This document shows, piece by piece, positions 1 through 64,000 of a DNA stretch of 64,000 nt. The position numbers and the translations under genes are program-made. How positions within the stretch are numbered: the first letter of the stretch is position 1; the number at the start of each line of letters is the position of its first letter. Source of the stretch: an uncultured Actinomycetes bacterium (lineage in GTDB: Bacteria; Actinomycetota; Thermoleophilia; Solirubrobacterales; Thermoleophilaceae); NCBI GenBank assembly GCA_963724205.1, contig CAVRTK010000004.1, positions 303,830 to 367,829 of the forward strand, written 5' to 3'. Below the pieces are notes generated by a model that saw nothing but the letters and a program-made list of their open reading frames with translations, was not told the DNA's origin and searched no databases.

Positions 1-104
1 CAGATCTCCCGCGCGCGTGCGTATGAGGACGACGTCGGTCTCACCCGCGCGGGCGGGGAGCATCTGCCCCGGCGCGAGGTCGCGAGAGGCGCAGACGTCG
101 TGGG

Positions 105-1166
105 TCACGCGGGCGCGCCCGCGTGCGCGGGCAGGCGCGCGTAGAGCGCGGCGGCGTTGTCGTGCAGGATCCTGCGCTTGAGCCCGTTGTCGAGCCGGTG
201 GGGCAGCGAGTCGGCGGGCGAGTCGAAGTCCCAGTGGGGGTAGTCGCTCGAGAAGCAGATCAGCTCGTCGGACTCCATCTGGCCGATCAGGGTCTCGAGC
301 TGCGCGGGCGTGAACTCCTCGATCGGCTGGCTGGCGAAGCGCATCTGGTCGCGGATGGTGCGGCTCGGCGCGCGCTTGACCCACGGCACCTCGTGGCGCA
401 GCTCGCTCCACTGCTGGTCCGCGTGCCACATGAGGTGCGGGACGTACGAGAAGCCGCCCTCGACCAGGATCACCTTGAGCTCGGGGTAGGACTCGAAGAC
501 GCCGTTGAAGATCAGCGAGACGGCCTGCGACATGAAGACCTGCGGCACCAGCGTGTGCCACTCCGCGTAGTAGCGGTGGAAGCCGAGCGCGGTCGGCGAG
601 TTGCCGCTGTGGTGGATGCCGACCACCAGGCCGTGACGCTCGGCGGCCGCGAAGATCGGGTGGTAGCGCGGCTGCCCGTAGGCCTGGTCGCCGATGTAGA
701 GCATCACCTGGACCATGCGCGGGTGGTCGGCCAGCCGCTCGATCTCGCGCACCGCGCCGTCGACGTCCCAGGGGTTGACGTGGATCGAGCCGAACAGCCG
801 CGGGTCGCGCTCGACCCAGTTCTCGATCTCCCAGTCGTTGTAGGCGGAGACGAGCGCGGTCTTGAACTCCACCCAGCTCTCCTGGGTGGACGACACGTTC
901 AGCCAGCCGGTCAGGATCCCCGCCTCGACGTCGTACAGGTCGAGCACCTGCTCGCGCAGCAGGCCGAGGTCGGACCCGCCGGGGCGGCCGTCGCCCGGCT
1001 TCGCGTCCGCGCGGTCGAGGCCGCCCGCCGTCGGCTGCGTGTAGGGCAGGCGCTCCTCCGGCTTCCAGCCGTAGTCCGTCACGTACTTGTGCCAGACGGA
1101 CGGCAGGTACGGAAGGAGGTCCTCGATGCCGGCGACCTCGTGGATGTCGGTGTCGATGACCGGCAC
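105..1166 (-). CDS. amidohydrolase family protein (amidohydrolase-2/ACMSD-like metal-dependent hydrolase)
   Basis: Single uninterrupted 353-aa ORF. Motifs such as HPRMVQVMLYIGDQAYG and GLVVGIHHSG are typical of TIM-barrel amidohydrolase-2 proteins. Confidence 0.8.
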   Translation of the reverse strand: MPVIDTDIHEVAGIEDLLPYLPSVWHKYVTDYGWKPEERLPYTQPTAGGLDRADAKPGDGRPGGSDLGLLREQVLDLYDVEAGILTGWLNVSSTQESWVEFKTALVSAYNDWEIENWVERDPRLFGSIHVNPWDVDGAVREIERLADHPRMVQVMLYIGDQAYGQPRYHPIFAAAERHGLVVGIHHSGNSPTALGFHRYYAEWHTLVPQVFMSQAVSLIFNGVFESYPELKVILVEGGFSYVPHLMWHADQQWSELRHEVPWVKRAPSRTIRDQMRFASQPIEEFTPAQLETLIGQMESDELICFSSDYPHWDFDSPADSLPHRLDNGLKRRILHDNAAALYARLPAHAGAPA

Positions 1167-1242
1167 GGCATCGAACCGTAGCCCATGTCTACCAACGCGG
1201 TCGGGATTCGCGGCTCACCGCTCGCGCTAGGGTCTGCGCGCG

Positions 1243-2472
1243 ATGCCGAAGCGCAGGACAAAGCGCGGGGCGGAGCGCACTCCGCTCGTCGATCGCGACG
1301 CCGACATCCTGATCTGCGGCGCGTCGTTTGCCGGGCTCACCGTCGCGCGCGAGCTCGCGGGCGCGGGCGCGCGCGTCTTGGTGATCGACCGCTACGAGGT
1401 CGGCGAGCGGCAGACCTCCGCCTGCGGGGTGCCGACGGAGTGGCTGCGCGCGCTCGGCCTGATGGGCGCCCACCGTCAGACGTTCCCCGAGCTCGTCATC
1501 CACACCCCGCACACCAGCGTGCGCTACGAGCTGCCGTGGACGTTCTCGACGTTCGACTACCGCGAGCTGTGCGCGCTGCTGGACGACCAGAACGACGCGG
1601 AGTTCGAGATCGCGAAGGTCAACGGGCGCACGGGCGACGTCGTCCACACCGACCGCGGCGACATCTCGGCGCCGATCGTCGTCGACGCCCTGGGCTGGAA
1701 GCGCATGCTCGCGGCCGGCCACTACCAGCCGCCGGATGCGCCGCTGTCGCGCGGGCTCGAGGTCCACCCGCACGGCGCCGGCGAGGACCTGGAGGTGTGG
1801 ATCGACCGCCGCTACGTGCCCGCGGGCTATGGCTGGTCGTTCCCCGCGCGCGACGAGGTGCGCGTCGGCGTCGGGTCGTTCGACCCCCGCTTCCACGTCA
1901 AGGACACGACCGTGCTGCTCGCCGAGGACCTGGAGCGCGACGCGGTCCGCTACCAGGGCAACTGGATCCCGCACAAGCTGCGCGACGGGACCGAGGACGG
2001 CGTCTTCTTCGTCGGCGACTCCGCCGGTCACTGCCTGCCGCTCACCGCGGAGGGCATCCGCACGGCGTTCTACTTCGGGATCGCCTGCGGGCGCGAGCTG
2101 CGCGCGGTCGTCGAGGGGCGCCAGTCACGCGCGGCGGCGCTGGCCCGCTACCACGACTTCAACGCCGCGCACCGCTGGAAGTTCGAGGCGATGCTGCGCG
2201 TGCAGCGGCTCGTCCCGCGCGTGCCCCCGCGGCTGCTCGCGCCCGCGCTGAACGCGATGGGCACGAGGTCGTTCGTCGACTGGTCGTTCGGCCACTACCT
2301 GCAGATCGCGCCGCCGTCGTTCGCGGGCGGCGCGCCCGCGCCCGGACCGTCACCGCGGCCCGGCGCGAGCTCGCGCGCGCGGCCTAGTCCGTCGTCGCCG
2401 TTGCGTCAGAAGCCGCGGCGCTCGCGGTCGCGGCGCTCGGCCAGCCGGACCTCGCCGGTGCGGTGGCGGTAG
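1243..2472 (+). CDS. FAD-dependent oxidoreductase, geranylgeranyl-reductase family
   Basis: N-terminal Rossmann dinucleotide-binding motif DILICGASFAGLTVARELAGAGARVLVIDR; GR-family body (FFVGDSAGHCLPLTAEGI). The last ~60 aa are low-complexity Pro/Ser/Arg and may be read-through after a missed stop or frameshift. Confidence 0.75.
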   Translation: MPKRRTKRGAERTPLVDRDADILICGASFAGLTVARELAGAGARVLVIDRYEVGERQTSACGVPTEWLRALGLMGAHRQTFPELVIHTPHTSVRYELPWTFSTFDYRELCALLDDQNDAEFEIAKVNGRTGDVVHTDRGDISAPIVVDALGWKRMLAAGHYQPPDAPLSRGLEVHPHGAGEDLEVWIDRRYVPAGYGWSFPARDEVRVGVGSFDPRFHVKDTTVLLAEDLERDAVRYQGNWIPHKLRDGTEDGVFFVGDSAGHCLPLTAEGIRTAFYFGIACGRELRAVVEGRQSRAAALARYHDFNAAHRWKFEAMLRVQRLVPRVPPRLLAPALNAMGTRSFVDWSFGHYLQIAPPSFAGGAPAPGPSPRPGASSRARPSPSSPLRQKPRRSRSRRSASRTSPVRWR

Positions 2473-2732
2473 TAGAAGCCCCCGAACCAGACCAGGCCCA
2501 TCACGATCGCGATCACGGTCGCGGCGATGGCGTCGCCGAGGTCGACCGCCCCCATCGCGGCGAAGAACAGGAAGATCGCGGCCAGGCCGCCGCAGACGGC
2601 GAACAGCAGCGACACGACGCCGCGCAGCAGGTGGCCGTGCTCCTCCTCCTCGGTGCGGACGTACGCGTGGCGCTCGGCCTGCGGACCGGCGGGCGCGGCG
2701 TTCTGGTCAAGGACTGGCGGTTCGAATCCCAT
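2406..2732 (-). CDS. small membrane protein, hypothetical
   Basis: 108-aa ORF with two hydrophobic helices (VVSLLFAVCGGLAAIFLFFAAMGAV and IAATVIAIVMGLVWFGGFYY). No recognisable domain. Confidence 0.4.
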   Translation of the reverse strand: MGFEPPVLDQNAAPAGPQAERHAYVRTEEEEHGHLLRGVVSLLFAVCGGLAAIFLFFAAMGAVDLGDAIAATVIAIVMGLVWFGGFYYRHRTGEVRLAERRDRERRGF

Positions 2733-2809
2733 GGTCGTGGCCTCCCTCCGAAGCGACTCTCCTGGCGCGATCCTACGCCTGCCGGCCGGACGTATCCAGC
2801 CTCTTGCGC

Positions 2810-3255
2810 CTACTCGCGCACGATCAGGAAGACGCCCGCCGCGAGCAGCATCACGCCGAGCACGCGGGGGACGCTGATCGCCTTCTCCGGGCAGGCCGAG
2901 CGCACCCCGCGCGGTCGAGCACCACGGCCATCGTCAGCTGGCCCGCGATCGTGGCGGCCGTGACGCCGCCGGCGCCGAGCTCGCGCACCGTCACCAGGGC
3001 GGTCGTGACGTACGCCGCACCCAGCGCGCCGCCGATCAGGTAGTACCAGTTGAGGTCGCGCGCATGGCCCAGGTCGCCGAGGCCGCCGCCGACCGTGACG
3101 CAGATCGCCAGCAGCAGCACGGTCCCCGTGGCGAACGAGAACGTGGCGGCCGCGAACGTCCCGATCGACTTGCCGAGCGTCGAGTTGATCGGCGCCTGCA
3201 TCGCGACGAGCGCGCCCGCGGCGGCCGCGAGGGGGACGGCGATCCACTTGTCCAC
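2810..3255 (-). CDS. DMT-superfamily membrane protein (YdcZ/DUF606-like), frameshifted
   Basis: N-terminus MDKWIAVPLAAAAGALVAMQAPINSTLGKSIG matches the YdcZ family. The C-terminal helix (EKAISVPRVLGVMLLAAGVFLIVRE) is in another frame from about 2905–2925, so one indel is needed. Confidence 0.6.
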
Positions 3256-3297
3256 GGGGGCACCGTTCGCCGTTTGCGCCCGATGCCCTGCGCGGGC

Positions 3298-3896
3298 CTA
3301 GCCGCGTGACCGCCCGGCTTCGAGCGCCTCCCTGTCCTCGCGCCGCATCCGCACGCTGATGCCGCCCATCAGCGAGAACGCGCGCACGTGCACGCGCGGG
3401 GCGCCCGGCGGCAGGTCCTGGACCGGCACCCTGTCGTCGTTGCCGCCCATCAGGGCGAAGCCGGTCATCTCCACGTCGACGCCGGCCGGGACCACGACGC
3501 TGACGCCGCCCATGATCGCCACCGCCGTGATGCGCACCTCGGGGGACTCCATCTGGGCGTGGCGCAGGTCGATGTCGGCGCCGCTCATCAGTGACACCGC
3601 GGTGAGCTTGGGGCCGGCGCGCCAGCGCCCGCGCAGGTTGCCGCCGCCCATCACCGAGACGAGCAGCGGCGCGGCTTGCGGCCCGACGGCGCGACCTCGC
3701 GCCCGGTCGCCGTCGCGGGCAGGTCGGTGGTCAGCTCGGCCAGCTCGGCGGCGGTCCTGGCGGCGTAGGCGCTCTCGACCCGCTCGTCGAGCTCGTCGAT
3801 CGTCAGGCGCCCCTCCCCCGCCGCATCCCTCAGGCGTTCCGCGACCCGCTCACGATCGGCGTCCGAGACGCGCAGGTCGGGCGGGTCGGGGGTCAC
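3298..3896 (-). CDS. DUF1707 N-terminal domain plus LiaF/YvqF-like C-terminal domain membrane protein, frameshifted
   Basis: N-terminus VTPDPPDLRVSDADRERVAERLRDAAGEGRLTIDELDERVESAY is DUF1707. The C-terminal part repeats LMGG(I/V)SV motifs typical of the LiaF C-terminal domain. The GTG start at 3896 overlaps the polA stop (GTGA). A frameshift lies near 3650. Confidence 0.6.
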
Positions 3897-6726
3897 TTCG
3901 CCGCCAGCCAGTTGTCGCCGGTGCCGAAGTCGACGGCCAGCGGCGGGTCCAGGTCGTAGGCGGCGATCATCTCCCGGCAGACGATCTCGGCCGACCTGAT
4001 CGGCCTCGGCCTCGGGCGCCTCGAACAGCAGCTCGTCGTGGATCTGGAGGACGAGCCGCGCCTGGAGCCCCGCGTCGGCGACCGCCCGGCGCGAGCGGAC
4101 CATCGCCACCTTGATGATGTCGGCCGCCGTGCCCTGGATGACCGTGCTGATCGCCAGCCGCTCGCCGAGCAGGCGGGTCTGGCGCTGGCGAGCGCGCAGC
4201 TCGGGGATGCGGCGCATGCGGCCGAACAGCGTCTTGACGTAGCCGTTCTCCTTGGCGAACTCGATCGTCGACTCGATCAGCTCGTTGACCTTCGGGAAGC
4301 GGCCCAGGTAGCGGTCGATGAACTCCTGCGCCTCGTCCTGGGGGATGTCGAGCCGGTCGGCGAGCCCGTAGGCCGACAGCCCGTAGACGACGCCGAAGTT
4401 GAACATCTTCGCCTTCGACCGCAGCCCGGGGTCGACCTGGTCGGGGGTGACGCCGAACAGCTGGCCGGCGGTGGCCGCGTGCACGTCCTCGCCGCGGGCG
4501 AAGATGTCGCGCAGCACCTGCTCCTCGCTGATGTGGGCCAGGATGCGCAGCTCGACCTGCGAGTAGTCGGCGCGACACGAGCAGGTTGCCGGGCTCGGCG
4601 ATGAAGCACTCGCGGATCTCGCGGCCCAGCTCCGTGCGGATCGGGATGTTCTGCAGGTTCGGGTCGGTGGACGACAGGCGGCCGGTGGTGGTCGCCGTCT
4701 GGTTGAACGTCGTGTGCAGGCGGCCGGTCTTGTCGGAGATCAGCTCGGGCAGCGCGTCGAGGTAGGTCGACTTGAGCTTCGAGTACTCGCGCCACTCCTC
4801 GATCTTGGGGATGATCGGGTGCTCGGAGCGGATCGCCTGGAGCACGCGCGCGTCGGTGCTGAAGCCGGTCTTGCCGCGGCGCTTCTTCGTCAGGTCGAGC
4901 ACGTCGAACAGGACGTGCGAGAGCTGCTGCGGCGACCCGATCGTGAACGGCTCGCCGGCCAGCTCGTGGATCTCGCGACTCGAGCTCGGCGATGCGCGCC
5001 TCGACCTTGGTGGAGATCTCGGCCGAGCCGCCGCGTGTCGAGCTTCACGCCGTGGCGCTGCATCTCGACGAGCACGTCGACGAGCGGCAGCTCGACCTCG
5101 TCGAACAGCCGGGTCAGCCCCTCCTCCTCGAGCCGCGCGCGCTGGCGCTCGGCGATCACGCGGGTGACGACCGCGCGCTCGGCCAGCTCGTCGCCGCCCT
5201 CGACGTTGGCGGCCAGGCCCTCCTGCTCGGCCAGCTCGCTGCAGCGGGTAGCCGCGCCGCGCCGGGTCGATCAGGTAGGCGGCGACCATCGTGTCGTGCT
5301 CGAGCGGCGGCGCCTGCGACGGGTCCTCGGCGCTGGCGATCGTCTTCCAGTCGTGGGCGACGAGCGGGCGATCGCCCCAGGCGAGCGTGAGCGCGGCGAG
5401 GGTCTCGGCCTCACCGGTCAGGACCTCGGCGCCGCCGTAGGCCGCGAACCTGAGCGTCGGCGCTGCGCAGGCCGCCGTCCTCCTCGCCCAGCGCGAGCTG
5501 AGCGGGCTCGCCCTGCGGAGCGGGCGGGCTGGTCTCGGCCTGCGGCTCCTCGGCGGTCAGCGTCAGCTCGGCGTCGAGCTCCGCGTCCAGGCGCTCGAGC
5601 TCCTCCTCGGCGGCCTCGCCCTCGGCGAGCATCTCGGTCAGCTCCTCCGCGGCCGGCTTGTCGGCCGACGCGCCGGCGGCGGGCTCGGCGCCGTTGCTGC
5701 CGTCCAGCAGCGGGCGCTCGGCGGCGAGCGTCAGCAGCGTTCCGGTCAGGCGGCCGATCTCGGCGGCGGGGACCTCGTGAGCGGTGGCCTCGACGACCTC
5801 GCGAGGCGCGCTCGCGCGGGGCGGCCTCCTCGGCGTCGCCCATCGCCTCCTCCAGCCGGCGCAGCGGGTCGCGCAGCTCGAACTCGCGGAACACCTCGCG
5901 CAGGCGCGCGCGGTCGGGCTCGCGGGCGATCGCGTGATCCAGGTCGACCTCGACGTCGACGTCGCGGACCGCGGTCGCGAGCTTCATCGACATGCGCGCG
6001 TCGTCCGCGTGGTTGGTCAGGTTCTCCTTGCGCTTGGCGCCCGGAGATCTCGTCGATCGACGACAGCACGCCCTCCAGCGACGCCGAACTTCTGGAGCAG
6101 GTCGGACGCGGTCTTGTCGCCGATGCCGGGGACGCCGGGGATGTTGTCGCTGGTGTCGCCCTTCAGGCCGTAGAAGTCGGGGATCAGCTCGGGGCCGATG
6201 CCGTAGCGGTCGATCACGGCCTGCTCGTCGTAGATCTTCGTCTCGGTGATGCCGCGGCTCGTGGCCATCACCTTCACGCCGTCCTCGATCAGCTGGAACA
6301 GGTCGCGGTCGCCGGTGACGACCATGACCTCGATGCCCTTCTCCCGGGCCTGCTTCGTGACGCGTGGCGATGACGTCGTCGGCCTCGTAGCCGGGGACCT
6401 TCACGTTCGTGTAGCCGAACGCGTCGACCAGCGGCTGCATGTGCGGCCACTGCTCGCTGAGCAGGTCGGGGCGCTCGCGCCGGCCGGCCTTGTAGTCCGT
6501 GGAGATCTCGTCGCGGCCGGACATGCCGGCGTCCCAGACGACGAGCGTGGGCTTCGGGCCGTACTCCGTGAGGATCTTCACGAGCATCGACGCGAAGCCG
6601 AAGATCGCGTTGGTCGGGAAAGCCCTTCGAGGTGGCGATCGTCTCGGGGAGCGCGAAGAAGGCGCGGTAGACGAGGCTGTTCCCGTCGATCAGGAACAGC
6701 TCGCGCGGGGATGCTTCAGGCGGCAC
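3893..6726 (-). CDS. polA: DNA polymerase I, with at least five frameshifts
   Basis: 5'-3' exonuclease N-terminus (MPPEASPRELFLIDGNSLVYRAFFALPE; GYEADDVIAT), Klenow-like middle, and polymerase motifs (RRAAKTINFGLVYG-like FGVVYGLSAYGL; LQIHDELLFE) are distributed over at least six ORF fragments in three frames. The C-terminal end ...DFGTGDNWLAAK* is reached only after a 1-nt correction near 3995. Confidence 0.85.
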
Positions 6727-7129
6727 GCGACGATCTTAGGCAGGGCACGGTTGCCGTGGTTGGCGCGTGCGTCGGACGCTTGCCCGCCCGGCACCCTCGT
6801 TCCTCGGGTGGACTCCCGGTCGGACAAGGTCCGACGCCCGCGCCTGAGCTCCGGCCTTCCCGTCCACGGCCCCAGCCGGCGGGCTCCGGCGTGCCCGGTC
6901 GGGCTTTGGCTGAGCTGGGCTAGTGGCGGGCGGGCGTGTGGACCGGCAGGCCGGCGCGCTCGGCGTCGGAGACCGTCAGCGGGCGCATCACGCCCCAGTC
7001 GCGCAGGGCGCTGCGGGCCGCATCCGCGTCGCGGACGCGCGCGAAGAAGCCCGGCACCGGGCGGCCGCGGACTGGCGGGCGAGGCAGCGGGCGCGCGCCG
7101 GGCTTGCGGCGGCGGCAGGCGAGCGGCTC

Positions 7130-7400
7130 GAGCGGCCGATCGGAAGACGACCACGACGTTCGGCAGCGACTGCACGTCGCAGAGGAACGGCAGCGGGGAG
7201 CGGGCGTTGCGGACGTACAGCCAGCCGTAGGTCTCGGCCTCGTCGCCCGGGAACGGCTGGGTCCACTCGAACTCGTGCGAGAACGGGAAGCGGAGCGTCT
7301 CGCCGCCCTCGCGGCGGCGGGTGTCGACGGCCGCGACCACGACGTCGTCGCGGTCGATGACGAGCGGCTCGGTCAGGAGCGACGGGTAGGACACGACCAT
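7130..7400 (-). CDS. hypothetical protein (conserved-looking ~90-aa segment)
   Basis: ATG at 7400, then MVVSYPSLLTEPLVIDRDDVVVAAVDTRRREGGETLRFPFSHEFEWTQPFPGDEAETYGWLYVRNA..., which is non-repetitive and protein-like. Flanking frames are Arg/Pro-rich junk. The end is uncertain. Confidence 0.3.
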
Positions 7401-7716
7401 CCGGTGCGGCTCCAGGCGCAGCACCGGCGACCGGCGCGAGAGACCGCGCAGCGCCGCGGCGGCAGGCGAGCGCGAGCGTCGCCTCCGGAGCCGGCGGGCG
7501 CTGCGGCTCGGCGACCTTGAGGTCATCGACCCCGATCGCCGCGGCTTCGCGGAGCTGATGGTCCATACGGACGCCATCGGGCCGCCCCGGCAAGGAGTCG
7601 AGCGGCCCGCCGAGAAGCTCGGCGGAATGGCCAGCTTCTGGCCGAAAACCCGTCTATATGATTGGCCGACCGGCCAGCGGAACCTCTCTCCCCCGCTCGG
7701 TCCGGACTCTCGCCCC

Positions 7717-9160
7717 ATGGCCTCGATCCCCAGCGCACAGTTCTCGCTGACGCTTCGCGTCGTGCTCGACCGGCGTCCCGGCGCGCTCGCGCGCCGTGGC
7801 CAACGCGATCGGCGACGCCGGCGGGTCGATCGGCGCCGTCGACATCATCGACCAGCGCGAGCACGAGACCGTCCGCGAGCTCACCGTCGACGCCACCGAC
7901 TCCGACCACTGGGACCGGATCGTCGCCGCGGTCGAGCAGGTCGCCCGCGGCCAAGCTGCTGGAGACGACCGACCGCACGCTCGAGCTGCACCGCGGGGGC
8001 AAGCTCTACACCGGCATGAAGAGCGGGATCAAGACCCGCGACGACCTGTCGATGGCCTACACGCCCGGCGTCGCGCGCGTGTGCCTGGAGATCGAGGCCG
8101 ACCGCGAGAAGGCCCACGAGTACACGATCAAGAAGAACTCGGTCGCCGTGGTGTCCGACGGCACCGCGGTGCTCGGCCTGGGCGACATCGGCCCCGAGGC
8201 GGCGATGCCGGTCATGGAGGGCAAGGCGGTCCTGTTCAAGGAGTTCGCCGACGTCGACGCCTTCCCGATCTGCCTGGACACCAAGGACCCGGACGAGATC
8301 GTGGCGATCGTCAAGGCCCTCGCCCCCACGTTCGGCGGCATCAACCTCGAGGACATCTCCTCCCCGCGCTGCTTCGACATCGAGAACCGGCTGATCGAGG
8401 AGCTCGACATCCCCGTCTTCCACGACGACCAGCACGGCACCGCGATCGTCGTGCTGGCCGCCCTCCTGAACGCCTGCCGCCTGACCGGCCGCCGCATCGA
8501 GGACCTGCGCGTCGCGATGGTCGGCGCGGGCGCCGCCGGCGTGGCCGTCGCGCGCATCCTGATGAGCTCGGGCGTCACCGACATCGTCGCCGCCGACCGC
8601 CGCGGGGCGATCCACCAGCGACCGCCCGGACTACGGCGACGGCACGATGAACACGCCCAAGGTGTGGCTGGCCGAGCACACCAACGGCGAGCCGCCGCGG
8701 CGGCACGCCGGCCGAGATCCTGGAGGGCACCGACCTGTTCATCGGCCTGTCCGGGCCGGGCATCGTCACCGCGCGGGACCTGGAGCGCATGAACGCCGAC
8801 CCGTTCGTGTTCGCGATGGCCAACCCCACGCCCGAGGTCGCGCCCGAGGAGGCGCAGCCCTACGCGCGCGTGATGGCCACCGGGCGCTCGGACTACCCGA
8901 ACCAGATCAACAACGTGCTCGCCTTCCCCGGGATCTTCCGCGGCGCCCTCGACGTGCGCGCTCCGAAGATCACCGAGGAGATGAAGCTCGCCGCCGCCCA
9001 CGGCATCGCGTCGGTCGTGCCCGACGACGAGCTCTCCGAGGACTACATCGTCCCGAGCGTCTTCAACCGCGACGTGAGCCAGGCAGTGGCGGCGGCCGTA
9101 GCCCATGAGGCCGAGCGCAGCGGAGTAGCGCGCGGCGCGGCCACGCTGACCACGCACTAA
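7717..9160 (+). CDS. NAD(P)-dependent malic enzyme with N-terminal ACT domain, frameshifted
   Basis: ACT-like N-terminus ([25 protein letters not shown]...[17 protein letters not shown]), then malic-enzyme core ([20 protein letters not shown]; [25 protein letters not shown]; [18 protein letters not shown]; [12 protein letters not shown]) and C-terminus ([19 protein letters not shown]). Spread over four ORF frames. Confidence 0.85.
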
Positions 9161-9172
9161 GGGGGTCCCGAA

Positions 9173-10084
9173 TTGAAGGTCGCCGTGACCGGCGCCACCG
9201 GATCGATCGGACGGGCGATCGTCGCAGCGCTGCAGGAGCGCGGCGACGAGGTCGCTGTCCTGTCGCGCGACCCGGGCAAGGCGACCGAGGCGCTCGGCGC
9301 CGACGTCGACGCGTACGCCTGGGCCGAGCCGGAGTCGAGCCCGGCGCCCGCCGAGGCGCTGGCCGACGCCGACGCCGTGATCCACCTGGCCGGCGAGCCC
9401 GTCGACCAGCGCTGGAACGACGAGTCGAAGAAGCGCATCCGCGACTCGCGCGAGCTCGGCACGCGCAACCTGGTGGCCGGCATGAAGGGCGCGGGCCCGC
9501 GGCTGCGCACGCTGGTCTCCGCGTCGGCGTCCGGCTACTACGGCCCGCGCGGCGACGAGCGGGTCGACGAGTCAGAGCCCGCCGGTGACGACTTCCTGGC
9601 CGACGTCGTCGTCCGCTGGGAGCGCGAGGCCCAGGCCGCCGAGGAGCACGGCATCCGCGTCGCCAACCTGCGCACCGGCATCGTCCTGACGCCCGAGGGC
9701 GGCGCGCTCGGGCGGATGCTGACGCCGTTCAAGCTCGGCGTCGGCGGCCCGATCGCGGGCGGCCGCCAGTACATGCCGTGGATCCACGTCGACGACGTCG
9801 TCGGCGCCTACCTGTTCGCCCTCGACAACGACGAGGCGAGCGGGCCGATCAACCTCTCGGCCCCGGAGCCGGTGACCAACAAGGAGTTCTCGAAGGTGCT
9901 CGGCAAGACCCTGCACCGGCCCGCGTTCGCGCCCGTGCCCGCGCTCGCGATCAAGTCGCTCTACGGCGAGATGGCGACGATCGTCGTGAACGGCGTGCGC
10001 ATGGTGCCCGCGCGGCTCGAGGAGCTCGGCTACGAGTTCCGCCGGGCCGATCTGGGCGGCGCGCTCGAGGCCGCTGTCGGCTGA
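9173..10084 (+). CDS. TIGR01777/YfcH-like NAD-dependent epimerase/dehydratase family protein (DUF1731 C-terminus)
   Basis: Intact 303-aa ORF with TTG start. KVAVTGATGSIGRAIVAAL Rossmann motif, and the overall layout is YfcH-like. Confidence 0.85.
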   Translation: MKVAVTGATGSIGRAIVAALQERGDEVAVLSRDPGKATEALGADVDAYAWAEPESSPAPAEALADADAVIHLAGEPVDQRWNDESKKRIRDSRELGTRNLVAGMKGAGPRLRTLVSASASGYYGPRGDERVDESEPAGDDFLADVVVRWEREAQAAEEHGIRVANLRTGIVLTPEGGALGRMLTPFKLGVGGPIAGGRQYMPWIHVDDVVGAYLFALDNDEASGPINLSAPEPVTNKEFSKVLGKTLHRPAFAPVPALAIKSLYGEMATIVVNGVRMVPARLEELGYEFRRADLGGALEAAVG

Positions 10085-10093
10085 GCCCCGCCG

Positions 10094-10408
10094 CTAGGCA
10101 GTGCCGGTGTCTTCGCCCTCGGCGGCCATCTCGGCGCGCGCCTCGGCGACCGTCTTGCCGCTGCGATTGCGGAACGCCCCCTGGAGCTTCCACTTGGAGT
10201 CGCGCCGGGGCGGGACGAGCAGCCAGAGGAGTGCGCCGAGCGCGGACAGGAAGAGGCCGGCCGCCAGCCCCGGCTTCTCGCCGTAGCCCTTGCGCTCCGA
10301 CAACCAGGACGCGGCGACCGTCGACGCCAGCCAGATCAGCAGCAGGTAGAGCGCGGTCTCCTGCAGCTCGCCGCGGCCGAACGCGAGGATGACGTGGTCG
10401 ATCGTCAT
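10094..10408 (-). CDS. small membrane protein, hypothetical
   Basis: The ATG at 10408 overlaps the stop of the upstream gene (ATGA). Two predicted TM helices (ALYLLLIWLASTVAASWL; GLFLSALGALLWLLV). Confidence 0.5.
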   Translation of the reverse strand: MTIDHVILAFGRGELQETALYLLLIWLASTVAASWLSERKGYGEKPGLAAGLFLSALGALLWLLVPPRRDSKWKLQGAFRNRSGKTVAEARAEMAAEGEDTGTA

Positions 10409-11016
10409 GCGCTCGCGAGTGCCACGACGATGCCGGCCAGCCCGAGGACCGCCAGCACGATGAACGCGATGTCGACCGGGCCGAGCCGCCGGTTCGCGGC
10501 GCCGTCGCCGAGCTTCTCCATCCAGTACTCGTTCCAGTAGCCGACCATGTAGCCGAAGACGAGGAACTGGGCGGGGAACAGCGCGTAGCCGAGCGCCTTG
10601 ATGATCTCGCGCACGTCCTGGTTGAACGTGTCGGTCACCGGCCCGAGAACCTCGGGCAGGATGTAGATGCACGGGATCGAGAGAGCGAGGGCGGTGATCC
10701 AGCCCCAGAGGTTGACGACGGGGGCGCCGACCTTCTCGCGGAGCTCGTTGATGTCCGTGATCGTGCGGTACCAGATGTACGCGCTGATGAGCGGGAACAG
10801 CTGGCCGATGCCCTCGAGCAGCGCGATCGCCCCAGACGGCTTGCGGCCTTGCTCCTCCGCCATCTCGCGGCGGGAGACGAAGAACCACCAGACGCCGTAG
10901 AGGCCACCTGTGAGCAGGTAGACGACGAACGACAGCCCGCCCCGCCAGAGCCGCCGGTCCGCGTCGGTGCGGGCGACGTCGACCGGCTCGTCGCTGCTTG
11001 CGGCCGCGGCGGTCAT
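10405..11016 (-). CDS. multi-pass membrane protein, hypothetical
   Basis: 203-aa intact ORF with four or more hydrophobic segments (GLYGVWWFFV; WGWITALALSIPCIYIL; FLVFGYMVGYW; IAFIVLAVLGLAGIVVALA). Translationally coupled to the downstream small ORF. Confidence 0.6.
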   Translation of the reverse strand: MTAAAASSDEPVDVARTDADRRLWRGGLSFVVYLLTGGLYGVWWFFVSRREMAEEQGRKPSGAIALLEGIGQLFPLISAYIWYRTITDINELREKVGAPVVNLWGWITALALSIPCIYILPEVLGPVTDTFNQDVREIIKALGYALFPAQFLVFGYMVGYWNEYWMEKLGDGAANRRLGPVDIAFIVLAVLGLAGIVVALASA

Positions 11017-11724
11017 GCCGCCCCCAGGTACGCGGCCTGGACCTCGGGGTTCTCGCGCAGCTTGGACGACTCGTCGGTGACCGCGATGTGACCGGTCTCG
11101 AGCACGTAGCCCCGAGCGGAGACGTCCAGGGCGAAGTTCGCGTTCTGCTCGACGAGCAGGATCGTCGTGCCCTGCTTGTTGATCTCGGCGACCGTCTCGT
11201 AGATGCGCTCGACGAGGATCGGCGCGAGGCCCATCGACGGCTCGTCGAGCAGGAGCAGCTTGGGGTTGGCCATCAGCGCCCGGCCGATCGCGAGCATCTG
11301 CTGCTCGCCGCCGGACATGGTCCCGCCCTTCTGGTTCTCGCGCTCCTTGAGGCGCGGGAACAGGTCGAACACGCGGTCGAGGTCGTCGTTCACCCTGTCG
11401 TCACGGCGCAGGAACGCACCGAGTTCGAGGTTCTCGCGCACGGACATGCGCTGGAAGACCTTGCGTCCCTCGGGCGACTGCGAGATGCCGAGACGCACGA
11501 TGTCGGCCGCCGGCGTGGCGCCGATCTCCTTGCCCTCGAACTTGATCGATCCGAGGCGGGGCGGCGTGAGGCCGGAGATCGACCGCAGGGTAGTGCTCTT
11601 GCCCGCGCCGTTGGCGCCGATCAGCGTGACGATCTCGCCCTCGTTGACCTCGATCGAGATCGCCCTTCAGCGCCTCGATCGACCCGTAGAAGGTGTGGAT
11701 GTCGTGCAGCTCGAGCATCGCCAC
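11013..11724 (-). CDS. livF: branched-chain amino acid ABC transporter ATP-binding protein LivF, frameshifted
   Basis: MLELHDIHTFYGSIEALKG... Walker A GANGAGKST (frame-shifted), signature MSGGEQQMLAIGRAL, and LLLLDEPSMGLAP. Two ORF fragments. Confidence 0.85.
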
Positions 11725-11727
11725 GGC

Positions 11728-12558
11728 TCAGCCCTGCTTCCCCAGGTAGGCCTCGACGACGCGCGGGTCGGCGCGGACGTCGTCGGGCAGACCCTCGGCG
11801 ATCTTCTCGCCGTGGTCGAGGACGGTCAGCCGCTCGGACACCCCGAGCACGACCTTCATGTCGTGCTCGATCAGGAGGATCGTCAGGCCCTGCTCGTCGC
11901 GCAGGCGGATCATGAAGTTCTTGAGGCGGTCCGACTCCTGCGGGTTCATGCCGGCGGTGGGCTCGTCGAGCAGCAGCAGCTTGGGCTCCGACACCAGCGC
12001 GCGCGCGATCTCCACGCGGCGCTGGTCGCCGTAGGAGAGGTTGACCGACGACCTCGTCGAACACGCGCTTCTGGAGGCCCACGAAGTCGAGCATCTCGCG
12101 CGCCAGCTCACGAGTCTTCCACTCCTCGCGCGAGGTCATCGGCGGCCGGATGATCGACCGGAACAGGCCCGCCCTCATGCGCGAGTGGTAGCCGACCATC
12201 ACGTTCTCGACGGCTGTCATCGTCCCGAACAGGCGGATGTTCTGGAACGTGCGCGCCACCCCGAGCGCCGTGATCTGGTCGGGCCGGCGCCGGGTGATGT
12301 TCTGGCCCTCGAAGGCGATGAGGCCGACCGTCGGCTTGTAGAGCCCGCTGAGGATGTTGAAGAACGTGGTCTTGCCCGCGCCGTTCGGCCCGATGATCGA
12401 CACGATCGAGCGCCGCGGGATCGCGAACGACACGTCGTTGACGGCGATCAGGCCGCCGAAGCTGCTTCGTGATCGCTGACCGCCTCGAGGATCGGCGCGG
12501 CTTCCGTCGCCGCTCCAGGCTCGCTCGCGCCGCCGACCGCTGTGGATCCACTCGTCAT
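11728..12558 (-). CDS. livG: branched-chain amino acid ABC transporter ATP-binding protein LivG, frameshifted
   Basis: IIGPNGAGKTTFFNILSG Walker A; LSYGDQRRVEIARAL signature; LLLLDEPTAGMNP. Its ATG overlaps the livM stop (ATGA). Three ORF fragments. Confidence 0.85.
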
Positions 12559-13757
12559 GCGCGCGTCTCGAACACTGCCTCAGTACCGGTGCCGACGCCT
12601 TCCTCGAACTCGAGCTTTCGTCTTCGTTCGGGCAGGAGGCCCTCGGGGCGCAGGACCATCATCACCACGAGCAGGAAGCCGAACACGCCGAAGCCGAGCT
12701 GGCTCGCGTCGATCGTGAGGCCCGAGATCCTTCAGGAGCTTGGGACCCGTGTCCTGGATGATCTGGCGGTCGATGTAGGAGAGCACCGCGGCCGCCCGAA
12801 AACGACGCCCCAGATCGATCCGAGCCCGCCCAGGATCACCATGGCCAGGATCAGGATCGAGAACGAGAACTCGAACTGCTCGGCGTTGACGGTCTTGTTG
12901 TACGCGCCGAGGAACGCGCCGGCCATGCCGCCGAAGCCGGCGCCGGCGGCGTACGCCATCAGCTTGGTCTTGACCGCCGGGATGCCCATGCTCGTGGCGG
13001 CGACCTCGTCCTCGCGGATCGCGATCCAGGCACGCCCGAGGCGCGAGTCGCGCAGCCGGATGTTGCAGAACAGCACGAGCAGCACCATCGCGAACGCGAG
13101 CCAGTACCACGGTCTGAGGTTGAAGTCCTGGATCGGCAGCGTGCCGTAGCCAGGCAGCGCCGGGATGTCGATCGGCGTGATGCCCTTCTTGCCGTTCGTC
13201 AGCTCGTAGCCGAAGATGTTGATCTGCTCGCCGTTGGTGGCGATCACGCGGATGATCTCGCCGAACGCGAGCGTCACGATCGCGATGTAGTCGCCGCGCA
13301 GCCGCAGCGTCGGCAAGCCGATGAGGATGCCCGCGATCGCGCAGATCACGACGGCGGCCAGGATGATCAGCAGGAAGTTGAGGTGGATGCCCGGCTGCCC
13401 CTGCGCCTCGGTGCCGGCGAAGATGTCGATGCCGCCCTCCGACCCCTCCTTGACGAAGTAGGCCGATCCGAACCAGCCCATCGCGTACGCACCGAACGCG
13501 TAGAACGCGACGTAGCCCAGGTCGAGCAGGCCGGCGAAGCCGACGACGATGTTCAGCCCGAGCGCCATCACGATGTAGGCGAGTGCGATCGTCGACGTGT
13601 TGACGACGTTCGCGGTCAGCGGGAAGAACAGCGGCAAGATCGCGACGAAGGCCGATGAGCACCCCCGCGAACACACGTGCCGGCGATCCGGCGCTGGCGC
13701 TCGGTCGCGCATGAAGCGCGGCGTCAGGCTGGTGCGCGCCCGCGCGATGGCGGTCAT
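12555..13757 (-). CDS. livM: branched-chain amino acid ABC transporter permease LivM, frameshifted
   Basis: Long hydrophobic permease (IALAYIVMALGLNIVVGFAGLLDLGYVAFYAFGAY...). The C-terminus (...LEFEEGVGTGTEAVFETRA*) is in a second frame. Confidence 0.8.
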
Positions 13758-14757
13758 CCGGCCTCCCTCGTCTCCTCGCCAATCAGTCCGCGCGGCCGGA
13801 AGACCATGATCAGGATCAGGTAGATGAACACGACCATGGGCGTCCAGGTGGCGTCCCAGCGGTCATCGTTGATCACCTGGATGCAGCCGATGATCAGGCC
13901 GCCGAGCACGGCGCCCTTGAGGTTGCCGATGCCGCCCATGACCGCGGCGGTGAACGCGATCAGGCCGGCCTGGAAGCCCTGGAAGAAGTAGACGTCGTTC
14001 TGGTACAGCGCCCACATCAGGCCCGCGGCGCCGGCGAGCAGTCCGCCGAGCATGAACGTGACGCTGATCGTCGTGTCGACATTGATGCCCATCAGGCGTG
14101 CCGCCTCGGGATCCTGCGCGGTGGCGCGCATGGCCTTGCCGAGCCGGCTCCGGGTGACGAACGCCGTCAGCGCGAGGAGCAGCGGGACGGCCACGCCGAA
14201 CGCGATCGCGTCACCGTGGGTGATCGGGACCTCGAAGATCGTGAAGAACGACTCGCGAGTTGTCGATCGGGTCGCCGACGGAGTTGTGCTGCCCGCTGAG
14301 CCACAGCTGGCCGGCGTTGACGAGGATGAACGAGAACCCGACCGCCGTGATCAGCGGCGCGAGCTTGGGCGCGTTTCTCAACGGGTCTGTACGCGATCCG
14401 CTCGATCATCGTGTTGATCGCTCGCGCAGCAGATCATCGCGATGAGAGGGCTGCCACGCACGCCAAGCAGCAGCCCGATCGGCCCGGTCAGCCATGTCAG
14501 CACGGCCGCCGATGTGGCAGTGCCGATCATGAACAGGTCGCCGTGGGCGAAGTTGATCAGCTCGACGATGCCGTAGACCAGCGTGTAGCCGAGCGCGATC
14601 GATCGCGTAGATGGCGCCGTTCGACAGCCCTTCCTTGATGTTCCTCGCGAGGTGCGAGAGGTCGTCGTTCGGGTCCTTGATGTCGTCGATGCCCCAGAGG
14701 ACCGGCATCGCCAGCAGCAGGACGATCAGGCCGTAGGTATCGAGAAACTACCGCATG
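13754..14757 (-). CDS. livH: branched-chain amino acid ABC transporter permease LivH, frameshifted
   Basis: C-terminal half intact (GINVDTTISVTFMLGGLLAGAAGLMWALYQ...). N-terminal half (PVLWGIDDIKDP...GLSNGAIYA) is in other frames; an MR-stop near 14752 suggests an indel at the start. Confidence 0.8.
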
Positions 14758-14871
14758 CGTCGCCCACATCCGGCGATGCCCGGGTCGGGCGCGATGCCTG
14801 CGGCGGTAATGGATGCGGCTTCCAAGTAGGGGTGGGAAGACGTGGGTGTGTTGTAAGTGTCCTACGGAGAC

Positions 14872-14896
14872 GGGGGCGGGCGCGCTGCCCGCCCCC
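14872..14896. terminator. perfect GC-rich hairpin (GGGGGCGGGC-GCGCT-GCCCGCCCCC) between the substrate-binding-protein gene and livH
   Basis: 10-bp perfect inverted repeat with a 5-nt loop in the only sizeable non-coding gap inside the liv operon, where an intra-operon attenuator or terminator would sit. Confidence 0.5.
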
Positions 14897-14921
14897 ATTC
14901 CGTTCAGGTCAGCGTTGGCTC

Positions 14922-16214
14922 AGTTGCCGCCGCCGGCCTTGATGACCTTCTCGAACGCGAGCTCGCCGTCCTCGACCTTGTACAGGCCGTAGTCCGTCAG
15001 CGTCGTATCGCCGTTCTTGTCGATGTCGTACGTGCCGAGCACCGACTCGCGGCCCTTCGTGCTGTAGAACGCGTCGATGACGCTCCTGGCGGCGAGACCT
15101 TGCCGCCGTTGGCATCAGCGTCCTTCTTGATCGAGTCCAGGATCAAGGACATGGCCTCGTAGCCGTAGATGGCGTACGGAGCCGGCGTCTTGTCACCGGT
15201 CTCCTTCGTGTACTTCTCGAAGAACGCCTTGCCCGCGGGCGGGAACTCGTCCGGGGACAGCGTCGCGACCGTCGAACAGCGTGCGCGACGTGACCGAAGC
15301 ATCCGCGCCGGTCTTCTTGTTCACGAACGCAGTCCTCGGCCATGCCGTCGGGGCCGAACAGCTTGATGCTCTTGGCTCCGTTGGCGACGTCCGTGAACAG
15401 CTGGACGCCGTTGTTGTCGACGATGATCGACCCGAAGAAGCAGTCAGCCCCGCTCGAGGCGATCTTGCCCGCCAGCGAGCGGTAGTTGCCCGCCTTCGGG
15501 TCGTAGCCCTCGTTGGCGACGATCTCGAGACCCTGCTCCTTGGCGGCGTGTCTCGGCCGACTTGGACAGGCCCTCGCCGTAGACCTCCTTGTCGTTCACG
15601 ATGTAGATCTTCTTGCAGCCCTGCTCCTTCCAGACCGTGACCTGGGCTGCGGCCTGCACCGTGTCACGCGGAACGACGCGGCCGTACGTGCGCTTCTTCG
15701 TCGGGTAGTACTTGTCCGGCTCGCCGGCGTCGGCGCCCGGATCGCTCGACGTCAGGCCCACCGCCGTGTTGGCGGGGCTGACCTGAAGGATCCCGGCACG
15801 GTTCGTCGTCGGGATCGACAGCGCCGACGCGCCCGAGTTGAACTCGCCCATGTACGCGATGGTCGTCTGGTCGGAGACGGCCTTACGCGCGTTCTGCTGG
15901 ACCTGGTTCGGCTCCCACTTGCCGGCCGAAGCCGTGGAGTCGTCGAGCTTGTCGAACTTGACCGTGTAGTTCCCGATCTTGCCGCCCTTTTCCTGAAGCG
16001 CGATGTCCGCGCCCTTGTTGACGGCGAGCGTGTTGTCGCGCGAACCACCCTGGAGCGGCAGGCTCGAGTAGATCGTGAGCGAGCTGCCCGAGATCGCATC
16101 GGTGCCGGATCCGCCGCCGCCTCCGCTACTGCTCCCGCTGTCGTCGCCGCAGGCAGCAACGCCTGTCGCGAGTGCAGCGAGCGCGGTCGCGGTTACCAAC
16201 CACTTTGCTCGCAA
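14922..16214 (-). CDS. branched-chain amino acid ABC transporter substrate-binding lipoprotein (LivJ/LivK-like), frameshifted
   Basis: Signal peptide plus lipobox (MRAKWLVTATALAALATGVAAC). Periplasmic-binding-protein type I body (SSLTIYSSLPLQGGS...IAYMGEFNSGAS...). C-terminus ...VIKAGGGN* in a second frame. Confidence 0.8.
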
Positions 16215-16379
16215 GAGTCTTCCCCTCCTCTAAGGAAACGGTGAAAGCGCGGCGCATCCTAGCCTTACGGTCAGACTGCTGCAATTGAGACCGGTGGTAG
16301 GCAATGGAGCCTTAACGCATCGCTGGGACGCGTTCTTCGACGAAAACCCGGTTGTGCCTGCGTGCCGGGTACCCCTGCT

Positions 16380-17639
16380 CAGGAACCAGGGTCGCCCGGC
16401 GCCGGCGGCAAGCCCGGCGGGCGCGGGGAGCGCAGCCCCTCGAACACCAGGTGCGCGCCGTCGCGGCGGTAGGCGGCCACGCGTTGATCGGCTACGTCGC
16501 CCGCACGGGTGAGCGCCAGTTCGCCCAGCACGCTCTTCGGACGCGGCCCGGGGGCGAGCACCAACCGGGTGACGGCCTTACGGTCGCCGGCGCGCGGCCC
16601 CGCGCGATCGATCCCCTCGAGCACGAGGCGCATCGACTCGTACCCGTAGAGCGCGGCCGCAGGCGCTTGCACGCCGCCGTTGCGGGTCGCGATCCGGTCG
16701 AGCACACGCTGCCCCGCCGCCGGGTAGTCGCGCGCGCGGCCGCGTCGACCCGATCATGCGCACGGAACCGACCCCGTTCAGCGGGCGGTCGAGCGGGACG
16801 CCCGCGGCGTACAGGGCGGCGCCCGGAAGCGCGCGCTGAACCGACGCCAGCAGAGGCTCCGCGGTCGCGTCAGCCAGGCCGGCGTAGACGACCGCGTCGG
16901 GGCGCTCCTTGTCACCGGCCAGCGCCTCGGCGGTGTCCGCGAGGTCCTCGGGCTTGCTCCCCGACTCGACCTCCTTGACGGCGGTGACCGGCAGCTTGCG
17001 CGCGTCGGCCACGAACACCGCCTGCGCGGAGATGCTGCGCCCGTACAGGTGGTCGTCGTGGACGATCGCGATGCGCGATGCGCCCTCCTCGCGCGCCCAG
17101 TCGACGAGCGCAGTGGCCTGCGAGAGGTCGTTCGGCACCAGGCGGGCGAACGTGCGCGAGCCGGTCGGGTAGAAGCGCTCGGGACCGCCGCGGGGCCCAC
17201 CGGGCTGTACCTCGGTCAGGCTCGTCAGCCCGTCGAGCGGCGAGAGCTGGACGATGCCCTTGTCGTTCGTGACGGGCAGCGAGACCGCCGAGCCGCCCAG
17301 GTCGAGCTCGCCGAGGTAGGCGATCGCGGTCGGATCGTCGGCCGCGCGCTCGGCGTTCTGCTCGACGATCGCGGGGTCCCACGTCGTGCCGTCGGACTTC
17401 GCGGAGTCGAGCGGCACGAGCTTGACCGGCCGTCCGCCCGCGCGACCGCGGTGGTCGGCCAGGGCCAGGCGCTGGCCGTCGAGCACCGCCGCCGCCGCCG
17501 TCGCCGAGTCGCCGTGCCGTGGCAGGCTCGTGTAGATCGTGAGCGCGCGGCCCGCCGGGACCGTCGGGCGGTCGTCTCCCCCGCCCCCGCACCCTCCGGC
17601 AAGCAGCACGCCGAGCAGGAGGACCACAAGTCGGCGCAA
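16380..17639 (-). CDS. second paralogous amino-acid ABC substrate-binding lipoprotein, frameshifted
   Basis: TTG start giving MRRLVVLLLGVLLAGGCGG (lipobox). Body parallels the first substrate-binding protein (ALTIYTSLPRHGDS...IAYLGELDLGGSAVSLPVTN). C-terminal YGYESMRLVLEGIDRAG in another frame. Confidence 0.7.
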
Positions 17640-17667
17640 AGCTGCCCGATTGTAGGAGTCGTGCCCG

Positions 17668-18729
17668 GTGCGCCAGGGGTATCGTGCCGCGACCGTGCGA
17701 ATCGGAGTGCTGACAGGCGGTGGCGACTGTCCCGGGCTGAACGCCGTGATCCGCGCGATCGTGCGCAAGGGGATCGACGACTACGGCCACGCGATCGTCG
17801 GCTTCCGCGACGGATGGCGCGGCCCGATCGAGTCGCACTACGAGGAGCTGACGATCGAGTCGGTCCGCGGGATCCTGCCGCGCGGGGGCACGATCCTCGG
17901 CTCGTCGCGCACGAACCCGCTGAAGGACGAGCGCGGCGCGGACGCCGTCGCGGAGTGCATGTCGTCGCTGCGGCTCGACGGGCTGATCGCCATCGGCGGC
18001 GAGGACACGCTGGGCGCCGCCAAGAAGCTGCACGACGCCGGGCTGCCGGTGATGGGCGTGCCGAAGACGATCGACAACGACATCGGCGCCACCGACCTGA
18101 CGTTCGGCTTCGACACCGCCGTGCAGGTCGCGAGCGACGCGATCGATCGCCTGCACACGACCGCCGAGTCCCACCACCGCAACCTGATCGTCGAGGTCAT
18201 GGGCCGCCACGCGGGCTGGATCGCGCTGTGGTCGGGGATGGCCGGCGGCGCCGACGTGATCCTGATCCCCGAGCGCCCGTTCGACATCGACGAGGTCTGC
18301 CGCCTGATCCGGCGCCGGCACCAGCGCGGGCGCTACTTCTCGATCGTCGTCGTCGCGGAGGGCGCGCTGCCCAAGGAGGGGACGATGGAGACACTCGGCG
18401 GCGAGGGCGCCACCGACCAGTTCGGCCACGTCCGCCTCGGAGGGATCGGGCAGCGGCTCGAGCGCGAGATCGAGGAGCGGACCGGCTTCGAGACGCGCGC
18501 GACCGTGCTCGGCCACATCCAGCGCGGCGGCACGCCCACGGCGTTCGACCGTGTGCTGGCGACGCGGCTCGGCATCGCGGCCATCGACGCCGCCACGCGC
18601 GGCGAGTGGGGCAAGATGGCGGCGCTGCGATCGATGAAGATCGAGATGGTCGACCTGGCCGACGCCGTGCGCGAGCTGCGCACCGTCCCGGCCGACGAGT
18701 ACGAGGCGGCAGCGGCATTCTTCGGCTGA
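17668..18729 (+). CDS. pfkA: 6-phosphofructokinase (ATP/PPi-PFK family)
   Basis: RIGVLTGGGDCPGLNAVIRA, GGEDTLG, PKTIDNDI, MGRHAGWIAL. Intact ORF. The true start is probably the GTG about 17696 (VRIGVLTGGGD). Confidence 0.9.
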   Translation: MRQGYRAATVRIGVLTGGGDCPGLNAVIRAIVRKGIDDYGHAIVGFRDGWRGPIESHYEELTIESVRGILPRGGTILGSSRTNPLKDERGADAVAECMSSLRLDGLIAIGGEDTLGAAKKLHDAGLPVMGVPKTIDNDIGATDLTFGFDTAVQVASDAIDRLHTTAESHHRNLIVEVMGRHAGWIALWSGMAGGADVILIPERPFDIDEVCRLIRRRHQRGRYFSIVVVAEGALPKEGTMETLGGEGATDQFGHVRLGGIGQRLEREIEERTGFETRATVLGHIQRGGTPTAFDRVLATRLGIAAIDAATRGEWGKMAALRSMKIEMVDLADAVRELRTVPADEYEAAAAFFG

Positions 18730-19013
18730 TGCTCGTACCGCCGGAACGGTTCGACGACGAGCGGCGCCGCCTGGCGGGGATGCTGCCCGGGGCGGAGATC
18801 GAGCCGGCCACGGGCGGCCGGCAGGCGGGCGCCGCGTTCGTGGCGCTCGTGCGCGACCTGGACCTCCCGATCCCCGTGCTCGTCGAGCGCGGGGGCTACG
18901 AGCTGCCGGCCGCGGAGGTCGGCGGCCAAGGCACGCGCGTGCTGCGCCGCGGCGAGCTCAGGCTGGTGCTGGTGGACGACCGCGCGGAGTTCGCGCGCCG
19001 CGTCAGGGCTTGA
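18729..19013 (+). CDS. hypothetical protein (94 aa)
   Basis: The ATG overlaps the pfkA stop (TGATG). Non-repetitive sequence, no recognisable domain. It could be a GC-artefact ORF. Confidence 0.3.
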   Translation: MLVPPERFDDERRRLAGMLPGAEIEPATGGRQAGAAFVALVRDLDLPIPVLVERGGYELPAAEVGGQGTRVLRRGELRLVLVDDRAEFARRVRA

Positions 19014-19169
19014 GGATCTTCTGGAGCGCCGGCGCCATGATGCGCGCCGTCGCGGCGACGAGGGTGAGCAGCATCGTGAGCATGAAGGCGTCGAACGCCT
19101 TGACGCCGAGCGACCAGCCGCGATGAACCACACCAGTCCCGACCGTGAAGGCAACCAGCACGCTCACTT
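19003..19169 (-). CDS. small hydrophobic protein (about 55 aa), hypothetical
   Basis: The GTG overlaps the stop of the SnoaL-like gene (GTGA). VSVLVAFTVGTGVVH...FMLTMLLTLVAATARIMAPAL is predicted to be a membrane segment. Confidence 0.25.
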
Positions 19170-19713
19170 CGATCCTCCGATCCGATCCTCGATCGTCGTC
19201 TTCAGCTTGTTCATTCCGTTGAACGCTCCGTAGAGCGCCTTCTCCACTCCCGAGCCCTGCGGCGGCAGCATGCCGATCTGGCGGGCGAAGTCGAGCCCGT
19301 CGGAGAACGCGGTGTTGCGCGTGATCCGGCCGTCCTCGACCTCGAGGACGTCGCAGCCCCGGATCTCGATCGGCTTGCCCGGCGCGTCGATGCCCTGGAA
19401 GCGACCGCCGGTGAAGTTGCCGCGCAGCCGGTACTGGACGACCGCGGTGTCGTCGTCGGCCAGGACCCGGTCGACGGTCGTCTCCGCGTCGGGCACCGCG
19501 GCGAACAGCTCGTCGAAGAAGCCGCGGACCTCGTCCGGGCCGCGGAAGATCCCGAACGGGACGATGTCCTCGATGCCCTCCGGGTCCCAGTGGTCGGCCA
19601 TCGCCTGCGGCGTCGCGGGCGGCGACGGCGTCGAAGTAGGAGCGGGCGACCTGCTCGGCGCGTTCTCGGTCGTCGGTCTCGAGGGGCTGCTCACGGGCGT
19701 CGGAAGCTATCAA
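19164..19713 (-). CDS. SnoaL-like/NTF2-fold protein (ester cyclase-like), frameshifted
   Basis: N-terminus ...[27 protein letters not shown] in one frame. The body MADHWDPEGIEDIVPFGIFRGPDEVRGFFDELFAAVPDAETTVDRVLADDDTAVVQYRLRG...RGCDVLEVEDGRITRNTAFSDGL is in another. Confidence 0.7.
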
Positions 19714-20503
19714 CCGTTGTGGTTGGCGGCGGAGTGCTCCGGCCAGCTCGCGCGACCAGCTCGCCGACCGCGTCCGCGCCGCCCTCGCCCGCCGCGCGCA
19801 CCACGCGCGAGCCGACGATCACGCCGTCGGCGATGTCGCCGACCGCGCGCGGCCTGCTCCGGGCGTCGAGATGCCGAAGCCGACCGCCACGGGCACCTAC
19901 GTCGACGCGCGCACCCGCTCCACGGTCCGCCCGATCTCCGGCGGCAGCTCGGCGCGCTCGCCGGTCGTGCCGGTGGTGCTGACCGTGTAGACGAACCCGC
20001 GCGCGTCGCGGCCGACCTCGGCGATCCGCTCGTCGGTCGACGTGGGCGCCACGAGCGGCACGAGCGCGATGCCCGCGGCGTCGCAGGCCGCGCGCAGCTC
20101 GCCGGCCTCGTCGTGGGGAAGGTCGGGGACGATGATCCCGGCGGCGCCGGCGTCGGCGGCCATGCGCGCGAACTCCTCCTGGCCGCGCGCGAGGATCGGG
20201 TTGGCGTAGACCATCAGGACGACCGGGATGCTCGGCGCTCAGCGACTCGCAGACGCCGAGCACGTCGTCGAGCCGGATGCCGTTCGAGCAGCGCCTCCGT
20301 GGCGGCGGCGTGGATCACCGGGCCGTCGGCCAGCGGGTCGGAGAACGGGATCGCCGAGCTCCATCACGTCGGCGCCCGGCGTCGGCCGCCGCGAGCCCGG
20401 CGGCCCGCGAGGTCTCCAGGTCGGGAAAGCCGCCCATCAGGTAGGGCATGAGCGCGGCCCGCTTCCCGTTGCCGGTCCGCGAAGGCGGCGGACAGCCGGT
20501 CAC

Positions 20504-20507
<4 letters not shown>
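19691..20507 (-). CDS. trpA: tryptophan synthase alpha subunit, frameshifted
   Basis: [46 protein letters not shown]...; [34 protein letters not shown]; C-terminal [16 protein letters not shown]. The ATG overlaps the trpB stop (ATGAGTGA). At least three frames. Confidence 0.8.
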
Positions 20508-21674
<1,167 letters not shown>

Positions 21675-21699
21675 GCGGCCTCCTGCGGCGCGTCGGGGT

Positions 21700-22372
21700 C
21701 GCGGGGCGCGGCTCAGGCTCGGGCGGCGCCGGCGGCGCGTGCTCGGCATCGACCTGCTCGACGGCACGGAAGAACGCGGTGAGCTTCGCGTGGTCCTTGC
21801 GGCCGGGCGACGCCTCGGTCCCGCTCGCGGTGTCGACCGCGTACGGATGCGTGGCGTGCGATCGCCGTCGCGCGACGTTGTCCGGGTTCAGGCCGCCGGA
21901 GAGGATCAGCGGCACGTGGCGCGTGTGGTGGCGGACGTAGTCCCACTGGAACGTCTTGCCCGGTGCCGCCGCGCTGCCCGGGCACGTAGGCGTCGAGCAG
22001 GTGGAAGTCGGTGTGGAACGCGCTGAGGCGGCGGACCGCGGCGGGGTCCTTCGCCGGGATCGCCTTGATCACCCGAGCGCCGGTGCGCCGCGCGACCTCG
22101 CGCGCGTACGCGGGACCCTCGTCGCCGTGGAGCTGCACGGCGGTCAGATGAGCGACGTCGGCCAGCTGGGCAACCTCCTCGAGCGGCGCGTTCACGAACA
22201 CGCCCGTGACCTCGACCTGGCGCGACAGCTCGCGCCCGATCCGCTCGGCGTCAGCCACGTCGACCTGCCGCGGGCTGTCGGCGAAGATCAGCCCGACCGC
22301 CCACGCGCCGAGCTCGACGGCGGCCCGCGCGTCGTCGAGGTTGGTGATGCCGCAGATCTTCACGCGCGTCAT
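21700..22372 (-). CDS. trpF: N-(5'-phosphoribosyl)anthranilate isomerase, frameshifted; 3' end uncertain
   Basis: MTRVKICGITNLDDARAAVELGAWAVGLIF...TAVQLHGDE; C-terminal PYAVDTASGTEASPGRKDHAKLTAFFRAVEQ in a second frame. Confidence 0.75.
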
Positions 22373-22439
22373 TGCGTTCCATGGTGGCAGGTGGACGCTG
22401 AAGCGCGGCCTCGCCGCAGGGCGGGCGCGCCCGGGCCGG

Positions 22440-23637
22440 AACCGCTACGGCTGGGGCAGGATCCCGCCGCCGCCGGAGCCGCTGCCCTGGCCCGGCACCT
22501 GCGACGGCCGCTTGCCGAGGGTGATCTGCGCCTCCCGCTCCTTGCCGTCGCGCACGTACTTCACGGTGACCTTGTCGCCCGGCTTGTTGTCGGCGATCGC
22601 CGCGGCCACGTCGTCGGGGCTGTTGATCTTGCGGCCGTCGAGCTCGATGATCAGGTCGCCGCCCGCCGCGATCTCGGTCGGGGACGCCGACGCCCCTCCG
22701 CGGATCCCCGCCTTGTCGGCCGGCCCGCCGGGCACGACCTCCTGCACGAGCGCGCCCTTGTCGGTCGGCAGCTTCAGCCGCCGCGCGATCTCCTCGGTGA
22801 GCCGCGCGCAGGTGATGCCCAGGTAGGCGCGGTCGATCTTGCCGTTGGCCTTGAGCTGCGGGATCACCGACTTGGCGGTGTTGACGGGCACCGCGAAGCC
22901 GATGCCCACCGACCCGCGCGAGCCGCCGGTCGCGATCTGCGAGTTGATGCCGAGCACGCGGCCGTACGCGTCGAGCAGCGGGCCGCCCGAGTTGCCGGGG
23001 TTGATCGCCGCGTCGGTCTGGATGACGTTGTCGATCTGGAAGCCGTTGGGCGCCTCGATGCGGCGCTGCTTGGCCGACACGATGCCGGTCGTGACCGTGC
23101 GCGAGTAGCCGAACGGGTTGCCGATCGCCACCACGGGGTCGCCGACCTTGGCCTTGTCCGAGTCGCCCAGCGCGAGCGGCCGCAGCTTCGTGTCCTTGCG
23201 GGTCGACCTTGATCAGCGCCAGGTCGGTCGACGGGTCGGCGCCGACGACCTTCGCGTCGATCAGGTCGCCCGAGCTGTCGTCGAACGAGACCTGCGTGCT
23301 GCGCGCGCCCTCGACCACGTGGGCGTTGGTCAGGACGTAGCCCTGCTTGTCGAGCACGAAGCCCGAGCCGGTCGCCTCGCCGCTCGCGCCCGTCCCTGGC
23401 CTGGATGAACGCGACGCCGGGACCGTCCTCGTCGTAGATCTCGGAGACGGTCTTGCCGTTCGCCGGAGTCGCCGTCCGACTTGGCGGGCGGGGCGTCGGG
23501 CATCGCCTGGGCGATCGTCGGCCGCGGCGCCGGCGAGTCGTCGCCGGTGTCGACGACGCCGGTCGCGAGCAGGATCGCCCGACCACGGCGACGACGAGCC
23601 CGCCGAGCAGGCCGGAGAAGAGCGAGTTCCTGTTCAT
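22440..23637 (-). CDS. HtrA/DegP-family trypsin-like serine protease with PDZ domain, frameshifted
   Basis: N-terminal TM helix (MNRNSLFSGLLGGLVVAVV). Protease core GYVLTNAHVV...DLALIKV...TDAAINPGNSGGPLLD (Ser triad motif GNSGGP). C-terminal PDZ (LVQEVVPGGPADKAGIRGGD). Three frames. Confidence 0.8.
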
Positions 23638-23689
23638 CGGGGGGTGATTGTGGGCGGGGTGCCTAAGACGGGACTTAACGGCTAGACTG

Positions 23690-26029
23690 GGCCGGCGGCC
23701 GCGGGGGCAGCGCCAGGAACGCCCGCAGGCGCCCGAGCCGCCCGCCGGACGCCGCCAGCTCGCGGCGCAGCGCGGCGCGGTCGGCGCGGCCGGGCGGCTC
23801 CGACCCCGGTGGACCGTAGCGGCGGGCTCTAAGCGATGCGGCGTAGCGGGCCGCGGCGGGCCCGACGAGCGTGCGCAGGCGGCGCTCCAGCGTGGCCAGC
23901 GTCGTCTGGGGCGGCACGTCGTGGCCCATCCGCCGCAGGGCCGAGCGCAGCTCGGCGAGCTGGGCGTCGGCCGCCGACGCGCGCCGGTGCCGCCGCTCGT
24001 GCAGCACGGAGTAGACCCACAGCCCGGCGACGCCGCACGCGGCCATGAACAGCAGGACGATCGGCAGCATCCAGAGCTTGGCCGATCTGCCGTCGTCGCC
24101 GTTCGCCGAGGCGCCGCCGCCGGCGCCGACGCTCGGCTCCGCGCGGCTCGCCAGACCGCTCGTGCGGTCGCGGCCGCCGCGCGCGGCGCTCGCGTCGTCC
24201 TGCCCGCTCGACTGCGACCCCGCCGGCGACGACGTCGGCGTCGGGTCGAACGGCACCCATCCGATGCCGGCGAAGTAGACCTCGACCCACGAGTGGGCGT
24301 CCAGGTCGCGGACGCGGTACTCCTTGCTCGCCTGGTCGTAGATGCCCGGGCGCGAACCCCGCCGGCGACCCGGGCGGGGATGCCGTTCATCCGCAGCATC
24401 AGCGCCATCGCGCCCGAGAACTGCTGGCAGTAGCCGACCTTGTCCTTGAAGACGAAGTCGCTCAGCGGGTAGGCGCCGGTGGGGACGCGCTCGGAGTAGC
24501 GCAGGTTGTCCTGGAGCCAGCGCTCCGTGGTGCGGACGACGTCGTAGGTCGTCGCCTGGTCACGTGCCAGCCTGCGGGACAGTGCGTACAAGCGCGCGTA
24601 GGGCGACTCGCGGATGTCGCGGACCGTCTCGGCGGTTGTAGATGCCGCCGGTGGGCTCGCCGCGGAACGGCATCATCACGCGGTCGTCCTCGGCCAGCGG
24701 GCGGCGGCGCAGCTCTCCCGGCGCGAGCGTCGATCGCGTTCTCGCCCGGCCTCGGCAGGGAGAACGAGACGTAGCTGCGCAGCGCCTCCTCCCACGAGTC
24801 GGGCGCCGCGCGCATCTGGTCCTGGCGTCGGGTCGGGGACATAGGCGCGGATCGAGTACGAGTCGCCCTTCTCCAGCGGGTCGTCGACCAGGCGCACGGT
24901 GCCGTCGGCCGAGGGCAGCGTCGACGCCGATGTCGCCCTCGGTGTCGAAGAACGTGCCGGCGCCGATCAGCAGGTCGCTGCGCAGGTCGCGCACCGTGAA
25001 CGAGATGCGCTTCTCCCACGCGGGGTTCAGACGGTCGGGCAGCTCCGCGCCGACCGTCCTGCGCTCGCCGGAGTTGGAGTGCGACCAGCGCAGGCCGTCG
25101 AACTCGTCGAGCGTCTCCGCCTTCCAGTAGTGCGGCTCGTCGGAGCGCACGGCCAGCAGCGTGCGGCCGCTGCGCGGCCAGTCGATCGGGCCGTAGCGGT
25201 GGTTCCAGTCGAAGCGCGACCGTCGCGTGGCGCTTGCCGCCGATCGCCCAGTCGGTGTAGTCGACCCAGGCGCGATCGGAGTCGAGCGCCGCCGCCACCG
25301 GCATCGCGAACAGCCCGGCGAGCGCCAGCGCGGTCGCGCCCGCCAGCGCGCCGCGGCGGCCCAGCGTGCGGCAGCCACAGCCAGGCCGCGATCAGCACCG
25401 AGCAGCAGGAGCGCCGCGGCCGATGTCGCCGCCGAACTTCTGGTCGGTGATCGCGACCGTGTAGAAGGCGACGAGGAGCACGAGCGCGACGGAGTCGAAG
25501 CCGGGCTTCGCCGCGCACGGGCCAGAAGGCCAGCGCCGCGGCCAGGATGAGCACGGGCGGGACCGCCAGCAGGATCGTCAGGCGAACGAAGCCGTCGGGG
25601 CCGCCGTAGGGCCAGGAGACGCGGCGCAGGCCGTCGAAGCCGCGGTCGAGCAGCGCGCCGAAGTCGTCCCAGCGGGCGGGCTTCAGCAGGTCGGCGTCGA
25701 GGCCGATCGCCACCAGCGCCGAAGGCGAGCGCGACCAGCGTCGCGAGCGCTGCGAGGGCGTGCACGGCGGGCCGCGGCAGCGGCGTGCGGCCGAGGACGA
25801 TCAGCACCGCGCCGAGCGCGCAGGCGATCGCCAGCACGCCGACGACGCGGCCGGCCGGAGCGTTGGCGACGAAGCTGGCCCAGTAGGCGGCGCCGAACCC
25901 GGCCAGTGCGGCGAAGGCGGCCAGCCGGAGCCAGGGCCCGTGGATTGGCTGATGGGCTGATTGGCTGGTTGGCGCTCGGGCTCGGCGCCAGTCCGCCAGT
26001 CCGCCGATGCGCGCGGTGCCCGCGGTCAC
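23690..26029 (-). CDS. transglutaminase-family protein (TgpA-like: DUF3488 N-terminal membrane region plus transglutaminase core), heavily frameshifted
   Basis: N-terminal multi-TM region (WLRLAAFAALAGFGAAYWASF...; DUF3488-like ILLAVPPVLILAAALAFWP). C-terminal transglutaminase-like core (...KDKVGYCQQFSGAMALMLRMNGIPARVAGG). Directly downstream of DUF58 and moxR. Confidence 0.75.
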
Positions 26030-26196
26030 GCCGCGACCCTCCTCCTCCCGGCGCGCTCGCCGATCCGGTACGCGTGGCAGCCCGCGACCGCGAACGCGGC
26101 CGGCCGCCCCTCGATCCGCTCCGGCGTCACCAGGATAGCGCGCGCCCGCCGCGGCCCGGGCCAGCCCGGGCGGCGCGGCGGCCGCCGCCATCGCCG

Positions 26197-27121
26197 TCAC
26201 CCAGAGGATCGCGCCGAGCCGCTCGAGCCGGCCCGCGAACGGCGCGCGCGTCGCCCGGCCTCGATCAGCGCCAGGCGGACGTGCTGCTGCGGCCAGGAGC
26301 GCAGCTCGGGGTCGACCTCGGTCGGCCGGCGGTCGCCGGGCAGGAGCAGCGAGCAGCCGCCCGAGCGGGCCAGGTAGACGGTGAGCGACGCGGCCGCGCG
26401 GACGGCGGCGTCGAGCGCCTCCTCGCTGGCGGGCCGCCGCGTGTCGAGCACGACCAGCGGCCGCGAGTCGGCGTCGGCCACGAGCCGGCGCTCCATCATC
26501 GTCCCGGTGCGCGCGACGGTCGGCCAGTGGATGCGCGAGGCGGGCGCGCCCTCGCGGTACGGGCGCAGCGAGTCGAGCTCCAGCTCGGCGCCCTGGACCG
26601 CCAGGGCCGAGCCGTCGGTCTGCACGCCATGCCCGCCCGACGCCCGGTCGCCGACCGCGGTGGGCGGCTCGATCCGCGGCAGCACGAGCAGCTCGGCCGG
26701 CTCGGCGTAGACGTTGCGCTCGGCCAGGCCGAGCGGGTCGCGGATGCTGAGCCGCGTCGGCTCGAGCCAGCGGCGGCCGCGGCGGCCGAAGCGCACCTCG
26801 ATCCGCACGCGGCGCGCGCCTCGCCGAGGGCGGGGAGCGGCTGCGACAGCAGCGGCTCGACGACCTCGCCGCCGGGCGGCGGCAGCAGGCCGCGCGTGAC
26901 CTCCAGGTGCACGGGCAGGGGCTGCTCCTCCTCGATCGCGCGGGCGTCGAGCCGGCGCGTCAGCCCGGCGCCGCGGGCGGCCAGCGCCACCCAGGCCGCC
27001 GACGCCGACGCCGAGCAGGATGAACGCGACGCCCGGGCACGTAGAGCGACGGCGAGTCGAACGCGGCGGCCGTGAGCGTCAGGAGGAGTCCGAAGAGCGC
27101 GGCGAGGAACGCGCGGCTCAT
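26197..27121 (-). CDS. DUF58 domain protein (VWA-like partner of MoxR), frameshifted
   Basis: Start MSRAFLAALFGLLLTLTAAAF (TM helix); the ATG at 27121 is 2 nt from the moxR stop. DUF58 body (...DSLRPYREGAPASRIHWPTVARTG...PLVVLDTRRPAS). Confidence 0.75.
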
Positions 27122-27123
27122 GG

Positions 27124-28081
27124 CTACAGCGCCGGGACTCGCTCGAGGACGTCGCGGACGACGTCGGCGCGGCTCGTCCCGGCGGCCTCGGGAGCGAGCA
27201 GCAGCCGGTGGGTCAGCACCGCCGGGCGCGAGCGCCTGCACGTCGTCGGGCAGCGCGTGGTCGCGGCCCTCGAGCGCGGCGCAGCGCCTTCGCCGCCTTG
27301 AGCAGCATGAGCCCCGCGCGCGGCGAGGCGCCGAGCTCGGTGCGCGGGTCGCTGCGCGTCCCCTCGAGCAGCGCGACGACGTAGCGGCGCAGCGGCTCGC
27401 TGGCGTGCACCCGGCCGGCGGCGATCTGCGCGGCCAGCACCTCGGCGACGTCCGGCGACCGGCTCGAGATCGAGCACGCGGTCGCCGCGCGGCGTGCTCG
27501 GCGAGCATCTCGACCTCGGCGTCCGGCCCGCGGGTAGCCGAGCGACACGCGCACCATGAAGCGGTCGAGCTGCGCCTCGGGCAGCGGGTAGGTGCCCTCG
27601 TACTCGACCGGGTTCTGGGTGGCGACGACGAGGAACGGGCGGGCCAGCTCGTGCGAGTGGACGTCGACGGTGACGCGCCGCTCCTGCATGCACTCGAGCA
27701 GGCCGGACTGCGTCTTGGGCGACGCGCGGTTGATCTCGTCGACCAGGACGATGTTCGCGAACACCGGGCCCGGGCCGGAACTCGAAGCGGCTCTCGCGCT
27801 GGTTGAAGACGTTGGTGCCGACCACGTCGGAGGGCAGCAGGTCGGCGGTCGCCTGGATGCGCGCGTACTCGGCGTCGACCGAGCGGGCGAGCGCGCGGGC
27901 CAGGGCGGTCTTGCCGACGCCCGGGTAGTCCTCGATCAGGACGTGGCCCTCGGCGACCAGCGCGACGATCACCTCGCGCAGCACGCGCGGCGTCGACCTT
28001 GACGGCCGCGCCGACGTTGGCGGCGATGCGCTCGCCGAGCGCGGCGACGCCGGCAGGGTCGAGCTCAGGGACCGTCGACAT
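27124..28081 (-). CDS. moxR: MoxR-family AAA+ ATPase, frameshifted
   Basis: [11 protein letters not shown]...[31 protein letters not shown] (Walker A); [19 protein letters not shown] (Walker B/sensor); [25 protein letters not shown]. Three frames. Confidence 0.85.
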
Positions 28082-28189
28082 CTCCCATGGCATGGTACGT
28101 GGCCGTGGGCTCACGCGGCTTGCCGGTCCTGGGTGGCCAGTTCCCGCCGCCCGTCACCCGCGGCCTCGTCTACATTTCATCGGTTCTGT

Positions 28190-30915
28190 CTGTTCCAGCT
28201 CACATCCGATTGGCGTCTCCGGCTCGAGGACCGGATCTGCCACCTCGAGACGCCCTACGACGAGGCGCTCGTCGCCGCCGTGCGCTCGATCCCGGGCCGG
28301 CTGTGGGACCGGTCGGGCGGGCGCTGGTCGGTCTGGCTGACGCCGGACCGCGCCTGGTCGGTGCTCGGCTGACCGAGCAGTTCCCGCAGCTGGCCGAGGA
28401 CCCCGAGCCGATCGACGGGCCTGCAAGCGCGAGGCCGGGCTGCGCAGCACGGACCGCTACGACCTGGAGCTCGTCATGCCGCGCCGCGACGGGCCTCACT
28501 GCCTGAGCCTGTGCGACGACTGGCACGACCCGGAGCTCGACGCGCTCGTCGCCGCGCCACGAGGTGATCCGCCATCCCGCCGCCGGGCGGATCAGCGTCG
28601 TCCTCGGGCACGCCGCCGCGCACGAGGTGGAGCAGGCTGTCGCGCCGCGACGACGTCCGCCTGTCGCGGCGGCTGGCCGAGCACATCGAGATCCTCACCG
28701 GGTCGGCCGCCGACTCGATCGCGGGCGACCGGCGCGACGAGGGCCGGACGTCGATCCGCTTCGGCTCGCGCCGCCACGAGGTGCTGATCACCACCGCCCA
28801 GGCCGACACGTTCGCCGCCGAGCTGCCGGGCGTCGACGCGCACGGGCCGCTACCGCGTCGTCGCGCCGGTCAACACGCCGGTGGCGATCGCGCTGGCCAA
28901 GCTGCTGTCGCGCGACCGCGAGGCCGACGTCGCCCACGCCGTCGCGGACTGGCTGAAGGTCGCGACCCGCTGGAGCGGCCGCGTCGGCGCCACCGAGCGC
29001 GAGGGCGTGCCCGTGTGGACGGTCAGCGGCAACGGCGCACCGCCGCCGAAGGCGCTCGAGGACCCGGCGTTCACGCTCGTCGGCACGGACTACTGGGCGA
29101 CGCCGATCAACGGCGCCGGCCGCGACGGCGCTGATGGCGCTGCTGCGCGAGGAGCCGCTCACCCGCGTCGACATGCGCGCGCAGCGGTCGCTCGACTGGG
29201 CCGAGGAGCACCCGGACGAGCCGCCGCCGCCGGCGATGATCTTCGCTGTCCGAGGACGAGGAGTCCGGCGAGCGCGAGCTCGTGCTCGAGGAGCTGTGGG
29301 GCATCGGCCTGGCGCGCCGAGTTCGCGGCGCTGCCGGGCGCGCGCGACGGCCGTCCCGCCGTGGTGGCCGACGCCTGGGCGCCCGACTACGTCGACGCCT
29401 TCGTCGCGCGACAACGACATCCGCCTGGACGACCGGCGCGCAGGAGCTGCTCCACAAGCTGCTGGTCGAGCACGCGGAGGCCGAGGAGCTCGTCGCGCTC
29501 TCGCAGGCGACCGAGGCCGACCTGGACCTGCCCGCCGACCTGGGCGGCGAGCTGATGCCGTTCCAGGCGGCCGGCGTCCGCTACGCGCTGCGCCGCCGGC
29601 GGGCGTTCATCGCCGACGAGCAGGGCCTCGGCAAGACCGTCCAGGCGCTGTGCCGCGATGGAGTGCGAGGAGGCCTACCCGGCGATCGTCGATCTGCCCG
29701 GCGTCGCTCAAGCTGAACTGGGAGCGCGAGGCGAACAAGTGGCTGCCGTCAGCGGCGCACGGTCGTCGTCTCGGGCCGCAAGCCCGTCGACATGAGCGAG
29801 GCCGACATCGTGATCGTCAACTACGACGTCGTCGGCCCGCACGTGCGGCAGCTGGCCGCGCCTGCGCGCGAAGGCGCTCGTCCTCGACGAGTCGCACTAC
29901 TGCAAGAACCCGCGGCGCCCAGCGCACCAAGGCCGTGGCCGAGCTGGCCGAGGCGCTGCGGCCCGACGCGCTGCTGCTGGCGCTGACCGGCACGCCGCTC
30001 GTCAACCGGCCGAAGGAGCTCGTGCCCCAGCTGCGGATCCTCGGGCGGCTGGGCGCGTTCGGGTCGGGCGCGGAGCTCGAGCGCCGCTTCGGCGCGAACA
30101 CGGAGCGCGAGCGCCTGCACTGGCACCTGCGCCGCACCTGTTACGTGCGGCGGCTGAAGAAGGACGTGCTCCCCCAGCTTCCGGCCAAGCGGCGCGCGGT
30201 CGTGCCGTTCGACCTGTCCAACGAGCGCGAGTACCGCCACGCCGAGCGCGACCTGCGCGCCTGGATCTCCGAGCGCTTCTCGTCGTCGGAGGAGCTGAAG
30301 TCGCGGGTCGACTCCGCGATGCGCGCGGAGGCGCTCGTGAAGGTCAACGCGCTGCGCCAGCTCGTCGGCGTCGGGCAAGCTGCACGCCGCCCACGCGTGG
30401 ATCCAGGACTTCCTGGCGAGCGGCGAGAAGCTCGTCGTGTTCGCCGCCCACCGCGCCGTCCAGCGCGACCTGATGGAGCGCTTCCCCGACTCCGCCCACA
30501 TCCTCGGCGACGACACCCCGGCCGAGCGCGACGCGCAGGTCAGCCGCTTCCAGACCGACGACGACGTGCAGCTGTGCATCTGCTCGCTGAAGGTCGCCGC
30601 GCACGGCTTCACGCTGACCGCGGCCTCCGACGTCGCGTTCCTCGAGCTGGGCTGGACGCCGGCCGAGCACGACCAGGCCGAGGACCGCGCCCACCGGATC
30701 GGCCAGACCGACTCGGTGACGGCCTGGTACCTGCTGGCCGCGGACACGATCGACGAGCGGATGGCGGCGCTGATCGACTCGAAGCGCGAGGTCGTCGGCG
30801 CGGTCACCGACGGGCGCGTGCCCGTCGACGCAGTCGATGATCGACGGGCTGCTGGCCAGCTACGTCGGCACGGGGTCGCGGGGATGTCGACGCCGCGAGC
30901 GGCCCACAAGGACTG
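28190..30915 (+). CDS. SNF2-family (RAD54-like) helicase with N-terminal ~350-aa extension, heavily frameshifted (at least eight frames)
   Basis: Helicase motif I LMPFQAAGVRYALRRRRAFIADEQGLGKT; Ia PASLKLNWEREANKWLP; II LVLDESHYCKNP; III LALTGTPLVNRPKEL. C-terminal helicase domain (VVFAAHRAVQRDL...SLKVAAHGFTLTAASDVAFLELGWTPAEHDQAEDRAHRIGQTD). The start position is approximate. Confidence 0.8.
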
Positions 30916-30930
30916 ACCCTGGACCAGCGG

Positions 30931-31375
30931 TCAGGCGCGCTCGGCGGCCTCGACGGCGCTGCCGAGCGCTGCCAGATCGTCGCCCGTCAGCCGCTCCTCC
31001 AGCAGCACGAACAGGTGGCGCTCCTCATAACGGACGTGCGCGGCCAGAAGCTCGCCCAGCTCGCGAGCCGCGTCCGGGGACACGCCGGGCGGTGAGGCCA
31101 GCAACGCCTCGGCGCGCGCCCGGATGTCACCGTGCTCGCGGCGGACCCGGTCGCTCGCCTCGCGCCAGTCGGGGTCGTCGCTCCGGCAACGCGGGCAGCA
31201 GGATCGCCTCCTCGATCCCGAAGTGCCGCTCGCCCGCGCCGCGCCAGAACTCGCCGAAGCGCGCAACGGCCGCGGCGACGGTGTCCGGGTCGGCCCGGCG
31301 CAGGCGCAGCGCCGCCTCGAGCGCCACGTGGTGGTCGCGCGAGAGCGGCGCCAGCTCGGGCGACCGCTTCACGGC
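30931..31375 (-). CDS. hemerythrin HHE cation-binding domain protein, frameshifted
   Basis: N-terminal part (LSRDHHVALEAALRL...HFGIEEAILLPAL) and C-terminal part (REHGDIRARAEALL...HVRYEERHLFVLLEERL) in two frames. H/E-rich helices typical of the hemerythrin-like di-iron fold. Confidence 0.65.
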
Positions 31376-31376
31376 C

Positions 31377-32194
31377 TCAGCTCTCGCGGTCGGGCACGCG
31401 CGACAGCTCCACGTGCCCGTTGGGCTGCTCGGCCGTTGCCGCCGGCGCCGACACGCGGTCAAGGAACGGCTGGAGCAGGTCGAGCGGCAGCGGGAACACG
31501 ATCGTCGAGTTCTGCTCGGCGCCGATCTCGAGCAGCGTCTGGAGGTAGCGCAGGTGCAGCGCCGACGGCTCGCGGCCGATGATCGCCGCGGCGTCGGCCA
31601 GCTTCTCGGCGGCCTGGAACTCGCCCTCGGAGTTGATGATCTTGGCCCGTCGCTCGCGCTCCGCCTCGGCCTGGCGGGCCATCGCCCGCTGCATCGCCTC
31701 GGGGATCTCGACGTCCTTGATCTCGACGGTCGAGACCTTGATCCCCCACGGCTCGGTCTGCTCGTCGATGATCTGCTGCAGATCCTCGTTCAGGCGCTCG
31801 CGCTCGGACAGCAGCTGGTCGAGGTCGGCGCGCCCGAGCACCGAGCGCAGCGTCGTCTGCGCGATCTGCGACGTGGCCGGCTCGAACGCCTCGATCTCCG
31901 TGACCGCGGCGACCGGATCGATCGCCTTGAAGTAACAGACGGCCGCGACGCGTGCCGGGACGTTGTCGCGCGTGATCACCTCCTGCGGCGGGATCGTGAG
32001 CGTGACGGTGCGCAGGTCGACGCGCACCATCCGGTCGACCAGCGGGATCAGCAGCACCAGGCCCGGGCCCCTTGACCGGCAGCAGGCGCCCGAGGCGGAA
32101 CACGACCGCGCGCTCGTACTCGCGCAGGACGCGGATGCTGACGAGCGCCGCCAGCAGCACCACCAGGACGAGGCGCAGCGAGGACGTAGATCAT
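31377..32194 (-). CDS. SPFH/band-7 (stomatin/prohibitin-like) membrane protein, two 1-nt indels near the 5' end
   Basis: AGGAGG RBS 10 nt upstream of the ATG at 32194. After removing one base about 32160 and one about 32055 it reads [65 protein letters not shown]...; the coiled-coil tail [25 protein letters not shown] is typical of the family. Confidence 0.8.
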
Positions 32195-32699
32195 CGGAAG
32201 GGTGCCTCCTGGTTCGACGCATGCGCAACCCGTGCGAAGGCGTGGGCTCCGGGAAGCCCGCCGGATGCGCACGCAGGTCGCGCAGCATCCAGCGGCCCAC
32301 CCCAAGCATGACCGCGATCAGCGCCAGCAACAACGCGGCTTCGGCGGGATCGTGGTTTCTCACGCCGCCCACCGTCAGGACGAAGACCGCCAGCGCCAGC
32401 AGCATCAGGGCGATCCCGCGGTGGAAGCGCCCCGCCTCGGAGTGCGGCCACGGGTCGAGCGGGCGCACGATCTCGCGACCCACGTCCGAGTCCGTGCACC
32501 TGTCCTTGCGCGGGCACCCGTTGCAGATGTGGGCCTTCGCCCGGTAGCGGACCAGCCGGCGCTCGTGGTCGAACTCGTGGGGCCACAGGTGCTGGCCCTC
32601 CGGGCACGTCCAGTGGTCGTGCACGTCGTCGTAGTCAAAGCCCGCCGTCCGGAACCGAAGCGCCCGCCGGTGCGTGTGCGCCGACAGCCACTCGAGCAT
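32195..32699 (-). pseudogene. chimeric ORF: IS1182/IS5-type transposase zinc-ribbon fragment followed by two hydrophobic segments (transposase remnant)
   Basis: [19 protein letters not shown]...[32 protein letters not shown] matches the F.YD...D.Y.CP.G..L ... YRA....C..CPL...CT.S..GR.I.R signature of the internal region of IS1182-type DDE transposases. No DDE domain is present. Its frame runs into the SPFH gene. Confidence 0.4.
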
Positions 32700-32756
32700 G
32701 AGCGCCGCCAGCAGCAGGAAGCACGCCGTAGCCCGCGAACAGGAGGGCCTCCCCGC

Positions 32757-35094
32757 TCATGTGGTGGTCCTGGCCGCCGTGGCTCCGCTGTCGCCTGCCG
32801 CGCCCACGCCCGCCGGCTCGGTGATGTCGGTGAACAGGATGTCCTCCGGCTCCTCGAGCGTGACCCGCTTGACCGTGTGGCGTATGCCGACGAACGCGAT
32901 GTAGAGCACGGGCACCGCCCCGGCGCCGATGAAGATCATGTCGCCCGGCAGGCGCAGCCATTCGATCAGGGTGTTCGTGTCGTTGGTCAGGAACTCGAGC
33001 TCGACGCGCTTCCCAGTAGCCGTCGCCGACCGACTTGTAGAGCTGGAGGATGCCGAGCGGCAGGAGCGTGGCGAAGCACATCCACGCCAGCCCGAGGTTG
33101 GTCCCCCAGAACGCGATCCGGGCCCACTTCTCCGGCCATCTCTCGGCGGGGATCAGGTAGCGCAGGCAGAACATCGCGAGCCCGATCGCGAGCATGCCGT
33201 AGACGCCCATCATCGCGGCGTGGCCGTGGTTCGCCGTGAGCGCGGTGCCGATCTCGTAGTACGAGACGATCGGCAGGTTGATGAGGAAGCCGAAGATGCC
33301 GGCGCCGAGGAAGTTCCAGAACCCGACCGCGACGAGGAACATGACCGCCCAGCGGTGCGGGAACGGCGTCTTCGACCTGGACTCCTGCGCCGCGCCGAGC
33401 TGCAGGAACGACCACGCCTCGACGGTCAGGAACGTCAGCGGGATCACCTCGGCGGCCGAGAAGAACGCGCCGAGCGCCATGTGCTCGGCGGGCTCGCCGG
33501 AGAAGTACAGGTGGTGCATCGTGCCGATCACGCCGCCCGCCGAGTAGAGGAGGATGTCGAGGAACACGACGGTCAGGGCCACGCGCTCGCGGACGACTCC
33601 GAGCAGCACGAACATGTAGGCGACCATCACGGTCGTGAACAGCTCGAGGAAGTCCTCGACCCAGAGGTGGACGACCCAGAAGCGCCAGAACTCCGTGACC
33701 GTGAAGTGGTCGCCGGTGCGCGCGATCAGGCCCACGGCGTAGAAGGCCGGTATCGCCAGCGCGGCCAGGAAGAACAGCCACGGCATGTTGGTCGGGTGCT
33801 CGGCCTTGAGCCGGCCGCGCAGGACGCGGAACAGCATGAAGACCCAGACGAACAGGCCGATCGACAGCAGCACCTGCCAGATGCGCGCCAGGTCCAGGTA
33901 CTCGAAGCCCTGGAGGCCGAACCAGTTGGAGGCAGCGCCCTCCAGCACGCCGTGCACGCCGAGGAACGAGCCGATCAGCGTCCCGAACACGACGACGGCC
34001 AGCGCGCCGAGCAGCGCAAAGGCGAGCTTGCCCTGATGCTTCGGCTCGCGCCGCGCGATCATCGGCGCGAGGAAGATCCCGGCCGCGACGAACGCGGTGG
34101 CCACCCAGAACAACGCGAGCTGCACGTGCCAGGTGCGCATCAGGTTGTAGGGGAAGACCGCGGCCAGGTCGAAGCCGAAGAAGTCGGTGAGGTCGGCCCG
34201 GTAGTGCTGTGACGCCGCTCCGACCATCGTCTGGATCAGGAACAGCGCGGACATCGTGAAGAAGAACCAGGCGGTCGCCCGCTGGGCGGGGGTGAGCGCG
34301 ACGTCGCCGGGCTCGCGGAACGACAGCGTGGCCTGCTCGCGGCCGTGCCAGCCGAGGAAGTTCCAGCGTCCGAAGGCCCCGAACAGGAGGCCGATGCCGC
34401 CCAGCAGCGCGATCAGCGACAGGACCGACCAGACGACGACGTTGGCCGTCGGCTTGTTGTCGACGCGCGGCTCCGACGGCCAGTTGTTCGTGTACGAGTA
34501 GTCGTGGCCGGGACGCTCGGCGGCGGATGCCCAGGCGGTCCAGCCGAAGAACGCGGTGAGCTGCGCGAGCTCTCTGCGATCGGTGATCGCCTTCTTGCGC
34601 AGGCCGTTCTTGGTCGTGGGCTCGGCGAAGAAGCGCGAGTAGTAGGCCACCAGGCGGCGGTGGGCCGCGGCCTGCGGCGCCGTCAGCGTGAGCGTGCCGG
34701 TGCGCTCGTCGTAGCGGTTGGTGCGGAAGTCATCGATCGTCCGCCGCGCGGCGCTGTCCGACCGCGCGCCGCCGTACGAGCGCTTCACGAAGTCGGACGA
34801 CCGGCGGAGGTAGTCCGCGGTGAAGTCCGGGCCCAGGTAGGCGCCGTGACCGAAGGCGGAGCCGTACTCCATCAGCCCGTTGTGCAGGAACACCTGCTGG
34901 CCCTTCGAGACGTCGTTCTTCGTGTAGACGACCCGGCCCTGCTGGTCGACGACGCGGTCGGGGATCGGCGGCTTGGCGTCGTAGGTGCGGTACGCGAGCA
35001 GGCCGAGCACGAAGAACCCGAAGAGGACCACGAGCAGGACTGCCTGCACCCAACCCTTCGCGATCAACATCTGACGCCGGCCGGAGCTCTCCAC
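32757..35094 (-). CDS. norZ: nitric-oxide reductase, quinol-dependent large subunit (qNOR), one frameshift near the 3' end
   Basis: 779-aa heme-copper-oxidase-like body with an N-terminal periplasmic extension. Conserved His ligands (HLYFSGEP; ANHGHAAMMGVYGML). Real C-terminus MIFIGAGAVPVLYIAFVGIRHTVKR... in a second frame (ORF 32757–32939). Confidence 0.9.
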
Positions 35095-35144
35095 GAATTC
35101 CCTCCTCGGAAGACCGGAGGGACGGTTTTACACCACCTGGCCGA

Positions 35145-35954
35145 CTACGTCAGGCCTGCGTCGGCTCTTCCGAGCCCGACAGCTCGCGCACCGCGGCCTC
35201 GGGATCGGGCGCCCGCATCACGGTCTCGCCGATCAGGACGGCGTCGACGCCGACGCGCTCCAGCTCCTCGATCTGCGCGCGGTTCTGGATGCCGGACTCC
35301 GACACGACGGTCTTGCCGGCGGGGACGTCGGTCAGCAGCTCGTAGGTCGTCTCGAGCGAGACCGTGAAGTCGACCGAGGTCGCGGTTGTTGATCCCGACC
35401 ACGTCGCAGTCGATCTCGAGCGCGCACTCGAGCTCCTCCTCGTCGTGCACCTCGACGATCGCGTCCAGGTCGAGGTCGTCGGCGATCGCGTGCAGCTCGC
35501 CGAGGTCGCGGACCTTCAGCGACCCGACCACCAGCAGAACCGCGTCCGCGCCGTACGCCTTGGCCTCGTACAGCTGGTACGGGTCGATCGTGAAGTCCTT
35601 GCGCAGGATCGGCAGGTCGGTCGCCGCCCGCGCCTCGCGCAGGTCCTCGAGCGACCCGCCGAAGTGGCGCTCCTCGGTGAGGATCGACAGCGCCGCCGCG
35701 CCGCCGCGGTCGTAGGCCCGGACCACGTCGGCCACGCTCGCGTCCGGCCGGATGTCGCCCGCGGAGGGGGAGCGCCGCTTGTACTCGGCGATCACCGACG
35801 TCCACGGCCGGGACAGGGCCTCCGAGAACGGCCTGCCCTCGAGCGTCATGCGCTGCTCGATCGCGCGCTCGAGCTCGGCGAGCGGGCGCTCGCGCTTGAC
35901 GCGGTCCAGCCGGTCGCGCGTCGAGTCGATCAGGTCGTCGAGCCGTATCGCCAT
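35145..35954 (-). CDS. trpC: indole-3-glycerol-phosphate synthase, C-terminal frameshift about 35390
   Basis: RPFSEAL...VIAEYKRRSPSAGDI; ALSILTEERHFGGSLEDL; LPILRKDFTIDPYQLYEA; VGINNRDL. Confidence 0.85.
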   Translation of the reverse strand: MAIRLDDLIDSTRDRLDRVKRERPLAELERAIEQRMTLEGRPFSEALSRPWTSVIAEYKRRSPSAGDIRPDASVADVVRAYDRGGAAALSILTEERHFGGSLEDLREARAATDLPILRKDFTIDPYQLYEAKAYGADAVLLVVGSLKVRDLGELHAIADDLDLDAIVEVHDEEELECALEIDCDVVGINNRDLGRLHGLARDDLRAADRRPRRQDRRVGVRHPEPRADRGAGARRRRRRPDRRDRDAGARSRGRGARAVGLGRADAGLT

Positions 35955-35957
35955 CGC

Positions 35958-36989
35958 TCAGACCGCCGCCAGCTTGTTCGTGCGCTCCACGTACCGCTCC
36001 ATCGCGTCGGACGCCGCCCCCGAGTCGATCGCCTCGCGGGCGGCGGTCACGCCGCCGGCCAGCGAGTCGGCGGCACCGCCCACGTAGATCGCCGCGCCGG
36101 CGTTCGCCAGCGTCAGCTCGCGCTCCGGGCAGGTCTCGCCGGACAGCACGGAGCGGGCGATGCGCGCGTTCTCTTCGGGCACGCCGAAGCGAATGGCGTC
36201 CGCGGGCACTCGTTCGACCCCCAGCTCCTCGGGCGTCACTGCGTAGCTGTCGATCTCCCCATCCCTCAGCTCGACACAGCGGGTCTCGTCCGAGACGCTG
36301 ATCTCGTCGAGCCCATCGACGCTGGAAACTACCAACGCGCGCCGACCCCCCAACTCGCCGAGCGCCGCCGCGATGGTCTCCAGGAAGCTGGGCTCGGAGA
36401 CGCCGATCACCTGCCGCTCGGCTCCTGCCGGGTTGGTCAGCGGGCCGAGGAAGTTGAAGATCGTGCGCACCGCGAGCTCCTTGCGCACCGGCACGACGTG
36501 GCGCATCGCCATGTGGTGGTGCGGCGCGAACATGAACCCGAAGCCGACCGAGCGGATGCAGTCGGCGACGGCGTCCGGCTCCAGGTCGATCTGAGCTCCC
36601 AGTGCCTCGAGCAGGTCGGCGGACCCGGACTTGCCGGTGGCCGAGCGGTTGCCGTGCTTGGCGACCGTGCAGCCCGCGCCGGCCGCCACGAAGGCGGCGG
36701 TGGTCGACACGTTGAACGTGGGCCGTCCGCCGCCCGTGCCGGCGGTGTCGAGCAGCGCGGCGCGATCGCCGACGTCGACCGACCGGGCGAGCGACCGCAT
36801 GGTCTGGGCCAGCCCCACGATCTCGTCGACGGTCTCGCCCTTCGTGCGCAGCGCGATCAGGAACGCGGCCGCCTGCGCCTCCGACGTGCGCCCCTCCATG
36901 ACCTCGCGCAGCACCGCGGCGGCCTCCTCGCGCGCGAGCGCCTGGCCGGAGGCGAGCCGGTCGATCGCCTGGGTGAGGGTGTCGTTGGG

Positions 36990-36992
<3 letters not shown>
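35958..36992 (-). CDS. trpD: anthranilate phosphoribosyltransferase
   Basis: Intact 344-aa ORF. LDTAGTGGGRPTFNVSTTAAFVAAGAG...KHGNRSATGKSGSADLLEALG. Confidence 0.9.
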
Positions 36993-37560
<568 letters not shown>

Positions 37561-37564
<4 letters not shown>

Positions 37565-39062
37565 GCCCACTCCCGCTGCCTGCAGGCCAGCTCGATGGCG
37601 GCCATCACGGCCCCGGCCTTCGCCTCGGTCTCGCGCACCTCGTAGTCGGGCTCCGAGTCGACGACGATCCCGCCCCCCGCCTGAAGGTGCACGCGCCCGT
37701 CCTTGACGACCGCGGAGCGGATGTAGATGCACGAGTCGAGGTCGCCGGAGTAGGACAGCCAGCCGATCGCCCCTCCGTAGGGGCCGCGGGACACGGGCTC
37801 GAGCTCGTCGATGATCTGCATCGCGCGGACCTTCGGCGCGCCGGACAGCGTCCCTGCCGGGAGCGACGCGCGCATGGCGTCCATCGACGTCACGCCGTCG
37901 CGCAGCGTGCCGGACACCGACGAGACGATGTGCATGACGTGCGAGTAGGTCTCGACGACCATCAGCTCGTCGACCTGGACGCTGCCGTACTCGCACACCC
38001 GGCCCAGGTCGTTGCGGCCCAGGTCGACCAGCATCACGTGCTCGGCGCGCTCCTTGTCGTCGGCCAAGCAGCGACTCGGCGACGCGCATGTCCTCCTCGA
38101 CGGTCGCCGCCCGCGGGCGGGTGCCGGCGATCGGCCGCTGGGCGGCCCGCCGGCCGGTGACGGTGCACCAGCGACTCGGGCGACGCGCCCGCTATCTCGA
38201 AGTCCTCGAAGTCGAGGAAGTACATGTAGGGCGACGGGTTGACGTTGCGCAGGCCGCGGTAGATCGAGAACGCCTCGACGGGCGTCTCCGCCGACCAGCG
38301 CTGGCTCGGCACGACCTGGTAGGCGTCGCCCGCGCGGATGTACTCCTTGACCCGGTCGACCGCCGCGGCGTAGCCGTCGCTTCCGATGTTCGACTCGAAC
38401 GCGGGCATGTCGCGCACGCCCGCCTGCGCCCGGGGCAGCGGCCCGGCCAGCCGGTCGCGGACGTCGGCGATGGCGACCACCGCGTGCGCGTACGCGGTCT
38501 CCACGTCGGAGTCCGGGCCGGTGAAGACGTTGGCCAGGATCGTGGTCTCGTGCTTGAAGTGGTCGAACGCCACGATGATGTCGGAGACCATCAGCGCCAT
38601 GTCGGGGACGCCGACCGGGTCAGGGTTCGGGTCGCCGACCGTGGGCTCGGCGTAGCGCACCAGGTCGTAGCCGAACAGGCCGACCGCGCCGCCCGAGAAC
38701 GGCGGCAGGTCGGGCAGCGGAGCGGGCTTGTAGCGCTCCAGCTCGGCCGCGACCGCCGCGTAGGGGTCGTCGAACGGCCGCGTCTCCCCGCCCACGGTCA
38801 GCACGCCGTGCTCCAGCCGCATCGTGGTCCGCGGCTGGACGCCCAGGAACGACCAGCGCCCGACGCGCTGCCCCTGCTCGGCCGACTCCAGCAGGAACGA
38901 CGGGCCGTCCCCGCGCAGCTTGAGGTAGGCGGACACCGGGGTCTCGACGTCGTCGATGAACGTGTGCCGCAGCGGGACGACCGTGTGGTCGCGCGCGAGA
39001 GCGCGGACCTCGTCGAGGCTGGGGCCTACCTGGAGGTCGGCCGTGTCGGCGCTCGGGATCAC
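37561..39062 (-). CDS. trpE: anthranilate synthase component I, frameshift about 38080–38160
   Basis: N-terminal 340 aa and C-terminal 168 aa ([20 protein letters not shown]...[20 protein letters not shown]...[22 protein letters not shown]) are in different frames. Confidence 0.85.
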
Positions 39063-39102
39063 GCGGCGATTCTAGGTCGATCGTGAGCCACCGGCCGATA
39101 TC

Positions 39103-39822
39103 GTGCAGCGCGGCTTGGCGCGCGCGGGATCACTGACGGAACGGTTGCGCCCCCGGGCCGTGCGCGCCGCGCTGGCGCTCTGGGAGCGGACCGGCCGCCG
39201 GCCCGTCGCCCGCCTGTACCAGCACGACCTGATCGCAAAGACCGGCAACTTCGCCACCACCTCGTGGCTGGGGACGCCGATCTGGCAGAACGTCCTGGAC
39301 CTGTGGACGATCCAGGAGACGATTGCCGAGCTGCGTCCGGGCCTGCTGATCGAGACTGGCACCAACCGCGGCGGATCCGCCCTGTTCTACGCGCACCTGA
39401 TGGACCTGCTCGGGCACGGCCAGGTGCTGACGATCGACATCGAGAGGCTGCACTCGTTGAACCACCCGCGGGTCGAGTTCGTGCTCGGCGACTCCGCCTC
39501 CGAGGCGGTCGCGGCCAGGGCGCGCGAGGCGGCCGCGTCCGCCGACGGGCCCGTGATGGTGATCCTCGACGGCGACCACTCGCGCGAGCACGTGGCGCGC
39601 GAGCTCGAGCTGTACGCGCCGCTCGTGACGACCGGGAGCCTCCTGCTCTCACAGGACGGGATCATCGACGAGTCACCGTTCTTCCGCGACACGCGGCCGG
39701 GGCCGCTCCAGGCGAACCGCGACTTCCTGGCCCGCCACCCCGACTGGGAGCACGACCGTGAGCGCAACGAGCGCTTCCTGCTGACCCAACACCCGGTGGG
39801 CTGGCTGCGGCGGCTTCGCTGA
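39103..39822 (+). CDS. CmcI ('cephalosporin hydroxylase') family class I SAM-dependent methyltransferase, sugar O-methyltransferase-like
   Basis: Intact ORF. WLGTPIWQNVLDLWTIQETIAELRPGLLIETGTNRGGSALFYAHLM...VLTIDIE, then VMVILDGDHSREHV, is the CmcI-family signature. Confidence 0.8.
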   Translation: MQRGLARAGSLTERLRPRAVRAALALWERTGRRPVARLYQHDLIAKTGNFATTSWLGTPIWQNVLDLWTIQETIAELRPGLLIETGTNRGGSALFYAHLMDLLGHGQVLTIDIERLHSLNHPRVEFVLGDSASEAVAARAREAAASADGPVMVILDGDHSREHVARELELYAPLVTTGSLLLSQDGIIDESPFFRDTRPGPLQANRDFLARHPDWEHDRERNERFLLTQHPVGWLRRLR

Positions 39823-39844
39823 ACGGTGGGATGATCGCGTCGTC

Positions 39845-40597
39845 ATGAAGGGAGCCTTTCGCCGCATCCTCGGCCGCGGGAGCGCACCCGCGCCGAACCC
39901 GGACGCCGCGACGGTCGATCCACGCGACCGCGCGATCGTCGAGCGCGTGCAGCCGTACACGATGACCGGCGAGGCTCGCATCCTCGCGCTGATCGACGCC
40001 GTCCGGTACGTGGTCGCGCGCGACCTGCCCGGAAGCTTCGCCGAGTGCGGTGTCTGGCGGGGAGGCTCGCTGCTGACGATGATCGCGACGCTCCAGGAGA
40101 TCGGCGTGGACGACCGCGACATCCACGGGTACGACACGTTCGAGGGCATGACCGAGCCAACCGAGAAGGACACGTCGGCGCTCGAGAAGCCCGCGCTCGA
40201 GACTTGGTCTGCGGCCCAGGCGGCCGGCGAGCGCGCCTGGCCCTACCTGTTCGGCGCCAACGTCTTCGACGAGGAGGCCGTGCGCGCGACGTTGCTGGAG
40301 ACCGGCTACCCGGCCGAGCGGATTCACCTCCACCGCGGGCCGGTCGAGGAGACGATTCCCTCCCGGTCGCCGGGCCCGCTCGCGCTCCTGCGCCTGGACA
40401 CCGACTGGTACGAGTCGACTCGCCACGAGCTCGATCACCTGTACCCGTTGCTGGCTCCGGGCGGCGTGCTGATCGTGGACGACTACGGGCACTGGGAGGG
40501 CGCACGCCGTGCCGTCGACGAGTACATGGCCGAGCAGGGGTCGCCCCTGCTGCTCAACAGAATCGACTACACGGGCCGGGTCGCGGTCAAGCCCTGA
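39845..40597 (+). CDS. TylF/MycF (macrocin O-methyltransferase) family sugar O-methyltransferase
   Basis: Intact ORF. VARDLPGSFAECGVWRGGSLLTMIATL...LALLRLDTDWYESTRHELDHLYPLLAPGGVLIVDDYGHWEGARRAVDEY is the TylF-family metal-dependent O-methyltransferase signature. Confidence 0.85.
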   Translation: MKGAFRRILGRGSAPAPNPDAATVDPRDRAIVERVQPYTMTGEARILALIDAVRYVVARDLPGSFAECGVWRGGSLLTMIATLQEIGVDDRDIHGYDTFEGMTEPTEKDTSALEKPALETWSAAQAAGERAWPYLFGANVFDEEAVRATLLETGYPAERIHLHRGPVEETIPSRSPGPLALLRLDTDWYESTRHELDHLYPLLAPGGVLIVDDYGHWEGARRAVDEYMAEQGSPLLLNRIDYTGRVAVKP

Positions 40598-41462
40598 GCA
40601 GGCGCCGGAGCAGCCCCGGCCGCGGCGGGTCGTCCTCGAGCTCGACGTCGGGCCAGGGCGTCGCGCGGCGGTGTTCGAGGTAGAGCTCGCGGCCCTCGGG
40701 GTCACCGCGGCGATGCCAGGGCTTGTTGGCGGCCGGCCCCTCGAAGTGGCGGATGCCCGGGCGCTCCCGCGCCTCGGCGACCTGCTCGGCACCGAACACG
40801 TCCTTCGCCGACTCCCATTGCATCACCGAGTTCATGCAGTTCCAGCGCGGGTGCAACGGCGTCCGCCGCTCCCCGAGAACCACGTTCAAGGCGTCCTGGT
40901 CGAGCCAGCCGAGCAGGTCGGCGTTCGCCGTCGAGTAGTCGATCAGCCGGCGCGTGCAGCCGTCGCGCCGCCAGGCCGCGAGGTTCATCAGCAACACGCC
41001 CGCGTTGAAATAGACCTCGGGACCGCTCAGTCCGAGCTCGAGGTGCCGCTCCATGTCGTTGTGCTGCATGACGTTGGTGACGGCGGCCAGCCAGTGGTCG
41101 CCGAGCTCGGTCTCCCACAGCGGCACCAGCGAGTCCATCGCGAGCGTGTCGACGTCCAGGTACAGGATGCGCGCGTCGCTCCCCAGCAGCTCGGGCAGGA
41201 AGATCCGGTACCACGAGGCCTGCGTCAACAGCGTGTTGGTCGGCAGTCCCGCGATACGCGAGTCGGGGATCGCGTGGAACTCGATATGCGGCACGACCTG
41301 CGCCAGACGGTCGCGCCAGGCGGCCTCGAACCCGGGCCCGTGGAGATAGTGCACGCGGACGTCCATGCCGCCGGCGTTGGCCAGGACCGAGCGCAGCATC
41401 GCCGCGCTGTGTGCGGCGTAGCGCTCGCCCTCGGCGGCGCACGCCACGAGGAGCTCGCTCAC
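40587..41462 (-). CDS. glycosyltransferase family 8 (LgtC/GSPA-like retaining glycosyltransferase)
   Basis: VHYLH...HIEFHAIP...ASWYRIFLPELL...RILYLDVDTLAMDSLVPLW...YFNAGVLLMNLAAWR (DxD motif in LDVDTL). The likely GTG start at 41462 overlaps the stop of the upstream methyltransferase (GTGA). The ORF track extends to 41600. Confidence 0.8.
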   Translation of the reverse strand: MSELLVACAAEGERYAAHSAAMLRSVLANAGGMDVRVHYLHGPGFEAAWRDRLAQVVPHIEFHAIPDSRIAGLPTNTLLTQASWYRIFLPELLGSDARILYLDVDTLAMDSLVPLWETELGDHWLAAVTNVMQHNDMERHLELGLSGPEVYFNAGVLLMNLAAWRRDGCTRRLIDYSTANADLLGWLDQDALNVVLGERRTPLHPRWNCMNSVMQWESAKDVFGAEQVAEARERPGIRHFEGPAANKPWHRRGDPEGRELYLEHRRATPWPDVELEDDPPRPGLLRRLLRA

Positions 41463-42181
41463 TCCGGCCGCTCCGCTATCACTCCGAAGATCAGCGCGTT
41501 CAGCCGCCGCGACTCGCGGCTCGTCAAGCGGTCGGCCAGGACGATCAGCAACTGCATGACATAGCCGACCGGCCGGTGCGCACCGGGGGGCAGCTTCCAC
41601 AGCACGGCGTCCTGGACGAGCTGAAGCCCCGTCGCCCCGAGGCCGATGACCCCCTCGAAGCGCCGCACCTCGAAGCCGGCGTCCTCGACCGCTCGGCGGA
41701 GTCCCTGGCAGGTCCAGCGCCAGTAGTCGACGGGATCGGGGTGCCAGACGAACATCCCGTGCGTCGTCAGCAGGAGGCGGCCGCCGGGCCGCAGGACGCG
41801 AAAGGACTCGCGCAGGTAGGTCTCGGGGTCGCCGACGTGTTCCAGGACCTGCGTCGAGATGACCACGTCGCAGCTTGCGTCGGCGACCGGCACCGTCCCG
41901 TCGGGAGCGATATGCACGTTCGCGTCGTCGTTGCCCGGCAGGTCCGCAGCCAGGTAGTCCGCGTCGGCCGGGAAGAGGTGCCGGTAGGGAAGCTCCGCAC
42001 AGCCGTAGTCGAGGACCCGGCGGGGGTGCGGCAGATCACGAGCGAGGATCTCGATGGCCGCCGGCAGCACTCGGGCGAGGTACGCGAGCCGATGCCAGCG
42101 TGGGACTGTGCGGACGTTCGGCCGGTCCGCGGCAAACGTGGGCACGGGCGGGATCGTACGAGGTCGCGCGCGGGCCCGCAT
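41461..42181 (-). CDS. class I SAM-dependent methyltransferase (Methyltransf_11-like)
   Basis: VLDYGCAELPYRHL...DVVISTQVLEHVGDPETYLRESFRVLRPGGRLLLTT. The true start is probably internal; the 42181 start would sit 15 bp from the divergent flippase start. Confidence 0.8.
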
Positions 42182-42195
42182 GCCACCCTTCGCAC

Positions 42196-43665
42196 ATGGA
42201 GGCGAGCGAGAGCCTGCGCGTCCGTGCCGCTCGCGGCACGATGGTCAACGCGGCGTTCGAGGTCGGGCTCCAGGCGCTGAGCCTGCTCAAGGGCTTCGTC
42301 ATCGCTGCGTTCCTCACCCGCACCGAGTTCGGGCTCTGGGGGATCCTCGTCGTCACGATCGGGATGCTGGCCTGGCTGAAGGAGGTGGGGATCAGCGAGA
42401 AGTTCGTCCAGCAGGACGAGCCGGACCAGGAGGTCGCGTTCCAGAAGGCGTTCACGTTCGACATGGCCACGAACCTCGCGCTGATGGCGCTGATGCTCGT
42501 CCTGCTGCCGCTGTTCGCGTTGCTCTACGACCAGTGGGATCTGATCGCACCCGGCCTCGTGATCATCGCCACGCTGCCCGCCTACTCCCTGCGCGCCCCC
42601 GCCTGGATCTACTACCGCGACATGCGCTATGCCCGCCAGCGCCTGCTCGAGGCGGCCGACCCGGTGGTCGCGTTCGCGGTGTCGGTCGCATGCGCGATCG
42701 CCGGCCTCGGCTACTGGAGCCTGGTGGTCGGTGTGTTCTGTGGGGCCTGGGCGGCGGCCCTGGTCGCGGTCGCGGCATCGCCCCACCCGATCCGGTGGCG
42801 CTGGCACCGGGCGTCGGCGCGCGAATACTTCTCGTTCTCCTGGCCGCTCTTCGTGGCGAGCGTGTCCGGGCTCATGATCCCGCAGCTCTCGGCGCTGTTC
42901 GGCAACGCGATCGTGGGTCTGGCCGGCGTGGGCGCGATCGCGCTGGCGGCCACGATCTCCAACTACACCGACCGGGTCGACCAGGTCATCACCTGGACGA
43001 TCTACCCCGCGATCTGCCGCGTCAGCGACCGGGTGGACCTGATGTTCGAGGCGTTCGTCAAGACCAACCGTCTGACCCTGATGTGGGGCCTGCCGTTCGG
43101 GATCGGCGTGGCGCTCTTCGCGGACGACCTGGTCGACTACGTGATCGGCGCCGAGTGGGAGCCTGCCGTCGGGATCATCCAGGCTTTCGGGCTCATCGCC
43201 GCGCTCAACCACATCGGCTTCAACTGGGCGGCGTTCTACCGGGCGCGGGGCGACACCCGGCCGCTGGCCGTGTCGGCGCCGATCGTGCTCGCCGCGTTCG
43301 CCGCGTTCGCGCTGCCCGGCATGATCGCCTGGGGCCTCGACGGCTTCGCGGCGGGCCTGGCGCTGATGGCACTCACCTCGCTGGTCGTCCGCACCGTCTA
43401 CCTGCGCCGGCTGTTCCGCGGCTTCCGGATGCTCCCCCACGCCGTGCGCTCGATCGCGCCGACGGTGCCTGCCGTCGCCGCCGTGCTGATCGTCCGCCTG
43501 TTGGTCGACCAGCGCACGGCGGGCATCGCGGCCGCCGAGCTGGTCCTGTACCTGGCCCTCACGGCGGCTGCGACGCTGTGGCTCGAGCGCGCGTTGCTGC
43601 GCGAGGCGATCGGCTACCTGGCCGGACGCGGCGCCCCGGCGGATGCCGTCGCGGCCCGCGCCTGA
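42196..43665 (+). CDS. Wzx-like oligosaccharide flippase / polysaccharide biosynthesis protein (MOP superfamily)
   Basis: Intact protein of about 490 aa with 12–14 hydrophobic helices, starting MEASESLRVRAARGTMVNAAFEVGLQALSLLKGFVIAAFLTRTEFGLWGILVV..., the typical PST-family N-terminus. Confidence 0.8.
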   Translation: MEASESLRVRAARGTMVNAAFEVGLQALSLLKGFVIAAFLTRTEFGLWGILVVTIGMLAWLKEVGISEKFVQQDEPDQEVAFQKAFTFDMATNLALMALMLVLLPLFALLYDQWDLIAPGLVIIATLPAYSLRAPAWIYYRDMRYARQRLLEAADPVVAFAVSVACAIAGLGYWSLVVGVFCGAWAAALVAVAASPHPIRWRWHRASAREYFSFSWPLFVASVSGLMIPQLSALFGNAIVGLAGVGAIALAATISNYTDRVDQVITWTIYPAICRVSDRVDLMFEAFVKTNRLTLMWGLPFGIGVALFADDLVDYVIGAEWEPAVGIIQAFGLIAALNHIGFNWAAFYRARGDTRPLAVSAPIVLAAFAAFALPGMIAWGLDGFAAGLALMALTSLVVRTVYLRRLFRGFRMLPHAVRSIAPTVPAVAAVLIVRLLVDQRTAGIAAAELVLYLALTAAATLWLERALLREAIGYLAGRGAPADAVAARA

Positions 43666-43690
43666 GGCCCCCGCACTACGCTGCCCCGGG

Positions 43691-44401
43691 ATGGACGTTC
43701 TCGAGCACGCCGGCCAGATCTCCTGGTACCACGCGATGGAGCTGGAGCCCGGGCGCAAGACCGACGCGATGTTCGACCTGGAGCCGTTCGTACACCGCTA
43801 CGGGCTGCCGGAACGGCTCGACGGGCTGCGCTGCCTCGACGTCGGCACCTGGGACGGCTACTGGGCGTTCGAGATGGAGCGCCGAGGCGCGGCCGAGGTG
43901 GTCGCGCTCGACCTGGACGACGAGCGCGAGCTCGACTGGCCCCCGCGCCGGCGCCCGGCCACGTTCAACGAAACGCCCCGCGGCGCGGGCTTCCGGCTGG
44001 CGCACGAGGCCTTCGACTCGAAGGTCGAGCGCGTGGTCCGGTCGATCTACGAGGCGTCGCCCGACGAGCTCGGGAAGTTCGACCTGGTGTTCTGCGGATC
44101 GGTGCTGATCCACCTGCGCGACCAGTTGCTCGCGCTCGAGCGGATCGCCGGGCTGTGCCGCGGCACGTTCATATCGGCCGAGGCCTACGACCCGCTCACC
44201 CGCCTGCTGCCGATCGCCGTGTCGCGCTATCGCGCCGACGTCGACGAGGACGTGGTCTTCTGGCGGCCCAACCCGCGCGCCTGGCGCCGGATGCTGTGGA
44301 CCGCGGGATTCGACCGGGTGGAGCGCCACGGGATGTTCAAGCTGCAGGCGGCCGCGGGCTGGTCGGTCCCCCACGTCGTCCATCACGCCCACACGAACTG
44401 A
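43691..44401 (+). CDS. class I SAM-dependent methyltransferase
   Basis: LRCLDVGTWDGYWAFEM (motif I); KFDLVFCGSVLIHLRDQLLALERIAG. Intact ORF. The start is taken at MDVLEHAGQISWYH. Confidence 0.7.
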   Translation: MDVLEHAGQISWYHAMELEPGRKTDAMFDLEPFVHRYGLPERLDGLRCLDVGTWDGYWAFEMERRGAAEVVALDLDDERELDWPPRRRPATFNETPRGAGFRLAHEAFDSKVERVVRSIYEASPDELGKFDLVFCGSVLIHLRDQLLALERIAGLCRGTFISAEAYDPLTRLLPIAVSRYRADVDEDVVFWRPNPRAWRRMLWTAGFDRVERHGMFKLQAAAGWSVPHVVHHAHTN

Positions 44402-44404
44402 CCG

Positions 44405-44814
44405 ATGCCCGTGGACGCCGGGGCCGCCGCTCTCCAGATCCGCGTCGCCCGGCCGACCGACCGCCTGGACGAGGTGCGGCGCTTCTACTGCGACGGCCTG
44501 GGGCTGGACGAGCTCGGCTCGTTCGACGACCACGACGGCTACTCGGGCGTGTTCATCGGGCTCCCTGGCACGGACCTGCACCTGGAGTTCACTTCCCACA
44601 CCGACGGGTCCCCGTGCCCGGCGCCCACCGCCGACAACCTGCTGGTCTTCTACGTCGGGTCGGTGGAGGCGCGCGACGGACTGGTCGCCCAGCTCGCCGG
44701 CATGGGCGTTACCACGTGCCGCCGGAGAACCCGTACTGGGAGTCGGTGTCTGCGCTGACGTTCGAGGACCCGGACGGCTGGCGGGTCGTGCTCGTGCCGA
44801 ACGCGGGGATCTAG
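44405..44814 (+). CDS. VOC (glyoxalase/bleomycin-resistance) family protein, C-terminal frameshift about 44710
   Basis: LQIRVARPTDRLDEVRRFYCDGLGLDELGSF...HLEF. The C-terminus ...FEDPDGWRVVLVPNAGI* is in a second frame. Confidence 0.65.
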
Positions 44815-44817
44815 GGC

Positions 44818-45675
44818 CTAGGCGTCCACGGGCGCTGGCGCTCGCGTCCCCGCGACGGCGCCGGCGACGGCGGCGGTGACCAGCGCGATTCCCGCCAGCT
44901 CGCGGGCGCCCAGCGACTGGTCGAGCACCAGGAAGCCGGCCAGCGAGGCGACCGCCGGCTCGAGCGACAGGAGCACGCCGAAGACGTGCTCGGGCAGCAG
45001 CCGCAGCGCCTCGAACTCGGCCGAGTACGGGATCGCCGACGACAGCACCGCCACCGCGAAGCCGATCAGGAGGACCTCCGGGTCGAGCAGCGCGTCGCCC
45101 GCCGTGGGTATGCCCACCGGCATCAGCATCACGGCCGCGATGCACATCGCAAGCGCCAGGCCGTCGCCGCGGTCGAAGGCACGGCCGGTCCGCGCGCTCA
45201 GCAGGATGTAGGCGGCCCAGCAGCCACCGGCCATGAGCGCGAACAGCACGCCCAGCGGGTCGAGGTCGCTCGTGCCGGGCGCCGAGATCAGCAGGATCCC
45301 CACCGCCGCGAACGCGACCCAGAGCAGGTCGACCGGCCGCCGCGACCCGAAGATCGCGATGGCGAGCGGGCCGACGAACTCGAACGTCACGGTCAGCCCG
45401 AGCGGGATGCGCTGGATGGCCTCGTAGAAGCACAGGTTCATCACGGCGAGCGACAGTCCGAACGCGGCGACCAGCAGCCAGTCGTCGCGCGAGTGCCCGC
45501 GGACCGGCGGCCGCCACAGCGCCGCCAGCAGGACCGCCGCGAACAGCACGCGAAGGAACACCGTGCCCGCCGGCCCGGCTTCGTCGAACAGCGTCTTGGC
45601 CAGCGCGGCGCCGAACTGCACGGACCCGACGGCGACGAGTACCAGGAGGAGCGCGCGCGGCGACGAGTCCCTCAT
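44818..45675 (-). CDS. EamA/DMT-family transporter
   Basis: Ten hydrophobic helices with the EamA pattern (ALAKTLFDE...; FEFVGPLAIAIFGS; IPYSAEFEALRLL). The ORF starts at MRDSSPRALLLVLVAVGSVQF; the upstream part of the ORF-track frame is Arg-rich junk. Confidence 0.75.
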   Translation of the reverse strand: MRDSSPRALLLVLVAVGSVQFGAALAKTLFDEAGPAGTVFLRVLFAAVLLAALWRPPVRGHSRDDWLLVAAFGLSLAVMNLCFYEAIQRIPLGLTVTFEFVGPLAIAIFGSRRPVDLLWVAFAAVGILLISAPGTSDLDPLGVLFALMAGGCWAAYILLSARTGRAFDRGDGLALAMCIAAVMLMPVGIPTAGDALLDPEVLLIGFAVAVLSSAIPYSAEFEALRLLPEHVFGVLLSLEPAVASLAGFLVLDQSLGARELAGIALVTAAVAGAVAGTRAPAPVDA

Positions 45676-46843
45676 CGTCGCTCCGCCTCCGCGATCCAGC
45701 CGGCCAGCCGGGCCGCCTCCCGGGCGGCGTCGCAGTGCTCGGCCACGTGGGCCCGACCGGCGCGCCCCATCGCCGCGCGCTCGGCCGCCGGCAGCGCCAG
45801 CAGCTCGTCGATCGCGATCGCCAGCGCGGCGGCGTCGCCCGGCGGGACCAGCCGCCCCCACTCGGGCCGGACGACCTCGGGCAGCCCCACCTCGTCGGAG
45901 GCGACGACCGGCACCTCCATCGCCAGCGCCTCCTTGACCACCACCGGCATCGTGTCGCGGTCGCCGTCGGCGGCGACGACGCACGGCAGCGGCCAGCAGG
46001 TCCGCCTGCTCCAGCAGGCCCCGCACGTCGCGCGGCGCGAGCTCGCCGGGGAACTCGGCGACGCCGCCCAGGCCGGCGTCGCGCGGCCTGGCTCTCGAGC
46101 TCGGCGCGCAGCGGCCCGTCGCCGGCGATCACCAGCCGGTCGAGCCGCACGCGGGCCGCCGCGTCGATCAGGTGCCGGAGCCCCTTCTTCTCCACCAGGC
46201 GGGCGATCGCGACCACCGTTCGCCCGCCCGGGTAGGGCGACGCACGCTGGAACGCCGCCGGGTCGACGCCCATCACCAGCGTGCGCGCCTCGACGCCGAA
46301 CCGCTCGCGCAGGTAGCGGGCGCTGTACTCGCACGCGGTCGCGGCGAACGCCGCGTGCTCGTGCTTCTCGCGCAGGTTGGCCGGCGCCGCGAAGACGTCG
46401 TAGCCGTGGGTCATCACGCTGTACGGCCGGCCCAGCAGCGCGCCGATCCGCATCGCGTCGAGCGCCGCGCCACCGGCGAAGTGCGCGTGCAGGTGCCCGC
46501 TCCCGTCGCGGGCGGCGCGCCGCACCGCGGGCGCGAGCGTGCGCAGGCGGCGCACCCCCTCCTCCCGCCTCCAGCGGCGCTGTCCGGCGACGTCGCGCGC
46601 GACGCCGAGCGGATGGCGGGCGGCGAGCCACGCCAGCGCACGGACACGGCGGCCGAGGGAGTCGTCGCTCCGGTAGGCGACCGGGATCCCCGCCGGGACG
46701 TCGGGGTTGGGCCGGGCGGCGCGGCGGAACGACTCGACGCGGACGTCGAGCCCGAGCCTGCGCAGCGCGTCGGCCTCGTTCGCGACGAACGTCTCCGATA
46801 CCTCGGGGAACGACTCGACGACCTCCGTCACCCGCGTGCTCAT
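45672..46843 (-). CDS. glycosyltransferase family 4 (GT-B, retaining), frameshift about 46000–46080
   Basis: N-terminus MSTRVTEVVESFPEVSETFVANEADALRRLGLDV...HLHAHFAG... and C-terminus ...EALAMEVPVVASDEVGLPEVV (the EX7E region) are in two frames. Confidence 0.75.
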
Positions 46844-46865
46844 GCCGGGCCGCCGCGAGCGGCGG

Positions 46866-47840
46866 TCACAGCATGACCGTCCGGTAGCGGACGCTGCCGG
46901 CGATCATCGCGGCGAGCTCCGAGGCGTCGACCGCGACCGTGCCGGGCAGCTCCGCGACCGCCCGCAGGCGCCCGATCCCCCGGGCTCGGCGATCGGGCAG
47001 CGCGTAGAGCACGTAGGGCGCCGTCCACAGGAGCGCAGCGGGCTGGCGGCGGGTCAGCGCGAGCCCGGCGAGCGCGAACAGCATCCACATGTGGCGGTGC
47101 TGCCAGAACACCCTCCGGTGCAGGTGCGCCCGCTGCTCGGGATGGCGCTTGACCACCTTCGGCAACGTCTGCCAGCGGGCGTTGAACCTGATGGCCTCGA
47201 GCAGCGAGAACTCGTCGCAGGCGTGGTAGACGAGCGCGCCCGGCTCCCCGGTGTACCCGTAGCCGGCCTTCTCCGCGCGCAGCTTCAGGTCCAGGTCCTC
47301 TCCCGCGCCGGTGATCGACTCGTCGAAGCCGTTCACCTCCTCGAGCGCGGCGCGCGGGTAGAGGATGTTGCAGGTCTGCGCGTGCGGGCCGGGCGGGTCG
47401 TCCTCGTCGATCGACCGCGCGCGCGGCGATCGCATCAGGACGTCGGCCTCGAGCGGGTCGGGCTTGGTCCGCCCCTGGACGATCGACCGCGGGTGGCGCC
47501 GGGCGGCGGCCAGCAGCGTCTCGAGCCAGGCGGGCTCGGGTCGCGTGTCGTCGTCGGTGAACGCGATCGTGGCCGCCCGCGCCGCGCGCCACGCGGTGTT
47601 GCGCTGGCGCGATGCGGTGCCGGTGCCGGGCTCAAGGTGCAGATGGCGCAGGACACCGGCCCTCGCCAGCTCGTGCTCGCGCAGAACGCGCTCGGTGTCG
47701 TCGGTCGAGTCGTGGACGACGACCAGCTCCCAGCGCTCGCGGGCCAGGGTCTGCGCCGCGAGCGCGTCGAGCAGCCGCTCCAGCCGCCACGCGCGCTCGT
47801 GCGAGGGGACGACGACCGATATCTCGGGCTGCCCAGCCAT
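46866..47840 (-). CDS. glycosyltransferase family 2 with C-terminal hydrophobic region (polyprenyl-phosphate sugar transferase-like)
   Basis: Intact 324 aa. ISVVVPSHERAWRLERLLDALAAQT...ELVVVHDSTDDT...TDDDTRPEPAWL (DXD). C-terminal helices HMWMLFALAGLALT / LLWTAPYVLYAL. Confidence 0.8.
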   Translation of the reverse strand: MAGQPEISVVVPSHERAWRLERLLDALAAQTLARERWELVVVHDSTDDTERVLREHELARAGVLRHLHLEPGTGTASRQRNTAWRAARAATIAFTDDDTRPEPAWLETLLAAARRHPRSIVQGRTKPDPLEADVLMRSPRARSIDEDDPPGPHAQTCNILYPRAALEEVNGFDESITGAGEDLDLKLRAEKAGYGYTGEPGALVYHACDEFSLLEAIRFNARWQTLPKVVKRHPEQRAHLHRRVFWQHRHMWMLFALAGLALTRRQPAALLWTAPYVLYALPDRRARGIGRLRAVAELPGTVAVDASELAAMIAGSVRYRTVML

Positions 47841-47860
47841 GCGGCGGGCAGGCTAACCGC

Positions 47861-48481
47861 CTAGCGGCGCCGCGCGTTCAGCTCGGCGAACGCGTCCTCG
47901 AGCGTCAGGTCGCGCGCGGCCATGAGGACGCTCAGGTGGTAGAGGACGTCGGCCGCCTCGGAGGCGACGCGCTCGTCGGTCTCCTCGCGCGCGGCGCGGG
48001 CGACCTCCTCGGCCTCCTCCTCGACCTTCTGGCCGATGAACGGCGGGTCGGCCAGCAGCCTGGCGGTGTACGAGCCGCCGTCGGCCGCCGCCCCCCGCCG
48101 CTCGGCGATCGTGCGCTCCAGCGCGGGCAGCGCCTCGTGCGGCGCGGTCGCCTGCGTGTCGCCGTTGTGGAAGCAGGTGCGCTCGCCGGTGTGGCACGCC
48201 GGCCCCGCGGGCTCGACGAGCGCGAGCAGCGCGTCGGAGTCGCAGTCGTAGCGGAGCGCGCGCACGGCCAGCGTGTTGCCGGACGTCGCGCCCTTGTGCC
48301 ACAGCTCGGCGCGCGAGCGCGACCAGAACCAGGCCTGGCCCGACTCGATCGTCCGGCCCAGGCTGTCCGCGTTCATGTAGGCCAGCGTCAGGACCTCGCC
48401 CGTGCGCCAGTCCTGGACGACGCACGGCGCCAGGCCCTGATCGTCCCAGGCGATCTGGGCGGGATCGACGCTCGTTTCCAT
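47861..48481 (-). CDS. hisIE: bifunctional phosphoribosyl-AMP cyclohydrolase / phosphoribosyl-ATP pyrophosphatase
   Basis: Intact 206 aa. The HisI region ([22 protein letters not shown]...[19 protein letters not shown]...CDSDALL) is fused to a HisE-like C-terminus (SYTARLL...[11 protein letters not shown]...[11 protein letters not shown]). Confidence 0.85.
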
Positions 48482-48525
48482 CCGGGCGATTCTAGGAAGC
48501 GCCCACCCAGATACTGTCCGCGACC

Positions 48526-49944
48526 GTGGACTCGCAAGAACTGGCCTTCGCGGGCGCGGCGCGGCAGGCCGAGCTCATCCGATCGGGCGACGTGTCCCCG
48601 CGTGAGCTCGTCGACCTGTGCCTGGACCGGATCGAGCGGCTCGATCCGCACCTCAACGCCTTCCGCGTCGTCTGGCCCGAGCGGGCCCGCGCCGAGGCCG
48701 ACCAGGCCACCTCCCGCGTGCGGGCCGGCGAGGACCGGCCGCTGCTCGGCGTCCCGGTCGCGATCAAGGACAACGTCGACATGGCCGGCGAGGTCACGAC
48801 GCACGGCACCGGCGCGTTCGTCACGCCCGCGGCCGAGGACTCGGAGGTCGTGCGGCGGCTGCGCGCCGCGGGTGCCGTGCTGATCGGCAAGACACTGCTG
48901 CCGGAGTTCGCGCTGTGGCCGAGCACGCAGTCGGCCACCTGGGGCGCGACCGTCAACCCCTGGAACGCGGACTACGGCCCCTGCGGGTCGAGCGGCGGGG
49001 CGGGCAGCGCGGTCGCGGCGGGCATGGTCGGCATCGCGCACGCCTCGGACGGCGGCGGGTCGATCCGCTCGCCGGCGTCGGCCTGCGGGCTGTTCGGGCT
49101 GAAGCCGCAGCGCGGGCGCGTGTCGCTCCTGCCCGACCTGGAGCACTGGATGGGGCTCTCGGTCTACGGCTGCGTGTCGCGCACGGTGGCCGACACCGCG
49201 CTCTACCTCGACGCCGTCGCCGGCCCGGTCGCCGGCGGCCGCGGCGAGGCGTCGCCGCCCGCGCCGTCGCGCTCGTTCGCCGAGGCCGCCGCGCTGTCCC
49301 CCGGCCGACTGCGCATCGCGGTGTCGACGCGCACGTCGAACCCACAGGAGAAGGTCGACCCGCAGGTGCAGCGTGCGCTCGACCAGACCGCCGACCTGCT
49401 GCGCACGCTGGGGCACGACGTGCGCGAGGCGGACCCCGACTTCGGGCCGCTGCCGCTGCTCGCGCTGTTCGGGCCGCGCTACGTGCGCGGGGCGAAGGAC
49501 GACATCGACAAGGCGGAGCGCCCGGAGATGCTCGAGCGCCGCGTGCGCGGGGTCGGGCGCCTCGGCGCGCTGACGCCGGACGCGGTGCTGGCGAAGGTAC
49601 GGGCCGACGCCAAGCCCTGGACGGCCCAGGTGCAGCGGCTCTGGGAGGACCACGACGTCCTGCTCCAGCCGACGATGCCGCGGCTGCCGAACCGCCTGAA
49701 CGAGCAGGAGGGCCTGGGCACGGCGCGGATGCTCCTGACCAGCGGGCGCTTCGTCGCCTACACCGCGCCCTGGAACATCACGGGTCAGCCGGCGGCGTCG
49801 GTGCCCGCGGGCTGGAGCGACGAGGGGCTGCCGATCGGCGTGCAGATCGTCGGGCGCCCCAACGACGAGGCGACGCTGCTGTCGCTGGCGGCACAGGTGG
49901 AGCGGGAGCGGCCGTGGGCGGACCGGCTGCCGCCGAGCGCCTGA
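48526..49944 (+). CDS. amidase-signature family amidase
   Basis: Intact 472 aa. GVPVAIKDN; [33 protein letters not shown] (amidase signature with the Ser-cisSer-Lys triad context). Confidence 0.85.
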
Positions 49945-49968
49945 GCTCACCGACCTAGACTTCGGGTC

Positions 49969-50388
49969 GTGTTCCCAGACCTGAGCTTGGTCCCCCAGGA
50001 CGGCCGCGCGTTCGCGGTATTCGGCCTTGAGTCCGAGCGCCGCGGCGCACTGGCCGATGCGCTCTCCTGGCGGATCACGAGCCGCTTTCAGGCCGACTCG
50101 CTCGAAGCCGACACCGTGCTCGAGCTGCGGGCGGCGGGCGCTCTGGCCGACCGCCTGGACGAGCATCGGGACGTCGAGGGCCTGGCCTCGGTACGGGTCA
50201 ACGCCGACCAGGTTCGGATGCTGATCGAGGCCGTCGTCGCCTACCTGTCCGAGCGCGACCCCGACAGCTACCAGCCGCCGGAGCAGCGCGCCCGGCTGGA
50301 CAAGCTGAACACGCTGGTCGACCCGCTGTTCGACCTGGCCTTCGAGCTGGACAAGGCCGACAAGGTCCTCGGCGGGTCCGCCTTCTGA
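49969..50388 (+). CDS. hypothetical protein (139 aa)
   Basis: Intact, non-repetitive acidic protein; no recognisable domain. Confidence 0.4.
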   Translation: MFPDLSLVPQDGRAFAVFGLESERRGALADALSWRITSRFQADSLEADTVLELRAAGALADRLDEHRDVEGLASVRVNADQVRMLIEAVVAYLSERDPDSYQPPEQRARLDKLNTLVDPLFDLAFELDKADKVLGGSAF

Positions 50389-50413
50389 GCGCCGCGCGCA
50401 TACGATCCCGCGC

Positions 50414-50729
50414 GTGAGCGTCGTCAAGATCAACGCGATCACCGTGCCGCGCGAGCGCTTCGACGAGTTCGCCGAGCGCTTCGCCAACCGGGCCGGGCGA
50501 GGTGTCGAGCGCCGAGGGCTTCGAGGCGTTCGAGCTGCTGCGCCCCAACGACGACCGCGAGGTCTGCCTCGTCGTCACCCGCTGGCGGTCGGAGGAGGAC
50601 TTCCAGGCCTGGGTGTCCGGGCCCGACTTCGCCGCCGGGCACTCGCAGCACCGGGCGGGCGGCCCGGTCGGCACCTCCAGCGAGCTGTGGTCGTTCGACG
50701 TCCTCGAGCTCGAGGGCCCGGCCGGCTGA
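50414..50729 (+). CDS. antibiotic-biosynthesis-monooxygenase (ABM) domain protein, frameshift about 50500
   Basis: MSVVKINAITVPRERFDEFAERFANRAGEV...GFEAFELLRPNDDREVCLVVTRWRSEEDFQAWVSGPDF, read across two frames. Confidence 0.6.
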
Positions 50730-50769
50730 GCGCCGATGGCCGACGAGTACGAGCCGCGTCCTCGACCAC

Positions 50770-51127
50770 ATGACGATCCGCGTGCGCGACATGGCCGCGT
50801 CGCGGGCGTTCTACGCCGCCGCGCTCGCGCCGCTCGGGTTCGGGATAGTCGCCGACTACGGCGGCGACCAGGGGATCGCGTTCGGCCCGCCGGGCCAGGA
50901 CGATTTCGCGATCGCCCCCGCGGGCGACGACGCCCAGCGGGCCGCTGCACCTGGCCTTCTTCGCCCCCGACCGGGCGGCGGTCGGCGACTTCCACGTGTT
51001 CGGCATGACCGCGGGCGGCCGCGACAACGGCCCGCCCGGCCTGCGGCCGCACTACCACGAGAGCTACTACGCGGCCTACCTGCTCGATCCCGACGGGAAC
51101 AACGTCGAGGCCGTGTACCACGGCTAA
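50770..51127 (+). CDS. VOC/glyoxalase-family protein, frameshift about 50945
   Basis: MTIRVRDMAASRAFYAAALAPLGF...HLAFFAPDRAAVGDFHVFGMTAGGRDNGPPGLRPHYHESYYAAYLLDPDGNNVEAVYHG. Confidence 0.6.
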
Positions 51128-51161
51128 CGGCCTACCCACCCTCCGGTCGATACCCGCCGGG

Positions 51162-51469
51162 ATGCCCGCGCTGCCGCGTCCTCCTGTCTGGCTAGCCGTC
51201 CTGCTGGCGCCCGCCGCCGTCGACGCGATCGCGATCGTGCTCACGGTCGCGCTGGCGCTGTCGCTGGGCCGCGACCCGAACCTGGAGACGACGTTCGCGC
51301 TCGTCCCCGATGCCCGATGGCGCGGATCCTGCTGGGGCTGGCGGACTCCTACTCGCTGACCGGCTTGCGGCGGCTCGCGGCGCTGTCGCGGGGATCCTGG
51401 CCTCGGTCGGCTGGTGGGTCCTGGGGCTGCTCGCGGCCGCCTGGGTCGCGGCGCTGTCCGCGAGCTAGC
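51162..51469 (+). CDS. small membrane protein, hypothetical, frameshifted
   Basis: MPALPRPPVWLAVLLAPAAVDAIAIVLTVALALSLG... then a second hydrophobic stretch in another frame. Weak. Confidence 0.25.
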
Positions 51470-51689
51470 CCGCTACTCCTCGCCGAGTCGTAGATCTTCC
51501 GTGCTCGTAGCTTCTCCGTTCCAGAACTCGCCGGAGCGACGGCCACTCGCGGGACGGCAGTCGAACCGGGTGCGATCGTAGCGCGGACCGGCGCGCAACC
51601 GCGTGATCGGTCTACCGCGCACTGCCCGGACGCGGTGCGTCACCGCCTGTCTACGAGCGCGTGCTCGGGGCGTCGCACGCCCGCACGCG

Positions 51690-52070
51690 TGAACCCTCCT
51701 CCGGAGCTGGCTGTGTGGCAGCGGATCGAGGACCCGCGCGAGCGCATCGACGTGGCCCGTCCTCCCGCAGCTCTACGACTACTTCCGCCGCACCGAGGCC
51801 GGCTGGGCCAACCTCCTTCGCGACGCCGAGATCGAACCGCTCGTCAAGGAGATGGTCGAAAAGAGGCGGATGGCCTACCTGCGCGAGGCGCGCAACGTAC
51901 TGCTCAAGGGCTGGCCCGCACCGAGGACCCGGCGACCGCTGCTACGTGCCGTCCTGGGCCTGGCCGTCGACTTCCGGACGTGGCAGACGCTGGTCCGGCG
52001 CGAGGACCTCGACGACCGGACCGCCGTGACGTTGATGGTTCGCCTGGTCACGGCCGTCGGCAAGCACTAG
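51690..52070 (+). CDS. hypothetical protein, frameshifted; start uncertain
   Basis: The 3' part (EIEPLVKEMVEKRRMAYLREARNVLLKGWPAP...RTAVTLMVRLVTAVGKH*) is protein-like. The upstream part is in two other frames. Confidence 0.3.
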
Positions 52071-52091
52071 GGGCCGACCGCCCCTCGTCGG

Positions 52092-52976
52092 TCAGTCGAT
52101 CCCGAGGCGGTCGAGCAGGCCCTCGTCCGCGCGCCAGCCCTTGCGGACGCGGACGCTCAGGTCCAGGTGCACGCGCCGGCCGGTCAGCTTCTCGATCTCC
52201 TGACGGGCGGCCGTGCCGATCGCGTGCACCATCTGGCCGCGCTTGCCGATCAGGATGCCCTTCTGCGACTCGGTCTCCGCCCACAGGCGCGCGACCACGA
52301 GCAGCAGCCCGTCGTCGCGCTCCTCGACCTCGTCGACCTCGACCTCGACGGCGTGCGGCAGCTCCTCGCGGGTCCGCATCAGCACCTGCTCGCGCACCAG
52401 CTCGGCCAGCCGGACCTCCTCCGACATGTCGGTGCGCTCCTCGGGCGGGTACAGGTACTCGCCCTCGGGCATGCGCGACGTCAACTCGTCGACGATCTCG
52501 GCGACCCCGGCGCCGCGCAGCGCGCTGACGGGGTAGATCTCGGCGTCCAGGTCGAGCTCCGCCGCCTGCTGGAGCACCTCGACCGTGCGCGCGGTGTCGA
52601 GCAGGTCGACCTTGTTCAGCGCGATGACGGCAGGCACGCCGGCGTTGCGGATCGCAGCGGCGATGAAGCGGTCGCCGGGCCCGACGCCCTGCTGGCCGTT
52701 CAGGACGAACAGCGCGGCGTCGGACTCGCCCAGCTCGCGCTCCATGCGACGTTGCATCCGCTCGGTCAGCGGGTCGCGCGGGCGCTGAACGCCGGGCAGG
52801 TCGACGATCACCAGCTGGTGGTCGTCGGTGGTCGCGATGCCGCGGATGGCGCGCCGGGTCGTCTGCGGGCGGTTCGAGACGATCGCGACCTTCTCCCCCA
52901 CGATCGCGTTCAGGAGCGTCGACTTGCCGACGTTCGGGCGGCCCGCGAGCGCGACGAAGCCGGACCGGACGCTCAC
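52092..52976 (-). CDS. era: GTPase Era
   Basis: GFVALAGRPNVGKSTLLNAIVG (G1); DLPGV (G3); NKVD (G4); C-terminal KH domain (GILIGKRGQMVHAIGTAARQEIEKL). Probable GTG start overlapping the ybeY 3' end. Confidence 0.85.
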   Translation of the reverse strand: MSVRSGFVALAGRPNVGKSTLLNAIVGEKVAIVSNRPQTTRRAIRGIATTDDHQLVIVDLPGVQRPRDPLTERMQRRMERELGESDAALFVLNGQQGVGPGDRFIAAAIRNAGVPAVIALNKVDLLDTARTVEVLQQAAELDLDAEIYPVSALRGAGVAEIVDELTSRMPEGEYLYPPEERTDMSEEVRLAELVREQVLMRTREELPHAVEVEVDEVEERDDGLLLVVARLWAETESQKGILIGKRGQMVHAIGTAARQEIEKLTGRRVHLDLSVRVRKGWRADEGLLDRLGID

Positions 52977-53365
52977 CCGAGCTCCTCCATCACGCGGTCC
53001 TGTAGGGCGAGCATCTCGCCGTCGTCGGTCTCGTGGTCGTAGCCGCACAGGTGCAGGACGCCGTGGACGACCGCCTCGTCCAGGCGCTCGGTGTGCTCGG
53101 GGCAGATGACGACGTCGCCGAGCTCGCGGGGGCCGGGCGCCGGGCCGGTCTCGTCGATCGGGAACGACAGGACGTCGGTCGGAGCGTCCCGGCCGCGGTG
53201 CTCGGCGTTCAGCCGCCGGATGGCGTCCTCGTCCACGAAGTCGACCGCCAGATGGCCGTCGCGCACGCCCGCGGCGGCGAGCGCGGCGCGGGCTGCTCGC
53301 TCGAAGCGCTCCGGGTCGGTGCCGTTCAGGCGACCGCCGTCGTTGATCTCGATCTCGAGCGACAC
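52973..53365 (-). CDS. ybeY: rRNA maturation endoribonuclease YbeY
   Basis: Intact 130 aa. HGVLHLCGYDHE is the YbeY zinc-binding HxxxHxxxxxH motif. Confidence 0.85.
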   Translation of the reverse strand: MSLEIEINDGGRLNGTDPERFERAARAALAAAGVRDGHLAVDFVDEDAIRRLNAEHRGRDAPTDVLSFPIDETGPAPGPRELGDVVICPEHTERLDEAVVHGVLHLCGYDHETDDGEMLALQDRVMEELG

Positions 53366-53370
53366 GCCGC

Positions 53371-54354
53371 TCAGCGCGGGCGGCGCTGCTGGGCGGCGCG
53401 CAGCTCAGGAGTGTGCTGCGACTGATAGGAGTCGTAGGCCTCGACGATGCGCTGCACGAGCTTGTGGCGCACCACGTCCTCGCCGCCGAAGCGGACGAAG
53501 TCGATGCCCTCGACCTCGCCCAGGATGTCGCCGATCACCACGAGGCCGGAGCGCTGGTTCTTCTCCAGGTCGATCTGGGTGATGTCGCCGGTCACGACCA
53601 TCTTCGAGTTGAAGCCGAGCCGGGTCAGGAACATCTTCATCTGCTCGGGCGTCGTGTTCTGCGCCTCGTCGAGGATGATGAACGAGTCGTTGAGCGTGCG
53701 GCCGCGCATGTACGCGAGCGGCGCGACCTCGATCACGTTGCGCTCGAGGTGCTGGTTGACCTTCTCCGGCTCGAGCATGTCGTAGAGCGCGTCGAACAGC
53801 GGGCGCAGGTACGGGTCGACCTTGGCCATCAGGTCGCCGGGCAGGAAGCCGAGCCGCTCGCCGGCCTCGACGGCCGGCCGGGTCAGGACGATGCGGTTGA
53901 CCTCGCGGCGCTGGAGCGCGGCGACCGCGCAGGCCACGGCCAGGAACGACTTGCCGGTGCCCGCCGGGCCGATGCCGACGGTGATCGTCTCGCGGCGGAT
54001 CGCGTCGACGTAGCGCTTCTGGTTGACGGTCTTCGGCGCGACCTTGGTCGAGCGGTGGCGCCAGATCACGTCCTCCAGGATCCGGCTGGGCGACTCGTGC
54101 GCGTCGAGCGCGCTGGTGATCGCCTCGATCGTCCCGGGGATGATCTCGTGGCCCTGGCGGACCAGGTCGGACAGCTCGCGGACGACGGTCTCGGCCATCC
54201 CGACCTCGGCGTCGCCGCCGTCGATCGTCAGCACGTTGCCGCGCAGGAACACGTCGGCGTCGAGGTGGCCCTCGAGCGACTTCATCACGACGTCGCCCGG
54301 ACCGGCCAGCTCGGTCGCGACTTCGTTGGGGAGCTCGAGTTGGCGACGGGCCAC
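53371..54354 (-). CDS. phoH: PhoH-family ATPase
   Basis: ITVGIGPAGTGKSFLAVACAV (Walker A); FIILDEAQNTT (Walker B); conserved C-terminal region. The GTG start overlaps the yqeY stop by 1 nt. Confidence 0.85.
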   Translation of the reverse strand: MARRQLELPNEVATELAGPGDVVMKSLEGHLDADVFLRGNVLTIDGGDAEVGMAETVVRELSDLVRQGHEIIPGTIEAITSALDAHESPSRILEDVIWRHRSTKVAPKTVNQKRYVDAIRRETITVGIGPAGTGKSFLAVACAVAALQRREVNRIVLTRPAVEAGERLGFLPGDLMAKVDPYLRPLFDALYDMLEPEKVNQHLERNVIEVAPLAYMRGRTLNDSFIILDEAQNTTPEQMKMFLTRLGFNSKMVVTGDITQIDLEKNQRSGLVVIGDILGEVEGIDFVRFGGEDVVRHKLVQRIVEAYDSYQSQHTPELRAAQQRRPR

Positions 54355-54796
54355 TAGGCGGTCAGGAGCTCCTTCACGAGGGCGCTCACGCGCTTGCCGT
54401 CCGCGCGGCCCTGGATCCGCGGCATGACCTGGGACATGACCTTGCCCATCTCCTTCGGCGACGAGGCGCCGGACTCCGCCACGACGTCGCCGACGATCGC
54501 GCGCAGCTCCTCGTCGGAGAGCTGGGCGGGCAGGTACGCCTCGATGATCGCCGCCTCGCGCTGCTCGCCGTCGGCCAGGTCCGTCGCGCGAGGCCTCGCG
54601 GTAGGCGTCTGCGGCCTCCAGGCGGCGCTTGCGCTCGCGCTGGAGCACGGCGACCTCGTCGGCCTGGCTCCCGCTTGCCTCCTTGTGCGCCTTCTGGAGC
54701 TCGTTCGAGATCAGGCGCAGAGCGTTCACGCGCTCGCGGTCGCCCGCGCGCATCGCGTCCTTCGTGTCGGTCTGTACCTGTTCGAGCAGCGACATG
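54355..54796 (-). CDS. yqeY: GatB/YqeY-domain protein, frameshifted
   Basis: MSLLEQVQTDTKDAMRAGDRERVNALRLISNELQKAHKE...VAVLQRERKRRLEAADAYREA; C-terminus ...ALVKELLTA* in a second frame. Confidence 0.75.
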
Positions 54797-54809
54797 TGCA
54801 CGATCAATT

Positions 54810-55238
54810 CTATGCGGGCGGGCGGCAGGCGCTGCACAGGCCGGTGACCACCAGCTCGGCCCGCTCGGGGGCGAAGCCGTGACGCTCGGCCGACGCGAGG
54901 GCGGCGGCGGTGTCCAGGTCCAGGTCGACGTCGATCACCCGGCGGCAGCTCGAGCACACCAGATGGTGGTGGTCGTCGGTGTGCGGGTCGTACAGGACGG
55001 CCCCGGGGGCGACCGTCACCCGGCGCGCGAAGCCCAGGTCGGCCAGCACCTCGAGCGCCGAGTAGACCGTCGGCACCGCGACGTTGGGGAACTCCGTGGC
55101 CACCTCGGTGGTGACCTCGTCGACGCTCGCATGGCGGTCCAGCCGCCGCAGGGCGCGCGCGATCACCAGGCGCTGCGGCGTCACGCGCATGCCGTTGTCG
55201 CGGAGGGCCTGGGTGAGGGCTGTGTCGGTCGCGGACAT
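54810..55238 (-). CDS. fur: Fur-family transcriptional regulator
   Basis: RVTPQRLVIARAL (DNA-binding helix); HHHLVCSSCRRVIDVD and CSAC (structural Zn Cys pairs); metal-site His/Asp cluster DPHTDDHHH. Confidence 0.85.
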   Translation of the reverse strand: MSATDTALTQALRDNGMRVTPQRLVIARALRRLDRHASVDEVTTEVATEFPNVAVPTVYSALEVLADLGFARRVTVAPGAVLYDPHTDDHHHLVCSSCRRVIDVDLDLDTAAALASAERHGFAPERAELVVTGLCSACRPPA

Positions 55239-55242
55239 CGTG

Positions 55243-55277
55243 TTAGGCAACCCTTATCCTAAACTATTAGTTATAGT
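55243..55277. promoter_or_regulatory. divergent promoter/operator region between fur and the VIT transporter gene
   Basis: The only AT-rich stretch in the neighbourhood. TTAGG(n10)CCTAA inverted arms at 55243–55262; AACTA-T-TAGTT palindrome at 55262–55272; TATAGT -10-like hexamer at 55272–55277, 6–7 nt before the VIT ATG (leaderless layout). Confidence 0.35.
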
Positions 55278-55793
55278 GTGTCCATGACGACTCTGGCGAG
55301 GACCCTGCTCGCCGGCTGGTACGGAGCCGACGACCGCAAGCGTCTGCTGCAGGTCGTGCAGCCCGGCCTCGTGGGCCTGATCGACGGGACGATCTCGACG
55401 CTCGCGCCGCTGTTCGCGACCGCCTACATCGCCGGCTCGCACGCCGCGCTGCTGGTGGGCCTGGCGGCAGCGCTCGGCGCCGCGATCTCGATGGGCATGT
55501 CCGAGGGGCTCTCCGACGACGGCGAGCTCACCGGCCGCGGGTCGTCGCTGGGCCGCGGGCTGATCACGGGCGGCGGCACGTTCCTCGGCGGCACGTTCCA
55601 CACGCTGCCGTTCCTGATCGACGACGTGAGCACGGCGCTGGCGCTGGCCTACGCGATCGTGTCGGTCGAGCTGTTCGCGATCGCCTTGATTCGCAAGCGC
55701 TTCCTGAACGTGTCGCTGCGCAGCTCGCTGATCCAGGTGACGCTGGGCGGCGCGATCGTCGCGCTGACCGGCTTCGTGGTCGGGCACGCGTAG
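55278..55793 (+). CDS. VIT1/CCC1-family Fe2+/Mn2+ transporter
   Basis: GLIDGTISTLAPLFATAYIAGS...GLSDDGELTGRGS...; five hydrophobic helices. The start is the GTG at 55278 or the ATG at 55284. Confidence 0.75.
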   Translation: MSMTTLARTLLAGWYGADDRKRLLQVVQPGLVGLIDGTISTLAPLFATAYIAGSHAALLVGLAAALGAAISMGMSEGLSDDGELTGRGSSLGRGLITGGGTFLGGTFHTLPFLIDDVSTALALAYAIVSVELFAIALIRKRFLNVSLRSSLIQVTLGGAIVALTGFVVGHA

Positions 55794-55943
55794 CGGCGCG
55801 CGCTCGTTTCACTCAGCACGGCCTCCCGCGGAGCGCCGGCGGCAGAGTCGCTCCCGGCCGCCCGGGTGGGCGCTTTTCGTCTCGTGTATGGAGACGAAAG
55901 GCGCCCAGCGGTCTGATCGAGGCGCGGGCACTAGGGTCCCGGC

Positions 55944-56631
55944 ATGGCGCTCGGCGGGATCAAGGTCGCGACCTTCGACTGCTACGGCACGCTCGTCGAC
56001 TGGGAGGGCGGCGCGGCGTCGTTCCTCTACGACCTGTGCATGCGGCACGGCGACCCCTCCCCTCCCCCCGGCCGTGAGCTGCGGGACCGCTGGGAGGCGA
56101 TCCAGTTCGAGATCGTCTCCGGCGCCGACTACCGGCCCTACAAGCAGGTGCTGGCGGAGTCGCTGCAGGCCTGGATGGAGGAGCGCGGGCTGGAGTACGA
56201 CCCGGTCGAGGGCGACGCCCTCGTGCGCGCGATCCGCTCCTGGCAGCCGTTCCCGGACACCCGCCCGGCGCTCGACGCGCGCCCGCGAGGCCGGCCTGCG
56301 GCTGGTGATCCTCTCGAACACCGACCGCGACATCATCGAGCACACGGTCCGCCACATCGGGGTCCCGTTCGACGACGTCGTGACCGCCGAGGACTGCGGC
56401 GCCTACAAGCCCGCCGACACAGTCTTCGCCCAGGCGCTCGAGCGCATCGGGGAGCCGCCGGACGCGGTGCTGCATGTGGCGTTCGGCTTCAAGTACGACC
56501 TGCCGCCGGCCGAGCGCGCCGGCATGCGCACGGCGTGGGTCAACCGCCATGCCGAGCGGCCGCCCGGCGACGCCCGCCGCGACCACGAGTGGCGCGACCT
56601 GTGGGGCCTGGCGGAGCTGGCGACGGGCTGA
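55944..56631 (+). CDS. HAD-superfamily hydrolase (haloacid dehalogenase type II-like), frameshift about 56285
   Basis: KVATFDCYGTLVDWEG (motif I DxYGT); ...LRLVILSNTDRDIIE (motif II S/T); GAYKP (motif III K); C-terminal part in a second frame. Confidence 0.75.
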
Positions 56632-56641
56632 CCGGCGCGGG

Positions 56642-58684
56642 TCAGCCCGCGCGGACCTTCATCGACTTCGCCGCCGCGGCTGACAGCACGGGGTTGCCGC
56701 CGAACTTGGCCTTGACCGCGAGCCGGCCGTTGCCGAGCGAGCGCCGGGTCGGGAACGCGATCGACGTCCTGAACGTGCAGTCGGAGCGCAGGGTCGCGGT
56801 CTGCGGCAGCCGCAGCTTGCCGACCCGGAACTCGATCGACACCGACCCGCCCGCGGTGCACGCCTGCTCGGGGGTCACCCCGGCCGGCAGCAGCACGGAG
56901 CCGCTCGTCGTGAAGCGGTAGGGCCGCTTGCGGTCGCGCTTGGGGGTCGTGCTCGCGGTCAGCCTCGGCGCGAACCGGCGCACCTCGACGCCGCGGAAGT
57001 CGACCGCCGTCTGGCCCGCCCCGTCGACCGCGATCGCGATCAGCGTGTTGCGGCCGACATCGCCGCCGTTCGGCGAGTACGCGCAGTCGTAGGGCGCGGC
57101 CTCGTCGGTGCAGACGACCTTGCCGTCGTCGAGGAAGGCCACCCGCGCGACCCCGCGGTCGTCAGCGGCGTCCGCCGTGATGTGCGGCGACCCGGCCGGG
57201 TCGATCGCCGTGCCCTCGGCCGGCCCCGTTATCGCAACCGCCGGCGGCCGGTCCTCGGGCTCGGCGGGCGCCTGAGGGGTCTGCTGCGGGGCTGCTGTTG
57301 CTGCTGCTCGGGCGCGGTGCCGCGGAGGCTGATGGCCTGCGATGTCCGGTCTGCCCGGCCGAGTCGAAGGCGATGACGGTGATCGCCTGGGACGGGCCCG
57401 CGGCCGGGCGCGGTGACGCTGGCTGTGTACGGCGGCGTCGTGTCCGGCGGCCGACCGGCGTCGTGCCGCGGAGGAACTCGCACCTTCGCGACGTCGAAGT
57501 CGTCCGTGGCGGTCGCGCTGACGGCACCGTCGAGCCCGGGCTCGGCCTCGGTGCCGTCGGCGGGCGACACGGCTGATCTCCGGCGGGTCGTCGGGCTGGG
57601 GCGCGGGCGCGGCCGGGGCGCCGTCGGGCGCGGTGTCGAAAGTCGCTGGCGTCCACGTTGCTCGTGACCCAGTCGCCGTGCTCGGCGAGGCGTGGCGTGG
57701 GAGGCAGGACGCACGGGCAGGCGCGTCGGCCTCCGACGGGCCGCCGGGATCGCCCCACCAGTTGTTCTTGGCGTCGATGCTCGCCCGCTGCGGACCGTGG
57801 GCTCGCAGCTCGGGTCGGATCCGTGCGCCGAACACGCCGTAAGCGTTGCCCTGGATGTCGTTGTCGTTGACGAGCGCATCCGGCGGGCGCGTTGAGGAAC
57901 CGGACGCCCGCGGCGGACGCCGGGTCGCTGTCGTTGCGGTTGTCGGCGATCAGGTTGCCGTTCGACCGTGACCGTGCGCCCGCGTGCCGTCCGCGATTCG
58001 CGGATGCCGTCCTGACCCGATCCGGAGCTGTGCGGCCGCTCCCGCGGATGACGCTGTCGCTCACCTGCGTGGTCGAGCCCGCCGCCGTCCGACACGGCCG
58101 AGATACCGAGCGGCCCGTAGCCCTCGATCAGCGAACCGGCCACGGTGAGCGTCGTCGCGGCCGCGCCGTCGATCCGCGGAGATCCCCGGGCTGACCGCGT
58201 CGCCCAGGTCGGTGATCCGCGACGCGCGCACGGCTCCCGTTCGACACCGTCGAAGCGAGATGCCCGCCGGCACGTCGGCCGTTCCCGTCCACGATGTCAC
58301 GCCGGAGATGTCGACGGCCCGGTGCCGGTCGCGGTGATCAGGAACGCCGACGCGGAGGCCGGCTCGATCCGCACGAGGTCCGCCCCTGCGCCCTTGATCG
58401 TCAGCGACTGCGTCACGCTGATCGGCGCCTCGGAGTACGTGCCCGGGCAGATCGCGATCGTCGTCGCCGGCGGTCCGCCGCCGCGACCGCTGCCGCGACC
58501 GTACGTGAACTCGCGCGTTCGGGCACTCGGCCTTGCCGCCGTCGTCGACGACAAGCGTCGCCGCAGCCGCGGGCGAAGCGGCCACGGCAAGGCCGACAGC
58601 CGCCAGCGCGGCCGCCCGCGTCAGGCGCGCAATGGAGTCGATGCGGATTCCTCCCCGGAGAGCGAGTCGCTTGCAGCCCGGCAT
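56642..58684 (-). CDS. secreted right-handed beta-helix (CASH/NosD-like) repeat protein with C-terminal Ig-like domain, heavily frameshifted
   Basis: Signal peptide (IARLTRAAALAAVGLAVAASPAAAATL). Beta-helix hallmarks (SLTIKGAGADLVRIEP; NGNLIADNRNDSD...NDNDIQGNAYGVF; NNWWGDPGGP). C-terminal ~200 aa beta-rich Ig-like region (PAVAITGPAEGTAIDP...ADDRGVARVAFLDDGKVV). Fragments lie in at least five frames. Confidence 0.55.
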
Positions 58685-58884
58685 CCCACCGGGCTGCGGC
58701 CATCGTAGAGGCGGCAGGCGGCAATGGCGACCGACTGCCATACGCGCTTAACAAAACGATCGGCGCGGGCCGAAAACCGCTCTGTGCTGCGGTTCTCGGG
58801 CCCGCTTGAGCAGGCCGCGGGACTCCCTGGACATCCGTCCGCCCGCCCTGCGTCGACCCTCGGGACCGTCCGACCACACTGGGA

Positions 58885-60333
58885 GTGCGGCTCCTGTCCG
58901 TCATCGCGTGCTCCCTTTTCCTGGCGCTGCCGGCGTCTGCGTCCGCGCGCGCCAACTTCGGCGCGGGCGTAGTCGGCCAGGCCGAGTCCCACGGCGCCGA
59001 CCCGGCCGTGGTGGTCGACGCGCACCCGGAGCTGCCCGCCCCGAGCGGCGGCTTCACCGGCAGGCCGCTCGCAAACGCAGCGCGGGCGAAGCTGACCGGC
59101 GGCGGAGTCCGGTTCCGGCTGCCGACCGGCTGGTGCGGCGACCAGCGCGCGACCGACGACCGCGACCACGAGATGGACAACGGCGCGTTCCGCTACCACG
59201 CGATCTACGCGCTGCCGAGCGACGCCGCGGACCGCTTCCGCCAGTTCGCCGACAGCATCCAGGCCGACTCGTTCCAGGCCTCCGCGCTGCTCGAGCAGTC
59301 GTACGGCCGCGCGATCCGCTTCGACCTCGGAACCAGCTGCGGCCGCCAGTACCTCGACATCAGCACCGTCCGCCTGCCCTACACGACCGCACAGATGCAG
59401 GGGCTGGCCTCGACGCCCACCGGCACGCTCGAAGCCGTGTCCAACGGCATCAACGCCGCGGGCTTCCCGACCATCCGCCCGACCGACACCGTCGAGTCCG
59501 CGTCGACCCGCAACCGCAACTTCGTCGTCTGGATCGACGCCCCGGCGCCCGCCGGCGCGTGCGGCCAGGCCACCAGCTACGACGACCAGACGCGCGACCC
59601 GTCGAACCTGAACAACCTGGGCGGCAAGGTGGCCGTGGTCTTCCCCAACGGCAACGGCGCGTTCTGCTCGTCGAACACGGTCCGCCACGAGATCGGGCAC
59701 AACCTGGGCGCCCTCCAGCCGACCGCGCCGCACGCGTTCGACGGCGCCCACTGCAACGACTCGTACGAGGACACCATGTGTTACTCGAACGCGCCGCGCA
59801 CCCAGAACGGACAGCGCGGCATGTTCTTCGACTACAGGAACGACGACTACTGGGACCCGCCCCAGGGCGCCTCGCTGCCCTGGTGGACCGCGAACCTGAA
59901 CCGCTTCCTGTGCCCGGACGCGGCCTGCAACATCGCGCCGGACGACGGCACCACGGTCGTCCAGGGGTCGGACCCCGACGGCGACGGCGTGACCGACGAC
60001 ACCGACGTCTGCCCCGACGTGGCGGACCCGGACCAGCGCGACTCGGACGGCGACGGGCGCGGCGACGCCTGCTCCCCGGCCGTGCGCCAGTCGGCCGCGA
60101 AGAAGGCGACCGTCAAGCTGAAGGCCAAGCGCTCGAAGAAGGGCTGGAAGGTCACCGTGTCGGCGCGGGGCAGCGGCAGCGCGGTCGTGACGGTGCGCTG
60201 CCGCCGCAGGTCCCACGGCCCGGTGAAGACGGTCCTGTCGAAGAAGACGAAGCTGCCGCGCACGCTGCGAAGCACCGTGCGCTGCGCGACCAAGCCGCGC
60301 GCGGCGATCCTCCAGAGCGGCGACTCCGCCTAG
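58885..60333 (+). CDS. secreted zinc metallopeptidase (HExxH, metzincin-like) with thrombospondin type-3 (TSP3) Ca-binding repeats
   Basis: Intact 482 aa. Signal peptide MRLLSVIACSLFLALPASASA. Zinc motif VRHEIGHNLGAL. Two TSP3-like repeats (DPDGDGVTDDTDVCPDVADPD; DSDGDGRGDACS). Basic C-terminal tail. Confidence 0.75.
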   Translation: MRLLSVIACSLFLALPASASARANFGAGVVGQAESHGADPAVVVDAHPELPAPSGGFTGRPLANAARAKLTGGGVRFRLPTGWCGDQRATDDRDHEMDNGAFRYHAIYALPSDAADRFRQFADSIQADSFQASALLEQSYGRAIRFDLGTSCGRQYLDISTVRLPYTTAQMQGLASTPTGTLEAVSNGINAAGFPTIRPTDTVESASTRNRNFVVWIDAPAPAGACGQATSYDDQTRDPSNLNNLGGKVAVVFPNGNGAFCSSNTVRHEIGHNLGALQPTAPHAFDGAHCNDSYEDTMCYSNAPRTQNGQRGMFFDYRNDDYWDPPQGASLPWWTANLNRFLCPDAACNIAPDDGTTVVQGSDPDGDGVTDDTDVCPDVADPDQRDSDGDGRGDACSPAVRQSAAKKATVKLKAKRSKKGWKVTVSARGSGSAVVTVRCRRRSHGPVKTVLSKKTKLPRTLRSTVRCATKPRAAILQSGDSA

Positions 60334-60345
60334 CCGCGTCTCCGC

Positions 60346-60657
60346 TCAGCCCTCGCGGCCGGGCGGCACGACCTCCTCGACGACCTCGAAGAGCCCGTCG
60401 ACGATCAGCTCCTCGACGTGCTCGGCCATCGCCGCCTGGCGGCGGGACTCGACGCCGGCCACGTCCTCGCGGTAGCCGCTGATGTCGTCGACCCCGGCAT
60501 CGAGGAACCCGAACGAGATCACCACGTCCGGGTTCCGCGTGTCGCGCACGTGGTAGGCGCGCTGTAGGGGTGGCGGGAACTCCTCGGGCTCCCATGCGGC
60601 TCGGAACGCCTCGTAGGCGCCCGGCTTGAGCTTGCGGACGCTCAGTGCGCAGAGCAT
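60346..60657 (-). CDS. hypothetical protein (103 aa), possibly an alpha/beta-barrel (ABM/Dabb-like) fold
   Basis: Intact, non-repetitive. No firm domain assignment. Confidence 0.4.
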   Translation of the reverse strand: MLCALSVRKLKPGAYEAFRAAWEPEEFPPPLQRAYHVRDTRNPDVVISFGFLDAGVDDISGYREDVAGVESRRQAAMAEHVEELIVDGLFEVVEEVVPPGREG

Positions 60658-60666
60658 CGCGTGCCC

Positions 60667-61029
60667 CTACGCGTCCCACGCCTGGAGGCCGCGCTGGCGC
60701 GCGATGCGCCCGTCGCGGAGCTCTGCCGTGGTCATGCACAGGACCTTGTTCCCGTCCGGGTAGGTGCAGTCGATCGTGTACGACAGGCGGTCCCCATCGA
60801 CGACGATGCCGCCGACCTCGTGGGTCATGTCGCGGCTCGCGACGTCGGCGAGGAAGTCGCCGATCTGCTCGCGGCCCTGGATGACGAGCGGCTTGCTCGG
60901 CGGGTTGAGGCTGTCGACGACCTCGACGGTCGCGTCGTCGGTGAACAGCTCGACCTGGGCGGCCGCGTTGCGCTCCTCGATCGCGCGCTTGAGCGCCTGT
61001 GCATCGAACGTTGTTGCGGCGGTGGCCAT
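60667..61029 (-). CDS. SnoaL-like / NTF2-family protein
   Basis: ATG at 61029 preceded by AGGAGG. MATAATTFDAQALKRAIEERNAAAQVELFTDDATVEVVD...GNKVLCMTTAELRDGRIARQ, 121 aa. The ORF track extends N-terminally into non-protein-like sequence. Confidence 0.6.
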   Translation of the reverse strand: MATAATTFDAQALKRAIEERNAAAQVELFTDDATVEVVDSLNPPSKPLVIQGREQIGDFLADVASRDMTHEVGGIVVDGDRLSYTIDCTYPDGNKVLCMTTAELRDGRIARQRGLQAWDA

Positions 61030-61167
61030 GAGGGACCTCCTGGTTTCGCATCGGCCCGGGCCGGTCCCGGGCGCCTGTTCCCCACCATGGACCGCCTGCG
61101 TCAAACCACCGTCAAGCTGCCCGTCAAACCCCTGTCCGCCCGCCTGGCCCGGCGTTAGGGTGGCGTC

Positions 61168-64000
61168 ATGGTTCGCGTCCGGCTCCTGGGAAGCCTCGCG
61201 ATCGAGGTCGACGGCCGGGCGGTGGAGCCGCCGGCCAGCCGCCGCGCGCAGGCGCTGCTGGGCTGGCTCGCGCTGAATCCCGGCATGCACGCGCGCGGGC
61301 AGGTGGCCGGCCGCTTCTGGCCGGACGTGCTCGAGACGAGCGCCCGCCAGAGCCTGCGCAGCGCCGCCTGGTCGCTCCGGCGCGCGCTCGGCCCGGACGG
61401 CGAGGGCGCGCTGCGCGCGCTGCGGGCGGAGATCGGCCTCGACGGGGTCGCCACCGACCTGGCCGAGTGGCAGGAGCACGTCGCGGCCGGCCGGCTCGAG
61501 GAGGCGCTGGCGCTCGAGCGCGGCGAGCTGCTCGCCGGGCTCGACGACGACTGGGTCCACGACGCGCGCGAGGAGCACCGGGGGCGGCTCGGACACGTGT
61601 TGGCCCGTCTGGGCGACGAGGCCGAGGCGGCCGGCGACCTGGAACGCGCGGTCGAATGGACGCGGCGCTGGGTCGCGCTGGACGGGGTGGCCGAGGCCCC
61701 GGCGCGTTCGCTGATGCGGCGGCTCGCCGCGGCGGGCGACCGCTCGGCTGCCCTGGCCGTGTACTCCCGCCTGCGTGAGCGCATGCGCCTGGAGCTGGGC
61801 GTGTCGCCCTCCGCCGAGACCCGCGGCCTGGCCGACGAGCTTCGCGAGGCCGGCGCGGAGGCGGCCACGGCCGGGGCGCCGGAGAGGTCCGCCGACGCCG
61901 ACCCCTGGTGGGCCGCACGGAGGAGCTGCGCAGGCTGGAGGCGCTCCGCCGCGGCGGGCGCGGCGGAGTCGTCGTGCTGAGCGGCGAGGGCGGGATCGGC
62001 AAGACGCGGCTGGCCACCGAGCTGCTGCGCCGCGCCGGCGCGGCCGGCGCCCGGACGTCCGTCTGCGCGGCGCTCGACATCGGCGGAGCCGCTCCGTTCT
62101 CCCTGTGGGCGGAGATGCTGCGCGAGCTCGTGCGCGACCTCCCCGCTCCGCCTTCCGGCGCAGCCTGGCCCGGCGACCTCGCGCGCCTGGTGCCGGAGCT
62201 CGGCGCTCCCGCAGCCCCCGTACCGCCCGAGCTCGAGCGCGCGCGCCTGTTCGAGGCGACCGTGCAGCTCTTCGAGTGGGCGAGCAGCGGCCGGTCGCTG
62301 CTCGTGCTGGTCGACGACCTCCACCTGGCCGACCAGGCGAGCATCGAGCTGCTGGCCTACGTCGGGCGGCGCACGCCCGGCATGGACGCGGTGATCGTCG
62401 CCACCCGGCGCGACGTCCCGCGCCGCGCCGAGGTGGACGCCGCGATCGACGCGCTGGCCCGCCGGGGCGCGCTGCTCGACGACCTTCGCGTCGACCCTCT
62501 TACAGCCGAGCACGTCGAGGAGCTCGTGCGCACGGTCGCGGAGCTGGACGACACGGAGGTGGCGCGCGTCGCCGCCGTGGCCGAGGGCAACCCGCTGCTG
62601 GCAGTGGAGAGCGCGCGGGCGGCGGAGAGCGGCGAGCACGGGCCGCCGGCGACGCTGCGGGCGAGCGTGCGCGCACAGCTCGCGACCCTGGACGACGACG
62701 CTCGCGACTTGGCGGAGCTGCTGGCAGTCGCCGGGCGGGAGCTCAACCGCCGTGAATGCTCCGCGGCCTGCGACGGCGACGCCGAGCCGGCCGAAGCGGC
62801 GACCGCGGCGGCGGAGTGCGGGCTGCTGAGCGCCGCGGAGGGACGGATCGGCTACCGCCACGGGCTGCTCCGCGAGGCGGTCTACGAGCAGCTGCCCGAC
62901 CCGCGGCGGGCCTGGCTGCACGAGCGTCTGGCCGACGGCCTGGAGGCGTCGGCCGCGCCGGGCGCCGGGCTCCGCGACGCCGAGGTGGCCCGCCATCTGC
63001 TCCTGGCCGGGAACGGCCCACGCGCCGTCGAGCATCTGCGCCGCGCGGCCACCCACGCGCGCGGGCTCGCCTGTCTGCCCGAGGCAGCCGAATACCTGCG
63101 GCAGGCCGTCGAGATCGCCCCCGACGACGCCGATTCCTGGCTCGAGCTGGCCGAGATCGAGGCGTGGGGCGAGCGGAGCGAGGCGTCCGAGGAGGCGTTC
63201 GGGCGCGCGCTTGCGCTGCTCGATCCCGGGCCGGCCGAGCCGCGCGTCGACGCCTGGCTGCGGCGGGCGCGCTGGTTCCGCGGTCCCACCTGCTCCCCGA
63301 CGAGCTCGCTCGCGTCGTACCAGCGGGCGCTCGAGCTGATGGACGCCGCCGGGCTGGACGCGCCGCGCGAGCGAGCCGAGGCGCTCGCCGGCTCCGCGTG
63401 GTGCCACGCGGCGGGCGGCGACCCGGGGCTGGTCGACTCGTTGCTCGTGCGCGTGCACGAACTGGTCGGCGACGAGCGCGAGGACGACATGCTCGTCCAC
63501 GACATCGGCGCGGCCCGGCAGTTCGCGCTGATGCGGAGCGGGCGCTTCGAGGACTCGTACGCGCCCGGCATCGCCGCCGGCGAGGCCGCGCAGCGCGCCG
63601 GCAGGATGGACATGGCCTACGGGGCGTGGGGCAACATCGCCGTCGCGGCAGCCGCGGGCGGCGAGCTCGACCGCGCTCTGGAGTTCGCCGACCGGTCGCT
63701 GCACTCGGTGCACGGGACCTGCACGCCGATCGAGTGCGGGGTCCTCTCCGCCCGCTGCCAGATCCTGGCCCGCTCGGGCCGCCTGGACGAGGCGCACACG
63801 ACCGCCGAGTCCGAGCTGGCCCTGGCCGACCAGCTCGACCGGCCCGACCTGGTCGGCGCGGCCCACTACGACCTGGGGCTGGTGGCGCTCGCCGCGAAGC
63901 GCTGGGACGAAGCGGCCGGGCTGATCGCTTCCGCGCTCGCGGGCGGCGGCCGGTTCAGCCGCCCGCTGGCCCGCCTGGCGCGCGCGGAGGCGCTGGCGCG
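61168..64000 (+). CDS. AfsR/SARP-family transcriptional regulator (winged-helix plus BTAD, NB-ARC ATPase, TPR), 3'-truncated by the window end; frameshift about 61915
   Basis: MVRVRLLGSLAIEVDGRAVE...RRAQALLGWLALNPG (SARP winged helix); BTAD (RFWPD...SLRSAAWSLRRAL); Walker A VLSGEGGIGKTRLA; LVLVDDLHLAD (Walker B); Ala/Leu-rich TPR-like tail. Confidence 0.8.

Follow-up and report, generated by a model that had tools for sequence, protein, structure and literature searches.

The window analyzed here, a stretch of 64,000 nucleotides, derives from a Thermoleophilaceae-like soil actinobacterium (~72% GC) and contains two genes that diverge from a common spacer: a metzincin-like protease on the forward strand and, on the reverse strand, a partner gene encoding a right-handed beta-helix protein with Ig domains. 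The protease gene displays the following layout.

58885-60333, + strand: protease gene, GTG start, 482 aa, unbroken frame (orthologs start with ATG)
58885-58947, + strand: signal peptide as read from the sequence, aa 1-21, MRLLSVIACSLFLALPASASA, cleavage motif ASA before R
58951-59124, + strand: putative pro-region, aa 23-80, with invariant columns H36-G37-x-D39; the model is of low confidence here
59125-59934, + strand: catalytic domain, aa ~81-350, metzincin-type fold, 8 conserved Cys
59686-59709, + strand: zinc-binding helix motif HEIGHNLG (H268, E269, H272, G275), followed by A-L-Q278
59737-59784, + strand: FDGAHC (aa 285-290) and EDTMCY (aa 295-300), both invariant
59971-60075, + strand: single thrombospondin type-3 (TSP3) repeat, aa 363-397 (DPDGDGVTDDTD ... 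DSDGDGRGDAC), two Cys
60097-60318, + strand: basic C-terminal beta domain, aa 405-478, two conserved Cys

A protein identical to the window protease is on record (P0001, on a 923,567-bp NCBI/ENA contig), and the gene is completely intact, as an earlier sequence-only reading of this DNA had stated. Both N termini combine a basic n-region, a hydrophobic core (Kyte-Doolittle values of 2.35 to 2.6, with a 12-aa maximum of 2.6 in the protease), and AxA motifs, and the pattern MRxxxxxxCLLAxAxPAxAxA is kept across the protease homologs (alignment A2). Since these N termini are canonical and conserved in 44 homologs, Sec export is predicted for both proteins, with likely cleavage between MRLLSVIACSLFLALPASASA and R in the protease and between (M/I)DSIARLTRAAALAAVGLAVAASPAAAA and T in the partner, in agreement with the signal peptides proposed earlier. 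Conserved Cys pairs and a Ca-binding repeat are further signs of such export. A lipoprotein signal in the protease (VIAC, aa 6 to 9) was rejected, its Cys being too near the N terminus and not invariant; a Tat signal was rejected as well, as several homologs begin with MRR but lack the S/T-R-R-x-F-L-K context. The pro-region of ~60 aa may act as a latency segment.

The protease has upwards of 530 homologs, none of them named other than as "hypothetical" and several from Thermoleophilaceae MAGs; of the best 150 matches in an exhaustive profile search, ~75 are catalytic-domain cluster representatives. The family ranges across Thermoleophilia, Acidimicrobiales, and other Actinomycetota, with distant members carrying PKD domains in place of the TSP3 and basic modules. 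HExxHxxG, FDGxHC, EDTMCY, and the eight Cys are invariant among 44 aligned homologs, and FDGxHC and EDTMCY are still invariant in tblastn matches with as little as 35% identity. The disulfide-rich catalytic domain shows the metzincin fold (an N-terminal sub-domain containing a five-stranded sheet plus active-site helix), and its structural neighbors include the sheddases ADAM17 and ADAM10. Reprolysin_3 is matched at E<=0.01 by 38 of the 44 homologs (best E 1.3e-5), while the window protease stays below the curated Pfam cut-offs for Reprolysin_3, Reprolysin_4, and Reprolysin_5 (20.3 versus 22.4, 16.8 versus 27, and 14.5 versus 22 bits, respectively); NCBIfam has no model for the protease and none for the partner. 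The canonical metzincin motif is HEXXHXXGXXH/D (PMC6949598); here, a nearly invariant Q278 stands where the third ligand, His or Asp, is expected. D286 or H289 of FDGAHC is a candidate for a distal third zinc ligand and M298 of EDTMCY for the Met-turn, both located in a region (aa 280 to 360) where the predicted model has a pLDDT of <50. The protease belongs to an uncharacterized, atypical metzincin-like family. Its metzincin fold is adamalysin-like, and it would be a catalytically competent zinc endopeptidase.

The TSP3 repeat comprises calcium motifs at aa 363 to 374 and 386 to 397, forming two DxDxDG sites, together with C376 and C396. It scores 23.8 bits against a Pfam TSP_3 cut-off of 25, and the protease family profile matches the type-3 repeats of COMP and thrombospondin-2 at E 1.8e-14; the TSP3 assignment of the sequence-only reading is probably correct, but with one repeat instead of several. 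This repeat is present in 31 of 44 aligned homologs, and at least one DxDxDGxxD motif occurs in 65 of the 118 full-length homologs. The view that TSP3 is rare in bacteria does not hold, given that NCBIfam includes bacterial TSP3 families (partial matches to MtsC, TraB, and an Omp28-related family) and that the protease profile matches a bacterial OmpA-family protein in the PDB, 5wtl (E 1.8e-4). What had been described as a basic C-terminal tail is indeed basic, with a net charge of +23 over the C-terminal 82 aa (aa 401 to 482; family mean, +21.6 over the last 75 aa), but it is predicted to be a confidently folded beta domain (pLDDT, ~92).

The partner gene lies on the opposite strand.

56642-58642, - strand: partner gene; its product has a signal peptide, then a right-handed beta-helix, two Big_7 Ig domains, and a C-terminal domain that is conserved; ~22 frame breaks between 57299 and 58513
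58559-58642, - strand: signal peptide (IDSIARLTRAAALAAVGLAVAASPAAAA) read from the conserved ATC, a putative start codon
57041-57244, - strand: second Big_7 Ig domain, in frame (Pfam Big_7, E 1.3e-13)
56645-57040, - strand: conserved C-terminal domain, basic, two invariant Cys, unbroken, 59/59 invariant residues kept

The putative ATC start is preceded by the Shine-Dalgarno (SD) sequence GGGGAGG 7 nt upstream and is kept in five loci, with an ATG near the same position in L004. In the in-frame part, Big_7 scores 51.8 bits (cut-off, 24.1), and the partner orthologs, which carry two to five Big_7 copies, score above the cut-offs of four Pfam models (Beta_helix, NosD, DUF1565, and Big_7). Together with the beta-helix fold of the partner model (pLDDT, 85.1), these matches bear out the NosD/CASH-type beta-helix and Ig assignment made from the letters alone. 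The right-handed beta-helix (pectin-lyase, NosD/CASH) fold is typical of polysaccharide lyases, hydrolases, and epimerases, as well as some adhesins. An identity as NosD itself was rejected (TIGR04247, 25.8 to 27.8 bits versus a cut-off of 300), the neighbors HAD, VIT1, Fur, and SnoaL providing no nos gene context. The partner family comprises 35 database matches, and its C-terminal module is also found alone in other proteins (L027 to L032). A C-terminal anchoring domain common to protease and partner was discarded at an hhalign probability of 0.3%.

The length of the spacer, initially put at 200 bp, depends on which partner start is used. It is 143 bp when counted to ATG 58741 and 197 bp to ATG 58687, and the conserved ATC at 58642, the one linked to an SD, gives 242 bp. 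The spacer and its margins contain the following elements.

58871-58877, + strand: CGACCAC, conserved, 8-14 nt upstream of the protease start
58829-58840, + strand: imperfect palindrome GGACATCCGTCC (consensus GGACAnnTGTCC), beginning ~56 nt upstream of the protease start, in 5/6 paired loci
58767-58803, strandless: inverted repeat GGGCCGAAAACCGC-n8-GCGGTTCTCGGGCCC, lineage-specific, not conserved
58747-58755, - strand: motif TTTGTTAAG (CTTAACAAA on the + strand), distance to the downstream partner -10 box constant (45-46 nt) in 6/6 loci
58702-58730, - strand: putative partner promoter, -35-like TCGCCA (58725-58730), 17-nt spacer, -10 TACGAT (58702-58707), conserved in 6/6 spacers
58650-58697, - strand: partner 5' leader with hairpin (58673-58697), conserved GCAAGCGACTCGC, and SD GGGGAGG (58650-58656)

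All conserved blocks fall outside the inverted repeat. The putative partner promoter is assigned because of its conservation across spacers, on conservation only (the -10 box of L024 reads TAGGAT), and a scan of the spacer for a strict sigma-70 consensus found no promoter. The protease start has no canonical SD at normal spacing. Palindrome-like sequences are found at the same distance in L001 and L005, both without the partner, and the consensus GGACAnnTGTCC is not enriched across the window. Single-sequence folds place a hairpin at the same position in all six partner leaders, with z-scores from +1.4 to -3.3, and RNAalifold on their MAFFT alignment reports weak covariation; we do not claim this hairpin as an RNA element. 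The spacer holds conserved motifs for both genes, and the two may be co-regulated.

The element that stands out by eye is a different matter. The inverted repeat (imperfect and 15 bp in the sequence-only reading; 14-nt arms, 86% complementary, and an 8-nt loop by search tool) and the A-rich stretch at 58747 to 58760 are both present as described, and as RNA the repeat folds strongly (-29.9 kcal/mol on the + strand, z -3.8; -31.6 kcal/mol on the - strand, z -6.0). Together they had been read as a shared operator or RNA element controlling both divergent genes, which would suit an intergenic, single-copy hairpin whose two mismatches turn into G-U pairs on the minus strand, whose 3' arm is overlapped by a small terminator-like hairpin with a T-run, and whose adjoining A-rich stretch overlaps a truly conserved motif. 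However, the repeat is absent from all five orthologous spacers, with a gap in L002 and L004 and unrelated inserts in L003, L023, and L024, and the suggested search for copies elsewhere gave no second copy in the window and no similar sequence in 281 kb of related loci with 6 mismatches allowed. Rfam returned only two chance-level matches over 56000 to 61000 at E<=1, none for the repeat. Hairpins of this class (14-nt arms, <=2 mismatches, loop of 3 to 12) number 19 in the window versus 9 to 19 (mean, ~13) in ten Markov simulations, which is barely commoner than in random sequence and no enrichment; the simulated rate amounts to ~0.04 in any one 200-bp spacer. Moreover, the putative partner promoter lies downstream of the repeat, and ~80 nt separate the repeat from the protease start, so that it is not clearly part of either leader. 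We hold a control function to be very unlikely; across the compared spacers, the repeat appears as a lineage-specific insertion in a variable part. Orthologous spacers can thus separate real control motifs from eye-catching lineage-specific hairpins.

A similar caution applies to the frame breaks. The partner does not form one gene-length open reading frame; plain tblastn reads it through in one frame, masking the breaks. Frameshift-aware dynamic programming against the ortholog P0121 has to change frame 22 times from 58513 down to 57299 but never in 57298 to 56645, making the broken part the densest such region of the window (~18 per kb versus ~0.7 per kb in nearby genes). A real pseudogene, with selection keeping only the protease, would account for 22 changes in 1.2 kb, and loss does happen in the lineage, as the close relative L001 is entirely without the partner; three well-resolved 1-nt insertions in neighboring genes also lie outside homopolymers, unlike classical Nanopore errors. 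Yet the frame-corrected partner contains no stop codons and preserves the net frame, and it keeps 95 of 97 family-invariant residues (36/38 in the broken part, with both misses at frameshift junctions, and 59/59 in the clean part). The breaks are confined to the part that varies among homologs, sparing the conserved C-terminal 217 aa, and therefore fit a poor consensus over strain-variable sequence. Frame switches in the window are clustered in patches that also affect trpB, trpA, trpF, trpE, trpG, yqeY, an HtrA-like gene, and the HAD gene, whose frame-corrected translations remain well conserved. Related MAGs in which this protease family occurs were assembled from Nanopore reads only, with a single round of Medaka polishing (PMC12313526). 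Because housekeeping genes (trpB, trpA, trpE, and yqeY) are broken likewise and the invariant residues survive correction, the partner breaks are probably consensus errors of a noisy long-read assembly, and decay has only a slim chance of being correct. The sequence-only reading, which saw an intact protease in almost wholly frameshifted surroundings, overstated the contrast, given that Era, YbeY, PhoH, Fur, VIT1, HisIE, and a 470-aa amidase are intact too; with the breaks as consensus errors, it reflects their patchiness and not selection. Frameshift patterns in long-read MAGs can therefore mimic "selective preservation" of a gene.

The divergent pair recognized at the outset recurs in five other metagenomic loci (L002, L003, L004, L023, and L024), which makes a functional link between protease and partner plausible. 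These six loci are all fairly closely related (63 to 79% protease identity), and the pair appears from these comparisons to be a conserved divergent unit of one subclade, with a lineage-specific partner. The protease evidently does not need the partner, since the latter was not found beside it in L001 (71% identical protease) nor in 17 more distant genomic loci. Functional independence, with adjacency as inherited local gene order within a subclade, would explain why the pairing is seen only where protease identity is 63% or higher and why the same HAD/yqeY-phoH or SnoaL neighborhood is common, at least in part, to 4 of 6 paired loci. Against this, L004 keeps the pair amid entirely different flanks (patatin and AlkA), which argues against mere inherited synteny; the spacer motifs of both genes are conserved at fixed spacing; and all five partner loci that include the partner 5' flank adjoin the protease. 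We rate independence as rather unlikely. A closer relationship, in which the protease matures or sheds the partner as a surface-attached beta-helix/Ig protein instead of sharing an external substrate with it, would find a parallel in the sheddases among its structural neighbors, in basic C-terminal domains that could place both proteins on the same surface, and in exposed low-confidence linkers of the partner model (aa 462 to 471 of P0121). The protease family is far larger, however (>530 versus 35 matches), and mostly occurs without the partner, and we see little prospect for this reading.

Taken together, we consider it somewhat probable that these are two Sec-exported soil actinobacterial proteins, a zinc metzincin-fold protease and a beta-helix/Big_7 partner diverging from a 242-bp spacer, that most likely act together outside the cell, with partner breaks due to assembly and a repeat that is not the shared control element. 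Both predicted exported proteins would be transcribed divergently from this spacer. In the protease, the optional Ca2+-binding TSP3 repeat may link the catalytic and basic domains, and the basic beta domain (~75 aa) probably anchors the enzyme to an anionic surface, be it the cell envelope or a polymeric substrate. The two proteins would then most likely act jointly on extracellular protein-polysaccharide material, for nutrient scavenging or for matrix or envelope remodeling; the earlier view of the genes as a matrix or glycan-processing pair is tentative. A more elaborate version, which we regard as unlikely, envisages an undescribed metzincin-like family in which Gln replaces the canonical third ligand and the distal FDGxHC supplies it, with a His-based latency switch in the pro-region and a polycationic beta-domain tether, and which in one Thermoleophilia subclade is joined to a glycan-active beta-helix protein in a fixed module of two enzymes, dismantling glycoprotein or protein-polysaccharide soil matrices. 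To our knowledge, the secreted enzymes of soil Thermoleophilia are almost entirely unannotated. If the biochemistry holds, the pair would extend the metzincins by a zinc site whose arrangement deviates structurally and offer a first functional handle on these abundant uncultured soil bacteria.

Among known systems, the adamalysin/reprolysin metzincins (MEROPS M12B: snake venom metalloproteinases, ADAM, and ADAMTS) differ from the protease, which has Gln at the third-ligand position (HEIGHNLGALQ), FDGxHC 8 to 11 residues beyond that position, EDTMCY only 9 residues after FDGxHC, no disintegrin or cysteine-rich domain, and 9 to 14% sequence identity to the structures. ADAMTS proteins carry thrombospondin type-1 repeats, whereas the repeat here is of type 3. 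The candidate Met-turn M298 is followed by Y300 two residues on, the same spacing as in astacins and serralysins, and the invariant T-H-G-P-D of the pro-region resembles the PRCGxPD cysteine switch of MMPs. Likeness to bacterial metzincin-fold O-glycopeptidases (Akkermansia Amuc_1438 and OgpA; Acinetobacter CpaA) is at the general fold level only (11 to 17% identity), and we identified no glycan-recognition domain within the protease; glycoprotein specificity is, by this analogy, a lead. With COMP, thrombospondin-1/-2, and bacterial TSP3 proteins the protease shares DxDxDGxxDxxD calcium-binding loops and paired Cys, but it uses a single repeat as an interdomain linker, missing in roughly one third of family members. 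The partner shares the right-handed parallel beta-helix with PL6 alginate lyases, chondroitinase B, AlgE4 epimerase, phage tailspikes, NosD/CASH proteins, and the adhesin PfbA (9 to 18% identity), a likeness of fold in which no catalytic residues could be assigned; the partner may be a lyase, a hydrolase, an epimerase, or a pure binding protein. Finally, the arrangement recalls Vibrio cholerae RbmB, a beta-helix polysaccharide lyase that acts alongside secreted proteases in matrix remodeling, to which the pair described here is similar by fold only.

The protease gene and its beta-helix/Ig partner are adjacent and divergently oriented in five related metagenomic loci beyond the window (L002, L003, L004, L023, and L024), whose proteases share 63-79% identity with the window copy. 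One of these loci, L004, keeps the pair between unrelated flanks, and the protease adjoins the partner in every partner locus that includes the 5' flank. The partner is absent from L001, where the protease (71% identity) comes straight after the HAD gene, and from 17 more distant genomic loci. This distribution, with recurrence in five loci and absence from L001 and the 17 distant ones, argues that the pair is a lineage-restricted yet non-accidental unit, while the protease family overall is not dependent on the partner. The neighborhood of the pair is of the housekeeping kind: era, ybeY, phoH, yqeY, fur, VIT1, and the HAD gene lie upstream, and the downstream side has an unknown gene of 103 aa, a SnoaL-like gene, and a gene for a BTAD/SARP-type regulator. 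The last of these, a large gene at 61168-64000 (plus strand), is the third one after the protease (BTAD E 4e-16) and shows an apparent frame switch near 61903. Separately, the stretch separating VIT1 from the HAD gene holds a strong hairpin at 55868-55906, GGGCGCTTTTCGTCTC...GAGACGAAAGGCGCCC, picked up by a scan for 14-nt arms (one mismatch; loop of 11 nt).

Alignment of the six spacers of the paired loci yields the following conserved elements, in window coordinates.

58640-58642, minus strand: partner start codon
58650-58656, minus strand: strong partner SD, GGGGAGG, 7 nt before the conserved ATC
58673-58697, minus strand: partner-leader hairpin, in the same place in all six leaders with differing stem sequences
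58702-58707: -10-like TACGAT, 17 nt from TCGCCA
58747-58755: TTTGTTAAG, at a fixed 45-46 nt upstream of the -10 box, overlapping the A-rich stretch picked out by the sequence-only reading
58829-58840: imperfect palindrome GGACAnnTGTCC, beginning ~56 nt upstream of the protease GTG
58871-77: CGACCAC, immediately before the protease start codon (GTG in the window, ATG elsewhere)

The partner start codon is ATC in five loci; in L004 there is an ATG close to this position. Translation from the ATC yields a canonical signal peptide, and the partner gene appears to start at this conserved codon. Gene callers in the public records choose assorted upstream starts, thereby translating the promoter and leader. 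A few nucleotides past the -10 box, each of the six leaders can form a hairpin of 7-10 bp whose loop is G-rich (uGGGGAa), followed by the conserved GCAAGCGACUCGC and then by the palindromic CUCCCCGGGGAG, which contains the SD. Together these could constitute a translational control element, the hairpin statistics being not individually significant and the covariation evidence weak. On the protease side, a sequence similar to GGACAnnTGTCC occurs at the same distance from the gene in L001 and L005, where the partner is missing, which makes it a candidate protease-specific operator or promoter element.

An inverted repeat within the same spacer had been proposed as an operator shared by the two genes. 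The repeat is present at 58767-58803, with arms of 14-15 nt, two mismatches, and an 8-nt loop. It folds strongly as RNA, with energies of -29.9 kcal/mol (plus strand; z -3.8) and -31.6 kcal/mol (minus strand; z -6.0); on the minus strand, the two mismatches turn into G-U pairs. The hairpin is thus real; its class is not clearly enriched, with 19 members in the window against 9-19 (mean, ~13) in ten first-order Markov simulations. The repeat sits within a variable segment of the spacer, beyond TTTGTTAAG as seen from the partner, which has no insert in L004 and one of ~190 nt in L024, and no other spacer of the six-spacer alignment contains a counterpart. Since it is also single-copy in the window, was not found in 281 kb of related loci, and has no Rfam match, the repeat is a lineage-specific feature. 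A shared operator is therefore not upheld, and the conserved spacer motifs are better candidates for control sites; the sequence-only reading was largely right at the protein level and unsupported in this regulatory part. We also observe, on the minus strand at 58760-58773, a small hairpin that resembles a terminator (TCGGC-CCGC-GCCGA, then TCGTTTTGTT). It overlaps the 3' arm of the inverted repeat, and the two structures would be mutually exclusive.

The partner is encoded on the minus strand, with coding sequence at 56642-58741 spread over all three frames. Searching with a stitched query recovered 35 homologs of 513-955 aa, 34 of which have a precomputed Big_7 match; three bear the source names "right-handed parallel beta-helix repeat-containing protein," "Ig-like domain-containing protein," and "nitrous oxidase accessory protein NosD." One ortholog (P0130) contains Beta_helix, NosD, and DUF1565 above Pfam cut-offs along with five Big_7 copies, and another (P0121) has two Big_7 copies. 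The C-terminal domains of the protease and partner are unrelated (hhalign probability, 0.3%). That of the partner (~105 aa, basic, with two invariant Cys) also occurs by itself, terminating otherwise unrelated proteins in other metagenomic contigs (L027-L032), which points to a portable module that might serve in surface attachment.

In a frameshift-aware alignment of P0121 with the window, 22 frame changes fall between 58513 and 57299 and none in the last 217 codons. Judged against the proteins of the syntenic relative L001, trpG, trpE, the glyoxalase gene, yqeY, and the HAD gene have one or two breaks apiece, and those for HisIE, a 470-aa amidase, Era, YbeY, PhoH, Fur, VIT1, and the protease are unbroken. 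At the resulting rate of ~0.7 breaks per kb, a 1.45-kb gene would be clean with a probability of ~0.37. When the window as a whole, which has a G+C content of ~72% throughout, is segmented with a GC3-phase hidden Markov model, the breaks prove patchy.

~2.9-7.4 kb (2900-7400): dense patch, a break every 100-250 bp
19-31 kb (19000-30900): dense patch, a break every 100-250 bp
33011-36996, 42156-44709, 48490-50386, 52080-54338, and 58885-60333: clean stretches

The 19-31 kb patch holds trpB, trpA, trpF, and the HtrA-like protease, MoxR, DUF58, and transglutaminase genes, all of which give well-conserved proteins once frame-corrected. The broken part of the partner likewise keeps 36 of 38 family-invariant residues, both misses being at frameshift junctions, and the clean part keeps 59 of 59. 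The breaks are thus very probably consensus errors, and their patchiness suggests a noisy long-read consensus; relatives carrying the protease family include Nanopore-only MAGs given one round of Medaka polishing (PMC12313526). Errors may be concentrated where co-assembled strains differ, with their density perhaps tracking strain variability. The selective intactness earlier ascribed to the protease amid broken neighbors is therefore an assembly artifact without biological meaning. The three best-resolved frameshifts are 1-nt insertions relative to L001, at 54582/54583 (yqeY), ~56274 (HAD), and ~50925 (glyoxalase), and lie in CGAC/ACGA-type contexts rather than homopolymers, so the error mechanism is not of the classical Nanopore type and might be a motif-specific, possibly methylation-related, basecalling error.

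The protease is encoded by an uninterrupted plus-strand ORF of 482 aa (58885-60333), and public collections already include an identical protein, from a 923,567-bp contig. More than 530 homologs are known, every one "hypothetical," the few named sources being Thermoleophilaceae MAGs. A scan of species-representative genomes places the family in Thermoleophilaceae, Baekduia, a Jatrophihabitans bin, Acidimicrobiales, and unclassified Actinomycetota. An exhaustive profile search, whose totals are inflated by giant TSP3-repeat proteins, gave ~75 catalytic-domain cluster representatives among the best 150 hits, and NCBIfam has no model for the protease.

Downstream of the catalytic part lies one thrombospondin type-3 repeat (aa 363-397), which contains two Cys and a pair of DxDxDG loops. 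The family profile has matches to COMP (E 1.8e-14), thrombospondin-2 (~1e-10), and a bacterial OmpA-family protein. About one-third of the family has a low-complexity linker in place of the repeat, which is predicted to be an optional calcium-stiffened linker. Such repeats had been considered rare in bacteria; they are no rarity, because NCBIfam includes bacterial TSP3 families. What had been taken for a basic tail is a beta domain of ~75 aa that is folded (pLDDT ~92) and contains two conserved Cys. Over aa 401-482 the net charge amounts to +23, with a family mean of +21.6 across the last 75 aa, and the domain presumably binds an anionic surface. Distant family members carry PKD domains at the C terminus.

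Conservation across 44 aligned homologs extends from a signal-peptide-like N terminus, followed by an invariant H36-G37-x-D39 (58990-59001), to a catalytic part with eight conserved Cys. Within the presumed pro-region, this H-G-x-D segment (aa 36-39) is similar to the core of the MMP cysteine-switch motif, C-G-x-P-D, except that His replaces Cys. HExxHxxG, F285-D-G-x-H-C290, and E295-D-T-M-C-Y300 are invariant, and this signature is kept at identities as low as 35%. Pfam matches of the window protease to Reprolysin_3/4/5 are all sub-threshold, and 38 of the 44 homologs match Reprolysin_3 at E<=0.01. A PDB sequence-profile search returned nothing significant for the catalytic domain. Its structural neighbors are listed below with their scores; fragilysin, archaemetzincin, mirolysin, and ulilysin appear lower in the same list.

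Amuc_1438 glycopeptidase: 9.7
ADAM17: 9.1
ADAM8: 9.0
OgpA: 8.7
atrolysin C: 8.7
ADAMTS5: 8.2
CpaA: 7.8

What remains of interest is this unnamed, fairly large, actinobacterial metzincin-like family with its deviant zinc-site signature, together with the pairing to a beta-helix/Ig protein that is conserved within one subclade. At the position of the third His or Asp of metzincins, Q278 is nearly invariant, and the distal third zinc ligand is probably D286 or H289. Metzincins are defined by HEXXHXXGXXH/D and a Met-turn (PMC6949598); the protease shares their fold and likely has a Met-turn but lacks the extended motif; we therefore describe it as metzincin-like and its zinc site as non-canonical.
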